A DNA stretch of 64,000 bases from Thermodesulfobacteriota bacterium (GTDB lineage Bacteria; Desulfobacterota; Desulfobacteria; Desulfobacterales; SURF-7), in the NCBI GenBank assembly GCA_049320885.1, contig JBMORA010000012.1:88445-152444 (forward strand). The letters are read 5' to 3'. Made by a program: the position numbers and the translations under genes. Shown in pieces: positions 1-64,000 of this stretch; the first letter of the stretch is position 1, and each line of letters opens with the position of its first letter. The notes under the pieces were generated by a model, which had not been told where the DNA came from, did no database searches, and was given only the letters and a program-made list of their open reading frames with translations.

Positions 1-441
1 CGGTGTAATGTCGATGGATTCATTCCGGTGGTTCCCTCCATGGCCGGTTGATCCTTTACCATGGGTGGAATGCGGTTTCGGAGGCCGGGAAGATCCTTCC
101 GGAATGAGTTGTCGATCAGTCGCAATCCGTCCCGTCAACCGGACGCGGACGACTCCCTCCATTTTTTCGAGCTGGTGGATGACGGCGCCGCGAAAATGAT
201 CCGCGTGGGGAAGATCGGCGCTTTCATGAACCATCCGCATCCAGTCTTTTGGATGACCGAGGCGCATATCGATCTGGTGGGCCGCCCGTTCGAGTTTCAG
301 CATGGACGCTTCGCCCCATTGATCCAGAAGACTGTCCCGGGCATAGATAAAGCCCACCAACCCCATGCTGAACAAAAGGATCGCCACGGGAAGGAGCATG
401 AAAATCGCAAAGCGCTGCTGGAGTGATTTGGGCTTGATCAT
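1..441 (-). CDS. Partial (N-terminal 147 aa) membrane-anchored sensor/signal-transduction protein; output domain lies outside the window
   Basis: Not in the ORF track. Manual translation from ATG at 441 (GAGGA upstream) gives MIKPKSLQQRFAIFMLLPVAILLFSMGLVGFIYARDSLLDQWGEASMLKLERAAHQIDMRL..., open to position 1. One TM helix is followed by an extracytoplasmic region with a His/Gly-rich stretch. Confidence 0.75.
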   Translation of the reverse strand, partial: MIKPKSLQQRFAIFMLLPVAILLFSMGLVGFIYARDSLLDQWGEASMLKLERAAHQIDMRLGHPKDWMRMVHESADLPHADHFRGAVIHQLEKMEGVVRVRLTGRIATDRQLIPEGSSRPPKPHSTHGKGSTGHGGNHRNESIDITP

Positions 442-854
442 GATCGCATCCTCATTAAAACCAGCATGACAAACTCAACCATCCACCATTACTGATGGGG
501 ATACTGAAAAGATATTATCCATCTAAATTGAGACATTACGGTACCATACGGATGGTGGAATGACAATGACGATTAATGGTCCATAAATAGCTCTGCCAGA
601 GGACTGGCAGGATAGAGCGCGCTCGCGCATGGAGATAGGACCGGTCAACCGGCATCGCCGTGTTTGTGAGACACAAGTGTACCGGTCGACCGTATCAATC
701 CATCACGATAAATGAATTTGCATTTTACCAGATAGTATGAGATCATCATACGACAGATTCAACAAGCTGAATTGCTAGCGTAAATACGCGTATATCGTTG
801 CATTTTCTCACCAACCGTTACCATATTTGTCCGATTTTAGAAATCCATACTTAT

Positions 855-872
855 TTGGTATGAATAGTGCTA
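855..872 (+). promoter_or_regulatory. Sigma54 (-24/-12) promoter candidate for the cus-like operon
   Basis: TTGGTATGAATAGTGCTA: GG(857-858)-N10-GC(869-870), about 75 bp upstream of ATG 945. Confidence 0.6.
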
Positions 873-944
873 TACTATCTCACAGCTGTAAGTACAAGAC
901 CATTTTCGGGAGAGTCCCGCTATCCGATCACAAGGGGCAGGAAA

Positions 945-2345
945 ATGGATGCATCCATTCAAATCGACAAACAAAATTGGATATCTCCGGAAAATCCGGG
1001 TCCAGGGGGCTGGTTGTTCCCGTGGGTTGCCTTCCTGTGCATCCTGTGGACCGGATCGGCTCTTTTTGCTGATGACAATCTGAAAAAAATAGAGGAGCGA
1101 ATGATCAACGGTCCTGCTCCGGCCGATGTGGTGGAATATGCCTACCGGGCGGGGACCCGGATCGCCGCCGCCAGGGCCGGCTGGCGGGAATCCCTGGAGC
1201 AGACCCGGGTCACCGGGGTCTATCCGGACCCGCGGCTGAGCGCCACCTACTATCCGGGGTCGGTCCCCGGAGACCTGTTTGCCAAAAAATACGAACTCAT
1301 GCTTTCCCAGGAAATCCCGTTTCCGGGAAAGCTCGGCGCAGCCGGGGACGCAGCTAAAATCGAGGCCCGTTCCGGCCGCATCAACCTGGACCGGGCGGTG
1401 CGGGATACGGTGACGGCGGTGCGGGCTTCCTACCATGAGTTGAATTACATCCGCACGGCCAGGCGCATCGCGGAGCAGAACCGGAAACTGGTGGACGAAT
1501 TGAGGGGGCTTTCGGAAACGGCCTATGCCAAAGAACGCGGAACCCTCATCGATGTACTGAAAGCCCAGTCCCAGTCCGCCCAGACCGGATACAACGTCCT
1601 CCTGCTCGGCGAGCTGGAGGAAACCGAAACCGCGCGCTTGAACGCCCTGCTCGACCGGGAGCCGGGGGCGGTGATCGGGCCGTTGGCGGATGATCCGCCC
1701 CGGCCAGTGGTCTACTCCCTTGGGGAATTATACGCTCTGGCGGAAAAAAACCGGGAGGAAATCCAACTGGCCAGGGCGGAGAGGGAAAGAGCCAGGGTCG
1801 AGGAAACCATCGCCGGGTATGAAACCTATCCGGATTTCATGCTGGGCCTGTCCTACGAATCCTTTCAACCGGAGGATCTGTCGGCTTCCCGGGAAGACAT
1901 GGTGGGGCTGCAGTTCGGTTTTTCCCTGCCGCTGTGGCTGGACAAATCCGCCGGCCGGAGGGCAGCGGCCCGGTCGGTCTCCCGCAAGGCCGAGGCCATG
2001 ACCCGCACGGAAATCAATGAAACCCGCGTCCTGGTGCGGGAAACCCTTTTCCAGCTGCGGAATGCCGAAAGGCTCATGACCCTCTATGGGGATTCATTAA
2101 TCCCCCAGGCCCATCGCTCCCTGGAAACCGCCGAAACCTGGGCCCGCCAGGGAACCGGCAGCCTCTCGGATTATCTGGAGATTCAGTCTGTCTGGTATAA
2201 CTTCCAGCTGGCCATGGCCCGGGCGCGCGCGGATTACGCCGTTTACCTCGCCCGCCTGGAAGGCCTGTGCGGACAGGACCTGACAAGAAGGGAGGAGGCG
2301 AAGGGAGACCTGACGGCTCCCGGATCCGGGGAGGCTGCGCCATGA
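945..2345 (+). CDS. TolC/CusC-like outer membrane efflux protein 1
   Basis: OEP-family motifs (YPDPRL, SQEIPFPGKL, YPDFMLG, FSLPLW); signal-like hydrophobic segment; start re-assigned to ATG 945; upstream of CusB/CusA. Confidence 0.85.
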   Translation: MDASIQIDKQNWISPENPGPGGWLFPWVAFLCILWTGSALFADDNLKKIEERMINGPAPADVVEYAYRAGTRIAAARAGWRESLEQTRVTGVYPDPRLSATYYPGSVPGDLFAKKYELMLSQEIPFPGKLGAAGDAAKIEARSGRINLDRAVRDTVTAVRASYHELNYIRTARRIAEQNRKLVDELRGLSETAYAKERGTLIDVLKAQSQSAQTGYNVLLLGELEETETARLNALLDREPGAVIGPLADDPPRPVVYSLGELYALAEKNREEIQLARAERERARVEETIAGYETYPDFMLGLSYESFQPEDLSASREDMVGLQFGFSLPLWLDKSAGRRAAARSVSRKAEAMTRTEINETRVLVRETLFQLRNAERLMTLYGDSLIPQAHRSLETAETWARQGTGSLSDYLEIQSVWYNFQLAMARARADYAVYLARLEGLCGQDLTRREEAKGDLTAPGSGEAAP

Positions 2346-3883
2346 AGAGCCATATGCTGATGCCGGCAGTTTTCCTGCTTCTCCCGCTAACGGCCTGCTT
2401 CAATGAAAAAGCGGTGATGGAGGAGATGGACCGGTATGCCCCTCCGGCGGTATATGGAGTGGCCCGGGCCGCCGCCACACCCGGGAGACCTTTGCCGGAC
2501 AACGGTCTTCGCAGGGAGGACGATTTTTCCCGACAGCGGGAAGCGCTTCTTGCAATGAAACAGTCGGCGGAAAGCGCTCAGTCGCGACCGGACAGGGAAG
2601 GGAGCTTCTATGTTCCGGAGCCCGGTCGCCTGGAAGCCCTGGCGCCTTCCCTGGATGATCCGGAAGCTTCGGGAAAGATGCTGGCCGGCGATTTTCCCCT
2701 GGCGGATCTCGAGCTCCTGGCCTGGGGCCGGAATCCCATGATCAAAGCAGCGGAAAACGGTTTCCGGGCCGCCCTGGAGTCCTACGATCAGGTTGCCGGT
2801 CTCGATGAGATCCTGGACCAATACGCCGCCTTCACCGCCGGTTCCATGGTCTTCCCGAAAACCCGGGAGGAAATGGGCGCCATGGACCGGCAATTTCCCT
2901 TTCCCGGCATTACGGCCCTCAAGGGCCGTATCGTCACGGCCGATATCGCCGCGGCCCGGCAGGACCTGGAAATCGCCCGGCGCAGGGCCATCACCGAAAC
3001 GCGGAGGCTCTACTGGGATCTGGTTTACAACCGCAAAGCCGTTGAGATCATTTCCCAGACCCTGGTCCTGCTGGACGGATTCGAGGCTTCCACCCGGAAA
3101 CGCTATGCCAGCGGCCGGGCTTTTCTGCGGGAGCCTGTCATGCTCCGCATCCGCAAGGAGAAGTTGAAGGAAAAACAAATCAGCCTGATCGAAAACGGCC
3201 GCAGCCTGGAAGCGCGTCTGAAAGCGCTGCTGCTGCTGCCCGGCGAGGCTGTCATCGGGCAGCCTGCCGGCCGGGAAGGACGCCCGGAATTGCCCTCCCT
3301 GAAGGAACTGAACAGGCTGGCGGCGGTTCACCGTCAGGAACTGATCCGGATGCGCAGCATGATCGCCCGGATGGAATGGATGATCGAGATGGGCGAGACC
3401 GACATCTATCCGGGATTTTCACCGGCCGCCTCTTTTTCCGGAATGGACGGGACGGAGCGCCCGGCGGTAGATCGAATCCAGGCCGCCATGGACATCGGAC
3501 TGCCGCTGAAGCCGTTCACCGGCCTGTCCGACGCCTATCTGCGGGAGACGCGTCAGCGGCTCGAAGCCCTGCGCCGGGAACTGGAAGGTCTCACGGCAGA
3601 TACCGTGGCCGATGTCCGGGAAGGCTGGACCGCGGCGGACCGGGCCAAACGGGAGGAACAGCTGTACCGGGAGAAGTTGTCCGAACTCTCGCGCCTGAAC
3701 TACCTTGCTTCCCTGAGGGCCTATGAAAGCGGGGAGCTTTCCTTTGCCGAAACCGTCGAGGCCTTGCTGCTGGAATTGTCGGTCAGGCTGGCAGGAGAGA
3801 AACGCCGGGCGGAATTGCACATAGCCGTGGCGGAACTCAAGGCCGCAGTGGGTTTTTCCTGGCCGGAAAACCGGAAAAGATAA
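2342..3883 (+). CDS. TolC/CusC-like outer membrane efflux protein 2 (lipoprotein)
   Basis: ATGA overlap with previous stop; lipobox LTAC; QFPFPG motif and OEP helical pattern. Confidence 0.8.
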   Translation: MKSHMLMPAVFLLLPLTACFNEKAVMEEMDRYAPPAVYGVARAAATPGRPLPDNGLRREDDFSRQREALLAMKQSAESAQSRPDREGSFYVPEPGRLEALAPSLDDPEASGKMLAGDFPLADLELLAWGRNPMIKAAENGFRAALESYDQVAGLDEILDQYAAFTAGSMVFPKTREEMGAMDRQFPFPGITALKGRIVTADIAAARQDLEIARRRAITETRRLYWDLVYNRKAVEIISQTLVLLDGFEASTRKRYASGRAFLREPVMLRIRKEKLKEKQISLIENGRSLEARLKALLLLPGEAVIGQPAGREGRPELPSLKELNRLAAVHRQELIRMRSMIARMEWMIEMGETDIYPGFSPAASFSGMDGTERPAVDRIQAAMDIGLPLKPFTGLSDAYLRETRQRLEALRRELEGLTADTVADVREGWTAADRAKREEQLYREKLSELSRLNYLASLRAYESGELSFAETVEALLLELSVRLAGEKRRAELHIAVAELKAAVGFSWPENRKR

Positions 3884-3893
3884 GGGGGCTGTC

Positions 3894-5261
3894 ATGTTCG
3901 ATTCTATTTTCCGTGAATCCTCGGGCCGATTATCCCGCCGACAGGTTGTGGCCGCCCTGGTGGCGCTGGTGGTGCTCGCCGGCGCGATTTATCTTCTGGC
4001 GCGGCCGGGGGGAAACGGCGGCGGAACCGGAGGCACCCCCGGACGGAAAACCGGGGAGCGCACCATCCTTTTCTACCGCAATCCCATGAATCCCGCCATC
4101 ACCTCGCCCACGCCGGCCAAGGATGAAATGGGTATGGACTATCTTCCGGTATATGAGGACGAAGGCAATGCGCCGCCGAAAAGCATGGAGCAGGAGGTGG
4201 AGGACTTTTTCGCCGAGGAGGATGGTGCCGGGGGCGGAGCGGTGGAGGGACTGGTGCCCGTGGTGTTGTCGGCCCGGGCCACGGCCATGGCCGGTGTCCG
4301 GACGGCGCCGGCCGTATCCGGTCCCATTTATGGAAATATCCGCACCGTGGGGCGGGTGATGGCCGATGAACGCCTGGTCCGCCAGGTCCAGACCCGGGCC
4401 GCCGGCTGGGTGGAACAGCTGGTTGTCCAATCCGCCGGGCAGATGGTGGAAAAGGGGGCGCCGATTCTCTCCCTCTACTCGCCGGAATTGTTTTCCAGCC
4501 AGGAGGAATTTCTCCAGGCCGGGGATACGGCCCGGAAACTGGCGAAATCCCCTGATCCGGAAACCCGGAAATTCGGTCGGGGATTGGAGCAGGCCGCCAT
4601 TCAACGCCTGAAACTGTTCGATGTCCCGGAAGCCTTCATCGCGGAACTGGCCGAAAAACGGCAACCCGTGCGGGCCGTCACCCTGGTGGCGCCCCTGTCC
4701 GGTTTTGTCATGTTGAAGGAGGTGTTCGCGGGGCAGCAGGTTTCGCCCGGGATGCTGTTGTTCGAGATCACCGATCTTTCCCGCATCTGGGTGGAGGCCG
4801 ATTTCTACGAATCGGACGGCACGGCCCTGAAATCGGGGCAGGAAGCCGTGATCCGGTCGCCCTATGATCCGGCCCTGGAGCTGACCGGCCGGGTGGACCT
4901 GGTCTATCCGTTCCTGGATCCGGAAAGCCGTACCATCAAGGTCCGGCTGGAATTTCCCAACGAGTCCCTGGCGCTGAAGCCCGGCATGTACGTGGACGTG
5001 GACCTGCGCCTGGACTTCGGCCCCGGCATTTCGATCCCGGAGTCGGCGGTGCTGGACTCCGGTACGCGCAAGGTGGTTTTCATCGACAAAGGGAACGGGC
5101 GTTTCGAGCCCCGCGAAGTGGTGCCGGGAGCGCGCAGCAACGGCGGCATCCAGATCCTGAAAGGCGTGGCGCCAGGGGAAAGGGTGGCCGTGACCGCCAA
5201 TTTCCTGCTGGATTCGGAGTCGCGGCTCCAGGCGGTGATTCAGGAAATGATGAAGAAATAA
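3894..5261 (+). CDS. cusB: Heavy-metal RND efflux periplasmic adaptor (CusB-like)
   Basis: N-terminal TM; YRNPMNP...KDEMGMDYLPVY metal-binding segment; YSPELFSSQEE, LKPGMY, ANFLLDSESRL motifs. Confidence 0.9.
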   Translation: MFDSIFRESSGRLSRRQVVAALVALVVLAGAIYLLARPGGNGGGTGGTPGRKTGERTILFYRNPMNPAITSPTPAKDEMGMDYLPVYEDEGNAPPKSMEQEVEDFFAEEDGAGGGAVEGLVPVVLSARATAMAGVRTAPAVSGPIYGNIRTVGRVMADERLVRQVQTRAAGWVEQLVVQSAGQMVEKGAPILSLYSPELFSSQEEFLQAGDTARKLAKSPDPETRKFGRGLEQAAIQRLKLFDVPEAFIAELAEKRQPVRAVTLVAPLSGFVMLKEVFAGQQVSPGMLLFEITDLSRIWVEADFYESDGTALKSGQEAVIRSPYDPALELTGRVDLVYPFLDPESRTIKVRLEFPNESLALKPGMYVDVDLRLDFGPGISIPESAVLDSGTRKVVFIDKGNGRFEPREVVPGARSNGGIQILKGVAPGERVAVTANFLLDSESRLQAVIQEMMKK

Positions 5262-5284
5262 GACAATAATTCAGGTATGCCGAT

Positions 5285-8200
5285 ATGATCCAACGAATCA
5301 TCGATTTCTCAGGACGGAACCGCTTTCTCGTTCTCCTGCTGATGCTGGCGGTGGGGGGCGTGTCGATCCATATCCTGAACAATATCCGGCTGGACGCCCT
5401 GCCCGATCTGTCCGACACCCAGGTGATCATCTTTTCGCGCTGGGACCGTTCCCCGGACATCATCGAAGATCAGCTGACCTATCCCATCGTCACGGCGCTC
5501 CTCGGCGCCCCCCGTGTCAAGGCCATCCGGGGCTTCTCGGATTTCGGCTATTCCTATGTGTATGTGATCTTCGAGGACGGCACGGATATGTACTGGGCCC
5601 GTTCGCGGGTGCTGGAATACCTGGCCAAGATTCAGCCGCGGCTGCCCCAGGGGGTTGCAACCGAGCTGGGGCCGGACGCCAGCGGCGTGGGCTGGGTGTT
5701 CCAGTACGCCCTGCGCGATGAATCCGGCGCCCATTCCCTGTACGAACTCCGTTCCCATCAGGACTGGACCCTGCGGTACGCCCTGCAGTCCGTGCCGGGG
5801 GTGGCGGAGGTGGCCTCCATCGGCGGATATGTAAAGCAGTATCAGATCACGGCGGATCCCAACCGTCTTGCGGCCTACGGGCTGTCCCTGGATCAGGTCA
5901 TGGAGGCCGTCCGGTCATCCAACAACGAGGTGGGCGGCCGCCTGATCGAATGGAGCGGCCGGGAATACATGGTGCGGGGCCGGGGATACAGCCGGCGGCC
6001 GGCGGATTTGGAGGCCGTTGTTCTGAAAACCACTCCCGGCGGGGTGCCGGTTCTGCTGAAGGACGTGGCCCGGGTGGAATTCGGACCGGAAATCCGGCGG
6101 GGGGTCGCCGATTTGGATGGCGAGGGCGACACGGTGGGCGGCATCGTGATCATGCGTCACGGTGAAAACGCCCTGAACGTCATCAATCGGGTCAAGGAAA
6201 AGCTCAAGGAACTGGAGCCTGCCCTGCCGGAAGGGGTCCGGTTCGTCTTCACCTACGACCGGTCCGATCTGATCCTCCGGGCCTTGAACACCCTGCGGCA
6301 CGAACTCGTGCTGGAGATGATCGTGGTTTCCGCAGTCATTCTGATCTTTCTCTGGCATATTCCTTCCGCCGTGGTGCCCATCGTCACCATCCCGGTTTCC
6401 GTGCTGTTCGCCTTCATCCCCATGTACTATTTCGGGGTGACGGTGAACATCATGTCCCTGGCCGGCATCGCCATATCCATCGGGGTCCTGGTGGACGGCG
6501 CCATCGTCGAGGTGGAGAACGCCTACAACAAGATCTATCACTGGCAGGCCGGGGGCCGCAAAGGCGATTTTTTCGAGGTGCGTCTTTCGGCCCTCAAGGA
6601 AGTGGGGCCGTCGGTGTTTTTCTCCCTGCTGGTGATCGCCGTGGCCTTTCTGCCGGTGTTCGCCCTGGTGGACCAGGAGGGCCGGCTGTTCAAGCCCCTG
6701 GCCTATTCCAAAAACCTGGCCATGGCCATTGCCGCCATCCTGGCCATAACCCTCGATCCGGCCATGCGGATGCTCTTCGCCCGCATCGATCCCTACGATT
6801 TCCGGCCAGCCTGGCTGTCCCGGCTGGCCACCCACTTCCTGGTGGGGACCTACCAGCCCGAGGAACGCCATCCGGTGAGCCGGGCCGTGTTCCGGGCCTA
6901 TGAACCGGTCTGCCGCTGGGTTTTGCGCCGTCCCCGGACGATTGTCGCTGCTTCGGCATTGCTCGTGGCCGTGAGCATCCCGGTCTATTTTCAACTGGGC
7001 TCGGAATTCATGCCGCCCCTGCGGGAAGGGTCGCTGCTGTTCATGCCCACCACCCTGCCCGGCATTTCCGTCACCGAAAGCCAGCGCATTCTCCACATCC
7101 AGGACCGGATCCTGCGGTCCTTTCCGGAGGTGGAACGGGTCTTCGGCAAGGCCGGCCGGGCCGACACGTCCACGGACCCGGCGCCCTTCTCCATGATGGA
7201 AACCACCATCGTGCTGAAGCCGGAAAACGAGTGGCGCACAAAACCCAGGTGGTATACGTCCTTTGCCCCGGAATGGCTTCGCTCCCTGCTGGGCGTCTTC
7301 TGGCCGGACCGGATCACCTATGAGGAACTCCTGGCGGAAATGGACGAGAAACTCGTCCTGCCCGGGGTGTCCAGCCGGGGGGCCATGACCATGCCCATCA
7401 AGGCCCGCATCGACATGCTCACCACCGGCGTGCGCAGTCCCGTGGGCATCAAGATTTTCGGCGCCGATCTTACGGAAATCGAACGCATCGGGGAGCGCAT
7501 CGAGGCGGTCATCAAGGACATCCCCGGCACCACCAGCGTTTTCGCCGAGCGCACCGCCGGGGGCTATTTCATCGATTTCGAACCCCGGCGGGAACAGCTG
7601 GCCAGGTTCGGCCTGACCGTGGGAAACCTGCAAAGCGTCATCATGAGCGCGGTGGGCGGCGAGAACATCGCCACCAGCATCGAAGGCCGGGAGCGCTATC
7701 CCATCAATCTGCGCTATCCCCGGGAACTGCGCGGCGACCTGGAAACCCTCCGGCGGATCCTGGTGGCCACGGAAACGGGCCTCCAGGTACCCCTGGGGCA
7801 GCTCGCCGATATCCGTCTGGTCCAGGGGCCTTCCATGCTGCGCAACGAGAACGGGTTCCTGTCCGGTTATGTGTATGTCTACATGGGCGGCCGCGATATC
7901 GGCGGCTACGTGGCGGAGGCCAAGGAAAAGGTCCGGGAGGAATTGCGCCTGCCCACCGGATACTCGCTCCAATGGAGCGGCCAGTACGAGAACATGATCC
8001 GGGTCCGGGAACGCATGAAGGTGATCATCCCCATCACCCTGGTGTTGATCTTCATCCTACTGTTCGCCAACACCCGCTCCATGGTCCGATCCCTCATCGT
8101 GCTGCTGGCCGTGCCGTTTTCCGCCATCGGGGCCATATGGCTGTTTTATATCCTGGATTACAACGTGTCCATCGCGGCCTGGGTGGGCATGATCGCCCTG

Positions 8201-8569
8201 TTGGGGCTGGATGCGGAAACCGGGGTGTTCATGCTCCTGTTCCTGGAGCTTTCCTACGAGGAGGCCAGAAAACAGGGCCGGCTCGGCACCCCCATGGAAT
8301 TGGATGAGGCCATCGTGCACGGCGCGGTCAAAAGAGCCCGGCCGAAAATGATGACGGTGTTCGCGGCCTTCATGGGGCTTCTGCCCATCATGTGGTCCGA
8401 TTCCGCCGGCGCCGATGTGATGAAGCGGATCGCGGCGCCCATGCTCGGCGGCCTGGCAACCTCGTTCATCCTGGAACTGTTGGTGTATCCGGCGGTTTTT
8501 AAATTATGGAAACAACGCGTTTATTGGGAACGGGGTCATGATCCGGCAACCGGCAGGCCCCCTGCATGA
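5285..8569 (+). CDS. cusA: CusA/CzcA family heavy-metal RND pump, Cu(I)/Ag(I) type
   Basis: 1094 aa; LDALPDLSDTQV, YWARSRVLEYL, LGPDASGVGW; methionines in EFMPPL, DPAPFSMME and MPIKARIDM match the CusA Met-triad contexts. Confidence 0.93.
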   Translation: MIQRIIDFSGRNRFLVLLLMLAVGGVSIHILNNIRLDALPDLSDTQVIIFSRWDRSPDIIEDQLTYPIVTALLGAPRVKAIRGFSDFGYSYVYVIFEDGTDMYWARSRVLEYLAKIQPRLPQGVATELGPDASGVGWVFQYALRDESGAHSLYELRSHQDWTLRYALQSVPGVAEVASIGGYVKQYQITADPNRLAAYGLSLDQVMEAVRSSNNEVGGRLIEWSGREYMVRGRGYSRRPADLEAVVLKTTPGGVPVLLKDVARVEFGPEIRRGVADLDGEGDTVGGIVIMRHGENALNVINRVKEKLKELEPALPEGVRFVFTYDRSDLILRALNTLRHELVLEMIVVSAVILIFLWHIPSAVVPIVTIPVSVLFAFIPMYYFGVTVNIMSLAGIAISIGVLVDGAIVEVENAYNKIYHWQAGGRKGDFFEVRLSALKEVGPSVFFSLLVIAVAFLPVFALVDQEGRLFKPLAYSKNLAMAIAAILAITLDPAMRMLFARIDPYDFRPAWLSRLATHFLVGTYQPEERHPVSRAVFRAYEPVCRWVLRRPRTIVAASALLVAVSIPVYFQLGSEFMPPLREGSLLFMPTTLPGISVTESQRILHIQDRILRSFPEVERVFGKAGRADTSTDPAPFSMMETTIVLKPENEWRTKPRWYTSFAPEWLRSLLGVFWPDRITYEELLAEMDEKLVLPGVSSRGAMTMPIKARIDMLTTGVRSPVGIKIFGADLTEIERIGERIEAVIKDIPGTTSVFAERTAGGYFIDFEPRREQLARFGLTVGNLQSVIMSAVGGENIATSIEGRERYPINLRYPRELRGDLETLRRILVATETGLQVPLGQLADIRLVQGPSMLRNENGFLSGYVYVYMGGRDIGGYVAEAKEKVREELRLPTGYSLQWSGQYENMIRVRERMKVIIPITLVLIFILLFANTRSMVRSLIVLLAVPFSAIGAIWLFYILDYNVSIAAWVGMIALLGLDAETGVFMLLFLELSYEEARKQGRLGTPMELDEAIVHGAVKRARPKMMTVFAAFMGLLPIMWSDSAGADVMKRIAAPMLGGLATSFILELLVYPAVFKLWKQRVYWERGHDPATGRPPA

Positions 8570-8597
8570 ACAACCTGCAAACAAAGGAGACAGCATC

Positions 8598-9134
8598 ATG
8601 AAAATCAACCTCGATAAGCTGATAATGGCGTTCATTCTCTGCCTGGTCTTGTCTTCCGGACCGGTCCGGGCCGAGGACCAGGGAGACCATGCCGGCCATC
8701 ACGGCCACGGCGGCGGCGCAATGGATATGGGTGGTCATGCGGGGCACGGCGGCAACCGGTCGGAAGTCCCGCCCATCGCCGAAAAAACCGTCGACGGCTA
8801 TACCCTGAGTTTTTACCTGCATGACATGACCGAAAGAAAGCAGATGATGAAGGGCATGGAGGGCATGAAAATGCACGGCATGAGCGACAGTCCGGACATC
8901 ACCCATCACCTGATGGTCTATATCCGGAACCAGGACGGGGAAACGGTCTCCGGCAAGGTCGGGTTCATCGTCAAGGGGCCGGAAGGCAAGGAAACCAAGA
9001 CCCTGACCATGGGCATGCACGGCGGGTACGGGGCCGATGTGGGCCTGGGAAAAACCGGCGAATACCGCATCACCACCAAGGCGGTGATCGACGGCCGGAC
9101 CATCGTGGCGGAGTTCAGCCATGTCATGAAATGA
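8598..9134 (+). CDS. Secreted His/Met-rich putative metal-binding protein
   Basis: AAGGAG RBS; signal peptide ending VRA; DHAGHHGHGGGAMDMGGHAGHGG and MMKGMEGMKMHGM tracts; last gene of the cus-like operon. Confidence 0.75.
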   Translation: MKINLDKLIMAFILCLVLSSGPVRAEDQGDHAGHHGHGGGAMDMGGHAGHGGNRSEVPPIAEKTVDGYTLSFYLHDMTERKQMMKGMEGMKMHGMSDSPDITHHLMVYIRNQDGETVSGKVGFIVKGPEGKETKTLTMGMHGGYGADVGLGKTGEYRITTKAVIDGRTIVAEFSHVMK

Positions 9135-9179
9135 GCCGAATAGCCAAAAGTATTAGGAATATATCAAATCAACGGTTTT

Positions 9180-10955
9180 TCATGGTGATCCGGAGAGGTG
9201 CGGCATGACTTCGAACAATCGATAGCACACCAATCCCAATCCATGCTGATTGCGAAAATCAAAAACCGGTTGCATGGACATCTTACGGCCAGGTGATATA
9301 TGCTTGTTGAAATAGCTTTCCACCAGCCGGGTCACGGGAGTTTTTGAAGTTTTTTCAATATATTCGAACCAGATAGCAGCGGGATTGTCGATGCTCCAGC
9401 GGAGCAATTCATTACCGTTTTGCAGACCATGATGTCGTAATATCCGCAGATACCCCTTGGAATGGATCAGCCAACCGGCAGGCAACACCGGAATGGAGGT
9501 GAAATCCGCCACCTCCTTCAAGGGATGAACAGCTTCCTGCAATAAATTGCTGTTCGGGTCCAGGGGTATCAACAGCACGGTATCCAGGTGGGGCCGGTTC
9601 ATCGCCACCATGCTCAGTTTCCTATCGATCTGTTCTTTTTCCGCTCTGCGGGCGAATACATGCTGAAGAAGAGAGGCGGTTTTGGACCAGGTCAAGCCGG
9701 CCGCCGTGAGTGTCAGGGCGAGGGCAACGACGAGGAAAATTTCTGTCGGGTTCCGTTTTGATCCGCCGACAGGGTCTGGTTTTTCCAGACGGTCGAGAAT
9801 GACAAAGAAGGTGCCCGCGACATAACAATAGAGCGGCATATATACCCGCGGAACGAAGCGATAATACATCAGGAACAGGGCGCCTGCAACCACGATGCCG
9901 ATGGCCAGACCCTGGCGGAAAGGCTTCGTGATTGTTTGGCGCCTCAAGGAGGCAAGATTTCGTATGAAAACGGCGGACAACGTGCAGAACAGAATGAGGG
10001 TGACGGTTTTGCTTCCCTGGAAATGCAGGGACATTCGCTGAGCGACCTGCCGAAAAAACGGGATTTGACCTGTGGGATTGTTTTCCTTTGTAAACAGGGA
10101 GATTGATGATGTATTGGACCGGTTGATGTCATGTAAAAACCAGTAATTTCGGAAAAGTATAAAATCTTCCATATCCCAGCCGGCTTTTGATATTGCTCGT
10201 AGCGTAAGGTCGCCATAGTATTCCCCCCTATCCGTATCATGGAAAATTCCCCGTATATTGCTGTATTGAAAAAAGAAACGGTTATCCTTTGAATATTGAT
10301 GAAAGAGCAGCCAGAAAGAAAGAAGGAGGAGGAAGAAGAATCCTGCCCAGACGGGCAGGGTTTTTCGGAAAAAAGAAAGCCTTCCGACAATGACGACGGA
10401 GAAAACCAGTATTGATGCGAATTGCACAAGGTTCCAGCGCAGGGAAAAAGACATAACCAGGGCGAGGGTCAATAAAAAAAGATACGTGCGTTCTTCGTGT
10501 ATCGGGCAATTTTCGGTGAGGGCCCATTCCAACAGGCAAAGAAACACCGCGAATAACAGCAGCAGGGAAGCGGATGTGAAACTGGCGAAAACAAAACAAT
10601 GGAAAAAAACAATAAAAATAAACGGAGTGGCCGACAGGAAGGCGAACCGGTCATTGCTTCTGAGGAAAACGCCCAGAATAAGGGTGTAGCTTAGAAGGAT
10701 ACCGGAGTACAGATAGAAGCCATACCAGGGAAGACCCGGAACCGCGCGGTAGAGACGGTGCAGCATGTGGCTGGTCACTGGATTGAGGAAAAAGCAGTCT
10801 TTCCCTGGTAAAAACCCGTTCAATTCAAGGACGATGGCGAAATCATCGTTGGATTCGTACCGGACCGGCAGGAAGCTGCCGATATTGATCATAAAGACGC
10901 TGACGCAGAGCAGGGCGATCCACAGGGAATTTCGCTTTATGGAATACGGTTGCAT
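9180..10955 (-). CDS. Polytopic membrane protein, putative GT-C-fold glycosyltransferase
   Basis: 591 aa; many TM segments; acidic YESNDD motif in the first loop after TM1; soluble C-terminal domain. Confidence 0.55.
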   Translation of the reverse strand: MQPYSIKRNSLWIALLCVSVFMINIGSFLPVRYESNDDFAIVLELNGFLPGKDCFFLNPVTSHMLHRLYRAVPGLPWYGFYLYSGILLSYTLILGVFLRSNDRFAFLSATPFIFIVFFHCFVFASFTSASLLLLFAVFLCLLEWALTENCPIHEERTYLFLLTLALVMSFSLRWNLVQFASILVFSVVIVGRLSFFRKTLPVWAGFFFLLLLSFWLLFHQYSKDNRFFFQYSNIRGIFHDTDRGEYYGDLTLRAISKAGWDMEDFILFRNYWFLHDINRSNTSSISLFTKENNPTGQIPFFRQVAQRMSLHFQGSKTVTLILFCTLSAVFIRNLASLRRQTITKPFRQGLAIGIVVAGALFLMYYRFVPRVYMPLYCYVAGTFFVILDRLEKPDPVGGSKRNPTEIFLVVALALTLTAAGLTWSKTASLLQHVFARRAEKEQIDRKLSMVAMNRPHLDTVLLIPLDPNSNLLQEAVHPLKEVADFTSIPVLPAGWLIHSKGYLRILRHHGLQNGNELLRWSIDNPAAIWFEYIEKTSKTPVTRLVESYFNKHISPGRKMSMQPVFDFRNQHGLGLVCYRLFEVMPHLSGSP

Positions 10956-11113
10956 GGTATGGTTTCCAGGAGCTGAAACTCACTGCATGGTAACGGTTGT
11001 ATGGGAGAGGTGATCGACAAGGTTCCAACAACAGTAAACTAAAGGTTGACGCAAAAACATTGTTTGTAATATGGTTACGCGTTACTTTGCCAGTCTCACA
11101 TAAGAGAACCGAT

Positions 11114-12067
11114 ATGACAAGAGAAAATATCGAAATATCCGTGGTCGTCCCGGTTTACAACAGTTCCGCGACGTTGCGGGAACTGAACCGCCGTTTGATC
11201 CACACGTTGATCGAGCTGGTGGCGGATCGGTATGAGATCCTTTACATCAATGACGGCAGCCGGGATGATTCCTGGAGGATCCTGGGTGAATTGACGATGG
11301 AAAACGGGAACCTCACCGCCGTGAACCTGACCCGCAATTTCGGCCAGCATAACGCCATCATGTGCGGTTTCAGCGAAGCCGCCGGAAACTATATCATCAC
11401 CATCGACGACGACCTGCAGCTGCCGCCGGAGGAGATCGCGGCCCTGTACCGGGAAATTCAGAACGGTCATGATATCGTCTATGGCCTTTATCGGCAGAAG
11501 AAGCATTCCGTATTCCGGAACCTGGGTTCCGAATTCGTCCAGTTCGTGTATATGCGGACCTTCGATACGGATATCCGGCTGACGTCCTTTCGAATCATCC
11601 GGAGGGAAATCATATCCAAGATCCTGTCCTATGAGAAAAGTTTCACGTTCATCGACGGTCTGATTTCCTGGTACACGTCCAATATCGGCAAAGTCTATGT
11701 GGAACATCATGAACGCAAAATCGGAAAAAGCGGTTATTCCCTGAAGCGCCTGATCGTCCTGTCCCTGAACATGCTGACGAATTTCAGCATCGTTCCGGTT
11801 CAGATCGCCTCGCTCATCGGCATTCTGTTCTCCCTGACGGGTTTTCTGGCCGGATTTCTTTTTTTCTGCAAAAAGCTTTTTTTCGATGTGCCGGTTTCGG
11901 GTTTCACGGCACTGATCGTCACCGTCACCATCTTTTCCGGCGTACAGCTACTCACTCTGGGCATATTGGGGGAATACATCAGCCGGATTCATATCAACGT
12001 CAACAATCGCCCCCAGTACGCGGTGCGGGAAATTGCGGCATTGCATCGTAAACCCGAAGCCAGATGA
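11114..12067 (+). CDS. GT2 polyprenyl-phosphate glycosyltransferase (ArnC/GtrB-like)
   Basis: VVVPVYN, INDGSRD, RNFGQHNAIMCG, IDDDLQ motifs; two C-terminal TM helices; start re-assigned to ATG 11114. Confidence 0.88.
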   Translation: MTRENIEISVVVPVYNSSATLRELNRRLIHTLIELVADRYEILYINDGSRDDSWRILGELTMENGNLTAVNLTRNFGQHNAIMCGFSEAAGNYIITIDDDLQLPPEEIAALYREIQNGHDIVYGLYRQKKHSVFRNLGSEFVQFVYMRTFDTDIRLTSFRIIRREIISKILSYEKSFTFIDGLISWYTSNIGKVYVEHHERKIGKSGYSLKRLIVLSLNMLTNFSIVPVQIASLIGILFSLTGFLAGFLFFCKKLFFDVPVSGFTALIVTVTIFSGVQLLTLGILGEYISRIHINVNNRPQYAVREIAALHRKPEAR

Positions 12068-13209
12068 TACCTGATACCCGTTTTGCATATGCCCCCCTCG
12101 AAAGTCGTCGATTCCAGCTGAACGCCTATCGCGGTTTTCTCAAGTCCATGGATGCGGACGCCATCCTGGCGGCGGTGCTGAAACATGAAATCGACCTCCT
12201 GATCATCCGTCTGCCGGCGGAAAAGCAATGCGAAATCGCCGTATTGAATGAACTCGGGATGCCTTTTATCATAGCAGACACCCTTGTCTGGTATCATGCG
12301 GATATCTCCGGTATTCAGCCGAAACCTTACCGGAACCCCGATCTGTCGTTTATCGAGTACACGTCGGATCATTTCGAGCTGTCCGATCGCATGGTGCAGG
12401 AAATATTCACCGGATATTGGAACAACTATTCGGCCAACCCGCTGCTGGAAGCGGATTTGGTCGAAATCTACAGGGATTGGACCCGCAGTTACGCGACGGA
12501 CCGGGCCAGGGGCAAGTTTTCGTGGCTGGTGGGAAGAGGCGACGACCTTCTCGGTCTGATCACCTGCCTGGTGCAGCAGAATGAGCTGGAGGTGGTCCTG
12601 AATGGAGTTCTGCCCAGGGAGGCGCGGAAGGGCGTCTATGGCGATATGATCCGCTTTATTCAAGGGTTTTGTCTGACCCACCGGATCGCCCGCATCCGGA
12701 TTTCCACCCAGGCGAACAATTACGCGGTTCAGAAAGTGTGGGGACGGGAAGGGTTCCATCTGAAAAATGCCTTTGTGACGATTCATGTCAACAGCATGAT
12801 GAAAGCGTCGCGGATACCGGGGAAGAGCTGGCGGGTCCGCATCGCGCCATATGGAAGTCCGGAATCTTTCGACATGGCGGGCATCGCAACCGCTGAAAAG
12901 GGTAAAATGACAATGGGGCGACAGGCCCTCCTGGGCTGGATCACAACCGGAGCGGCTCCGGTGTTTGTTCCCAGAGAAGGTGCCACGCTTTTGAAAAATG
13001 CGGTCCGGTATGTCAAGCCATTGAAGCCGGGAATGGATTACCGGGTTGACATCAACCACCCCTATGTGAATCCGGCCGCCGGGGCGTATACGACCGTGTT
13101 GAAGGTATATGACGAAACGGGCGATATCTGTCTGTTTGCTTATTATGATTTCAGGGAACAAACGCAACCCGGAAAAACGGTTTGCGGACCTACGGAACTC
13201 TATCCATGA
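12064..13209 (+). CDS. GNAT acyltransferase (WecD-like) with C-terminal hotdog-like domain
   Basis: GVLPREARKGVYGDM and ISTQANNYAVQKVW GNAT motifs; C-terminal beta-rich RYVKPLKPG...LKVYDETGDICL pattern; ATGA-coupled on both sides. Confidence 0.6.
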   Translation: MIPDTRFAYAPLESRRFQLNAYRGFLKSMDADAILAAVLKHEIDLLIIRLPAEKQCEIAVLNELGMPFIIADTLVWYHADISGIQPKPYRNPDLSFIEYTSDHFELSDRMVQEIFTGYWNNYSANPLLEADLVEIYRDWTRSYATDRARGKFSWLVGRGDDLLGLITCLVQQNELEVVLNGVLPREARKGVYGDMIRFIQGFCLTHRIARIRISTQANNYAVQKVWGREGFHLKNAFVTIHVNSMMKASRIPGKSWRVRIAPYGSPESFDMAGIATAEKGKMTMGRQALLGWITTGAAPVFVPREGATLLKNAVRYVKPLKPGMDYRVDINHPYVNPAAGAYTTVLKVYDETGDICLFAYYDFREQTQPGKTVCGPTELYP

Positions 13210-14027
13210 CGAAAGCGGAAAAAATCCGGAAGATACTGGATTGGAGCCGGGCGCATACGGTCCAGAACAATGCCTACTGTTTTCTCCCCGGTGCCCATGA
13301 CCGGCGCCGGACTTCCGGGGACGGGCTTTTGGGCAAGGTGCAAGACATGCTGAAGGTGAATGGCAGGCTGTATTATACCCTGCTCTCTCTCTTCGGGCCG
13401 GTCATGTTGTCGTCCGCGTATCGGGAAACCGCGAGGGCTTGTCTGGAAAAATACGGCGAAAATCATGTGATCATCAATCTGGGCAGCGGTCCAGCCTATT
13501 TTTTTGGGCGCAAGGATATCATCAATATCGATGTCTTCGCTCTGGATGAGGTGGATATTGTCGCCGATGCCGCCAATTTGCCGCTTGCCGATGGGTCCGT
13601 GGATTTTATCATCAGCATCGCCATGCTGGAACATGTGGTCAATCCGCGTCAGGTGGTTCAGGAAATGCATCGGATTCTGAAAAAAGACGGTGAGGTGTTT
13701 GCCTATGTTCCCTTTGTGCAACCGTATCATGCAGCACCGTACGATTTTTCCCGCTGGAATCACCAGGGGATCAAAAAACTTTTCTCCGGTTTCGATGTCA
13801 GCCGGATTTTTATCGGCAGCGGTCCCACGTCCGGAATGCTGTATGTGCTGGAGGAATGGCTGGCGATCCTACTGTCCTTCGGCAGTAAATTCCTGCACGA
13901 TATGTGGTTTTTGCTGTTGATGATGTTGTTGTTTCCGGTGAAATTCCTGGATGTGATCCTGAACAGGTCCGGGCTGGCTGCCAACGCCGCCAGCGGTTTC
14001 GGTATCGTCGCCAGAAAGGGTGGATGA
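13206..14027 (+). CDS. Class I SAM-dependent methyltransferase with hydrophobic C-terminus
   Basis: INLGSG motif I; ADAANLPLADGSVD; MLEHV...EMHRILKKDG. Confidence 0.85.
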   Translation: MTKAEKIRKILDWSRAHTVQNNAYCFLPGAHDRRRTSGDGLLGKVQDMLKVNGRLYYTLLSLFGPVMLSSAYRETARACLEKYGENHVIINLGSGPAYFFGRKDIINIDVFALDEVDIVADAANLPLADGSVDFIISIAMLEHVVNPRQVVQEMHRILKKDGEVFAYVPFVQPYHAAPYDFSRWNHQGIKKLFSGFDVSRIFIGSGPTSGMLYVLEEWLAILLSFGSKFLHDMWFLLLMMLLFPVKFLDVILNRSGLAANAASGFGIVARKGG

Positions 14028-14030
14028 CCT

Positions 14031-15479
14031 ATGAATGCGTCTATGAATGGCCCGATGCAGCAGTATCAGCAAAGGAGAATCGCGCATTGGAACCGGGTGG
14101 TTTCCAAAAAAGAGAAGACCGACCGCTGGAGCTCATGCTACCACGGATTATTGCATCATTATTACCGGTTGATGGTGCCTCGCGGCTTGAAAATCCTGGA
14201 AATCGGTTGCGGCATGGGGGATCTTCTATCTGCCCTGGAGCCGAGCCATGGAGTGGGGATCGATTTCGCGGAGGAAATGCTTGTCCGCGCCCGGCAGCGG
14301 CATCCACGGCTGACGTTTATCCATGCAGATGCCCATGATCTCCCGTTACGGGAGCTATTTGACGTCATTATCCTGTCCGACCTGGTGAACGATCTCTGGG
14401 ATGTTCAGACTGTTTTGGAGAAAGTCCGCAACCTGTGTCATCCCGGCACCCGCGTTATTACAAATTTTTTTAATAACATCTGGAGAATACCTCTTGGAGT
14501 CGTGAAACGGCTGGGGCTGGGGGCCGATGTATTGGAACAGAACTGGTTTTCGCCCCATGACGTTTCCAATCTCCTGGAGCTGGCAGGTTTTGAGGTCATC
14601 GACGTTTCGCCCCGGGTACTCCTGCCGCTGCGCATCCGGTTTCTGGAAACCCTGGCGAACCGGTATCTGGTCAACCTGATCCCTTTCAACTGGTTCGGTC
14701 TGACCAACATCATGATCGCCCGGCCCATTTCCGCCAGAGAGGAAATATTGGCTTGTCGCGGCAAGACCGTCTCGGTGATTGTTGCGGCCCGGAATGAGGC
14801 CGGTAATATCGAGAATATCCTCAAACGCGTGCCGGAACTTGGAGATAAAACCGAAATTGTGTTTGTGGAAGGACATTCCAGCGATCAGACCTACGAGACC
14901 ATTGAGGACGCAATCAAACGCCACCCGGAAAAACACGCTTGTCTGTTCCGCCAGACCGGAAAAGGCAAGGGGGACGCCGTGCGGCTCGGTTTTGAGAAAG
15001 CCTCGGGGGATATTCTCATGATACTGGATGCGGACTTGACTGTTCCTCCGGAGGATTTGCCGCGTTTTGTCCAGGCCATGACATCCGGCAAGGGCGACTT
15101 TATCAATGGCGTGCGCCTGGTGTATCCCATGGAAGACAAGGCCATGCGTTTTCTCAATATTATTGGAAACAAGTTTTTCAGTCTGGCCTTCACCTGGTTG
15201 CTGGGACAGCCCATCAAGGACACGTTGTGCGGCACAAAGGTGTTGTGGAAGAAGGATTACGATCTGATTGTTTCCAATCGCAGCTATTTTGGCGAGTTCG
15301 ATCCATTCGGCGACTTTGACCTGTTGTTCGGCGCGGCCAAATTGAACCTGAAAATTGCAGAAGTGCCCATCCGCTACCGGGAACGAGTCTACGGCACCAC
15401 CAACATCAGCCGGTTCTCCCATGGCTGGCTGCTCCTGAAAATGGTGCTGTTCGCCGCAAAAAGGATCAAATTTATATAA
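14031..15479 (+). CDS. Bifunctional SAM methyltransferase-like / GT2 glycosyltransferase (DPM/DPG synthase-like)
   Basis: N-terminal LEIGCGMG; C-terminal VSVIVAARNE, GKGDAVRLG, ILDADL, DTLCGTK. Confidence 0.88.
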   Translation: MNASMNGPMQQYQQRRIAHWNRVVSKKEKTDRWSSCYHGLLHHYYRLMVPRGLKILEIGCGMGDLLSALEPSHGVGIDFAEEMLVRARQRHPRLTFIHADAHDLPLRELFDVIILSDLVNDLWDVQTVLEKVRNLCHPGTRVITNFFNNIWRIPLGVVKRLGLGADVLEQNWFSPHDVSNLLELAGFEVIDVSPRVLLPLRIRFLETLANRYLVNLIPFNWFGLTNIMIARPISAREEILACRGKTVSVIVAARNEAGNIENILKRVPELGDKTEIVFVEGHSSDQTYETIEDAIKRHPEKHACLFRQTGKGKGDAVRLGFEKASGDILMILDADLTVPPEDLPRFVQAMTSGKGDFINGVRLVYPMEDKAMRFLNIIGNKFFSLAFTWLLGQPIKDTLCGTKVLWKKDYDLIVSNRSYFGEFDPFGDFDLLFGAAKLNLKIAEVPIRYRERVYGTTNISRFSHGWLLLKMVLFAAKRIKFI

Positions 15480-15512
15480 GTAACTGATTTTTTTGAGGGG
15501 AACCCCCTTTAT

Positions 15513-16940
15513 ATGTTGTTCAATTCATGGGTTTTTCTTTTGTTTCTCGCTGTTGTGTTGCCTGTTTATTATTCGCTCAACACACGGTTCCAGAATATTT
15601 TCCTGATCGTTGCGAGTTATTTTTTCTACGGGTACTGGGATTACCGGTTCCTGTCGCTTATCGTCATTTCCACTACCGTCAACTATACCATTGCCCTTGG
15701 AATCCAGACAGCTGCCGGAAAGAAGAAGAAAAAGCTGTTGATCATCGGAATCATCCTCAATCTCGGCTTCCTTGGGTTTTTCAAATATTATCATTTTTTC
15801 ATCGACAGTCTTTCGGATGTTTTCCAAATCCTGGGTTTTTCTCCGGTGACTTCCACTTTGAAGATCATTCTGCCCCTGGGAATCAGCTTCTATACCTTTC
15901 AGGCCATGGCCTACATCATCGATGTCTACCTGGGAAGGCAGACCGCCACAAAGGACAAGATTTCGTTTGCGTTGTTTATCTGTTACTTCCCGTTGCTCCT
16001 CGCGGGTCCCATTGAAAGGGCCGGACATCTTCTCCCCATGCTGCAGTCGAAAAGAGTCGTCAGGCGGGAGGATGTCACTGCCGGCATTCAGCTGATCCTG
16101 ATCGGGCTGGTGAAAAAAATCGCCATCGCGGATGCGGTGGCGCCGTTTGTCAACCGCCTGTACCAGGATTGCAACGGCCACATGAGTCTGGACCTCTTAT
16201 GCGGCGTTTATCTGTTTGCGATCCAGATTTACGGCGATTTTTCCGGCTATAGCGATATCGCCCGGGGGGTCAGCAAACTGCTGGGCATCGATCTGATCAT
16301 GAATTTCCGGCAACCGTATTTCTCCAAAAATATAGTGGAATTCTGGCGGCGTTGGCATATTTCACTGTCCGGATGGCTCCGCGACTATCTTTATATTCCC
16401 ATGGGCGGAAACCGAAAAGGGAAATGGAAGACCTACCGGAATCTCATGATTACCATGCTCCTGGGGGGCTTGTGGCATGGCGCCTCCTGGGTGTTCGTCA
16501 TCTGGGGCGGATTGCATGGCGCCTATCTTGCCCTCCATAGGATATTCAAGGAAATAACGAAGAAAGAGATTCGGGAAAACAGCCGATCCTGGAAAACAGC
16601 CGTAATTACCTGGTTCAGTGTTTTTGTTACCTTTCATCTGACGAGTGTCGCCTGGGTTTTTTTCCGTTCTCCTGATTTGCGCACCGCCGGTGTTTATCTG
16701 TTGAGGCTCGCCAGTCCGGCGAATTGGGGCTATGGCGACGCCTCCCTGGTGCAGGCGACGGTTTTTTATCTTCTGTTCACCTTTTTGCTTGACCTCCCGC
16801 AATATCTGGCGGATCGTGAGTTGCTTTTGACAGCCGGTACTCATTGGATTTGGCGCGGTCTGACGTATGCGATGCTGATGGTGATGATTTCCTTTATCGG
16901 GGAAAGCTATGTCCAGCCGTTCATCTATTTTCAGTTTTGA
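15513..16940 (+). CDS. MBOAT family O-acyltransferase (AlgI/DltB/PatA-like)
   Basis: LPLGISFYTFQ, QIYGDFSGYSD, EFWRRWHISLS, GLWHGA; C-terminal FIYFQF. Confidence 0.93.
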   Translation: MLFNSWVFLLFLAVVLPVYYSLNTRFQNIFLIVASYFFYGYWDYRFLSLIVISTTVNYTIALGIQTAAGKKKKKLLIIGIILNLGFLGFFKYYHFFIDSLSDVFQILGFSPVTSTLKIILPLGISFYTFQAMAYIIDVYLGRQTATKDKISFALFICYFPLLLAGPIERAGHLLPMLQSKRVVRREDVTAGIQLILIGLVKKIAIADAVAPFVNRLYQDCNGHMSLDLLCGVYLFAIQIYGDFSGYSDIARGVSKLLGIDLIMNFRQPYFSKNIVEFWRRWHISLSGWLRDYLYIPMGGNRKGKWKTYRNLMITMLLGGLWHGASWVFVIWGGLHGAYLALHRIFKEITKKEIRENSRSWKTAVITWFSVFVTFHLTSVAWVFFRSPDLRTAGVYLLRLASPANWGYGDASLVQATVFYLLFTFLLDLPQYLADRELLLTAGTHWIWRGLTYAMLMVMISFIGESYVQPFIYFQF

Positions 16941-17997
16941 CACCCTTGTGGGATTTCCCCGGCCGAACCGGGTGTTTTTTCTTGCCTTCGCCCTTTTGGC
17001 GGGGATCGGCTTCCTGATCTCATGGAACCGCGTATATCTGGAGTCTATATCCCCCCGATCCCTGTTGACGCCGATTTCATCCTTTCTTCGCAATCAATAC
17101 ACCGGCCGGGCGAAGATCATTTTTCTGGGAAGTTCCCGGTTCGTGTCCTGCATCAAGACCGACACCTTTGCGCAGCTTGGAAATATCGATCCTTCCAGTG
17201 TTCTCAACCTTTCCATGGATTCCGGCAGTTTCTGGGAGGCGCTGGTTCTCTGCCGGGAAAATCCCTCCCTGCTGGAATCCGCATCGCTTGCCGTGATCAA
17301 TATCGAGCCATGGATGTTCAACCGGAATCTGCTCCATCCGGTTTACGCGAAACCGCATGAATTTGAACCGCATTTTTATACCTGGGCGGAATTCCGGGAG
17401 AAGATGGAGATCCCGGATTGGAAAACCAGGGCGGGTTTGTTGCTGGATCTTCTGTGGCCGTTGTCGGAAAAACGGAATTTCGTCGACTGGTGCAGGGGAG
17501 TGAGCGCGATGGCCCATGCCGCCCCGCCGCCGGCCTATCTGATAACGCCAACCTACCATTATAGCGAAACGGCATTACGGGCAAGGCTGAATGACCCAAG
17601 ATTTCACCCGCAGGTGATCACCGCCTACCATTTGCATGACTACACGTTTTCTGAGCAAAAGGCGGACTATTTGAGACGGCTCGTGCAGATCTTGCGGGAA
17701 AAGGGGATCCGGGTGTTGTTGGTCCAGCCGCCCATGCACAGGGTGTATATGGCGGCCATTTACCAGCAGCCGGATTATCTGGCGGAGTACCGGAAAATGT
17801 TGTCGTATATTCATGCCATGGAGAGCGCCCAGATCCGTTCGATTATCTGGGAGACACCGGAGGATTGCGGGCTGGATGAAACGGTATTTATAGACTACGG
17901 ACATTTCAATTTGGTCGGCGCGCGGTTGTTCACGGAGAAATTATATCTTGAAATGAAACAATTGGGAGTAACGGGAGCCGATGAAACCAGTCGATAA
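16909..17997 (+). CDS. SGNH-like periplasmic partner of the MBOAT (DltD/AlgJ/DUF1574-like)
   Basis: N-terminal TM; IFLGSSR and FIDYGH (DxxH) motifs; overlaps the MBOAT end, with GGGGA 5 nt before ATG 16909. Confidence 0.65.
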   Translation: MSSRSSIFSFDTLVGFPRPNRVFFLAFALLAGIGFLISWNRVYLESISPRSLLTPISSFLRNQYTGRAKIIFLGSSRFVSCIKTDTFAQLGNIDPSSVLNLSMDSGSFWEALVLCRENPSLLESASLAVINIEPWMFNRNLLHPVYAKPHEFEPHFYTWAEFREKMEIPDWKTRAGLLLDLLWPLSEKRNFVDWCRGVSAMAHAAPPPAYLITPTYHYSETALRARLNDPRFHPQVITAYHLHDYTFSEQKADYLRRLVQILREKGIRVLLVQPPMHRVYMAAIYQQPDYLAEYRKMLSYIHAMESAQIRSIIWETPEDCGLDETVFIDYGHFNLVGARLFTEKLYLEMKQLGVTGADETSR

Positions 17998-18955
17998 AAA
18001 AACCATCATTGTCTGTATCCCCATTTATCGCGATTGGGAATCCGCCGGAAAACTCCTGTCCGAAATGGATGTGGAATTGAGACGGTTCGGCGATCACTAC
18101 CGTTTGGAAGTGTTGCTGGTGGATGACGGCGCCGAAGAAAAGGGAAAGCCGGTTTTTCCTTCGCCGCTGCAGTTTATTGAACGAATCGGCATCCTGCGAA
18201 TGCGCCGGAATTTAGGGCACCAGCGGGCCATCGCCATCGGTCTGAGTTATATTCATGCCCATAAACATGCCGATGCCGTGATGGTCATGGATGGTGACGG
18301 CGAAGACACGGTCCGGGGGGTGGCAACGCTGATAACGGAATTTAGCGATAACCAGGGCCGGGTTGTGGTCTTTGCCCGGCGAGGCCGCCGGACGGAATCA
18401 ATGCTGTTCCGGATTTTTTATCAGTTGTATAAACTGTTGCATTGGGTTCTGACCGGCCGTGGGATACAGGTAGGCAATTTCAGCATCTTGCCGTTTCAGC
18501 ATCTTGAATGCCTGGTGGCAGCCCCGGAGCTCTGGAATCATTATGCCGCCTCGGTTATCAAACTGAAGTTGCCCTGCAAACTGGTTCCAATCGATCGCGG
18601 CCATCGGATTGCCGGAAAATCGAGCATGAATTTCATCGCCTTTGTGATCCATGGATTGAGCGCCATATCCGTATATGCGGAAGAAGTGGGTGTTCGATTA
18701 ATGGTTTTCTGCGCAATCATGATCGGCGTGTTCGCACTGGGCTTGGCGGGAGTTATTTCCATTCGTTTTTTTACGGACTACGCCATCCCCGGCTGGGCGA
18801 CCAGTGCCTTCGGGTTGACTTTCAGCGTGATCCTGCAATTGCTGGTCATTTCTCTCATTGTTGTGGTGATAACCCTGAAAAACCGCTCCGCTGCGGATTT
18901 CATGCCCATGCGGGATTTTCAGTATTTCATCAGAGAAAAGGAAGCGAATATCTGA
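17981..18955 (+). CDS. GT2 polyprenyl-phosphate glycosyltransferase (GtrB-like)
   Basis: CIPIYRD, VDDG, NLGHQRAIAIGL, MDGDGED; two C-terminal TM helices. Confidence 0.85.
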   Translation: MKPVDKKTIIVCIPIYRDWESAGKLLSEMDVELRRFGDHYRLEVLLVDDGAEEKGKPVFPSPLQFIERIGILRMRRNLGHQRAIAIGLSYIHAHKHADAVMVMDGDGEDTVRGVATLITEFSDNQGRVVVFARRGRRTESMLFRIFYQLYKLLHWVLTGRGIQVGNFSILPFQHLECLVAAPELWNHYAASVIKLKLPCKLVPIDRGHRIAGKSSMNFIAFVIHGLSAISVYAEEVGVRLMVFCAIMIGVFALGLAGVISIRFFTDYAIPGWATSAFGLTFSVILQLLVISLIVVVITLKNRSAADFMPMRDFQYFIREKEANI

Positions 18956-18959
18956 CTTC

Positions 18960-19703
18960 ATGGGCTGGCAATCGTATGCGATTGATATCATGAATGAAAA
19001 ATACCAATATGCCGGCGGGGAATTGGCGCTTTTTGCCAAAGCCATTCATTGGAAAAAATATGTTTCCAGGGTGATAGGCCCGTATATCGCAGGCGACGTC
19101 CTGGAGGTTGGTGCAGGAATAGGAGAAAGCACCAGGCTTTTGCATGCATGGGACCATCGCAGCTGGCTCTGCGTTGAGCCGGATTCTGGCCTTTTTCAGG
19201 AGTTACGGAAAACCGTTTCCGATTTACCGGATAATCATACGGTTACTTGTATGCAAGGGTTTCTGGCCGATCTCGGGACCAAGCAACTGTTTGACACCAT
19301 ACTATACATCGATGTGCTAGAGCATATCGAAAAAGATGCTTCGGAAATGGAAGCGGTATCCAGGTATTTGCGACCCGGTGGGCATGTCATCATTCTTGCG
19401 CCTGCGCATCAATGTCTGTTTACTCCATTCGATGCGGCGATAGGGCATTTCCGACGATACGGCAAATCCTCATTGCAACGAATCATACCGGAAAACATCC
19501 GAATCCTCCGGATGATATATCTGGATAGCGTCGGACTGGCTGCCAGTTTGGCAAACAGGTTTCTATTGAAGCAGGCCATGCCGACCTTGGGGCAGATCAT
19601 GACATGGGACCGGATGCTGGTGCCGGTGTCAAGAATCATCGACCCTTTATTCCGATATAGACTCGGCAAGACGATTGTGGGTGTCGGGAAGAAAACAGTA
19701 TAA
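18960..19703 (+). CDS. Class I SAM-dependent methyltransferase
   Basis: VLEVGAGIG; FDTILYIDVLEHI; LRPGG; alternative start ATG 18990. Confidence 0.88.
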   Translation: MGWQSYAIDIMNEKYQYAGGELALFAKAIHWKKYVSRVIGPYIAGDVLEVGAGIGESTRLLHAWDHRSWLCVEPDSGLFQELRKTVSDLPDNHTVTCMQGFLADLGTKQLFDTILYIDVLEHIEKDASEMEAVSRYLRPGGHVIILAPAHQCLFTPFDAAIGHFRRYGKSSLQRIIPENIRILRMIYLDSVGLAASLANRFLLKQAMPTLGQIMTWDRMLVPVSRIIDPLFRYRLGKTIVGVGKKTV

Positions 19704-19716
19704 TTCGGATTTTTCT

Positions 19717-21678
19717 TTATGGATTCATCAGTTTCGCAGCCATTTGCCGATAGGCTGCGGAGTCCGGTGTTTTCCGCGCCATTTGATGCAGCCAGGCAAT
19801 GGCTTTCTTCCGTTTATTCGCCGGAACCTTATTCGGATTGATAAAAAAGATCATTTTATATCTCCTGCTGATTCGAATCGTTTCCAGCGGCTCCATATTT
19901 TTTGTTATATAATCGATTATATAATCGTTTGAATCATATTGCGGATAGGCAAACAACCCCTGAAAGAAGGAATGGCCGGTGCCTGAGAGGGATTGCGCGC
20001 TGAAAGCCGGAGTGTTTTCGAACACAAACGCCAAAACCGGCTCTCGCTTGTCGCGGATCATTCTTTCAACCCAGGATTGATGAGCCCGGGAAAAAGCCGG
20101 GCTTCCAGGATTAAGAAAGGAGTCAACAAGGGCTGGTCTGCGTTTTGCAATCATATGAGCCATGGGATTCAGAACAGTTGATATCATAAAATCATCGGGA
20201 TTAGAAAACTCATTGGTCCTGGATTCCACCCAGCCATATATGCTGGAATAGACGGAATTGGTTTTGATTCCGGCGCCGAATCCTTGTTTGATCACTGTAT
20301 CCATTTTTTCAGGTGAGACGTCGAAATACGTATGCCGCCAGTCCGACCATCCGATTTCGTAATAAAACGGACCAAAACAAATGATAATGGAGAAAATTTG
20401 GATGGCGATGGATTTCGTTTTAAAAAATTGGTGATGGGTCAAGAATAAGGTGACGGCTGCCATGGCAGGGATGGCGCAATGCATCAGTGTAAGCATTCCA
20501 AGGCCTGAAAAAACGACCATGCTGAGAGAAAGCACCATACAGGGCAGCACGATGAGAACGAATGGGAGTTTTTCAGATGGGAACTTGCCGTGAAATATCC
20601 TGATACCCCAACCAAGGCCGACAATGAGATAAAAAGCGGCGAGATATGAGGCGAACCAGCCCGGCCGCCTGTAGCTGTCAATCCAGCAGGGACGGAGTAT
20701 TCCGAAAAAGGAGGTCTCCATTATCAGGTAGGAAAGAATGGAAATGAACACCAGGCAGGAGAAACCGTAAATCCAGTGGAATCTGTACAGATGCAACGAT
20801 AGCCGGATCAAAACCAATATCGCTCCGGCAACCAATACATGGGAAACAATGCCCGGATTGATTGTAATCAGACCCGAGTCCGAATAAAACGGTATGGATC
20901 TGAAAAAAATAACCGTCTTGAACAGCGCCTTGATGTAGGCGACATTAAAATATGAAAGGAAAACAAGCCAGCAAATACAAAATGGGCTCATGACCAGCAG
21001 CACGTCCCGAAATGGAAAAACAAGCTGGTCCGGCTTGATTCGTTTCAAGAGAAAAAAGAGCAGCAGCGGCGCGACGATTATGACACTTAAATGGAGCAGG
21101 CATATGCTGATGCACCATAAACAAAAACCGGAAAGAAGATAAAAGACCTTTTTACTGACCGGGCTGTTGGCGGTGATCCCAAAAAGGAAAAATGAAATAT
21201 ACAGGATCAAGAAAAAATGCGGGTAGGTATAATAGTTCAGGTTGGATGTCGACCCCACTGGATCTAGTCCGGTGAAAGCAAAGATCGAGAATACATAACC
21301 GAGGAACCAGGCTTTTTTTTCTACCCTGAAAAGCGCAATGGAAAATACCAGGAGGGCCGCAATCGTGAAACCGTATTGCAGCCGCCGGAACCCGAGCAGC
21401 GTGATATCGGGAAAAAGGCGGAAGATTTGGCTGTTAACCAAGGTGTATAATCGTAAAAGGCCGATATCCGCGTCTTTGAGGAAATGATCGCCGGCAGCAA
21501 GACGCCAGCTTTCGGTCATATGGTAGCCTTCATCGACAAAATTGAAGCCATAGGGAAGTTTGATCCATCCCCATATCGCCAGCAGTACAAATAGCCCAAT
21601 CCCCCACAAGAAAACAAAGGATTGATCGCGGCTTGTGATCGATTTGCCCGCCGGCTTGTTTTTTATCTCGCTTGGCAT
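19717..21678 (-). CDS. Polytopic membrane protein, putative GT-C glycosyltransferase (paralog 1 of 3)
   Basis: YGFNFVDEGYHMTESWRL (DE motif after TM1); many TMs; homologous to 26178-28001 and 28025-29890. Confidence 0.65.
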   Translation of the reverse strand: MPSEIKNKPAGKSITSRDQSFVFLWGIGLFVLLAIWGWIKLPYGFNFVDEGYHMTESWRLAAGDHFLKDADIGLLRLYTLVNSQIFRLFPDITLLGFRRLQYGFTIAALLVFSIALFRVEKKAWFLGYVFSIFAFTGLDPVGSTSNLNYYTYPHFFLILYISFFLFGITANSPVSKKVFYLLSGFCLWCISICLLHLSVIIVAPLLLFFLLKRIKPDQLVFPFRDVLLVMSPFCICWLVFLSYFNVAYIKALFKTVIFFRSIPFYSDSGLITINPGIVSHVLVAGAILVLIRLSLHLYRFHWIYGFSCLVFISILSYLIMETSFFGILRPCWIDSYRRPGWFASYLAAFYLIVGLGWGIRIFHGKFPSEKLPFVLIVLPCMVLSLSMVVFSGLGMLTLMHCAIPAMAAVTLFLTHHQFFKTKSIAIQIFSIIICFGPFYYEIGWSDWRHTYFDVSPEKMDTVIKQGFGAGIKTNSVYSSIYGWVESRTNEFSNPDDFMISTVLNPMAHMIAKRRPALVDSFLNPGSPAFSRAHQSWVERMIRDKREPVLAFVFENTPAFSAQSLSGTGHSFFQGLFAYPQYDSNDYIIDYITKNMEPLETIRISRRYKMIFFINPNKVPANKRKKAIAWLHQMARKTPDSAAYRQMAAKLMNP

Positions 21679-22805
21679 ACGGTTTTATGTCTTTCTGGTT
21701 TGATTTGGAACGTAAAATATTTTTTTGCTTTTAGAAAATGTTGTTCCAGCAGATGAAAGCTGAGAAAGGAAACGGAAAAAGTGGCGAGCAGCACGGTTAT
21801 GAACTGAAGCCACGGATTTTCGATATGTAGGGAGAGAACATCGAAACGGATGATGCTAACGAAAATTATCCAATGATAAATATAAATACCATAACTATAT
21901 TTCCCCAATAGCCGCAGGATATTGTTACTGAGAAAGCGCTTTACGGGAATGATGCCATCGTTAAGTGAAAGGTAAATCAAACAGGAAAAGAACAGGGCGA
22001 TAATTGGAGTCATAACAACGAGTATTAAGGGGGAAGCGGCATGGATTCCCTTTTCGATGATACCGGTGAGCATTAGAATGGAGAAGGACAGGAAAAAGAG
22101 AAATCTGGCTTTCTTGGTGATTATGGCCTTATCCCAATATAAATGGGCATAGGCGGCTAATCCGCCGAAAGCAAAACAATCCATTCTGGCGAACATATTG
22201 GTGAACAGAACCGGAGCAGTCATTCCAATGAAAAATAAACAGGTTTTAAAAGAGATCGCGGCGGTGATGATGGCGGTCATTACAAACGGTAGCCTCGCGG
22301 ATTGAAAGGTAAAAATTATTAACGGCCAAAAAAGGTAAAATTGTTCTTCGACACATAAACTCCAAAAATGATTTAGATAATCACTGATGGCCCATGAGTT
22401 GTTGATCCAGATATAGATATTATAGGCATACAGAAAAAACCACTTCATGGGCGCGCAGTATTGAATCGTGTAATGGATGTCTGCATTTTTGATTAACAGA
22501 AAAAAAACAACCGTAAGCGTGAAATAATACAAAGGAAAAATGCGTAGGGATCTTCTTCCATAAAAAATCAGGTATTTTTTTTGTGTCTGTTTCAGTCCGA
22601 TGAGAATCCTTGTGATTAAAAAGCCGGAAAGCACAAAAAAGAGATCAACACCGATCCAGCAAGAAGCTTTGATTGGCGCGATGAAATCAGACATCGGCAG
22701 GCTATTCAGAGGCATGCAATGAAAAATGAGCACAAGCGTTATCGCCATCCCGCGGATGCCGTCCAACTCGGGAAAATGGCTGTCAAGACAATGATTCGAA
22801 TTCAT
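21663..22805 (-). CDS. Acyltransferase family 3 (OafA-like) membrane O-acyltransferase
   Basis: LDGIRG, GVDLFFVLSGFLIT, RRSLRIFPLY, HFWSLCVEEQFY, GKYSYGIYIYH. Confidence 0.92.
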   Translation of the reverse strand: MNSNHCLDSHFPELDGIRGMAITLVLIFHCMPLNSLPMSDFIAPIKASCWIGVDLFFVLSGFLITRILIGLKQTQKKYLIFYGRRSLRIFPLYYFTLTVVFFLLIKNADIHYTIQYCAPMKWFFLYAYNIYIWINNSWAISDYLNHFWSLCVEEQFYLFWPLIIFTFQSARLPFVMTAIITAAISFKTCLFFIGMTAPVLFTNMFARMDCFAFGGLAAYAHLYWDKAIITKKARFLFFLSFSILMLTGIIEKGIHAASPLILVVMTPIIALFFSCLIYLSLNDGIIPVKRFLSNNILRLLGKYSYGIYIYHWIIFVSIIRFDVLSLHIENPWLQFITVLLATFSVSFLSFHLLEQHFLKAKKYFTFQIKPERHKTVCQAR

Positions 22806-22833
22806 ATGATGGCAATTTCATGACAGTAAAATA

Positions 22834-24162
22834 TTATTCAGGCTCTTTCATCCAAACCAGAGCGGAAGAGATTTTATCAATAATGAACGGCTTTAACAAA
22901 TTGACGGTGAAGATCAGCAGGATGGTGATGACGATCCAGGTGCTGAAATGCTCAATGAGCACGATGGTATACTTGATTTTTGACTCCAAATGAGACCATC
23001 CCAGCCTATTGACAAGCGGTTTGACATAATAAAGGGGGAGTTCATTCCAAATCACCAGAGGCAGCAAAATGAAAAAGAATCTGATCAGCCTGTTTGTTGC
23101 GGAGGAATTTTTTTTACTCCGGAGCGTTTCGAAAAGATACGGAAAAGTAAAAATGAAAAACATGCACCGGTAGTCATAATTGGTGATGGTGAAAAAGCAA
23201 AAGAAAAGACATGCGGAACCGGTTAAGAACAAGTTGTCTTTAAAGCCGACGGTTGTATTGCCAGAAACAGGGAATTTCGGCGAAATCAAGACGGAAAACA
23301 GCAATACAGCGAAAATAGCGATGAAATAGACCGTATTATTGATGGGCCATTGTAAAAAAAGCCAGCAAAACAGAAGGGCGCCTCCGAATGCCTGGCGTGT
23401 ATAGGGCCGGATGACGGATTTCTGCAAGATGAGGAAATCGGAATAGGTGGCGATGAAATACCCTGCCCACAACAACGCCGTACAAATAAAAAACAAATAA
23501 AAATTCCGGTTCGTTTTGATATGGCGGACAAATACGGCAAAAACAATGAACGGATAAAATTTAAGCGCCCCCGCCAGAAAAATCAAGGAGCAGGACACGG
23601 CATCAAAAAGAAGCCGTCTGCAGGATAATAGATATATCGCGACCGCCAGGAGGATGAAAATTACCAGGTCATTGTTTCCCCGTTCGACGCCGAGCAATAC
23701 TGCGGGAGAAAACAGCACCATCCCACTGACAAAGAATTCGTATTTTGTTTTCGGCTTCAGGATGATCACGGATGTGAGCAGAAAAAGGAAAACGAGCACG
23801 GCGCCCACCGCCGTATTCGCAGCCCTGGATAATCCTGAATAACCGATCATGAGCCATAAACGGGAATAGATATGAACCCGTTCCAATACGTCGTATGGAT
23901 TTTCCTGAAAGACGTTGTATCCATCCCTATGGGCGTCAGAGGCGGACAGGATTGCATACATATCCAGAAATATCGGTTTGATATGGAGAATGCCCCAATA
24001 TTCCCATAAACCGTACCGGAACATGGCGAAATAAAAAATCATCAACAAAAGAACAAGGCCGATAACCCATTGATGGGTCTGAGCCAAACGGAAAAGACCG
24101 GTTGGTTTGTCAAATGACGCATTACGATTGTTTATCCGCATGGAAATGACCGATTTCTGCAA
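22834..24162 (-). CDS. GT87/DUF2029-like GT-C membrane glycosyltransferase
   Basis: FLD motif after TM1, NPYD...IYS, ERGNND, LKFYP motifs; polytopic. Confidence 0.6.
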   Translation of the reverse strand: MQKSVISMRINNRNASFDKPTGLFRLAQTHQWVIGLVLLLMIFYFAMFRYGLWEYWGILHIKPIFLDMYAILSASDAHRDGYNVFQENPYDVLERVHIYSRLWLMIGYSGLSRAANTAVGAVLVFLFLLTSVIILKPKTKYEFFVSGMVLFSPAVLLGVERGNNDLVIFILLAVAIYLLSCRRLLFDAVSCSLIFLAGALKFYPFIVFAVFVRHIKTNRNFYLFFICTALLWAGYFIATYSDFLILQKSVIRPYTRQAFGGALLFCWLFLQWPINNTVYFIAIFAVLLFSVLISPKFPVSGNTTVGFKDNLFLTGSACLFFCFFTITNYDYRCMFFIFTFPYLFETLRSKKNSSATNRLIRFFFILLPLVIWNELPLYYVKPLVNRLGWSHLESKIKYTIVLIEHFSTWIVITILLIFTVNLLKPFIIDKISSALVWMKEPE

Positions 24163-24206
24163 CTATTCCCATCTTCGAGGCTCGCGGGTACAAGCAAGCG
24201 GCATGA

Positions 24207-24222
24207 TGGCCGATAACTTGCG
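24207..24222 (+). promoter_or_regulatory. Possible sigma54 promoter upstream of the second acyltransferase-3 gene
   Basis: TGGCCGATAACTTGCG = GG-N10-GC with TGGC/TTGC, in a divergent intergenic region. Confidence 0.3.
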
Positions 24223-24385
24223 AAAAATAGTACAATATTTTGCATTTTATCACAATGCTTTTTTCGATCTGGCATATCGCCCTGTCTTATGGTATCAAGA
24301 CAAGATATTGTGATATTAATGGCATATGCCTTCCGTACATCCGTTCCACCATTGCGGCGCCTTGACCGGCGGTGATCATAAGGAA

Positions 24386-25420
24386 ATGATTGGCACAATG
24401 CGGGATAAGAGCCTGGATCTCATGAAAGCCCTGAGCATCGTCGCCGTACTGTATTGGCATCTCCAGCCTTTTGAATATAAAGTGGACCAGAACAATCTAT
24501 TCACGCATGCCATCCATTGGATAAAATATTATCTCAATTTTGAGATCACTTCCATGGCCGTGCCTGTGTTGTTGCTGGTCTCCCTGTATCTGTTTTTTTT
24601 GAAAACATTGGATGATCAGCATTATTTCCGAAAGCGAATCAAACGATTGTTCAACATATCGGCTTTCTGGATTTCCTTTCAGTTCGTTCTTTTCCTTTGG
24701 CTCCAGCCAATCAAAATTCCAGGGGATAAAATCCTGCCGATCATTCTTATGGGCGGGCCTGATTTGCCGTTGGCCGGCGGTTCGGTCTTCTATTATCTGG
24801 TGGTGCTGATGTTGTTGATCAGCTTGCTGCATTTTCTTATCTTGGCGCATATAGAACAATTCGGCCCAATGAATGTTTTCTTCATCATCCTGCTGCTGTC
24901 CTATTTCGAATATATGAACCTGACCGGCAATAATATACCCTACTGGCGAATCGACAGTTTTTTAATTTACATACCGACGATTGTGCTGATCCAAAAAAAG
25001 CGGAGCGAATGGATCAGGCGGCGATATTTTTTTATCGCCGGATTTCTTCTCTTCAGTATCCAGGACTTATTCCTTGGAAATTTAGGCGGCAATAATTCTC
25101 ATTATGCCAGGGCTTCCGTTTATTTTGGCGCGGTGGGTTTTTTTTTATTTTGTATGCGCTTGAAAACAAGAGAAAACAAGCTTGTCGATTTTTTATCCGC
25201 GTATACGTTGGGTATCTTTGCCATGCATAAATACTGGCTGATGTTGCTCTTGATTCTCTTCAATGAGCTGTATAATCGCTATGAATTCGGATTATATCTG
25301 AATTTCATGGGGCTCCGCTGGCATTGGCTCTATTTTTGTATCACCATACTCACAGTTGTTGTCACGATGCTGGCGGCGGCTGCACTGTCGTTGACCCCCG
25401 TAAAACAGTTTGTGAAATGA
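24386..25420 (+). CDS. Acyltransferase family 3 (WecH/YiaH-like)
   Basis: LDLMKALSIVAVLYWH, AVPVLLLVS, KRIKRL, YTLGIFAMH; start 24386 or 24398. Confidence 0.75.
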   Translation: MIGTMRDKSLDLMKALSIVAVLYWHLQPFEYKVDQNNLFTHAIHWIKYYLNFEITSMAVPVLLLVSLYLFFLKTLDDQHYFRKRIKRLFNISAFWISFQFVLFLWLQPIKIPGDKILPIILMGGPDLPLAGGSVFYYLVVLMLLISLLHFLILAHIEQFGPMNVFFIILLLSYFEYMNLTGNNIPYWRIDSFLIYIPTIVLIQKKRSEWIRRRYFFIAGFLLFSIQDLFLGNLGGNNSHYARASVYFGAVGFFLFCMRLKTRENKLVDFLSAYTLGIFAMHKYWLMLLLILFNELYNRYEFGLYLNFMGLRWHWLYFCITILTVVVTMLAAAALSLTPVKQFVK

Positions 25421-25450
25421 TTGGTAGCAATAACCCGGATTATCAATGGA

Positions 25451-26110
25451 ATGATGAAGACGAGAATTGATTCGAACGATCAGATCGACAATGGAATCCG
25501 TTCCTTATTGAAGCGACCATGCATCTATTTATTTTTCCAGGCGGTAATGAACAGCCACGGGAAATATGCGATGTATCTGGAACGCTTTTTACAACCCGTG
25601 AATGGAAAACGGATTCTCGATATCGGTTGCGGATGCGCCGACATTCTCAAGCTCTTGCCCGCGGGTGTGGAATATGTGGGGTATGATTTGAGCCGGGAAT
25701 ATATCGAATATGCCCAAAGGAAATATGGGCATCGTGCCGAATTTCACCTTAAACGGGTAAAAGATATAACGCTTGATGAAAAAAACCAATTTGATATCGT
25801 TCTCGCTGACGGGCTGTTACATCACCTCTCCGATACGGAGGCTGCCGAACTTTTCAGGGTGGGGCATGACGCCTTGTCCGATCATGGGTTCATGTTTACA
25901 GTTGATCCGACGGTCAACAGCAGCCAAAGGCTCATATCAAGATGGATCAGTTTGATGGACAGGGGCATGCATGTCCGGACCCCAGAGCAATACCATCGCA
26001 TCGCCTGCGCGGTTTTTCCTGCGGTTGAAATCACTGTGATCGATAATGTCAGCGGAAGACCGCAAACCGGCTGTTTTTTGAAATGTTATAAAACCAGTAA
26101 CCGAAAATAG
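25451..26110 (+). CDS. Class I SAM-dependent methyltransferase
   Basis: ILDIGCG, GYDLS, GLLHHLSD; start uncertain (TTG 25421 or ATG 25451). Confidence 0.85.
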   Translation: MMKTRIDSNDQIDNGIRSLLKRPCIYLFFQAVMNSHGKYAMYLERFLQPVNGKRILDIGCGCADILKLLPAGVEYVGYDLSREYIEYAQRKYGHRAEFHLKRVKDITLDEKNQFDIVLADGLLHHLSDTEAAELFRVGHDALSDHGFMFTVDPTVNSSQRLISRWISLMDRGMHVRTPEQYHRIACAVFPAVEITVIDNVSGRPQTGCFLKCYKTSNRK

Positions 26111-26153
26111 GCGGCCACCTCCTTGTTTGCCCGATTTTGTCCGTCAGCAGGAG

Positions 26154-26177
26154 ACCGCTTTCAATACTGAAAGCGGT
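26154..26177. terminator. Hairpin between convergent genes (likely terminator)
   Basis: Perfect 10-bp stem ACCGCTTTCA-ATAC-TGAAAGCGGT abutting the stop codon at 26178. Confidence 0.6.
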
Positions 26178-28001
26178 TTATCGGGAGGTCGATAGGTAAG
26201 CCCCCTTGTCGCCGTAACATTTCACAATATGGCCTTGAGCGATAACGAATTCCTCCAGAAAAGTCATATGCTGAACAATGTATTCAGATATCGGTTCATG
26301 GGCAGGAAAAGAGAATTGTTTCCCGAACCAGGCGTATTTTTGTTCTTTAAGCGAAATCGGCATGATGGCAGGATATGATTCAAAAACATAAGCAATTTTC
26401 GGCCTTCGATTATCCGCCACCATTTTACCCACGGCGGATTCAAAATAGGATGCCGGCACTTCTCCAAAAGAGATGAAGGTATCTTCCAAAGACGGCTTGC
26501 GTTTTGCAATCATATGAACCATCGGGGATAGCACGTACGAAAGGACATAATCGTTTTCCGAAGAGTATTGTTCCGAGGTTCTCTGGATCCACCCATAGAG
26601 TTTTTGATAATATGGATTTGTCAGGATACCTTCCCCGAAGCCACTTTCGAGGCGCACGACGGTCTGCTCAGGCACCACATCGAAAAATGTAAATTCCCAA
26701 TCGGAAATGGCTGTTGTTAGATAATAAGGCCAAAAGAAACAAAATAGAAAGGCTGCCTGAAGAGCGAGCGGCTTTTGACGGATTGTCTTGCCTCCCGAAA
26801 GGAACATCGAAGTCGCGGTGACCAGCGGAATGGCGGTGAAAAGAGAAACCAGGCCTCCCAATGTGGATAAAACCGATCCGGTTACTGTTAAAATGGCGGA
26901 GGGGACCATCAATATTCCAGCCATGATGTCCAATCGGGAGCATTGAATGCGTAACAGCAGTTTTCTGGAGAACGAGATCGAGAACACAATCATGGATGAG
27001 ATCAGGAGCGACGAAAACCAGAAAGGGCGATCGAACCAGCCGTTGTGGAAAGGCTGGATGCGGCCCCATAAGGAAGTGGATATGATGAAAAACAGCAGGA
27101 AGGACAACAGCAGGGACAACAGAAGCAGAAGGGAATTTGGTAATTTGGGAAGTTGAAAGAAAAACAGAATATACAGGGTGGTAATGGCCAGGTATTTGAA
27201 AATTTCAGGGTTGACCGCAATGAGCGCATGGGCGGAATGGGTTGACGTGGACAGCAACAATTGTACGGAAGTGATTACGTTCACCAAATATGGTTTGTTG
27301 AAATATGTGAGGAAGAATGCCCAGATGAGACAAAAAGGCAACAGCGTGTAAAAGAGATCCGCCCAGTCATAAACGACAGATTCTGATGGCAGTCTTTTGG
27401 ATATCCACCACAAAATGATGGGAGACAGAATGACGGTGCTCATGTGAAGAAGGCTGATGCTGATCAGCCAGATGAAGCAACCGGAAAGGAGCAGGAGCAG
27501 CCGCCGGGGCAAGATCCGTTTCTGGGATATACCGAAAAGCAGAAAGGCCAGGTGCAGGGTGATGAACAAATGGGGATAGGTATGATAGGACAGATTCGAT
27601 ATCATCCCCACCGGATCGAGACCGGTAAACGCAAATACAGAAAAGATGAAGGGGAAACACCAGGAAGGCGCACCCATCCTGATTGCTGCTATTCCCAGTA
27701 ACAAAAGGCAGAACAGGGTCAGGGAAAATTGTATTTTCCGGAAACCGAGCAGGGTTATCGTCTTGAACAATGAAAAAATTTGAGCATTGAGTAAAGTGAA
27801 ATGGCGCAGGGAGCCGGTGATTTTATCTTTTAAAAAATGATCGCCGGCACTCAAACGCCAGCTTTCGGTCATATGATACCCTTCATCGATGAAATTGAAT
27901 CCATATTGCAATTTATTCCAGCCCCAGAATGCGGATATCAGGAACAGAATCGCAAAAAGCATCCAAACGGCATTTTTCTGAAATGAATTTGGGGCATGCA
28001 T
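26178..28001 (-). CDS. Putative GT-C glycosyltransferase (paralog 2 of 3)
   Basis: YGFNFIDEGYHMTESWRL; FTGLDPVG; SPMVHMIAKRKPSLEDTF; start re-assigned to ATG 28001. Confidence 0.65.
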   Translation of the reverse strand: MHAPNSFQKNAVWMLFAILFLISAFWGWNKLQYGFNFIDEGYHMTESWRLSAGDHFLKDKITGSLRHFTLLNAQIFSLFKTITLLGFRKIQFSLTLFCLLLLGIAAIRMGAPSWCFPFIFSVFAFTGLDPVGMISNLSYHTYPHLFITLHLAFLLFGISQKRILPRRLLLLLSGCFIWLISISLLHMSTVILSPIILWWISKRLPSESVVYDWADLFYTLLPFCLIWAFFLTYFNKPYLVNVITSVQLLLSTSTHSAHALIAVNPEIFKYLAITTLYILFFFQLPKLPNSLLLLLSLLLSFLLFFIISTSLWGRIQPFHNGWFDRPFWFSSLLISSMIVFSISFSRKLLLRIQCSRLDIMAGILMVPSAILTVTGSVLSTLGGLVSLFTAIPLVTATSMFLSGGKTIRQKPLALQAAFLFCFFWPYYLTTAISDWEFTFFDVVPEQTVVRLESGFGEGILTNPYYQKLYGWIQRTSEQYSSENDYVLSYVLSPMVHMIAKRKPSLEDTFISFGEVPASYFESAVGKMVADNRRPKIAYVFESYPAIMPISLKEQKYAWFGKQFSFPAHEPISEYIVQHMTFLEEFVIAQGHIVKCYGDKGAYLSTSR

Positions 28002-28024
28002 AATATGTTGTCGCTGCGTCTCTT

Positions 28025-29890
28025 TCACTTGCTGGTCCCGGACTGCGAACGGTCCCGATAGCATCTGATCCGATTTGTATCAGTCAGCGGGAACACGGAT
28101 ATCAATTCCATATGCTGTAAGACATACTGTGAAATCGGATCATTGGAGGGGAACCAGAGCTGTTTTCCGAACCATTCATACCGGTTGTCCGAAAGGGAGA
28201 CGGGAACCAGCGCCGGCATCGCCTCGAACATGAACGCCAGTTTGGGAAGACGTCCCTCCTGTTTCATATGTTCTATAATTTCAGCGTAGTATTTGCCTGG
28301 TACCACCGGAAGGGAAACGAACGTGTCTTCCAATGACGGCTTCCGCTTTGCGATCATATGAACCATGGGGGATAACACATAAGAAAGAATATAATCGTTT
28401 TCATCCGTATGCTGTTGCGACAATTCACCAATCCAGCCGTAGAGATTCTTATAGACCGGATTGGTCTTGATTCCTTTCCCGAATCCTTTTTCAATCGTGA
28501 CGGACATCTGTTCGGGAACCAGGTCAAAATAGGTGAATTTCCAATCAAACAAAGCGGTGGTGACATAAAACGGCGCGAGGGTCACCAGCAGCAGAACGGC
28601 CTGCCATAGGATAGGCGCTGATCGGACCTTTCTGGATTGAAGCAGCCAGATGGCTGCGGCGATGATAATGGGAATGCAGGCATGTAAAACGGTCAGGGAG
28701 CCAAGGGCTGAAAAAAGACTGCTGCTGACGGCCACAAGGGTGCAGGGAGCCATTATGACCATCAGGATCGTTTCGTTGAAGGTGATTCCCTTTTTCTGTA
28801 TCAGACGTCCCCCGATATGGGCCCAGAAAAATGCCATCAGACAGATGATCAGGGCGGCGAGCCACATGGGGTGGGAAAACCAATTGTATACCGGACGGAT
28901 CATGCCCCAGCAGGCGGTCTTGATGATCAGGAACATGAGTCCGGCAAGACAGCTGATTAGGATCAATTGGAAATATCGGCCGGGGATCTTGAAAAGGATA
29001 ATGAGGACAGATAGAAGAAAGCCAAATGTGATGCCGATGTATTTCATGGCTTCGGGATTGATGGACAGCAAGGCTCCGGTCGAATGATTGGGGGTGGATA
29101 GCAGCAGATCCAAGGATTTGTAGACATTCATCAGATAAGGAACACGGAAATAAGCGATAAAGAACAGCCAGAACAAAAGAAAGGGTAAAATGATGGATGC
29201 AACATCCCTTTTATCGAAATCTGGTGGATTGGAACCCGCCGCCCGAATACCTAACCAGATGATGCCTGGTGACAGGATGACAATGCTCAAATGGAGGACG
29301 GACAGGCTGATGAACCAGAGGGAGACACCACTCAGGACATAAAAAAGTCTTTTGCCGGCAAGCCGCCGGGCCGCCAATCCCAGCAGGAAAAACGAGACAT
29401 GGAGAATCAGAAAAAAGTGGGGATAGGTGTAATACGAAAGATTGGAAATGGTGCCGGCGGGTTCCAGGCCGGTGAAAAGAAAAACCGAAAAAACGAGCGG
29501 AAAAAACCAGAAGACACGAAAGGTATTGTACAGCGCCAATCCGAGGATGAATAGGGATGCAACTGTTAAGAAAAATTGAATTTTACGGAAATCCAGCAGG
29601 GTGATGTCCGGATCCAGGCGAAAAATGACTGCATTGATCAATGTGAAGGCCCGCAGGGCTCCGGTCATCTTGTCCTTGAATGGATGATCGCCGGCGGCCA
29701 ACCGCCAGCTTTCCGTCATGTGATATCCTTCATCGATGAAATTGAAGCCGTAGTGGAGCTTCAGCCAGCCCCAATATGCCAGAACTAGAACAAGGAAGAG
29801 GCTGAATGCGAAAAGCACCCGGTCCAATGGGCTTGATGACCGATTTGCTTTTGGTTCAGCATATGCTGTTATGGTGGAATTATCTTGCAT
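28025..29890 (-). CDS. Putative GT-C glycosyltransferase (paralog 3 of 3)
   Basis: YGFNFIDEGYHMTESWRL; SNLSYYTYPH; SPMVHMIAKRKPSLEDTF. Confidence 0.65.
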   Translation of the reverse strand: MQDNSTITAYAEPKANRSSSPLDRVLFAFSLFLVLVLAYWGWLKLHYGFNFIDEGYHMTESWRLAAGDHPFKDKMTGALRAFTLINAVIFRLDPDITLLDFRKIQFFLTVASLFILGLALYNTFRVFWFFPLVFSVFLFTGLEPAGTISNLSYYTYPHFFLILHVSFFLLGLAARRLAGKRLFYVLSGVSLWFISLSVLHLSIVILSPGIIWLGIRAAGSNPPDFDKRDVASIILPFLLFWLFFIAYFRVPYLMNVYKSLDLLLSTPNHSTGALLSINPEAMKYIGITFGFLLSVLIILFKIPGRYFQLILISCLAGLMFLIIKTACWGMIRPVYNWFSHPMWLAALIICLMAFFWAHIGGRLIQKKGITFNETILMVIMAPCTLVAVSSSLFSALGSLTVLHACIPIIIAAAIWLLQSRKVRSAPILWQAVLLLVTLAPFYVTTALFDWKFTYFDLVPEQMSVTIEKGFGKGIKTNPVYKNLYGWIGELSQQHTDENDYILSYVLSPMVHMIAKRKPSLEDTFVSLPVVPGKYYAEIIEHMKQEGRLPKLAFMFEAMPALVPVSLSDNRYEWFGKQLWFPSNDPISQYVLQHMELISVFPLTDTNRIRCYRDRSQSGTSK

Positions 29891-29902
29891 GAATACGGTG
29901 AC

Positions 29903-30898
29903 TCAATCCGTGTATATTGTTTTCAGGATGTCGTTTCCCACTTCCGTTGTGTAATGAATATGTTCATAGTAGTTATGAACAGTCTCCGTGTATTGGTTCG
30001 TTCCACTATAATCGAAAACGTTTTTATCGCCAAATATTTCGTTTAACACGGACAGGTCGTTTTTATTCAGGGCTTTTTGATCATATAAAGGACTGATAAC
30101 AATTTTGTATTTTGTCTGATGCTTTTTAAAAATTCGATGGATGTCTTTCAGGATATGGATTGCTTCCCGATCGATAAGGTTTCCCGCTACAATTTTATCA
30201 GAAGTTGTTCTGGGGTAGAAAAATTGTCGTTTTTTCCGGTAGTATTCAGAAGGGTTGTTTTTTTGCTCGCTTTCTTGCTCGATCAGGTAGAAGTCATTGG
30301 TTACGGTGTCAATTTCAATTGGATAATTGATTAAGAGATGACCCATATAGGGTCTATATTGTCTATTGATTTTATAGTCAAGGAATCGAAGAAAAAAGAA
30401 ATTGGTAAAATATGCTTTGACATAGACCAGGTGGAATGAAAGTCGGGACGATTCAGTTAACCGTGGATGTTTCACGAATAAGTGGCCTGCTGGAAGCGCT
30501 GAAAAAGAATAATCCGTGTCCAAAATGAGTAAGACATTTTGAAAGTCATCTTTCAGTTCATCGATCAATTTTATCTTGGCATGGATACCATCCAAATTTT
30601 CGCAGGAAGCGGCAAAAACAAACGGTTTTGCAGTTCTTGGAAGGTATTTTTTCCATTCATCGGTGCGGAAGGCTCCCGTGCGGGAGCTTCCAAAAATAAA
30701 AGCATTATACTTATGCAATACCCTGTTTTTTAGAAAAATTTCGGTGGAAATATAATCGCGGTTCAGCGTTACCGCAGTATTTTTATAGTAGTCGGTGTAT
30801 GGATAGAGAACCCGGAAAGGATCGAATATTATATAGGTGGCAAATATGGCGGCAAGCGGTAGAAAGAATAGAATTGTGCGTTTGATGAATCGTTTCAT
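29903..30898 (-). CDS. SGNH-like partner of the second MBOAT
   Basis: TAATG coupling to the MBOAT stop; N-terminal TM then DPF; FIFGSSR and YYEHIHY motifs. Confidence 0.6.
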   Translation of the reverse strand: MKRFIKRTILFFLPLAAIFATYIIFDPFRVLYPYTDYYKNTAVTLNRDYISTEIFLKNRVLHKYNAFIFGSSRTGAFRTDEWKKYLPRTAKPFVFAASCENLDGIHAKIKLIDELKDDFQNVLLILDTDYSFSALPAGHLFVKHPRLTESSRLSFHLVYVKAYFTNFFFLRFLDYKINRQYRPYMGHLLINYPIEIDTVTNDFYLIEQESEQKNNPSEYYRKKRQFFYPRTTSDKIVAGNLIDREAIHILKDIHRIFKKHQTKYKIVISPLYDQKALNKNDLSVLNEIFGDKNVFDYSGTNQYTETVHNYYEHIHYTTEVGNDILKTIYTD

Positions 30899-32334
30899 TA
30901 AAATTGAAAATAAATAAATGACTGTTGCTTGCCGGAGAATTCCAGCAATATCGTGATAGCGCCGTAATACAGCGCCCATCGAAGCGAAGGACTCTTGATA
31001 TTATCAAAATGGAATAAATGCTCTTTTTCACGCTGGAGCCATTCCAGCAGAACAAAGGCGGCAAGGAGGATCAGAAAAAATTCCACATATTCTTCCGGAA
31101 TTGTATAGAAAAGGCTTGGAGAAAGAATGCCTTTGACGTAGGAGACGGCCTGGCCGATGTTTTCCGCCCTGAAAAATATCCAGGCCAGGCACGTGATGAA
31201 AAATGTCATCCCTACCTGTAACAATTCCTTGAAGGAAGGAAACAGGCATCCGGCGGCGACTGTGTCCATATTCGCCCGGTTGGTATTTGTGAGCAGCAAC
31301 GGCAAAAAACAGCAGGCATTGATCAGACCCCACAGGATAAAAGTCCAGTTGGCTCCATGCCAGAAGCCGCTTACCAGGAAGATGATAAACACATTCCGGA
31401 TTTGCAGCCATTGGTTTCCACGGCTGCCGCCCAGGGGAATATAGACATAATCCCGGAACCAGGAGGTCAGGGAAATATGCCAGCGACGCCAGAATTCCGC
31501 CATATCCCTTGAAAAATACGGGAACGCGAAATTTTTCTTGACGTTGAACCCCAGAAGGCCGGCCGTGCCGATGGAGATGTCCGAATACCCGGAAAAATCG
31601 CCGTAAATCTGAAAGGTGAAATATACGGCTCCCAGCAACAGGGTGCTGCCGGAAAGATTCTGGTGATGGGTAAAGATATAATCGGCGTAAACAGCGCAGT
31701 TGTCGGCAATGACGACTTTCTTCAAAAGACCGCCGAGAATCTGGCGCATACCGTCCACTGCCTGGTTATAGTTGAAAACACGCTTGCTTTCAAATTGGCA
31801 TAGAAAATCACGCGCTTTTTCTATGGGACCGGCGAGAATTTGGGGGAAAAAGGCGATGTAGGTGAAATACGCGACGACATCCTTGGTGGGCGATAATTTG
31901 CCACGGTAGATGTCGACTGTATAGCTGATGGTTTTAAATGTATAAAAACTGATGCCAATCGGCAATACGATATTCAATGTCCGGATATCCAGGCGTTTGC
32001 CGAATAGTAAAAAGGAGTCGATGAAGCTGATGATGAAAAAATTGCAATATTTGAAAAAAAACAGGATCCCCAGATTAACGGTGAGACTCGCCAGTAATAA
32101 TCGCTTCCGTTGCACCGGATCAGTCCGGTTGCCCATGAGCGTGCCGATCCAGAAATCCACGCCCGAACTGATGATGATCAGGATCAGAAAACGCCAGTTC
32201 CACCATCCATAAAAAAAATAACTCGCTGCCAACAGCAGCGAGTTTTGGAACCGCGGATGACGGGCGGCGGTAAGCCAGTACAGAATGAAGACAATCGGCA
32301 GAAAGATGGCGAATTCAATTGAATTGAACAGCAT
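30898..32334 (-). CDS. MBOAT family O-acyltransferase (second copy)
   Basis: LPIGISFYTF, QIYGDFSGYSD, EFWRRWHISL, GFWHGANW; C-terminal FIYFQF. Confidence 0.93.
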   Translation of the reverse strand: MLFNSIEFAIFLPIVFILYWLTAARHPRFQNSLLLAASYFFYGWWNWRFLILIIISSGVDFWIGTLMGNRTDPVQRKRLLLASLTVNLGILFFFKYCNFFIISFIDSFLLFGKRLDIRTLNIVLPIGISFYTFKTISYTVDIYRGKLSPTKDVVAYFTYIAFFPQILAGPIEKARDFLCQFESKRVFNYNQAVDGMRQILGGLLKKVVIADNCAVYADYIFTHHQNLSGSTLLLGAVYFTFQIYGDFSGYSDISIGTAGLLGFNVKKNFAFPYFSRDMAEFWRRWHISLTSWFRDYVYIPLGGSRGNQWLQIRNVFIIFLVSGFWHGANWTFILWGLINACCFLPLLLTNTNRANMDTVAAGCLFPSFKELLQVGMTFFITCLAWIFFRAENIGQAVSYVKGILSPSLFYTIPEEYVEFFLILLAAFVLLEWLQREKEHLFHFDNIKSPSLRWALYYGAITILLEFSGKQQSFIYFQF

Positions 32335-32400
32335 GGCGTTGAGACAATCCTTCTGCCGGGTCGTCGCCGAACAAAATCAGCGGTTATGGAATCCTTTCTA

Positions 32401-33924
32401 TTAGGGAGTGATTTGAACCTCATAGCGATACAGCCAAGGGTCTTTTCCTTTCAGCAGCATGATCGGCAGATGAAAGGCGGTATCCGATGGAAAATAGACG
32501 GCCAGACCAGTTGGCAGTACATAAAATCGTTGGTTCAATTCCTTCCCGTTGATCACGATAAACCAGGAACCTTCTTGTTGAGCTGAAAAGGCGAAGTACT
32601 TTTCGTTGGGGCTGAAGCCCATGTGCCGAACGCCGTCATAGGGTCCCAAAAGATTATCATCGATGGCGACGAATTTTTTATCCCCCTTTTCAACGGTATA
32701 GGCGACCCGTTTCCCGGAATTGCTGAAAACCGGTTTCCCGATTCCCTCGAAGGGTTTTCCCTCCTTACCATCCAGGACAAAAACCCGATTCTCATCCTCC
32801 TGTTTCCCGACATAATACAATCGGGAAGTGCCGAGAATAAAATCCGGTCCGATGATGTTTACGTATTGCTTTGGATGCGGTTTGCCGTTTTGGACTACAA
32901 AACTGTTTCCGCTTTCCACCGCCCGGCAGGCAACATGCGCGGAATCCTGGCTGAAAACGATGGTGTCTATGGAATCATATTCGAACAGGGTCTGGCCGTT
33001 GGAAATGAGCCGTTCTCTTCCATCGAAACGCGCGCTGTAGGCATAGCTTTTGGAATCCGGACTGAAGAGGAATTGAATGGCCAGGGATGCGTCCGGCCCC
33101 TTGACCCCGTCAACCACCAGATTCCATTTTTCACCGGAATTGATGCCATAGGCAAAACGGGATGAATCATTGCTGAAAGTCGTCATGCCGATGAAATCTC
33201 CGGTGATGGGCATTTCCACGCCGTCCATGACCACGAAAACGTTTTTGCCGGTTTTGGCGACATAAGACACATGGCTGGAATCCGGACTATACAGAATGGA
33301 ACCGGCCAGGGCGTATTTTTTTTGGGTTTTTAATTTGTTCTCCACGACAAACCAACTGTCGTTATCATAAACGCTGTAGGCGAACCGCTTGGAATCCGGG
33401 CTGAATACAAGATCTTCGATGTGGTTGTATTTGGGACCGATTTTATGATTGATGACAATCACAGCGGCTTTTTGTTGTTTGCCGATGTAGGCGAAATGCT
33501 TTCCATCCGGACTGAACATGAATTTCGCTACATTATCGAATGCCGGTCCTTTCTGGTTATCCACGATTACATACCACTTCTTCCCGTCATAAGCGCTGTA
33601 GGCGGCGCGACTCCCAGTTGAATTGAAAACAGGCGTCCCCTTGGCGATTTTAACCCATACATCGGTGTCCGGCTTGCCGTTGAAGCAGGCGAACATGCCC
33701 TTGTTGTTCTTGGCGACATAGGCGATGTTGCGGCCATCCGGAGTTATGGCCAGTGATGCAGGATACACCTGGATTTGTTCATCCTGTTTTCCAAAGAAGA
33801 CGATTTTTTCAGCGTAATTTTCCGCAACCGCTGGTGGAATCGGGCATACAAAGGAAGCCGAACATGTCGCGAGCAACAACAAAATCCACAGCCGATGGCG
33901 TTCTGCTTTGATTGTCTTTTTCAT
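32401..33924 (-). CDS. Secreted TolB/WD40-like beta-propeller repeat protein
   Basis: Signal-like N-terminus from ATG 33924; repeated FSPDSxxxAY units about 38 aa apart; paralog of 40525-42039. Confidence 0.75.
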   Translation of the reverse strand: MKKTIKAERHRLWILLLLATCSASFVCPIPPAVAENYAEKIVFFGKQDEQIQVYPASLAITPDGRNIAYVAKNNKGMFACFNGKPDTDVWVKIAKGTPVFNSTGSRAAYSAYDGKKWYVIVDNQKGPAFDNVAKFMFSPDGKHFAYIGKQQKAAVIVINHKIGPKYNHIEDLVFSPDSKRFAYSVYDNDSWFVVENKLKTQKKYALAGSILYSPDSSHVSYVAKTGKNVFVVMDGVEMPITGDFIGMTTFSNDSSRFAYGINSGEKWNLVVDGVKGPDASLAIQFLFSPDSKSYAYSARFDGRERLISNGQTLFEYDSIDTIVFSQDSAHVACRAVESGNSFVVQNGKPHPKQYVNIIGPDFILGTSRLYYVGKQEDENRVFVLDGKEGKPFEGIGKPVFSNSGKRVAYTVEKGDKKFVAIDDNLLGPYDGVRHMGFSPNEKYFAFSAQQEGSWFIVINGKELNQRFYVLPTGLAVYFPSDTAFHLPIMLLKGKDPWLYRYEVQITP

Positions 33925-33985
33925 CTGAAAACTCCCGATGGATGTTGCTGAATTAATAAATAGAAAAACCAATCCTGAAAATAGC

Positions 33986-34017
33986 ATTTACATAATGAAT
34001 CCACGCTCTGATGTCAA
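33986..34017 (-). promoter_or_regulatory. Sigma70-type promoter candidate for the beta-propeller gene
   Basis: Minus strand TTGACA-17 bp-TATGTAAAT; perfect -35, weak -10. Confidence 0.35.
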
Positions 34018-34137
34018 TACCGTCTTCATGGGTTGTTTATTGCCTTGATGGTGCCGGCTTTCTTGTCACGCCGATGATCATAACGGATGGACTCCGGAAA
34101 ATCGGATGGATATGAAGAGGGGGGACAAATGGATTGT

Positions 34138-34503
34138 CTACAGTCCGCCAAGCCCGAATGTGGAACCGGTCGCAACGGTCTGAGCGTCATTGATGGCCTG
34201 CTGCACCGCCTGGGGAGGACCAGCGAATTGGGCAATGGTCGCGGCGCCGCCGAGATATAACTGCAAATCGCCGGCTGCCTGCCCGGTTGGTTCGATTGCA
34301 TTGGTATAGTGGAACATCGTGTCCCCGATGGGGCCGGTTGCTACGCCCGCGTCGGATGCATTTTGAGCGTAAATGTTCTCCATCTCCACATCCGACATTT
34401 GTTCCAGGGCGAAGGCGGGGGTGGATAGGAACATCAGGCCGCCGCACAATAAAATGGTCAACAACCTATGGAACTTCCGGCAGTTTTTTATCCATCTGGT
34501 CAT
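34138..34503 (-). CDS. Small secreted protein (121 aa) of unknown function
   Basis: AAGGA RBS; signal peptide ending AFA; mature N-terminus LEQMSDVEMENIYAQ; Ala/Gly/Thr/Gln-rich. Confidence 0.7.
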   Translation of the reverse strand: MTRWIKNCRKFHRLLTILLCGGLMFLSTPAFALEQMSDVEMENIYAQNASDAGVATGPIGDTMFHYTNAIEPTGQAAGDLQLYLGGAATIAQFAGPPQAVQQAINDAQTVATGSTFGLGGL

Positions 34504-34582
34504 ATGACGTTTCCTTGCTGTTCCCTGGGCCCAAATGAAAACAACGTTAAGATGGTTCTGGAGATTAAATACCTCTAACGCT

Positions 34583-34620
34583 TGTAAACGACGTTTACAT
34601 AGTCCATGCTTGTTTGTCAA
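34583..34620 (-). promoter_or_regulatory. Sigma70-type promoter overlapped by a perfect palindromic operator
   Basis: Minus strand TTGACA-17 bp-TAAACG; palindrome TGTAAACG-A-CGTTTACA at 34583-34599. Confidence 0.6.
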
Positions 34621-34684
34621 GAAAAAATTTTCTTTACAATCAATTTTTCTCACAGGGGTGGAACAGCGGGATCAACTGAATTTA

Positions 34685-36445
34685 TCATGGTGCGGATGGG
34701 CGGCATTGCTTGCGGACAAGATTCAGGATGGCGTGTGCCTTTTGCGAATCCGGGTCGATCCGAAGAGCAAACTGAATATTGTCTATGGATTTTCGGCACT
34801 GCCGGAGATGAAAATATAAAATTCCCAGATTGGTATACGCGTCCGTATAATCCGGCCGTATGCGAATGGCCTGGATGTAATGGGCTTCCGCTTCTTCCGT
34901 CCGGCCATTATCCGCTAGCACGTTCGCCAGATTGTTGTGTGCGGAAGCCATGGCGGGTTGCATTTCCAGGGCTGTATGGAAGGAGCGGATGGCGTCGTCC
35001 AGTTTGCCGGAACGCGCCAGGGCGATTCCGAGGTTGTTATGCGCTTCGAAGTAATTCGGCCGGATCCGGATGGACGCCCGGTAATGATCGATTGCGGCGG
35101 AAATATCACCCTGTTTTGCCAGATAGGCTCCCAAAAGATTATGAACGAAATAATTGCCTTCCGTCACGGAAAGAGCGTGCTCGAACAAGGTCCGGCTGTT
35201 TTTCCAGTGGGGCACTTGCAGATATGTGATTGCGGCCAGAATGAAGATGCCGGTAGCCGCCATTGCCGCCTTGATGACCGAATTTTTCAATAAACCGGAA
35301 ACGCCCCACACAACGGCAATGAACAGACCGATCAGCGGGATATAGGCGAAACGATCATTGATGGCCCCCCAAACGCCGGAATAGGTCAGGCCGATGGCCG
35401 GCACAAAAGTGCCAAGAAACCATAACCAGCCGACGATCAGGTAGGGCCTTTTCTTTATTTGGTGAACCGAAAGCAGGGTCACCAGAAAGATCAGCATAAA
35501 GGAACCCAGCAGTTGCCATGGGGGGGGGATCTCCGTTGGATACGGATAGTGGATGGAAAAATGCCGTGGCCATATGGCCTTGCTTATGTATTTTATATAG
35601 GAAACCAGCGCATTCGCCACCCGCAGGGTCAGGGGCGCCTGGTCTCCGGAAACCAGATGGCCAAGCCGCTTCAGTGACATGAGGGTGAGCAGAATCGACA
35701 GCATGGAGAGAGCGAACAGGGGAATTTTTTCTTTAACAAGGCGAAAAACCGTCGGCAGGTAAGAGGAAGCAGCTGATTGGTCCAGTTGTATTACAGGGGA
35801 GAGAGGGTATGGTTTCAGGCGGCCGAGGGGCCAATAATCCAGCAGCAGCAACAAGAACGGAAGCGTAATCAACAAGGGTTTCGCCATGCTGCCACATATA
35901 AAACATACCAGAATAACAAGATATCTCTTTTTTGTCGGCGTCCTGACATAGAAGGCGTAGGATAGCAGGGTCAGCATCCAGAAAAAGGCGCTGAGGACAT
36001 TTTTTCGCTCGGCAATCCAGGCGACGGAATCGACATTGATGGGATGAACGGAAAACAACAAAGCCGCGGCCAGGCTCCTGAAAGGTGAGCCGGTGGTTTC
36101 CAGTAGAAAGAAAAACAGCAGGAGACCATTGACGATATGGATGGAAAGGCTGGTGAGATGGTGCCAACCGGGGTTCAGGCCGAAAAGGCTGCAATCGATC
36201 ATATGGGAGATCCAGGCCAGCGGAAGCCAGTAATCCGCATTGTTGAAACGGAAGGCCCAGGAAATGTTTTCAATCGTCACGCCTTGCCGGATACGGGAAT
36301 TTTCCGTCACATAGGCATTATCGTCCAAATCTATGAATTCGTTTTTGCTTATATGCCAGTACGTTGTGGCGGGCAGAAACACCAGCAGGCAGATCAACAG
36401 AATGGTTCTGCGGATTTGAAATGCGGTTTTCATTGCTTTTGTCAT
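34685..36445 (-). CDS. TMTC-like membrane protein: GT-C domain plus C-terminal TPR repeats
   Basis: LDDNAYV (DD motif), HPINVDSVAWIAERKNVL, DRFAYIP, then TPRs (AHNNLG, AHNNLA, AYTNLG); start 36445 or 36433. Confidence 0.8.
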   Translation of the reverse strand: MTKAMKTAFQIRRTILLICLLVFLPATTYWHISKNEFIDLDDNAYVTENSRIRQGVTIENISWAFRFNNADYWLPLAWISHMIDCSLFGLNPGWHHLTSLSIHIVNGLLLFFFLLETTGSPFRSLAAALLFSVHPINVDSVAWIAERKNVLSAFFWMLTLLSYAFYVRTPTKKRYLVILVCFICGSMAKPLLITLPFLLLLLDYWPLGRLKPYPLSPVIQLDQSAASSYLPTVFRLVKEKIPLFALSMLSILLTLMSLKRLGHLVSGDQAPLTLRVANALVSYIKYISKAIWPRHFSIHYPYPTEIPPPWQLLGSFMLIFLVTLLSVHQIKKRPYLIVGWLWFLGTFVPAIGLTYSGVWGAINDRFAYIPLIGLFIAVVWGVSGLLKNSVIKAAMAATGIFILAAITYLQVPHWKNSRTLFEHALSVTEGNYFVHNLLGAYLAKQGDISAAIDHYRASIRIRPNYFEAHNNLGIALARSGKLDDAIRSFHTALEMQPAMASAHNNLANVLADNGRTEEAEAHYIQAIRIRPDYTDAYTNLGILYFHLRQCRKSIDNIQFALRIDPDSQKAHAILNLVRKQCRPSAP

Positions 36446-36464
36446 GTAGATCGGTAAGAAGTGT

Positions 36465-36502
36465 TTGACAAGCTGTTTTTTTTTATGTAAACAACGTTTA
36501 TG
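36465..36502 (+). promoter_or_regulatory. Sigma70-type promoter with imperfect copy of the same operator; T9 run in the spacer
   Basis: TTGACA(36465)-17 bp-TAAACA; TGTAAACAACGTTTATG at 36486-36502. Confidence 0.55.
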
Positions 36503-36564
36503 TTTGGGAATGCTGATATTGTGAGTATGTGCCTTTTTTTTAACCACAGGGAAAGCACCTGGTT

Positions 36565-38352
36565 ATGATGGCGTTGATCAGGCGTACGATATATATTGGG
36601 GTGGTCATGGGGCTGCTGTTTTTTTCCTGCAGCAGCGACGATTCTCCGGAAACAAGCCAACCGGCGGATTTCAGCGGCACGGGCCGGATCGCCTTCAGCG
36701 GCAGATGGGTTACATCGGGAGTCGACTACAATTTCGTTGATGCCGTGGTCTATGATCAGGATAATCATCTGCTCCGCGAAAAGCTCCAGATCATGAAATG
36801 GCAGGAATCGGCAATCGATGAGATTCCGGCCGGTAAAAACCGGACCCTGGTTATCTATGGCAAGGGCGGCACCGGACAAATCATCTTCCGCAGTGTCCGA
36901 AAGGGACTGAGCGTTGCCACCGGCAAGACCACCACCGTGGCCTCCATGGTGGAGACCTCTTTCATTCCCAAATCGATTGCTCCGGTCACCGGTACGGAGT
37001 TCAATGTCAGGGCCTTTACCCTGGAATGGGAACCGGTGGCGGGAGCCGTCCAATACCGGGTAGCGGTGAGCGGGCTCTTCGACACGTACACCGAGGAAAC
37101 GACATATTCCTACGAAGAAACGGAACCGGCGGCAGCGCCGGTTTCCAATGGAACCAACTCGGCGGATATCTATCTCTTCCCTGATACTGGGCAATTGAAG
37201 CGATACGACTTACAATCGAAATTCAGTGAAGACAACCCGAATCTCCTATGGTCCGGCGAGGACAGCTGCTACAACAAGGCGGAACGGCAACAAAGCTATT
37301 CCATGCTGGATATCTACGGAAATCCTTGCGGTGGCAGGGCCAGTTACATTTGGAACGTGTGGGCCATTGACGAATTCGGCAAGGCGAGTCAGAACACCAC
37401 GGAAAGTTTCGAGGTGGTGTGCGCCATGTTGAAGGACAATGTCACCGGCCTGGTATGGCAGATGAAAACCGATGACGATTCCATACATGACAAACACAAT
37501 CGCTATACATGGCCCCAAGCCCAGGCTTGTATTGAGCAATTGAACTCCACGAAGTTCGGCGGCAGCATCCAGCCGCTGGAATGGCGTCTGCCGACCATCA
37601 AGGATCTGGCGACGATCGTGAACTGCCATGTTTTCGAACCGCCGACGGTCATCGCCACATATTTCCGGAATATGATGTCATATCCGTATTGGTCATCAAC
37701 CGATTATCAAAGCACTGGCGGAACGGACGCCTGGATATTGGATTTTGAGAGCGGTGATACCGGTCACCATGCCAAGGAGGTTCCGATGAGGGAGCCGGAA
37801 ATCTATCTGATGGCGGTAAGCGGCGCTCCTCAACTCGGAGATCCGTTTGTCAAGAATCAGGACGGCACCATCACCGATAAGATCAGCGGCCTGACGTGGA
37901 TGCAGCCTCCGCTGCCGCAACCCATGGAATGGGCGGCCGCTCTGGCTTTCTGCGAATATCTGAAGTTATGGGGCAATGGTGATGGTGACTACTATTGGTC
38001 GACGATGATTGGCGGAAAAACCATGATTTTCGCGGAAGGCAAATGGCAGGAGCGCGACAAGGAATTTTTTCTGCCAGGGGATTTTTCCGTTGTTAACGAT
38101 GATTGGCGTCTCCCCGACCGGAATGAATTGATGTCGGTGGTGGATTACAACCGAACGGATCCGGCCGTGGATACAAACTATTTCTCCGGCGTGACCGCAT
38201 CAGACTATTGGAGTTCGACCACCGTTTCCTTTACGGACTATACGTCCAATGCCTGGGTCGTGGATTTCCGGGACGGCAGGATCACCAGTAGCGATAAGGA
38301 CGATTCCAACAACCATTGCCTCGTATTGCCGGTGCGGGATACCAAACAGTAA
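36565..38352 (+). CDS. Lipoprotein with two DUF1566 (Lcl C-terminal) domains
   Basis: Lipobox-like FFSC; PDTGQ...GEDS; twice D..(T/S)GLxW...WRLP...YWSST...AWxxDF. Confidence 0.85.
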   Translation: MMALIRRTIYIGVVMGLLFFSCSSDDSPETSQPADFSGTGRIAFSGRWVTSGVDYNFVDAVVYDQDNHLLREKLQIMKWQESAIDEIPAGKNRTLVIYGKGGTGQIIFRSVRKGLSVATGKTTTVASMVETSFIPKSIAPVTGTEFNVRAFTLEWEPVAGAVQYRVAVSGLFDTYTEETTYSYEETEPAAAPVSNGTNSADIYLFPDTGQLKRYDLQSKFSEDNPNLLWSGEDSCYNKAERQQSYSMLDIYGNPCGGRASYIWNVWAIDEFGKASQNTTESFEVVCAMLKDNVTGLVWQMKTDDDSIHDKHNRYTWPQAQACIEQLNSTKFGGSIQPLEWRLPTIKDLATIVNCHVFEPPTVIATYFRNMMSYPYWSSTDYQSTGGTDAWILDFESGDTGHHAKEVPMREPEIYLMAVSGAPQLGDPFVKNQDGTITDKISGLTWMQPPLPQPMEWAAALAFCEYLKLWGNGDGDYYWSTMIGGKTMIFAEGKWQERDKEFFLPGDFSVVNDDWRLPDRNELMSVVDYNRTDPAVDTNYFSGVTASDYWSSTTVSFTDYTSNAWVVDFRDGRITSSDKDDSNNHCLVLPVRDTKQ

Positions 38353-38570
38353 TAAAAGTCATTCCACAACCTTCCCTATCATCGGATTTCTTCGCATGCC
38401 GCTGCCCGGAAACTGAAGCCGCTCTCCACGCGGTGGTTACTCACCCATCAAGTTTGAATTGTATTTCAAAAGATGCTTTGGTATGGAAAAGCAAACCGTT
38501 TACCGGCGCAGCGGAAGGAATCCATGGCGGATTTACGATGATGAACGCCGGCCTGAAGAGATAACCTGCG

Positions 38571-39563
38571 ATGGAGGAAATGTACACCGTGGAAGACCTG
38601 AAACAGCGTGTGGATGAATACTATCTTCTGGTCAATGCCTTGCGCAATGAAATCGGTAAAATCATGGTGGGACAGGCGGAGTTGATCGAGGGGCTGTTGA
38701 TCGGCCTCTTCACCAAGAGTCATATCCTCATCGAGGGGGTTCCCGGCCTGGCAAAAACCAGCGCGGTCAAGGCCCTGGCCGAAACGGTGCAGGCCGATTT
38801 CAAGCGGATTCAATTCACGCCGGATTTGCTTCCGGCGGATCTCATCGGCACGGAAATCTATCGACCCAAAACAGGTGATTTCACCATCAAAAAAGGGCCG
38901 GTGTTCAACAACATCATTCTGGCCGACGAAATCAACCGGGCGCCCTCCAAGGTTCAATCCGCATTGCTCGAAGCCATGCAGGAAAAACAGGTGACCATCG
39001 GCGACGCCACCTTCCCCATGGCGGATCCCTTTCTGGTTCTGGCCACCCAGAATCCCATCGAGCAGGAAGGCACCTATCCCCTGCCGGAAGCCCAGATAGA
39101 CCGGTTCATGCTGAAGCTGCTGATCGATTATCCGGACAAACGCGAGGAAAAGGAAATCATGAAGCGCGTCGGCTTCGAACGGCCGGCGGAAATCCGGGCC
39201 GTCCTGTCCCCCGAGCAACTGAACGGAATCGCCGGGCTGGTCAAAGACATCTATATGGATGAAAAACTCAAGGATTATATCGTCGATATTGTCTTCGCAA
39301 CCCGCCGGCCCGGCGAATACAAGATCGATATCGCCGAATACATCCAGTTCGGGGCTTCCCCCAGGGCCAGCATTTTTTTGAGCCTCGCGGCCAGGGCTTA
39401 TGCGTTTCTTCAGGGCCGGCCTTACGTGACGCCCCAGGATATCAAGACCGTGGCGCCGAAAATCCTTCGCCACCGGATCATTTTGACCTACGAAGCCGAG
39501 GCGGAGGATATCACCACGGATCAACTGATCGCACGGATTTTCGATTCCGTGGAAGTACCGTAA
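38571..39563 (+). CDS. moxR: MoxR family AAA+ ATPase
   Basis: EGVPGLAKT, RIQFTPDLLPAD, LADEINRA, ATQNPIEQEGTYPLPEAQ, GASPRA. Confidence 0.95.
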   Translation: MEEMYTVEDLKQRVDEYYLLVNALRNEIGKIMVGQAELIEGLLIGLFTKSHILIEGVPGLAKTSAVKALAETVQADFKRIQFTPDLLPADLIGTEIYRPKTGDFTIKKGPVFNNIILADEINRAPSKVQSALLEAMQEKQVTIGDATFPMADPFLVLATQNPIEQEGTYPLPEAQIDRFMLKLLIDYPDKREEKEIMKRVGFERPAEIRAVLSPEQLNGIAGLVKDIYMDEKLKDYIVDIVFATRRPGEYKIDIAEYIQFGASPRASIFLSLAARAYAFLQGRPYVTPQDIKTVAPKILRHRIILTYEAEAEDITTDQLIARIFDSVEVP

Positions 39564-39635
39564 CCGCAGAAATCCAGCGGGGATCGGGAATCGCGAATTG
39601 TGACCAACTATTGAAACCGGCCAAGGAAAACCCTC

Positions 39636-40514
39636 ATGCTCTCCATGGAGATCATCCGGAAAATCAAATCGATCCATATCAAAAGCAGCCGCCTGGTCAA
39701 TACCATGATGGCCGGTCAATACAAATCGGTTTTCCGGGGCAGCGGCATCGAGTTCGAAGAAGTTCGGGAATACAGTCCCGGCGATGACGTCAAGAGTATC
39801 GACTGGAAAGTATCGGCCAGAATGGGAAGGCCGTTCGTCAAGCTGTACCGGGAGGAGCGTGAACTGGTCTTGATGCTGATGGTGGACATGAGCGCCTCCA
39901 CCTTTTTCGGAACAACCCTCCATACCAAAAAGGAAATCGCCGCGGAAGTCGCTGGCATTCTGGCTTTCAATGCCATCCGCAACAATGATCGGGTGGGCGC
40001 GATCCTGTTTACGGATCAGGTGGAGCGCTATATCCCGCCCAAGAAGGGGGCCGCCCATATCTGGCGCGTCATCAAGGAGATATTCACTTTCGAGCCGGGC
40101 CGCAAGCGGACGGATATCAATTCCGCCGTCCGGTATCTCGGCCATGTCTGCCGGAAAAAAACCGTTTCCTTCCTGATTTCTGATTTTCTGTGCGTGGATT
40201 TTCTTCATGGAATGAAGATCGCGGCAAACAAGCACGACCTCATTGCCGTCATGCTTTCGGATCCAGGTGATTTCACGCTTCCTTCGGCCGGCCTGGTGAC
40301 GGTTGAGGATTTTGAAACCGGCAAGACGGTTCTGCTGGATGCCTCCGGCAGGAATACGCGGCAACTGTTTGAACAACGGCAGCGGACGCGTTATCGGGCC
40401 CTTTTGGAACAATTGAAATCAGCCGATATTGATTGCGTCGAAATCAGCACCGACGCAGCGGTTTCCGAGGCCCTGGTCAAGTTTTTTCGATATCGAAGCA
40501 AACGGAACCATTGA
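39636..40514 (+). CDS. DUF58 domain protein
   Basis: FRGSGIEFEEVREYSPGDDVKSIDWKVSAR; VDMSAS; LISDF. Confidence 0.92.
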   Translation: MLSMEIIRKIKSIHIKSSRLVNTMMAGQYKSVFRGSGIEFEEVREYSPGDDVKSIDWKVSARMGRPFVKLYREERELVLMLMVDMSASTFFGTTLHTKKEIAAEVAGILAFNAIRNNDRVGAILFTDQVERYIPPKKGAAHIWRVIKEIFTFEPGRKRTDINSAVRYLGHVCRKKTVSFLISDFLCVDFLHGMKIAANKHDLIAVMLSDPGDFTLPSAGLVTVEDFETGKTVLLDASGRNTRQLFEQRQRTRYRALLEQLKSADIDCVEISTDAAVSEALVKFFRYRSKRNH

Positions 40515-40524
40515 GGATTCTTAC

Positions 40525-42039
40525 ATGGAAAAAATGCCGATAACAAATGTCCGGCGATTCTTCCTTCTCCTGACGGTCTCCGTCTGCTGCTGGTTGGCGG
40601 CGGTGGCGACCGCGGCCGGATCGGAACCCGGCGGATTGAGCGAAAAACTGCTTTCCATCGGCAAACCGCCGGGAAGCGGCATGATCGTACTGGAGTCCCT
40701 GATTGTCGATCCGAATATCCGGCACATCGCCTATGTCGTTACTTCCCCCGAGGGAATGGCCCTGGTGGTCAACGATATGGCCGGTCGTTTTTTCGAGGGC
40801 ATCGGCAAGGGTTCCCATGTCTTCAATTCCAGCGGCACCCGGATTGCCTATATCGCCATGCAGGGAAAAAAGATGGCGGTGATGACGAACCGGGCCGCCG
40901 GCAAGGCCTATGACGGCGTCGACAACATCCAGTTCAGTCCCGACGGCAATCATCTGGCCTATCGGGCCATGCAGGGCCGAAAACAAATGGTGGTGCTGGA
41001 CGAGCGGAAGGGGCCTTTGTTCACCGGGATATCCGGGAACATCGGTTTGCGGTTCAGTCCCGACTCCCAACAGTTCGTCTATGTGGCCCTCAAGGGGCAA
41101 AAGCTGGTGCCGGTCATCAATGGCAGACCGGAAAGGGAGTGCGACGATATCCGGGAAGTTGTTTTCAGTCCGGATTCCAAGCATTACGCCTATTCGGCGA
41201 GAATCGGCAGGGAATGGTTCGTGTTCCGCAACGGGAAACCGGGTCCCGCCTTCGACAATGTCGGCCAACTCACCTTCAGCCCCAATTCCTGGAGCCTGGC
41301 CCATGCGGCGGAGTTGAAGGGAAACTGGTATATGGTGCGGGATGCGCAACGGTATCCGGCGGGGGATTTCGCCGGCCTGCCGACCTTCAGCCCTGACAGC
41401 AGCCGTTTCGGATATGGCATGATGAAGGCCGGCGTCTGGCGATTCGTGGTGGACGGGGAAAGCGGTTCGAACTGGGATCGTCTGGGACTGCTTCAGTTCA
41501 GTCCGGATTCAAAACGCCATGCGTATACCGCCGGTCGGGGGGACAGCTGGTATCTTGTGGAAGACGGGAAAACCGGTCCGGCATGGGACGGCATCCGCGG
41601 GTTCAATTACAGCCCGGATGGTTCACAACTGGTGTATGCGGGCGGCCGCCAGGGAAAATGGCATATGGTGATCAATGGAAATATCGGAAACGGCTATACC
41701 GACATCGGCATGCCGGTTTTCAGCAAGGATTCGAGACGCATGGCTTTTCCGGCAAAAAACGGTGACCGGCACTATCTGGTGGCGGATGGCCGGGAGGGGC
41801 AAGGCTTTGGCGCGGTGGCGGGGCCGGTTTTCAGCGCGGACGGCAACCACCTGGTTTGCCAGGTCCATGTCGATGGGCAATGGGCGGTGGTGGCGGACGG
41901 TCGTCTGGGTCGTTCCCGGTTCAGCGGTTTTTTGAAATCGGCGCCCCTGGTGTTCGATGCCCCCAACCGGTTTCACGGCCTGGTCTGGCAGGAAGCCGGG
42001 CCGGAGTTTTTCCGGCTGCAGGCGGAGATCGGGGAATAA
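40525..42039 (+). CDS. Secreted TolB/WD40-like beta-propeller repeat protein
   Basis: GAGGA RBS; signal peptide; repeated FSPD(S/G)xxxAY units; paralog of 32401-33924. Confidence 0.75.
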   Translation: MEKMPITNVRRFFLLLTVSVCCWLAAVATAAGSEPGGLSEKLLSIGKPPGSGMIVLESLIVDPNIRHIAYVVTSPEGMALVVNDMAGRFFEGIGKGSHVFNSSGTRIAYIAMQGKKMAVMTNRAAGKAYDGVDNIQFSPDGNHLAYRAMQGRKQMVVLDERKGPLFTGISGNIGLRFSPDSQQFVYVALKGQKLVPVINGRPERECDDIREVVFSPDSKHYAYSARIGREWFVFRNGKPGPAFDNVGQLTFSPNSWSLAHAAELKGNWYMVRDAQRYPAGDFAGLPTFSPDSSRFGYGMMKAGVWRFVVDGESGSNWDRLGLLQFSPDSKRHAYTAGRGDSWYLVEDGKTGPAWDGIRGFNYSPDGSQLVYAGGRQGKWHMVINGNIGNGYTDIGMPVFSKDSRRMAFPAKNGDRHYLVADGREGQGFGAVAGPVFSADGNHLVCQVHVDGQWAVVADGRLGRSRFSGFLKSAPLVFDAPNRFHGLVWQEAGPEFFRLQAEIGE

Positions 42040-42046
42040 GCGGACG

Positions 42047-42583
42047 ATGAACGACATCCATGATATCAAGCCGCTTGTCCGGATAGGGTATCCGCTGGAG
42101 TACATCCGCATCATCGCCTGGGGGCTGGCGGCGGCTGTTCTTCTGGCACTGGTCATCGCCGGCATCCGTTGGTACCGCGGGCGAACCAAACCAGGAAAAG
42201 GCGTCCCTCCGCCCGTTCCTCCCCACGAATCGGCCCTTCAGCAGATCCAGGCCCTGGCGCAGTTGGCTGACCTTGCCGGCCGTGAGTTTTATTTCCGGCT
42301 TTCAGCCGTCCTGCGGGCTTATATCCAGGGACGTTATGGCATTGACGCCCCGGAGATGACCACCGAGGAACTGCTTCCGAAAATAACGCAACTCAAACTT
42401 GACCGGAATTTGGAGCGTGGTATAAAAGACTTCCTGACCTGGAGTGATCCGGTCAAATTCGCCGGGATTTCCGCTGACCGAAACCGGATGAGATCCGATC
42501 TGGATTTTGCCGAAGGTTTTGTCCGCAAGACCATGGCGCCGGAAAATGGGACCCAGGGGCCGCCGGCAACCCCAGTCCCATGA
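42047..42583 (+). CDS. DUF4381-like single-TM protein of Bat operons
   Basis: MNDIHDIKP, TM helix, PPHESAL, EMTTEE, SDPVKFA; position before batA. Confidence 0.75.
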   Translation: MNDIHDIKPLVRIGYPLEYIRIIAWGLAAAVLLALVIAGIRWYRGRTKPGKGVPPPVPPHESALQQIQALAQLADLAGREFYFRLSAVLRAYIQGRYGIDAPEMTTEELLPKITQLKLDRNLERGIKDFLTWSDPVKFAGISADRNRMRSDLDFAEGFVRKTMAPENGTQGPPATPVP

Positions 42584-42633
42584 AGGCCGGAAAATCAATC
42601 ATCAGGGATGATTTCCTTTGGGGCAGTTGACTC

Positions 42634-43635
42634 ATGATGTTCCGTTTCGCATCACCCCTCTTTTTCGTGTTGCTCATGGCGGTCCCCCTGGCGGTTTGGT
42701 ACCGTCGGAGGATCAAGCCGCATCCCAGTCTGAAGGTTTCCGATACGGTTGAGATTCAGCCGATCGGGGAGACGTTCCTCCTTGCCGCAGGACGCATGCT
42801 GCCGGCTCTGAAATATCTGGCATTTGCCCTGATGGTCATCGCCATGGCCCGGCCGCAATGGGGAACCCGGCAGACCAGCATTTTGACCGAAGGGGTCAAT
42901 CTGATTCTGGCGGTGGATGTTTCCGAAAGCATGGCGGCATTGGATTTTAAAAAGGAAGGCAAAATCGTCAACCGGCTGGAGGCGGTAAAGGGAGTGGTGC
43001 AGGATTTTATCACCAAACGCCGGGGGGACCGGATCGGCATGGTGGTGTTCGGCACCAATGCTTACACCCAGCTGCCCCTGACCCGGGATTACAACACCAT
43101 CGCCTTTATTCTCGATCGGCTCCGGATCGGCGCGGCCGGACCCAATACCGCCATCGGGGATGCCATCGGGATCAGCCTCAAAAGGCTCGCCGACATTAAA
43201 AGCAAGTCGAACGTGTTGATTCTGCTGACCGACGGCCAGAGCAATGCCGGTCAATTGACCCCGGAAGACGCCGCGGCGGCGGCTGTCCAGCAGGGAGTGA
43301 AAATCTACACCATCGGGGTCGGTACCCGCGGCCGGGCCCCTTTCCTGATCCGCGACCCCCTGTTCGGGGAGCGCTATGTGTATCAGCAGGTGGACATGGA
43401 TGAAGGCGTGCTGAAAAAAATCGCCGGCCAAACCGGGGGGCTGTATTTCCGGGCCGAGGATCTGAAGGGATTGAAAACCATCTATGAAACCATCGACCGC
43501 CTGGAAAAAACCGATGTCCGGATGAAATCCTTTGAGGAGTACAGGGAGTTATACACCTATTTTCTGCTGCCGGCCCTGGGTTTGCTGGCGGCCTGGATAC
43601 TGTTGTCCAATACCCGGTTTCTGAGGATTCCGTGA
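42634..43635 (+). CDS. batA: BatA vWA domain protein
   Basis: MARPQ, DVSESM MIDAS, DRIGMVVF, TAIGDAIG, LLTDG. Confidence 0.9.
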   Translation: MMFRFASPLFFVLLMAVPLAVWYRRRIKPHPSLKVSDTVEIQPIGETFLLAAGRMLPALKYLAFALMVIAMARPQWGTRQTSILTEGVNLILAVDVSESMAALDFKKEGKIVNRLEAVKGVVQDFITKRRGDRIGMVVFGTNAYTQLPLTRDYNTIAFILDRLRIGAAGPNTAIGDAIGISLKRLADIKSKSNVLILLTDGQSNAGQLTPEDAAAAAVQQGVKIYTIGVGTRGRAPFLIRDPLFGERYVYQQVDMDEGVLKKIAGQTGGLYFRAEDLKGLKTIYETIDRLEKTDVRMKSFEEYRELYTYFLLPALGLLAAWILLSNTRFLRIP

Positions 43636-45482
43636 AATTTGCGCATATGGAAATGCTGTTTTTGATCTGGCTGGCGCCTGCCCTGTTCCTGGCGGTTCTG
43701 TGGGGCGCCCGGCGCCGCCGGAAGATACTCGATGGTTTCTCAGCCCCTAAAAGCCTTGCCGTCATAGCGCCCGGCATGAGTTCCGGAAGACGGTGGGTCA
43801 AATCCGGCCTGATCCTCGCGGCCATTTTACTGGCGGCTTTTTCCCTGTCCGGCCCCCAATACGGCTTCCGATGGCAGGAGGTTGAACGTCGGGGTATCGA
43901 TATCATGATCGCCCTGGACTGTTCCCGGAGCATGCTGGCCGTGGATGTGAACCCCACGCGCCTGGATCGCGCCAAACGCGAGATCATCGATCTGCTGAAC
44001 ATGCTGGAAGGTGATCGGATCGGGCTGGTTGCGTTTTCCGGCGAAGCGTTTCTCCAGTGTCCGTTGACCCTGGATTATGAAGCCTTTCATCTTTTCCTCA
44101 ACAGCCTTTCACCGGATTCGGTTCCGGTGGGCGGCACCAATCTGGCCGCGGCCATTCAAACAGCCATGGACGGATTCGAACAGACGGCAAATACCGAAAA
44201 AGCCATCCTGATCATCACCGACGGGGAAAACACGGGGGACGATCCGCTTGGAACAATGGAAAAGGCGGTGGGCGCGGGGATAAAAATCTTCTGCATCGGC
44301 GTGGGCGGCACCGAAGGAGTTCCGGTTCCCGCCAGGACCGGCGGTTTTCAGAAAGGAAGCGACGGCAAAATCGTGCTGAGCCGTCTGGACGAAGGACTGC
44401 TGAAAAAACTGGCGGCCGGGACAGGGGGGATGTATGTAGGCTCCGTGGCCGGCGACATGGACCTGGATGTCATTTATCGTCGGGAAATTCGAGGAAAAAT
44501 GGATCCCGCCACCCTGACGACCAACCGGAAACAGGTTTGGGAGGATCGCTTCCAGTGGCCCCTTTTGCTGGCTTTGATTGCCTTGATCGCCGAGATGTTT
44601 CTTCCGGCGGCCAGACGGGGGGGATTGCCGCTGCTGATGGTGCTGCTGATGGGGCTGGCCGCGCCCGAAACCCTTTGGGCCGAATCGGTTTCGGAAAGCG
44701 CCGCTCGGGGACAAGCCGCCTATGAAAGCGGCGATTATGACAAGGCCTTGAAACAGTATATCGATGCGCAGCTGGAGGAACCGGAAAAACCGGAAATCGA
44801 CTATAACCTCGGCAATGTTTACTACAAAAAAGGTGATTATGACGAAGCTTTCCGGCATTATCAAAAGGCCCTTGCCGCCAAGGATCCGGCTCTGCGCCAG
44901 AAGATCCACTACAACCTGGGGAATACGGCTTTCCGCAAGAAAAAGTTCGACCAAGCCGTCACCAATTATGAGGCCGCCCTGAAGCTCGATCCCCGGGACA
45001 ACCAGGCGGCCCAGAACCTGGAATTCGTCCGCAAGGTCATGGACCAGGAGCAACAGCGCCGGGAATCCGGTTCCGGCGAAAGTTCGTCACCGCCTGACGA
45101 GCAGGAACAGGAAACGGAAAACTCCGCCAAAGACAAGGGGAATTCGGACAACAAAGATGAATCGGAGGCTTCCGCCTCACCTTCTCCATCTGAAAAACCC
45201 GGGGCCGAACAATCCGGAGATGGAGCCGAAAATCAAAGCCGGGGGGTCGGTTCGAAACCCGGGGAAGAAGAAAACCAAGGGAAAGCGGGGGAGCCGCCGC
45301 CAGCCGTTCCCGGACAGCCGGACCAAGCCGGAGACCCGACCCGGGAAGGGCAGGCGTCCGGAAATCCCGATGGAACAATGACGGAACATCAGGTGGAACG
45401 CCTTCTGAATCGGTTGCAGGATCTCCCGGGAGGCGCCATGACTCCCCAATACGGAAAAAGGGAAGTCGAAAGAGACTGGTAG
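43632..45482 (+). CDS. batB: BatB-BatC fusion: vWA + TPR + acidic low-complexity tail
   Basis: DCSRSM MIDAS, PTRLDRAKRE, CPLTLDY, ITDGE; TPRs YNLGN; ends VERDW. Confidence 0.85.
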   Translation: MKFAHMEMLFLIWLAPALFLAVLWGARRRRKILDGFSAPKSLAVIAPGMSSGRRWVKSGLILAAILLAAFSLSGPQYGFRWQEVERRGIDIMIALDCSRSMLAVDVNPTRLDRAKREIIDLLNMLEGDRIGLVAFSGEAFLQCPLTLDYEAFHLFLNSLSPDSVPVGGTNLAAAIQTAMDGFEQTANTEKAILIITDGENTGDDPLGTMEKAVGAGIKIFCIGVGGTEGVPVPARTGGFQKGSDGKIVLSRLDEGLLKKLAAGTGGMYVGSVAGDMDLDVIYRREIRGKMDPATLTTNRKQVWEDRFQWPLLLALIALIAEMFLPAARRGGLPLLMVLLMGLAAPETLWAESVSESAARGQAAYESGDYDKALKQYIDAQLEEPEKPEIDYNLGNVYYKKGDYDEAFRHYQKALAAKDPALRQKIHYNLGNTAFRKKKFDQAVTNYEAALKLDPRDNQAAQNLEFVRKVMDQEQQRRESGSGESSSPPDEQEQETENSAKDKGNSDNKDESEASASPSPSEKPGAEQSGDGAENQSRGVGSKPGEEENQGKAGEPPPAVPGQPDQAGDPTREGQASGNPDGTMTEHQVERLLNRLQDLPGGAMTPQYGKREVERDW

Positions 45483-45580
45483 CGAGAGAGCCAAGTTCAG
45501 GAGTCGGAAGACAGGGGCCAGAAGGGAGAGCTCAGGACGCCCGATTCTGAATTCCGGCTACCCGAGGGGTATCGCAAAAG

Positions 45581-47362
45581 GTGGGTGGATTGTTTTCTCA
45601 ACAGGATCGAAACAGGATTATGGTGCGACTCATCGGCGTGTTGCTTCTTCTTACGGCCACCAAGGCCGGCGCCGGAGAAGTGACGGCCGTCGTCGACCGG
45701 AACCGGATGAGTCCGGAGGAATCGGCGCTGCTGAGCGTCGTCATTCCGGGCGGGAGCGCCCAGGTGGATGTTTCCGCCATCACGGATTTCAAGGTGATTC
45801 CCCAGGGCACCAGTACCAGTGTCCAGGTGATCAACGGCCAGGTCAGCCGGGAGGCCCGCTACAATTACGCGATTCTGCCTTTGAAGGAAGGCCGGCTCGC
45901 CATCCCGTCCCTAACGGTCCGCATGGACGGGAAGACCTATCAAACCGATCCCATCATGATCTCCGTCGAGCAGTCCAAGGAGGCGCCGGAGCCGGGTGAA
46001 CAGCCCCTGTTTGTCGAGGCATGGGTGTCGAAAACCACGCCTTTTGCAGGGCAGCAGGTGATCTATACCTTCCGGTTGTACAACTCCGTGAAAATCGCCA
46101 ATGCAAACCTGCAGCCCCCTGACTTCAAGGGCTTCACCTCCCGGGAAATGGAACGGAAGCAGCCCTATCGCAAGGTGGTGAACGGTCGTGAGTACCTGGT
46201 TACGGAAGTCTCCTTCATCCTGGTTCCTTTGGCGCCGGGTCGTCTGGAGATCCCCCCGACGGCTCTGACCTGTGATGTGGTCCGCCAGCGGGCCCGGGAT
46301 CCGCGGCGTTTCCCGTTCGACTCCTTTTTCGATGATCCGTTTTTCAGCGGCGGGACCCAACTGGAAGCCCGGTTTTTAAAAACCCGGCCCATTGAAATGG
46401 ATGTCCGCCCGTTGCCGCCGGACACGGATGCCGCCGCCTTTTCCGGATTGGTGGGCCGCTTCGACTTGCAGGTGAACCTGGAGCCGGAAAAATTGAAAAC
46501 CGGAGATTCCGCCGCCCTGACCATCGTCCTGGCTGGAGAAGGGAATATCATGGAGGCCGAAATGCCGGATGTGAACATCCCCGGCGGTGTCAAGGTCTAT
46601 CCGGATGCTCCCCGGGAGGAAATCAAAACCGGACCGGAAGGGTACATCGGCACCAAAACATTCCGTGCCGCGCTGGTGGCCGTCGATCCGGGTGTTTACC
46701 GCATTCCGCCGATACGCATCCGCTATTTCGATATCAATGCCGGAGAATACAAGACCCTTGAATCCCGATCCGTTTCCCTGGAGGTTCTGCCGGGTGAAAA
46801 GCGGGAGGAATTGGAAGTCTACGGACCGCAATCGCGGGAATCATCCAACCGGATCCGTAAACATCGGGTGGAGTTTTCCGAACGGGATATCCTGCCGCTG
46901 AAAGACGATCTGGGCGCTGTGGAAAACCGGTCGGTTTTCCCCCTTCACCTGTTTTTGGCATTCCTGCTGATTCCCGCGGCATTGTCCGTTTCCGCCACGG
47001 CCTTGCTGCGGTATGCACGGCGCGACCGGAAACCCTCCGAGATGATGGCTTTCAGGGCGCGCAACGCCTTGAAAGCCGCCGGCGCCAAGAAGCATTCCCA
47101 CGGGGAATGTCTCGCCCATCTGCACAAAGCCCTGATGGCGGCCGTTTTTTCAAAAGCCGGGATACAGGGGGAAGCGGCCACCTATGACGAAATCCGGACA
47201 ATGCTGAAGCAGGCGGCCCTGGCAAGCGAAACCATCGACCAGACGATATCCCTGTTGAAGCGCATCGATTCCCTGCGATACGGCGGTATGGCGGGAAATG
47301 CGGGAGAGCAGGACCGGCTTCATGAACAGACGCGGACCGTGGTCAGGAGGCTTATTGCATGA
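45581..47362 (+). CDS. batD: BatD family protein
   Basis: TSTSVQVING, FDSFFDDPFF, FSGLVGRF, GEGNI, KVYPD; C-terminal TM; start may be ATG 45620. Confidence 0.85.
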   Translation: MGGLFSQQDRNRIMVRLIGVLLLLTATKAGAGEVTAVVDRNRMSPEESALLSVVIPGGSAQVDVSAITDFKVIPQGTSTSVQVINGQVSREARYNYAILPLKEGRLAIPSLTVRMDGKTYQTDPIMISVEQSKEAPEPGEQPLFVEAWVSKTTPFAGQQVIYTFRLYNSVKIANANLQPPDFKGFTSREMERKQPYRKVVNGREYLVTEVSFILVPLAPGRLEIPPTALTCDVVRQRARDPRRFPFDSFFDDPFFSGGTQLEARFLKTRPIEMDVRPLPPDTDAAAFSGLVGRFDLQVNLEPEKLKTGDSAALTIVLAGEGNIMEAEMPDVNIPGGVKVYPDAPREEIKTGPEGYIGTKTFRAALVAVDPGVYRIPPIRIRYFDINAGEYKTLESRSVSLEVLPGEKREELEVYGPQSRESSNRIRKHRVEFSERDILPLKDDLGAVENRSVFPLHLFLAFLLIPAALSVSATALLRYARRDRKPSEMMAFRARNALKAAGAKKHSHGECLAHLHKALMAAVFSKAGIQGEAATYDEIRTMLKQAALASETIDQTISLLKRIDSLRYGGMAGNAGEQDRLHEQTRTVVRRLIA

Positions 47363-48117
47363 AACACAATCGGGTGATCATCTGGCTTGGCATGTTCTTT
47401 CTGTGGGGTATTTCTGTGGCAAGGGCGTCGGAAAACGCCGCTCTTTTTTTGGAAGGAATCAAACAATATCAGCAAAAAGAGTATCACGAGGCCGCAAACC
47501 GGTTTCAGCAGATCGCGGCGAGCGGCATCGTCAACGGGGCTTTGTACTACAACCTGGGAAACGCCTATCTGAAAAGCGGTGATATCGGCCGGGCGGTTCT
47601 CTGGTATGAACGCGCGCGGAAAATTCTGCCCCGTGATCCGGATCTGAAATTCAACCTGAATTACGCCCGTTCCCTGGTGAAGGATGAGGCCGGTTTCAGC
47701 GGTTCCCCCCTGTACCGCGTCCTTTTTTTCTGGAATCATCTCCTGGGCCAAACGGAAATTTTGTGGAGCGCCGTCATCTGCAACCTGATCCTGTGGGTCA
47801 TCCTGGTTCTCCGGAAGATAACGGCCCACCGGGTATGGACCTATGTTTCCCTGCCGTTGTCCCTGATCACCTTCATTTTCGTGTCGACGGCCTTGTACAA
47901 CTATTATGAAACGGTTTTTGAAAAACAGGCCGTGGTTCTGCCGGCGGAAGTCGCCGTCCGCTCGGGCCTCTCCGAGGAAGACACGCAGCTGTTTCAACTG
48001 CATGCCGGCAGCCGGGTGAAGATCGATACGGCAAAAGGCGATTGCTACCGGATCTATTTTTCCGAAGGGAAGATCGGCTGGATCCGGAAGAAGGAGGTGG
48101 AGCCGATTTCACTCTGA
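47359..48117 (+). CDS. batE: BatE: TPR + SH3-like protein
   Basis: LYYNLGNAYLK..DIGRAVLWYERA..PRDPDLKFNL; two TMs; FQLHAGS...IGWI. Confidence 0.88.
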   Translation: MKHNRVIIWLGMFFLWGISVARASENAALFLEGIKQYQQKEYHEAANRFQQIAASGIVNGALYYNLGNAYLKSGDIGRAVLWYERARKILPRDPDLKFNLNYARSLVKDEAGFSGSPLYRVLFFWNHLLGQTEILWSAVICNLILWVILVLRKITAHRVWTYVSLPLSLITFIFVSTALYNYYETVFEKQAVVLPAEVAVRSGLSEEDTQLFQLHAGSRVKIDTAKGDCYRIYFSEGKIGWIRKKEVEPISL

Positions 48118-48326
48118 GAAATCGAATCCGGTCCGGCAGGCGTCCTCCAGCCGATACTTTTTCCTTGAATAATACAATGAATTGAATTAAATAGCCTTCT
48201 AATGAGATATGCAGCAGCCGCAGCGTCCTTTCTTCCTGTTCGCGGCCAGCCTGGCCGGCCATCCAACCGGTCAGGCGGCTTGCGTCATCTCGTCATTCAA
48301 CGGTCTGACAATTCGGAGCCTTCATT

Positions 48327-50465
48327 ATGGATGAGGAAGTATATGATCGCCACACGTCGTTGAAGTTGGGTGAACTCCTGCTGAAGGAAGGTTTCATCAA
48401 GAAAAAGGATGTGCGGGAGGCCCTCCGGATTCAACAGGAGGAAGCCGAGGAGGCCAGGCTCACCGAGGAAGCCTACATGATCCGGAAAAGGTTCATCGGC
48501 GAACAACAGCTGATCGACCTGAACGACCATCCGGAGCGCGGCAACATGCCCATCAGCCGTCTGGCGTACACGCTGAACCTCATCAGCAAGAAGCAATTGG
48601 ACGAAATCAACAGCCGGGAACGTTCCCAGAGAAGCATGGGGGAAATCCTGTGCGCCATGGGCCGGATCACCACCCACGACCTGAACTATATTCTTCAAAA
48701 ATACAGTAAGCAGTTGAAATTCGGTGAAATATTATTGAGGCACGACCTCATCGACGAAACCAAGCTCAACCTGGTGTTGCGGGAGCAGCACCAACAGCCG
48801 GATCCGTTGGGGAAAATTCTGGTGCAGAAAAACCTCATCACCGTGGAGCAGCTGTATCAGACCCTGTCCAAACAGTACAATATCCCTTTCCGGAAACTGG
48901 AAGGGTTCGTCATTTATGACAATCAGATCGATAAACTGACGGATATCATCAGCTGTAAATACGCCAAACGGAACCAGGTCCTGCCCTTGTCACTGCATGG
49001 CGACACATTGACCATCGCCGTGTTCGATCATGTGCGGATTCCCATTCTGCATGAACTGGGCAGGGTCTACACCCATCTGAAAATCAAATGCGTTTTCATC
49101 ACCGAAGAGAAATTCGAGGAATTGTTCGAGCATTTATACGGCAAGGCCATCAACCGCTCCCTCAAGGAGGAAGACAGGCGGAAACAGGCCAGCGTGCTGG
49201 ACACCATCGATATCGATCTGGATATCAAGTCCGGTGACCTCTATGGACTCAGCTCGCTGGAAGCCGAGGATGTGGTCAATTTCATCATCAAATACGGCAT
49301 CATTCATCGCGCCAGTGACATTCATATCGAGCAGAACCGCCACCGGCCCCATATCCGGTATCGCATCGACGGGGTGTTGCGCTCCCTGAAACTGCCCTGG
49401 CTGGACGACCGCCTGCAGGACAATATCGGCGCCGTGGTCTCCAGGATCAAAGTCATTGCCAATCTGGACATAGCGGAAAGGCGGCTGCCCCAGGACGGCG
49501 TTTTCCGGATCAATTATTTCGACCGGGAGAAGAAGCAGGCCTTTGATCTGGATTTCCGGGTGGCCATTTGCCCGGCCATCATCGGCGAGAATGTCACCAT
49601 GCGGATTCTGGATTCCCGCAAGGCGGATGTCGGGCTTGCCAATCTGCAGCATTCGGCTGAGGTGCTGGAACCGTTCAAGGCGCTTTTGAAAAGCTCCGCG
49701 GGCGTTGTGCTGGTATCCGGACCCACCGGAAGCGGCAAGACGTCGACGCTATACGGCGCCTTGAAACACATCAGCTGCACGGGCATTAAAATCGTCACCG
49801 CCGAGGAGCCCATCGAATACAGCTTCCCGGATATCATGCAGACCCAGATCAACCCGAAGATCGGTCTGACCTATGCCAAAATCCTGAGGTCTTTTTTGCG
49901 GTTCGATCCGGATGTGATCATGCTGGGAGAGATGCGGGACAAGGAGACCGCCGATATCGGTTTCGATGCGGCGCTGACCGGTCATCTGCTGCTCAGCGCG
50001 ATCCATACCAATGACGCTGCCGGCGTTATTTCCCGGTTGCTGGAGCTGGAAATCGACAGAAGCCGGATCGCCGCCAGCCTGAAGGGAGCCCTGGCCCAGC
50101 GTCTGGTGAGGCGGACTTGTCCCAATTGCCGGCGCCAGGTCAACCCGCCGAAGGAAGAATGGTCCATTCTGTTTAAGCACTATCCGGAGCAACTTGTCTT
50201 TCAAGAGGGGGACGGCTGTGCGGAATGTAATTTTTCAGGCTATAAGGGCCGGACGGTGATTTCCGAACTGTTCGTCATGAACAGGGAGATATCCATGGCC
50301 CTGAATCTGGATGCGGAGGTGGGGGAAATCCGGCAGATGGCCCGGCAATACGGCATGCGCACCATGGTGGACGACGGGATAACAAAATTGGATCAGACAA
50401 CCCTTTCGGAAATCATCCGGGTTGTTCCCCATGAACTGATGAGAGAGTTCCGGGACCGGAAATGA
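48327..50465 (+). CDS. GspE/PilB family ATPase with extended MshEN-like N-terminus
   Basis: ASDIHIE, LDIAERRLPQDG, Walker A GPTGSGKTS, DPDVIMLGEMRD, CxxC..CxxC; N-terminal LGE(L/I)L repeats. Confidence 0.9.
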   Translation: MDEEVYDRHTSLKLGELLLKEGFIKKKDVREALRIQQEEAEEARLTEEAYMIRKRFIGEQQLIDLNDHPERGNMPISRLAYTLNLISKKQLDEINSRERSQRSMGEILCAMGRITTHDLNYILQKYSKQLKFGEILLRHDLIDETKLNLVLREQHQQPDPLGKILVQKNLITVEQLYQTLSKQYNIPFRKLEGFVIYDNQIDKLTDIISCKYAKRNQVLPLSLHGDTLTIAVFDHVRIPILHELGRVYTHLKIKCVFITEEKFEELFEHLYGKAINRSLKEEDRRKQASVLDTIDIDLDIKSGDLYGLSSLEAEDVVNFIIKYGIIHRASDIHIEQNRHRPHIRYRIDGVLRSLKLPWLDDRLQDNIGAVVSRIKVIANLDIAERRLPQDGVFRINYFDREKKQAFDLDFRVAICPAIIGENVTMRILDSRKADVGLANLQHSAEVLEPFKALLKSSAGVVLVSGPTGSGKTSTLYGALKHISCTGIKIVTAEEPIEYSFPDIMQTQINPKIGLTYAKILRSFLRFDPDVIMLGEMRDKETADIGFDAALTGHLLLSAIHTNDAAGVISRLLELEIDRSRIAASLKGALAQRLVRRTCPNCRRQVNPPKEEWSILFKHYPEQLVFQEGDGCAECNFSGYKGRTVISELFVMNREISMALNLDAEVGEIRQMARQYGMRTMVDDGITKLDQTTLSEIIRVVPHELMREFRDRK

Positions 50466-52363
50466 TGCCAGCAGCTAAAGACCCAATTTCGTCAACGGAA
50501 AAATTACTGGGAGTGATCCGCAACACCCCTGCGTCGGTAACGACCGGTTTGCAGGCGGAGTCCCGTCAAGAGCCATGGTTTCACTTACGGAAAAAAGCGT
50601 TTCCGTTTGTCAAATCCGTGACCGTGGGCGTGGTTGTCGGTCATAGGGATGTGACCCTGGCCATGGTCAGCAGGGTGGGGGACCGCCGATATCAACTGAT
50701 GGATTTCAGGAAGGTCGCCCTGAAGGCCGGCATCCATAAAAGCCATGCCCAATTCCCGGTTTTTTTAAAACAAACCCTGAAGCAGTTCTGCGGCGCCGGC
50801 GATAATGTCCACATATGGAGCACCATCCCTTCCGCCCGGGTTGAAATTCGATTTGTGAAAATTCCCAAGGTTCCGGACGGACAGGTCGCCAATGCCGTTT
50901 ACTGGTCGTACAAAAAAATGGTGGCGTTTGATGAAAAGGAGATGATTTTCGATTTCGAAATCCTGGGGGAAGTCCAGGAAAACGGGGGCAGAAAGATCCA
51001 GGCCATGGCCTATTCCGCTCCGAGGGCCGAGGTCGAATCCTGGAAAAAATTGTTTGCCGAAATCGGCTTTCCGCTTTCCGGTCTGTCCATTGTTCCGTTT
51101 TCGCTGCAAAACCTCTTCCGGACGAATATCATCGACCAGGCAGGCGAGCATGTCTGTTCCCTGTATATCGGTCAGGACTGGTCGCGCATCGACATTTTTT
51201 CCGCCGGCCGTCTGGTATTGTCACGGGATATCAAGACCGGGATGAACAGTTTCATCGAGTCCATCCGCACCGGATTGATAACGGACAAAAGGGCGGGAAC
51301 GGCGGAAGCGGAAAAACAGACGGGGGAACCGGACAGGGAACCGGAGGAAACGGAAGATCGCCGGCAACCGGAGCCAGGGGCGGAATCCGGGGGACGCGAG
51401 GAGGCCCGGAGATTATTTTACCGGCTGATCCGGCCGGAAGCCGACGGAAGCCGGCCCGAAAGGCCGGATGCATGTACCGAGGAGGAAATCATGGACATGA
51501 TTTCCCCGGTTCTGGATCGACTGGTGAGACAGGTGGAAAGGACCCTCGGCCATTTTACGCTGCATTTCGCCAACAAAACCGTGGAACGGTTTTATCTCGG
51601 AGGGGAAATCAGCGGCTTTGCCCGGCTGGTGGAACTGATGGGCGATCAGTTGAGCCTTCCCATCCGACACCTCAATCCGTTCCCGGAATCCCTGCTGAGC
51701 GGGAGTCTGTCGGCTGTCCCCGGAACCATTCCGGAAAAAGACTCCTTTGTTCCGGCCATCGGAACAGCCCTTTCCAATCTCAACTTGACCCCGAATCTCA
51801 TGTATACCTACCGATACAAGGCCATTCAAGCGAGAATCCAGCGGACGAATCGCTTCATTTTCGCTGCTTTTTGTTTGTTGACCTGCATTTGTCTGGGAGT
51901 GTTCTACCTTCAGGAACGGCTCGCGGACCAGAAGAGGGCCGAGTTGAATCTCCTGGAAAAGCAAATCGCCCGTTTCAGCCCCATTGTCGACGAACAGCTG
52001 CTCCAAAAGATGGTGGCCCGGGTGGAAGCGAACCAGAGGATGGTGCTGTCGAACGCCGGACGGTATTTAGGCGTATCCCTGCTGAACGAACTGGCGGAGT
52101 TGACTCCGGAACATATCCGTCTGATCCAGGTGCGGCTGGAGCTAGGGGCCGGAATCGAAAAAGGCAGGAATCCATCGCGCTCCCTGATCATAGAGGGTAT
52201 CGTAACGGACCGTTTCGGCGAGAAGGAATCGGAACTGGCCGTGTATTTGACGAAACTGAACGGCTCGCCGCTGTTCGACCGTCCCACCGTGATGCAAAAA
52301 TCCATGAAACGATACCAGGACGCCGATGTGCTGCGTTTCACGGTAAAACTGGAAACCATTTGA
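50462..52363 (+). CDS. PilM-PilN fusion (MshI/GspL-like alignment protein)
   Basis: Actin-like PilM region (LYIG, FYLGG, AIGTAL), then PNL motif, TM, coiled coil and LLNELAELTPEHIRL PilN domain. Confidence 0.75.
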   Translation: MMPAAKDPISSTEKLLGVIRNTPASVTTGLQAESRQEPWFHLRKKAFPFVKSVTVGVVVGHRDVTLAMVSRVGDRRYQLMDFRKVALKAGIHKSHAQFPVFLKQTLKQFCGAGDNVHIWSTIPSARVEIRFVKIPKVPDGQVANAVYWSYKKMVAFDEKEMIFDFEILGEVQENGGRKIQAMAYSAPRAEVESWKKLFAEIGFPLSGLSIVPFSLQNLFRTNIIDQAGEHVCSLYIGQDWSRIDIFSAGRLVLSRDIKTGMNSFIESIRTGLITDKRAGTAEAEKQTGEPDREPEETEDRRQPEPGAESGGREEARRLFYRLIRPEADGSRPERPDACTEEEIMDMISPVLDRLVRQVERTLGHFTLHFANKTVERFYLGGEISGFARLVELMGDQLSLPIRHLNPFPESLLSGSLSAVPGTIPEKDSFVPAIGTALSNLNLTPNLMYTYRYKAIQARIQRTNRFIFAAFCLLTCICLGVFYLQERLADQKRAELNLLEKQIARFSPIVDEQLLQKMVARVEANQRMVLSNAGRYLGVSLLNELAELTPEHIRLIQVRLELGAGIEKGRNPSRSLIIEGIVTDRFGEKESELAVYLTKLNGSPLFDRPTVMQKSMKRYQDADVLRFTVKLETI

Positions 52364-52914
52364 TGGCTTCGAAACCGATAACCAATCGCATTCCGCGTCT
52401 TCCCAGACGCAGCGTTTACTATCTGGCTTTTTGTTTCGCCGGTATCATGTGTTTTTTACTGGCCGGCCTGCTGCCCAATCAGCGCCAGCTGGAGGAACTT
52501 GACGCGGAGATCGGCCGTCTGAACCAGGCCATCGAGAGGCAGACCAGGCTCTATCCGGTTTTCCAGAAGGCGCTCCAGGCCATGCAGCAGAAAGAGCAGC
52601 GGCTGCTCCCCTTTCCGGAAAAACAGGGCTACCCTGTTTCACGGCTTGGAGAAATGCCCGCTCTTTTTCAGCGCATTGCCATGGAGAGCGGTCTGGCCTA
52701 TCAGGAAGCGGTTCCGGATGTCAGCAGTTTGAAAAAAGACACCGATCGTCTTCGGCTTCATATCGTGGTAAAAGGTGATTTCATCCGTTTTCATGATTTC
52801 TTGCGGCGACTTGGGACTCTTTCTTATCTGGAGCAAATCGAAAGCATCCTCATTACGGCGGAAGGGGACAGGAAGGAATACGGGTTGCAGGCATGGGTTT
52901 GGATTCAACCATGA
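52363..52914 (+). CDS. PilO/MshJ-like protein
   Basis: TGATG-coupled start; TM + coiled coil + VKGDFIRFHDFLRRL. Confidence 0.75.
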   Translation: MASKPITNRIPRLPRRSVYYLAFCFAGIMCFLLAGLLPNQRQLEELDAEIGRLNQAIERQTRLYPVFQKALQAMQQKEQRLLPFPEKQGYPVSRLGEMPALFQRIAMESGLAYQEAVPDVSSLKKDTDRLRLHIVVKGDFIRFHDFLRRLGTLSYLEQIESILITAEGDRKEYGLQAWVWIQP

Positions 52915-52930
52915 GCGGCGGGGGAGCCAG

Positions 52931-53416
52931 ATGAGCACGCGGGAAAAGGTGATTGTTTTCTGCATGATGGGAGTCGTCATCTACGGTGCCGTTCAGTTTT
53001 TCGGTTCATCCACCCGGTCCCCGGGGCTGGATGCGCAAGGGGAAGTCCCGGGGCTGGATGCGTTTATCGTCACCATGGCCGGGATATTGAACAAACAGAA
53101 TCCGTTTGAAGCGGATTATGTTCTGGAAAAGGCCGTGAAACCGTTTGCCAAGGATCCTTTTGTCACGGTCAACGCCCTGCCGGACAAGAACGCCGGACCG
53201 GAGAAAACAGCGCCGTCGGATTATCCGATGGTTTATACCGGCTATGTGAGGGTGGGAGACACCATGGTGGCCGTCATTAACGGGACGGAATACGAGACCG
53301 GCGACATGATCGAGCCGGGCGGATACCGGGTGACCCGCATTTCCCCCGAACAGGTCGAATTGCAGGCGAAAACAGGCGAGAAGAAAAGTGTGCAGCTGCC
53401 GAACGAGAACCCTTGA
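52931..53416 (+). CDS. PilP/MshK-like pilus assembly protein
   Basis: GGGGAG RBS; N-terminal TM; KDPF; YTGYV...AVING...GD...VTRISPEQVEL; lies between PilO-like gene and secretin. Confidence 0.6.
   Translation: MSTREKVIVFCMMGVVIYGAVQFFGSSTRSPGLDAQGEVPGLDAFIVTMAGILNKQNPFEADYVLEKAVKPFAKDPFVTVNALPDKNAGPEKTAPSDYPMVYTGYVRVGDTMVAVINGTEYETGDMIEPGGYRVTRISPEQVELQAKTGEKKSVQLPNENP
53019..53062 (+). repeat. Short in-frame direct repeat
   Basis: CCCGGGGCTGGATGCG at 53020 and 53047 (27 bp apart), encoding PGLDA twice. Confidence 0.6.
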
Positions 53417-53464
53417 AACTGAAAGGGCCCCGGGGCGGCGTTTGGCCGTCTACGGAATGAGCGT

Positions 53465-55657
53465 ATGAACAGAAACCGGAATCAAAGCCATTTTACGGAT
53501 CTCCTTGCCGCGGTCGCCATAACCGGCCTTCTGCTGGCCGGATGCAAGGATCATTATCGGACAAAACCGGACCCCGCTTTCGAAAAATGGCGCATTAAAG
53601 CGGAAACCGCCGTCGGCCATTCGCCGGCGGACACAACGCCCCTCATGGCCCCCGGGCACCGGAAAGAGCCGCCGGCGGTAAAACCGGAACCCGCGGCGCC
53701 GACCCGGGAGGAACGCGGGCTGCCCACGCGGAAAATCAGCATGAACCTTTCGGATACCAGGGTGACGACGGTGCTGCGGGCCTTGGCCCGCGCCGTCGAT
53801 TTGAATATTCTGGTCAACGAAAAGGCCGCCGGTAAAACCAGCATCCATGTCAAGGATGCCCGCTGGGACGAGTTGTTTGTCGGTATTCTGCGTTCCAACG
53901 GCCTGACATATGCCTGGGAAGGGGATCTGATCCGGGTGATGACCCTGGAAGACATGGATCGGGAGCTGAAGGGCGCGGCCCAAAACCGGGACATGCAGCT
54001 GGCCAGACCGCTGCTGACCAGGATCGTTTCCATTCATTACGCCGATGAACAAAAGCTGAAAGCCAGCCTTGAAAAATTTCTGTCCACCGGCAAGGAGGGG
54101 AAAAGCGTCGGATCGATCATGGTGGATGAACACAGCCGGTCCCTGATCATCCAGGCCATCGAGGAAGATATGGCCCAGTTGATTTCCCTGATCGATGAGC
54201 TGGACAACCCCACCCCCCAGGTTCTGATCGAGGCGAATATCGTGGAGGCGGAAAGGGAAGTCGCCAGGGAACTCGGGGTCCAATGGGGCGGATTGGCCGT
54301 CAACAAGGGTACGGTCAACCATTTCCTGACCGCCGGCTCCAGAAGCAGCGGTGTTGTGGGAGGAACCCTCGACAAAGCCATTAATCCCACCTCGGGCATG
54401 ATCGCCAATTTCCCCGCCACTATGAGCGACGGGACCGGTTTGGCCATCGGGTATGTGGCTGAAAATGTGGGGGGTAATATTTTGATGGTGCAATTATCGG
54501 CCCTGCAACAAGAGGGCAAGCTGAATATCTTGTCCAGTCCTTCCATCACCAGCATGAACAATCAGACCGCCGTCATTGAAGCCGGCACCAATGTGCCCTT
54601 TCAGACCGTTTCGAAGGAAGGCAATATCAATATCGAATGGAAGGAAGCGGTTCTGAAATTGGAAGTCAAACCCAACGTCATCGATCCGGAAACCGTCAAA
54701 CTGCTGATCAAGACCAACAAGGACGAACTCAATTTTGCCAACAGCGTGGCCGGCAATCCCACCATCATCACCAAGAAGGCCGAAACCAGTGTGGTGTTGA
54801 TGGATGGGCAGACCACCGTCATCGGCGGCCTGAACAAGGAGACCCGGCAGAACACGGATACGGGGGTGCCCTGGTTCCAACAGATACCCCTGCTGGGGTA
54901 TCTCTTCAAGAGCAACAGCAAGTCCGATAAAATGGAGGATATTCTCATTTTCATCACCCCCCACATTCTGAAACCAAGACCGGTGGCGGCCGCGGCGCCT
55001 CCGGTGCCCGCGTCCGGGGAAAGCCTCCGGCCGGCGGATGATTCCGGAAACGGCTCTCCGGATGTGACGGCGGAAAGACCGCCGGTGGTCCCGGATCCAG
55101 GCGATCCGCCGTCCTTGCCGTCACCGATCCCATCCAATGCGAATTCGGCAAACGCCGCCGCGGGTCCGCCCGTGGTGATCGGCCAGGCAGCGGCCGGGGA
55201 GGGGGAAACCCTGTGGGACCTCATCCGGATGATATACGGAACTTTCCATCCGTCCCATCTCCAGGCGATTCTGGATATCAACCCGCACATCCGGTCACCG
55301 GAAAGCCTTCGTGTCGGTCAGCTCGTCTATTTTCCGGCCCGGCCCATGGCGGCGCGGCCGGATGGACCCCGTTCCTGCTGGATTAGGATCGATGGGAAAA
55401 AAACGCTGCCGGAGGCCTTGCAATATCTGCGCTTTTACCCGGCGGACAACCCGCCGGTTCGTATGCTGCCTTACTGGAGCCCGTCAACGGGCCTGGGGTT
55501 CGACATCCTGATGGAAGAATATTTTCCAGATCCCGATGCGGCCGGGGATGTTCTGAAAACCCTGCCGCCATCCCTGGCGGAACGGGCGAAAATCATCACC
55601 GGATGGGAAGACGGCACGATTTTTTTTGCCGATCCGTATCTGGTGATAAAGCGATAA
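53465..55657 (+). CDS. pilQ: Type IV pilus secretin (PilQ/MshL-like lipoprotein) with C-terminal LysM-like extension
   Basis: Lipobox LAGC; LDNPTPQVLIEANIVE, LSSPSI, DGQTTVIGGL, VPWFQQIPLLGYLF, LIFITPHI; Pro-rich linker plus extra domain. Confidence 0.88.
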   Translation: MNRNRNQSHFTDLLAAVAITGLLLAGCKDHYRTKPDPAFEKWRIKAETAVGHSPADTTPLMAPGHRKEPPAVKPEPAAPTREERGLPTRKISMNLSDTRVTTVLRALARAVDLNILVNEKAAGKTSIHVKDARWDELFVGILRSNGLTYAWEGDLIRVMTLEDMDRELKGAAQNRDMQLARPLLTRIVSIHYADEQKLKASLEKFLSTGKEGKSVGSIMVDEHSRSLIIQAIEEDMAQLISLIDELDNPTPQVLIEANIVEAEREVARELGVQWGGLAVNKGTVNHFLTAGSRSSGVVGGTLDKAINPTSGMIANFPATMSDGTGLAIGYVAENVGGNILMVQLSALQQEGKLNILSSPSITSMNNQTAVIEAGTNVPFQTVSKEGNINIEWKEAVLKLEVKPNVIDPETVKLLIKTNKDELNFANSVAGNPTIITKKAETSVVLMDGQTTVIGGLNKETRQNTDTGVPWFQQIPLLGYLFKSNSKSDKMEDILIFITPHILKPRPVAAAAPPVPASGESLRPADDSGNGSPDVTAERPPVVPDPGDPPSLPSPIPSNANSANAAAGPPVVIGQAAAGEGETLWDLIRMIYGTFHPSHLQAILDINPHIRSPESLRVGQLVYFPARPMAARPDGPRSCWIRIDGKKTLPEALQYLRFYPADNPPVRMLPYWSPSTGLGFDILMEEYFPDPDAAGDVLKTLPPSLAERAKIITGWEDGTIFFADPYLVIKR

Positions 55658-55685
55658 CCATTTTCAGTCGTGCCTCAAGGATGCC

Positions 55686-57326
55686 ATGGAGTATTTTGAA
55701 ATACTCAATTTGAAACGGGAACCGTTTTCCAATTCCCCTGATCCGGATTTTTTCTTTCATTCGCGGCAGCATGTGGACTGCCTGCAGAAGCTGGAGATCG
55801 CCGTGCGGCTGCGGCGGGGATTGAATATAGTGGTGGGCCCGGTGGGAACCGGCAAGACCACCCTTTGCCGGCAGTTAATCCGCCGTCTCGGGAATGATCC
55901 CGCCATCGAAACCCATCTGATGCTGGATCCGCGCTATCCCGATGCGACCATGTTTTTACGGTCTGTTGCGGAAATGTTCGGGGATCAGGGCTCCGATCTT
56001 CCGGACCTTGGCGAATCCGGCTGGAAGGAACGGATCAAACAGATTTTGTTCCGGAAAGGAGTAGATGAAGGAAAAATCCTGATCCTGATCATCGACGAGG
56101 GCCAGAAGATAACGGCCGCCTGCCTGGAAATACTGCGGGAGCTCCTGAATTTTGAAACCAACGATCGCAAACTGCTGCAGATCGTGCTTTTCGCCCAGCC
56201 GGAATTGGAAGCCTTGGCCCGGGACCATGCCAACGTCACGGATCGGATCAATTTGTACCACCGGTTGGGACCGTTGTCGTTTCGCGATACCTGCCGGTTG
56301 ATCCGTTTCCGACTGGAACAAGCCGTGGAAGGGGACCAGGCCCCCCGGCTGTTCACGGTCCCCGGCATGTGGGCCGTTCATCGATTCACCTTCGGCTATC
56401 CCCGGAAAATTATCAACCTGTGCCACAACTGCGTGCTGGCAATGATCATTCAGAACCGCTCCAAAGCGGGATACCGGCTGGTGCGGTCGTGCAGCGGGCG
56501 GTTGTTTCCGGAAAAGCCGCCACCCTCCCGTGCGATGAAGGTGGCGACCGCTGGAGGATTGTTGATCCTCGCGGCCCTGGTTGCGGCGGATCAGTACGGA
56601 GGAGCCGGGTTCTTCGGCAGCACCGGGGGGATCATGGCCGCCGTCCAGCACTCCTCTCCCCCTGCCGGCCCTCCGGCCCCTGCCAATGCGGGACCGGGCA
56701 ATGGCCTGCCCGCTGATGCGGTCCGGAAGGCTGGAAATCGGTCCGCAGCCATCTTGGGAGCCGAAGAACCGCGGACCGATCCGCAACCTGAAGGTGGACC
56801 GGCGGGACCAAAACCGGATGCCGTTATCCGGAAACAACCAATGCCCCGTTTTCTTGGACACGCGGCGATCAACAAAGGCGAATCCCTTTCCCAGCTCATT
56901 CAGTTGGTCTATGGGGGGTTCAATGGCGTTTATCTGGAGGCGGTTCTGGCGGCCAATCCCTTCATCCGGCGGGTGGAGGCCATCGAGACCGGTAATCTGA
57001 TTCATTTCCCGGCTGTTTCCACCGATGTGGGAAGCACCGGCATGCGGTGCTGGTGGGCCGGGCTGGATGAGGGCGCCGATCTGGCGGATACATTGAAACA
57101 AGTGCGCGAATATCGAATTCAGGGCGTTCCCGCACGGCTGATTCCCAGCTATCATCCGGAAACCGGGCTGCGCTTTTCCATCATTTTACGCGGCTATTTT
57201 TTTGAGGAAACCGATTTCCAGAAAAGGCTGGCGGAACTTCCCCGCTCCGTTGCCGAAAAAGCCAGAAGGATTCGGTCATGGGGAGATGCGCAAACCGTAT
57301 TCTTTGCGAATCCGTATCTGATGTAG
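55686..57326 (+). CDS. ExeA/MshM-like AAA ATPase with TM and C-terminal LysM-like module
   Basis: EPFSNSPDP, GPVGTGKTT, IIDEGQ, LLQIVLFAQPEL, GYPRKIINLC. Confidence 0.88.
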   Translation: MEYFEILNLKREPFSNSPDPDFFFHSRQHVDCLQKLEIAVRLRRGLNIVVGPVGTGKTTLCRQLIRRLGNDPAIETHLMLDPRYPDATMFLRSVAEMFGDQGSDLPDLGESGWKERIKQILFRKGVDEGKILILIIDEGQKITAACLEILRELLNFETNDRKLLQIVLFAQPELEALARDHANVTDRINLYHRLGPLSFRDTCRLIRFRLEQAVEGDQAPRLFTVPGMWAVHRFTFGYPRKIINLCHNCVLAMIIQNRSKAGYRLVRSCSGRLFPEKPPPSRAMKVATAGGLLILAALVAADQYGGAGFFGSTGGIMAAVQHSSPPAGPPAPANAGPGNGLPADAVRKAGNRSAAILGAEEPRTDPQPEGGPAGPKPDAVIRKQPMPRFLGHAAINKGESLSQLIQLVYGGFNGVYLEAVLAANPFIRRVEAIETGNLIHFPAVSTDVGSTGMRCWWAGLDEGADLADTLKQVREYRIQGVPARLIPSYHPETGLRFSIILRGYFFEETDFQKRLAELPRSVAEKARRIRSWGDAQTVFFANPYLM

Positions 57327-57389
57327 TCAGACAGGAGGCGAGGAAAAAAACGGATCGGTTTCGGATCCATTTTAAAAGGCGCTGGCAAT

Positions 57390-59099
57390 TTGAAAAACAA
57401 GAAAAAATTGGGCGAAATGCTCCTGGAAGCAGGCCTGCTGACGGAATCCCAGCTGGCCAGGGCCATGGGCATCCACAAAAAACAGAATGTAAAACTCGGC
57501 CAGGTGCTGGTGCGGGAGGGGATTCTCAGCGGTTCGCAGATTGCCGACACCGTATCCCGACAGCTCAAGATCGAGAAATACAGCCCGGGCACCTATCCCA
57601 TCGATATGAATCTCGCCAAGGTGATCCCGGCGGAAATTGCCCAGAAATATCAGGCGGCTCCTTTGAAAAAGGACCGCTCTCTGCTGAAACTGGCCATGAC
57701 GGACCCCATGGACATCAATGCCATGGATGCCATCGAAGTATACACCAATACCGAAGTGGAAGCTGTGATCTGCACGGACAAGGAATTGAACCACTTGATC
57801 AGCAGTATCTACGGCACCTATTCCGGAATCGGCGGCATTCTGGAGAACATGGAGGAAATGCAGTTCGAGCGATCCGACGAGGCGGAAAAAGAGGCCGCGG
57901 TTGAAGATGTGGAAGTCGGCTCGCTCCATGACATGGCTGAAGAGGCCCCCGTCATCCGGCTGGTGAATTCCATTCTGTCCCAGGCGGTTCGGGAGGGGGC
58001 CAGCGATATTCATATCAGTCCGGAAAAAGATTATGTGCAGGTACGGTTTCGAGTGGACGGCAAACTTCACGAAGTTCCGGCGCCTCCCAAATCCATGTTT
58101 CTCCTGATCATATCCCGGCTGAAAATCCTGGCGAACATGGATATCGCCGTATCCAGGACACCCCAGGACGGCCGTTTCACGGTCAAGATGGACCGCAAGG
58201 AAATCAATATCCGGGTTTCCACCATTCCCACCATCTATGGGGAAAATATGGTCCTCCGCTTGCTGGATACCAGCGGCGGGATTTATTCCCTGGAACATCT
58301 GGGGATCTCCCCGGAGGATTGCCGGAAACTGGAATCCATGATTTTTCAGCCCTACGGCATGATCCTGAGCACCGGGCCCACCGGCAGCGGGAAGAGCACC
58401 TGCCTGTATTCCATCCTGAGACGGATCAACCAGCCGGACATCCACATCATCACCTTGGAGGATCCGGTTGAATATCGGATCGAAAAAATCAGGCAAATCC
58501 AGTTGAACCGAAAAGCCGGGATGACCTTTGCGAGCGGACTTCGTTCGGTGATGCGACAGGACCCGGATGTGATCATGGTGGGCGAGATCCGGGACTCCGA
58601 AACCGCCACCATTGCCGTGCAGGCCGCACTCACGGGACATCGGGTGCTCAGCACGGTGCATACCAACGATGCCGCCGGGGCCATCACCCGGTTTATCGAT
58701 ATGGGCATTGAACCGTTTCTGGTTTCCTCGGTCATGCTGATTTCCATCGCCCAGCGTCTGGTCCGCCGGGTTTGCCCCTATTGCAAAAAGCCCTATCAGC
58801 CGCCCCGGGCGGCCCTTGAATACTGGGGGTTGGATAAAATCGAAGGGGCGGATTTCGTGAAAGGCAGCGGTTGTTTCAATTGCATGGACACCGGCTATAA
58901 AGGCCGAATCGGTATCTATGAGGTGCTGCGGATCGATGAAATGGTTCAGGACATGATTTTAAAGAAATTTTCCGCCCAGGAAATCACCCGGGCCGCCCGC
59001 CAGAACGGCAGCCTCCGGACTCTCAAGGAGGATGCGGCCGCCAAGGTCCTGGAAGGGATCACGACGCTGGAAGAGGCGGCTTCGGCGGTCATGGTGTAG
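57390..59099 (+). CDS. MshE/PilB assembly ATPase with MshEN domain
   Basis: KLGEMLLEAGLLTESQL...KLGQVLVREGIL; GPTGSGKST; TLEDPVEY; RQDPDVIMVGEIRD; TGHRVLSTVHTND; TTG start. Confidence 0.92.
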   Translation: MKNKKKLGEMLLEAGLLTESQLARAMGIHKKQNVKLGQVLVREGILSGSQIADTVSRQLKIEKYSPGTYPIDMNLAKVIPAEIAQKYQAAPLKKDRSLLKLAMTDPMDINAMDAIEVYTNTEVEAVICTDKELNHLISSIYGTYSGIGGILENMEEMQFERSDEAEKEAAVEDVEVGSLHDMAEEAPVIRLVNSILSQAVREGASDIHISPEKDYVQVRFRVDGKLHEVPAPPKSMFLLIISRLKILANMDIAVSRTPQDGRFTVKMDRKEINIRVSTIPTIYGENMVLRLLDTSGGIYSLEHLGISPEDCRKLESMIFQPYGMILSTGPTGSGKSTCLYSILRRINQPDIHIITLEDPVEYRIEKIRQIQLNRKAGMTFASGLRSVMRQDPDVIMVGEIRDSETATIAVQAALTGHRVLSTVHTNDAAGAITRFIDMGIEPFLVSSVMLISIAQRLVRRVCPYCKKPYQPPRAALEYWGLDKIEGADFVKGSGCFNCMDTGYKGRIGIYEVLRIDEMVQDMILKKFSAQEITRAARQNGSLRTLKEDAAAKVLEGITTLEEAASAVMV

Positions 59100-59121
59100 A
59101 ACAAGTACGGAAGGTAACGGC

Positions 59122-60342
59122 ATGCCGAAATACAAATATCTGGCCTTTGATGAATCCGGTGCGGAAAAAAACGGCAGCCTGGACGCCGATTCCCTGGAAA
59201 TGGCCCTCAACCAGCTGAATGCCCGGGGATGGATACCAAGTCGGGTGATGGCTGCCTCGGGGGCGTCCGCCGGCTTCACCATCCAGGCCGTCAACGAATA
59301 CCTGACACCGGTCAACGCGCCTGAATTGATACTTTTTACCAAGCAATTCAGAACGATGTTACGTTCCGGCGTGCCCATGATCAAGCTGCTCCAAATCCTG
59401 GAGACCCAGACGGAAAACATCCGTCTGAAAAGCATCATTCTGGCCATGGCGGAGGACATTCGGGAGGGGGCCAGTCTTCACGACGCTTTCCGTAAGCATC
59501 CCAAGGCGTTTTCGCCATTGTATTGCAGCATGGTCCAGGCCGGTGAGGCCAGTGGCGCGCTGCCGGAGGTGCTCGACCGCCTTTCCTATATTATCGAACA
59601 TGAGCATAAAATCAAATCGGATATCCGGAGCGCCCTGCAGTATCCCCTCATCGTCATCCTGTTTCTGTTCCTCGCCTTTTTTACCTTGCTGACCTTCGTG
59701 CTTCCCAAATTCGTCCGCATCTTTCTGAGCGCCGGGTTGACCCTGCCCTGGCCCACCCGCATTTGTTTATCCCTGTACGAGATCATCAACCGGCATTGGC
59801 CGATACTTCTCCTGGGGGTGGCGGCGGGATTGTTGTTGCTGATCTATTATCTTCGCACGGAACCGGGACGGTATGCCAGGGATACGATTCTGCTGCGAAC
59901 CCCCCTCATCGGTTCCCTCTTCCTGAAGGCGGCGATGTCGAGATTTGCAAGCATATTTGCGATATTACAATCAAGCGGGGTGGAAATAAGGGAATGCATG
60001 AAAATACTGACCGGCACCATGGGAAACAGCGCCATCGCCCGGGAATTTGAGAAAATCACCAGCCGTCTGGAGGAAGGTCGGGGAATTTCAGGCCCGCTGA
60101 AGGAGGCGGCGTATTTCACGCCGATTGTCGTCAACATGATTGGTATCGGTGAAGAGTCCGGGAAACTGGATGAAATGCTGTCGGAAATTTCCGCGCATTA
60201 TGATTTTGAGCTGGAATACGCCATGAAAAAGATGTCGGACGGCATCGGTCCGGTTCTGACCATCGGGCTGGCGGCGGTGGTGGGGTTTTTTGCTCTGGCC
60301 ATATTTTTACCCATGTGGGATATGACCAAGATGGTGCACTAA
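59122..60342 (+). CDS. Type II secretion F family platform protein (PilC/MshG)
   Basis: FTKQFRTMLRSGVP, AGEASGAL, ALQYP, GEESGKLDEML, AIFLPMW. Confidence 0.92.
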   Translation: MPKYKYLAFDESGAEKNGSLDADSLEMALNQLNARGWIPSRVMAASGASAGFTIQAVNEYLTPVNAPELILFTKQFRTMLRSGVPMIKLLQILETQTENIRLKSIILAMAEDIREGASLHDAFRKHPKAFSPLYCSMVQAGEASGALPEVLDRLSYIIEHEHKIKSDIRSALQYPLIVILFLFLAFFTLLTFVLPKFVRIFLSAGLTLPWPTRICLSLYEIINRHWPILLLGVAAGLLLLIYYLRTEPGRYARDTILLRTPLIGSLFLKAAMSRFASIFAILQSSGVEIRECMKILTGTMGNSAIAREFEKITSRLEEGRGISGPLKEAAYFTPIVVNMIGIGEESGKLDEMLSEISAHYDFELEYAMKKMSDGIGPVLTIGLAAVVGFFALAIFLPMWDMTKMVH

Positions 60343-60345
60343 CCC

Positions 60346-61680
60346 ATGAACAGCAGAAACAATCGTTTTTACATCAGCCTGTATATTATTATTCCTATTA
60401 TTATCGGTGGATTGTGCATTATCTCCGCCCTGGTTTCCTATCGTCTGACGGAATATTTCATGAAGCAAGGTCTCGCGGCGGGCAACGCGGTGGCTTTCTG
60501 GATCCTGATCATCAGTCCGGTCGCTTTTTTATGCGGGTTTGTCCTGGTCTGGTTTCTGCTGAGTCCGGCCCAGAACTTCATCGCCCATGCCAACCGGATT
60601 CCGGCAGTTTCCAGCCGCAAACAGGAAATCGAACCGGAAAGAAAACTCAGCGAGCTGGCGCACATGGAACACATCTTTCACACCGTGACGGATGTATTGA
60701 GCAAGGTCGACGCCCGGCAATCGTTTCCCGAAATCGTGGGCGAGAGCCGGGCCGTGCGAGGAGTGCTCAGTCAGATCGTGAAGGTGGCGCCAACGGAATC
60801 CACCGTGCTGATCATGGGGGAAAGCGGCACGGGAAAAGAGCTGGCAGCCGTCAGCATCCACAAGCATGGCAGCAGAAAAGACAAACCGTTCATTACCTTG
60901 AATTGTGCCGCGATTCCCGGTGAACTGCTGGAAAGCGAATTGTTCGGACATGAAAAAGGGGCTTTCACCGGGGCCGCGAGCCGCAGGCCGGGCAAATTCG
61001 AACTGGCCCATACGGGGACCATTTTTCTGGATGAAATCGGCGACATGCCACTGGCGTTGCAGGCCAAGATTCTGCGGGTGTTGCAGGAAAAGGAATTTGA
61101 CCGGGTGGGTGGAAGCCGGCCGGTGAGAGTCGATGTGCGCATCATTGCGGCCACCAATAAAAATTTGTCCAAAATGGTGGCAGAGGGAAGTTTCCGGGAA
61201 GATTTATACTACCGGCTCAATGTGTTCCGCCTGCAACTTCCCCCCTTGCGCGAGCGAAGGGAAGATATTCCACTTTTGGTTCAAATGGTTATACGGGGGA
61301 CGAGCAAGCCGGAGCTGGTGGTGACTCCGGAAGCCATGCGGCGGTTCATGGAATATTCCTGGCCGGGTAACATCCGGGAGCTTCAGAATGTGGTGGAGCG
61401 CGCGGCGGTGCTCTGCGACGATCGGATCGACATTGCGCATCTGACGCCGCCGCTCACCGGTCCGGGGACCGGTACACGGCTCCCGCTGCCGATGGGTACC
61501 GATAGTTCCATAGACGATTATTTGCATGAAATGGAAAAACAGCTCATCGTGGAAGCCCTGAGGCAGGTACGGGGGGTGCAGGTGGAGGCGGCAAAACTGT
61601 TGAAGATCAATCCGCGCAGTCTCTGGCATCGGGTTAAGAAACATCATATCGAGGTAGCCCTGATTAAAAACGACAAATAA
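60346..61680 (+). CDS. Membrane-anchored sigma54-dependent activator (TM-TM-HAMP-like-AAA+-HTH)
   Basis: Two N-terminal hydrophobic helices; GESGTGKE, ESELFGHEKGAFTGA, FLDEIG, WPGNIREL; Fis-type HTH; no receiver domain. Confidence 0.9.
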   Translation: MNSRNNRFYISLYIIIPIIIGGLCIISALVSYRLTEYFMKQGLAAGNAVAFWILIISPVAFLCGFVLVWFLLSPAQNFIAHANRIPAVSSRKQEIEPERKLSELAHMEHIFHTVTDVLSKVDARQSFPEIVGESRAVRGVLSQIVKVAPTESTVLIMGESGTGKELAAVSIHKHGSRKDKPFITLNCAAIPGELLESELFGHEKGAFTGAASRRPGKFELAHTGTIFLDEIGDMPLALQAKILRVLQEKEFDRVGGSRPVRVDVRIIAATNKNLSKMVAEGSFREDLYYRLNVFRLQLPPLRERREDIPLLVQMVIRGTSKPELVVTPEAMRRFMEYSWPGNIRELQNVVERAAVLCDDRIDIAHLTPPLTGPGTGTRLPLPMGTDSSIDDYLHEMEKQLIVEALRQVRGVQVEAAKLLKINPRSLWHRVKKHHIEVALIKNDK

Positions 61681-61706
61681 TGGAGACCAACCTACAAATT
61701 TTGTAG
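61671..61706. promoter_or_regulatory. Tandem candidate upstream activator sites
   Basis: Perfect palindrome CTACAAA-T-TTTGTAG (61692-61706) and 11/15 copy CGACAAATAATGGAG (61671-61685), 21 bp apart. Confidence 0.5.
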
Positions 61707-61822
61707 CAAAGGGCGAACATGGTGATGAAAAAAATGGCTCTCCAGCCGGCATGATCTCGTTTATTTATTGTAAAACCAAATTGATAATAATATATTGGGA
61801 AATGTAGAAAAAATTTAAAAAA

Positions 61823-61840
61823 ATGGTCTGAAATGTGCTA
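61823..61840 (+). promoter_or_regulatory. Sigma54 (-24/-12) promoter candidate for the pilin gene
   Basis: ATGGTCTGAAATGTGCTA: GG(61825-26)-N10-GC(61837-38); AT-rich upstream tract; adjacent sigma54 activator gene. Confidence 0.6.
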
Positions 61841-61934
61841 AAGGAATAATGCGGAGACAGCGGGTTGAACAACGAAACCGGCGGCAACCATCGTGAGGAA
61901 GAAAGACATGCGAGGGGGAAAGGAGATGGAATTC

Positions 61935-62360
61935 ATGAAAAAGGAAGGGGAAGGCGTGGTAAAACAGAAATGGCTTCAAGATGAGGCTGGTTTCACCTTG
62001 GTTGAAATCATTGCTGTTCTGGTGATTTTAGGCATTCTCGCCGCTGTGGCGATTCCGAAATATTTTGATCTTCAAAGTGAAGCCAGGACCAAGGCCTTGT
62101 CCGGCGCCATGGGGGAGGCGGTGGGGCGGCTGAATCAAAAATTCGGTCTGGCGCTTCTTCGGGGCTCCATTGCCAGTGAGATCTCCTATACCACGGCGGA
62201 TCTGGGGGCGGATTTGGGGGATTTCACCCTGGCAAGTTCCGGACCCGGCGTGCCGGCTGGCGGCAGTGGCGATATTTTGCTGACCATCACCGGAAAGGCG
62301 GGGACGCCCCTTGCCAGCCTGGTCATGACGCGCAGGATTCCACGGCCCACCCCGCCGTAA
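61935..62360 (+). CDS. Type IV (MshA-like) pilin
   Basis: Class III signal AG|FTLVEIIAVLVILGILAAVAIPKY; 122-aa mature protein; AGGAG 9 nt before ATG 61935 (other starts possible). Confidence 0.9.
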   Translation: MKKEGEGVVKQKWLQDEAGFTLVEIIAVLVILGILAAVAIPKYFDLQSEARTKALSGAMGEAVGRLNQKFGLALLRGSIASEISYTTADLGADLGDFTLASSGPGVPAGGSGDILLTITGKAGTPLASLVMTRRIPRPTPP

Positions 62361-62407
62361 TGCGGCCGGCAGATAGGCCATCCTGATCTTTATGGTATCA
62401 TTTTATT

Positions 62408-64000
62408 TCAGCTGGGCGCCCTATGGTTCCGGGTCCGGGTGTCGTGGACGGCAGCGCTGATGACCGCGGCATCCGGTTTGTAGGCGGTCAACAGGCCGTT
62501 TCGCTGAAAGGCTTCCAGGCATTGCCGGGGGGCGATGGATTTTTTCCAGCAGGCATGGCGTTCCAGTGTCCCCACCCATTTGTCCTGCGACTGTTCGTCG
62601 GCCAGGCCAACGGACAGCTCGATCAAGGCCAGGACAGCGCCTAGATTATCGGGCTCCAGAACGGCGACCTGTTCCCAGTAGAAAACCGCCAGCTCCGGCT
62701 GGCCTTTTACCCGGAAAATTTCGGCCATGGTTCCAAGGGCTGCAACCGACTGCGGCTCCGTTTCCCTGGCTTTCCGGGCCAAGGTCAGGGCTTTTTCCAG
62801 ATCACCCTCCTGAAAATACACCACGCTTGCCGCCGATAATAATGCGGGCTCTTCCGGCCAATGGCGCAGGGCCTGATCCGCATGGCGCAGAGCCTGTTTG
62901 CGGTTGCCCATCAATGCATTCAACCGAATGATTTCATACCAGATTTCCTGATGCCCGGAATGGGTTTCAAGGGCTTTGACAAATAGACGGAGAGCGGTGC
63001 GATAATCGTTTGCATAATATGCCTGGTACAGGCCGGCATTATAAAATAGCATGCCGGCCTGGTCCCGGTGCATGAAACGGTTCAGTTTTGCCGCAGTCAG
63101 GTACTCATCCATGGCCTTTTGGAAAAATCCCGTGTTCCAATAACATTTCCCCAGATTCAAATGGGAGATGCTCAACCGGGGGGCTTTGCGGACGATGTCC
63201 TGCCAAAAAGCCGTTTCATCCAGGAACAGCCGGTTCCGCATATACACCGTGTGGCCGTTGGAAAACAGCCACATGGCCGGCAGAAGGAAAAACAGATATT
63301 CCAGGGCGGGGCGATGGGCGAGATGACGGCGGACCAGGAAGAAAAGGATCGCCAGGGGAAGAAAAAACAGCATGGATGGCAGGTAATTGCGATGCTCGAA
63401 AATCAATTCGAGCGGAATGATGCTGCCTTCGATGAGGTGGTTTAGCAGGAAAAAGAGGAGGCAATAAGCGATCAGGGGGTGTCTGCGTCGGAGGCAGCCC
63501 GCGGCTGCTCCAAGGCCGATGCAGATCAGAATCGCCGGGAGTGTCGTCCAGGGTTCCAGCGCATTCCGGGATATTTCGATATCGTGAAGCAGCGACAGGC
63601 GCGAACTGGTCGGATACAACAGGAGGCTGATATAAAAGACGAATACCCGCGGTTCGGTCAAGAGACGCTGATGGAGTGTAAAGGGTCTGCCCCGGTAAGC
63701 CTCCATCCACCCGTGCCAATCACCGAAAAGGAAAGCGAGGATGCCGAGAGCCGCCAAAAGGACTAGCAGCAGCGGCTTGCGGAACGAGGCCGCCGCGGTC
63801 GGTGGTTTCTCCGGATTGTGCAGCAGGAGCCATTCGTAAAGGATCAGGCTGACCGGCAGCATGGCGGCGATTTCCTTGGAGCCCAGGGAGAGCAAGCCGC
63901 TGAGGCCGCAGCCGAGGAACCAGAGGGTCTTTCGGAAGGGGAACCGGGTGGAGCGGCCCCGGAGGTAACAATACATGGCCAGGATATAAAAAAGAGCGGC
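62408..64000 (-). CDS. Partial TMTC-like GT-C + TPR membrane protein (5' end outside window)
   Basis: Frame open to the window edge (AALFYILAMYCY...); SKEIAAMLP, FEHRNYLPS, multiple TPRs. Confidence 0.8.
   Translation of the reverse strand, partial: AALFYILAMYCYLRGRSTRFPFRKTLWFLGCGLSGLLSLGSKEIAAMLPVSLILYEWLLLHNPEKPPTAAASFRKPLLLVLLAALGILAFLFGDWHGWMEAYRGRPFTLHQRLLTEPRVFVFYISLLLYPTSSRLSLLHDIEISRNALEPWTTLPAILICIGLGAAAGCLRRRHPLIAYCLLFFLLNHLIEGSIIPLELIFEHRNYLPSMLFFLPLAILFFLVRRHLAHRPALEYLFFLLPAMWLFSNGHTVYMRNRLFLDETAFWQDIVRKAPRLSISHLNLGKCYWNTGFFQKAMDEYLTAAKLNRFMHRDQAGMLFYNAGLYQAYYANDYRTALRLFVKALETHSGHQEIWYEIIRLNALMGNRKQALRHADQALRHWPEEPALLSAASVVYFQEGDLEKALTLARKARETEPQSVAALGTMAEIFRVKGQPELAVFYWEQVAVLEPDNLGAVLALIELSVGLADEQSQDKWVGTLERHACWKKSIAPRQCLEAFQRNGLLTAYKPDAAVISAAVHDTRTRNHRAPS

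Follow-up and report, generated by a model that had tools for sequence, protein, structure and literature searches.

A predicted membrane-anchored one-component sigma54 activator of an MshA-like pilin in Thermodesulfobacteriota

Control of the major pilin promoter by a membrane sensor and a sigma54 activator is described for PilS/PilR of Pseudomonas aeruginosa in the available portions of two reports (PMC6058289, PMC11960060), according to the first of which PilS binds PilA via membrane segments and pilA promoter activity rises as the membrane pool falls (PMC6058289). One-component enhancer-binding proteins of the NifA, NorR and PspF types, together with DVU0151 of Desulfovibrio, combine an AAA+ core bearing GAFTGA with a Fis-type helix-turn-helix (HTH), an upstream site and a -24/-12 promoter; their inputs, as far as the accessible text goes, comprise GAF domains, PAS domains, no domain at all or long conserved N-terminal regions, and none is described there as transmembrane (PMC4641369). 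Membrane helices and a DNA-binding domain are joined in one chain in ToxR, CadC and BcrR, and the accessible part of a survey of transmembrane regulators tabulates 72 entries with HTH_8, no sigma54 domain being named among 30 of those 72 rows (PMC10269533). MSHA clusters, known from Vibrio and from the Msh locus of Pelobacter carbinolicus, hold an MshA-like pilin, MshE-like c-di-GMP ATPases, a platform protein, a secretin and an ExeA-like ATPase, and in the available excerpt the P. carbinolicus locus runs mshG-mshB-mshA without an intervening regulator (PMC3543383).

Here we analyze a 64,000-nucleotide stretch of a Thermodesulfobacteriota genome, hereafter the window, that shares features with each of these systems (Table 1). 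Like PilS/PilR, it pairs a membrane sensor with a sigma54 activator ahead of a major pilin, and its regulator gene sits, as the PilS-type genes identified in this work do, between pilC and the pilin gene. Unlike PilS/PilR, the predicted regulator is a single chain lacking kinase and receiver, with two helices and a HAMP-like linker instead of six helices, a sensor without detectable homology to that of PilS, an ATPase outside the PilR clade and a different binding site, and its pilus is of MSHA type, in a genome that also has an intact PilS/PilR. It has the core, HTH, upstream site and promoter type of one-component enhancer-binding proteins, and it resembles ToxR, CadC and BcrR in its membrane anchoring, whereas it acts through an ATPase, which has to oligomerise and remodel sigma54. 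The gene content of the cluster matches that of described MSHA clusters, but a dedicated activator and a sigma54 promoter are inserted where P. carbinolicus has none. No published description of this family, of its palindromic site or of a PilS-PilR fusion was found in a search of mostly non-subscription literature, and sequence comparison indicates a genuine sigma54-activator variant that has apparently not been described before, its target well supported and its signal inferred. The composite reading put forward below, on which we are evenly balanced, is that of an inner-membrane sigma54 activator of the MshA-like pilin, probably switched by pilin at its helices and likely derived from a kinase-regulator fusion.

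Table 1 Features of the pilus cluster, the activator and the pilin promoter (positions in the window)
Feature	Position	Strand	Basis
Second MshE-like ATPase, two c-di-GMP motif stretches	48327..50465	+	family models
Rest of pilus cluster: fused PilM-PilN, PilO-/PilP-like (labelled by position), secretin, ExeA-like ATPase	50462..57326	+	
PilB/MshE-like ATPase with c-di-GMP-binding motif	57390..59099	+	family models
PilC/MshG-like platform protein	59119..60342	+	Pfam, neighbourhood comparison
One-component sigma54 activator, 444 aa: TM-loop-TM, HAMP-like, AAA+, HTH	60346..61680	+	ORF, hydropathy, Pfam, AF2 model
Predicted TM1, residues 8-34	60367..60447	+	hydropathy, alignment
Short loop, residues 35-48 (about 14 residues), predicted periplasmic	60448..60489	+	topology from helix-flanking basic residues
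Predicted TM2, residues 49-72	60490..60561	+	hydropathy, AF2 model, alignment
Divergent HAMP-like linker, residues 73-121	60562..60708	+	AF2 model, profile alignment
AAA+ sigma54-interaction domain and lid, every motif intact	60733..61455	+	Pfam, motif check
Fis-type HTH, family signature GxQxxAAxxLxIxxRSLWHRxKK	61522..61641	+	Pfam, HTH profile
Weaker second palindrome copy, 2 mismatches, 21 bases upstream of first, overlapping activator stop codon	61671..61685	.	
Predicted activator binding site CTACA-AATTT-TGTAG	61692..61706	.	intergenic comparison, genome scan
Predicted sigma54 -24/-12 promoter ATGGTCTGAAATGTGCT, 131 bases downstream of palindrome	61823..61839	+	promoter scan, conservation
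MshA-like major pilin, mature from 61992 (FTLVEIIAVL...)	61926..62360	+	ORF, best solved relative
Convergent membrane protein with TPR repeats, truncated at contig end	62408..64000	-	recurrent pilin neighbour

The cluster genes of the window were assigned to general families, and we designate the cluster MSHA-type because the best solved relative of its pilin is MshA (Vibrio, PDB 9lab, E 2.7e-10) and because the MshE c-di-GMP motif scores above the cut-off in both of its ATPases. The most likely start codon of the pilin is ATG 61926, which follows an AGGAG, rather than GTG 61893. The first 22 residues of the pilin, E5 and P22 among them, are nearly invariant in 20 aligned sequences.

An earlier note, made from the letters of the window, had described the activator as two transmembrane helices joined by a very short loop, followed by an intact GAFTGA AAA+ core and an HTH, without a REC domain, without a kinase gene nearby and 3 bp behind a PilC/MshG-like gene, and this description is borne out throughout. 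Hydropathy peaks at 2.71 (residues 12-30) and 2.65 (residues 53-71), with a maximum of 1.12 at scoring-window starts 121-140, and an AlphaFold2 (AF2) model of moderate confidence (pLDDT 69.7) places helices at residues 12-40, 45-82, 86-92 and 103-125. Pfam calls Sigma54_activat at residues 130-296, the lid at 302-370 and HTH_8 (PF02954, E 2.2e-10) at 393-432; Walker A, NCAA, ESELFGHEKGAFTGA, Walker B, arginine finger and sensor II were all found, and the HTH signature is common to the activators and their two-component relatives. Pfam detects no receiver (Response_reg, PF00072) in the protein, two kinase queries returned no match at E 1e-5 among the ORFs of the 152 kb contig C12, and the start codon lies 3 bases past the pilC stop at 60342. 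We hence describe the activator as a predicted membrane-anchored one-component regulator that carries its helices and its DNA-binding domain on a single polypeptide. A hidden cognate kinase was considered and rejected: across the genome of the window, the kinase-sensor profile matches only the activator itself. The genome contains rpoN. Among the best 25 matches listed, no NCBIfam model scores above its cut-off for the activator; in a protein atlas it falls in a cluster at 0.91, and structure searches point to HAMP kinases at a TM of about 0.5, both to be read as leads only.

The HAMP-like segment claimed in the same note stands in part, in that the profile alignment relates it to the TM2-HAMP region of kinases, but Pfam does not call HAMP here. 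PF00672 is below the cut-off in the activator and reaches E 0.081 in one homolog, while the corresponding stretch of a related kinase (L059) passes at E 4.6e-6. When the family profile is aligned with the TM2-HAMP region of five ordinary kinases, the probability is 97.3 (E 2.6e-11); this is not a blind test, the five having been taken from weak matches of the same profile. The HAMP layout is present, with a Pro-led amphipathic helix (P74, F78) straight after TM2, a variable connector and a DE-led second helix (S/D102-E103) that runs as a heptad helix into the ATPase; the HAMP motif usually has a glycine after helix 1, and this glycine is missing from the linker.

The best-conserved part of the sensor is the N-terminal half of TM1, ISLYIIIPxIxxG (mean identity 0.57), in which P17, I19 and G22 are nearly invariant, and the loop is poorly conserved (0.15). 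With conservation concentrated in TM1 and in the HAMP-ATPase junction (0.56) and not in the loop, the sensor offers no obvious pocket for a ligand from outside, and its input is likely to come from within the membrane. This input is very probably relayed from the two helices via the HAMP-like linker directly to the ATPase, with no phosphate transfer. The helices might instead do no more than anchor the activator or bring about its dimerisation, the protein being constitutively active and controlled by a cascade at the level of operon expression and not by sensing. The divergence of the HAMP segment, below the Pfam cut-off, would accommodate such an arrangement, as would a gene likely cotranscribed with pilC, but histidine kinases rely on this module as their sole membrane input, and the TM1 motif and the HAMP heptads are conserved throughout the phylum, and we consider it improbable.

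The N-terminal 135 residues of the activator retrieved 18 full-length proteins and were matched in 16 of 41 related genomes. A sensor profile matched 87 of the 201 genomes of the order (76 at E<=1e-19), with members also in other orders, and all 76 strong-match genomes fall among the 91 that carry this MSHA-type pilC. The gene lies downstream of pilC in each of the first 22 loci, with the pilin gene directly after it in 15, farther away in 2 and not seen in 2, the other 3 ending at a contig edge. A fresh set was compiled from 60 of the 64 new strong-match genomes, leaving out 4 with the gene at a contig end; pilC is upstream in 57, and a pilin gene is downstream in 50, not seen in 5 and undetermined in 5, which makes pilC (57/60) a more constant neighbour than the pilin (50/55 determinable). 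The survey of homolog neighbourhoods that the earlier note had proposed thus shows conserved linkage to pilin, which lies downstream in 50 of the 60 fresh loci. GAFTGA is found in 50 of these loci and GSFTGA in 2, the pattern being unmatched in 8; activator frames are short or split in L029:9893-11310, L135, L144 and L184, through assembly error or decay.

Comparison of intergenic DNA yielded a TGG-N9-TGC promoter preceded by a consensus palindrome, CTACA-N5-TGTAG. The copy at 61692-61706 in the window is the sole perfect match in the 5.6 Mb genome, and the spacer separating it from the promoter is 69% A+T. The GG-N10-GC promoter previously noted ahead of the pilin is present at 61825-61838; such a match alone occurs in 7% of shuffles, but its position is conserved across the family. 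Among 23 pilin promoters (18 from activator loci and 5 from two-component loci), the palindrome was found with at most 1 mismatch in 18 (0.16 expected) and the sigma54 promoter in 21 (1.09 expected). Because the consensus had been derived from these same promoters, the scan was run on the fresh loci. Where a pilin is present, the promoter occurs in 45 of 50 within 330 bases (2.9 expected) and in 46 of 50 within 450, and the palindrome in 29 of 50 with at most 1 mismatch (0.13 expected) and in 41 of 50 with at most 2 (4.0 expected). The 5 fresh loci without a visible pilin have neither the promoter nor a site with at most 1 mismatch. Fifteen genomes carry this pilC with no strong activator match, 5 of them ending at contig edges, and the 10 usable loci, in which the pilin gene comes immediately after pilC, show neither a promoter nor a site within 2 mismatches. 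In one locus (L033) the pilin gene is convergent and 3.7 kb away, and it keeps both elements, which speaks for their belonging to the pilin. All these counts come from kindred genomes, in which the gene and its sites could go in one deletion, and are thus not independent trials.

From these comparisons it is highly probable that the activator drives the MshA-like pilin promoter, its likely binding site being the palindrome immediately downstream of its gene. A wider regulon was sought and rejected, with no site or promoter upstream of the other genes of the operon or of the likely minor-pilin cluster on contig C24; one other 1-mismatch site accompanied by a promoter-like match lies on C39. The search for an integration host factor (IHF) site gave only 2-mismatch matches, and scans for sigma70 promoters and terminators gave counts at chance level.

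The earlier note had placed the activator in the position of PilS/PilR and proposed a survey for the absence of pilS and pilR. The first claim applies to the position of the gene, at a second, MSHA-type pilus, but not genome-wide; the absence was contradicted. A PilS-type kinase with six transmembrane helices (6TM) lies behind a second pilC on contig C9 of the same genome, and a receiver-type PilR-like gene precedes another pilin on C64, with a promoter of its own and TGACAA-N3-TTGTC repeats, so that replacement of PilS/PilR across the genome is ruled out. The PilS membrane domain (PF25323) scores above the Pfam cut-off in 21 of the 22 activator-bearing genomes tested, and 20 of the 21 matches have pilC or a PilR-like gene as a neighbour. 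Profile comparison (probability 0.4, E 0.14) led us to reject a PilS origin of the sensor, and in a quick tree the PilR clade (SH-aLRT 97) excludes the ATPase-HTH of the activator. The PilR-side repeats and the palindrome share an ACAA-N3-TTGT core, on account of which cross-talk from PilR is possible, and the pilin promoter could in principle be driven by this PilR or by another activator, leaving the window's gene a bystander. We deem this most unlikely, for palindrome and promoter vanish where the activator gene is lost and persist in the 5 two-component genomes lacking a PilS-type domain.

The repeats and the pilin on C64 map to L190 (G000:C64:161993-164248); a near-duplicate of that pilin at G000:C47:30960-31427 is without the promoter pattern, and two further perfect TGACAA-N3-TTGTC repeats lie on C39. 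The genome also encodes a second membrane-bound sigma54 activator (L189:6862-9375, G000:C63), an 837 aa protein with a TM-large loop-TM-HAMP-AAA layout in which Pfam calls HAMP but no Fis HTH; its neighbours, labelled by eye, are a pair of small membrane genes and a large gene of PEP-utilising-like type. Compared by description only, it resembles the DVU0151 type, and it shows that the window's protein is not the only membrane-bound activator of broadly this architecture.

Weak matches of the sensor profile led to seven distant genomes with the order pilB-pilC-kinase-regulator, in which a pilin gene comes next in 5, is not seen in 1 and is cut off by a contig end in 1. The N-termini of these kinases are homologous to the activator sensor (probability 97.5, E 4.9e-12). 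Searched with the activator HTH profile, nine two-component regulators score 66-79 bits, the window genome's other 41 activators at most 50 and its PilR 27. The two-component pilin loci have the promoter in 5 of 5 and the palindrome within 1 mismatch in 4 of 5, and PF25323 is present in none of the seven genomes. With a kinase of homologous sensor and a regulator of like HTH at the same position in seven genomes, five of which have the same DNA sites, the activator is likely a collapsed two-component system, in which a single protein would do what the kinase-regulator pair likely does in relatives. The simplest path, and the probable origin, is a single in-frame deletion that removed the kinase core and the receiver from a kinase gene and a regulator gene lying side by side. 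Trees of the ATPase are poorly resolved and neither show nor reject common descent: one placed activators and regulators on one side of a branch with a support of 52, and a core-only tree put seven regulators apart. PAS-bearing forms of the sensor occur both as kinases and as fused activators.

A parallel fusion was found in two genomes, where a 679 aa protein (L095:7922-9961 in G072; L096:5622-7661 in G305) has a 6TM_PilS-PAS-AAA-HTH layout, a PilS-like N-terminus and an ATPase within the PilR clade, in a canonical pilB-(pilT)-pilC-pilA setting. It lies between pilC and the pilin gene in G072 and before a pilin-like frame without the N-terminal motif in G305, and the HTH regions of the two fusions score 47 and 55 bits with the activator profile. 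Other arrangements of the sensor were also seen. L060:4562-7218 (G305) encodes a sensor-PAS-AAA protein with a different C-terminal end, and the next pilin has a sigma54 promoter and no palindrome. In P0037 and P0042 (L097:3234-6101) the two-helix sensor and a degenerate activator ATPase are fused to an MshEN-PilB motor, giving a protein of about 955 aa with no HTH, and the sole locus seen (L097) has no pilus genes beside it. In P0021, a 742 aa protein from a cluster of 10, sensor and degenerate ATPase are fused to kinase and receiver domains.

As to the signal, the membrane pool of unassembled pilin is a candidate that we weigh evenly, by analogy with PilS; pilin sensing is an analogy because the sensor has no detectable relation to that of PilS. 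Pilin bound to the sensor helices would hold a HAMP-linked dimer off, and growth of the pilus, by depleting pilin, would allow dimers on the two sites to assemble into an active ring, yielding a homeostat with the logic of PilS/PilR and an unrelated sensor. The control of an off-state dimer through a helical linker is modelled on NtrC1-type activators. The sensor helices contain no invariant basic residue to pair with E5 of the pilin (R7 in 21/43, R69 in 24/47), and the window's activator has W69.

With activator and target unchanged, the sensor may alternatively monitor the assembly machine, be it the platform (PilC/MshG) or the motor, and serve as a checkpoint that allows pilin to be made only with a free or active platform. 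This has a lesser though appreciable chance, given that pilC is directly upstream in 22/22 first and 57/60 fresh loci and only 3 bases away here, that the activator is never seen without this type of pilC and that sensor and ATPase are fused to the motor in P0037 and P0042. The only locus seen for that fusion lacks adjacent pilus genes, however, and a place next to pilC does not identify the ligand, since PilS too lies directly behind pilC in these genomes and yet is reported to sense pilin.

A different membrane cue, such as envelope stress, surface contact, lipid state or another partner protein, or release of the activator by intramembrane proteolysis, as known for other membrane regulators, is unlikely. 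Some two-component relatives do lie away from a visible pilus cluster (L058), and further output fusions exist (P0021), but pilus genes are the only conserved partners in the annotated loci and the junction of HAMP and ATPase is kept at full length and highly conserved. Returning to the pilin pool as signal, we would tentatively regard the two-helix hairpin as a second, independently evolved pilin-counting sensor that binds the membrane helix of the pilin, gates a sigma54 ATPase directly and has been wired, in separate lineages, to kinase, activator and motor, its collapse running parallel to that of PilS-PilR, so that pilin homeostasis would repeatedly have dispensed with phosphorelay by means of enhancer-binding proteins tethered to the membrane; this is somewhat less probable than the signal itself.

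The locus would constitute a compact and full regulatory unit for an MSHA-type pilus, comprising sensor-activator, predicted site, promoter and target, and the unit is carried by over a third of the sampled genomes of the order, in cells that appear to run two pili under two separate sigma54 circuits. Matched one- and two-component versions of one circuit allow a direct test of the collapse of a phosphorelay into a single protein. The system is suited to the study of a HAMP segment gating a membrane-tethered AAA+ ring, and a sensor of about 120 residues is simpler than PilS for studying sensing by membrane helices.

Several observations concern the surroundings of the cluster. Three minor-pilin genes and a large adhesin-like gene (L191, G000:C24:36067-40113) adjoin this pilin in relatives, for example in L017, and are probably the relocated minor-pilin set of the window's MSHA-type pilus. 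The convergent TPR membrane protein might, as a guess, be a pilin glycosyltransferase. Within 53465-57326, the secretin and the ExeA-like ATPase resemble each other in a C-terminal extension, with 35-38% identity across 160-210 aa. Directly upstream of the cluster and on the same strand, a run of MoxR-like ATPase, vWA and TPR genes (38571-48117) is presumably Bat-like. Two paralogs of about 530 aa built from FSPD-type repeats (32401-33987 and 40429-42039) are likely beta-propellers.
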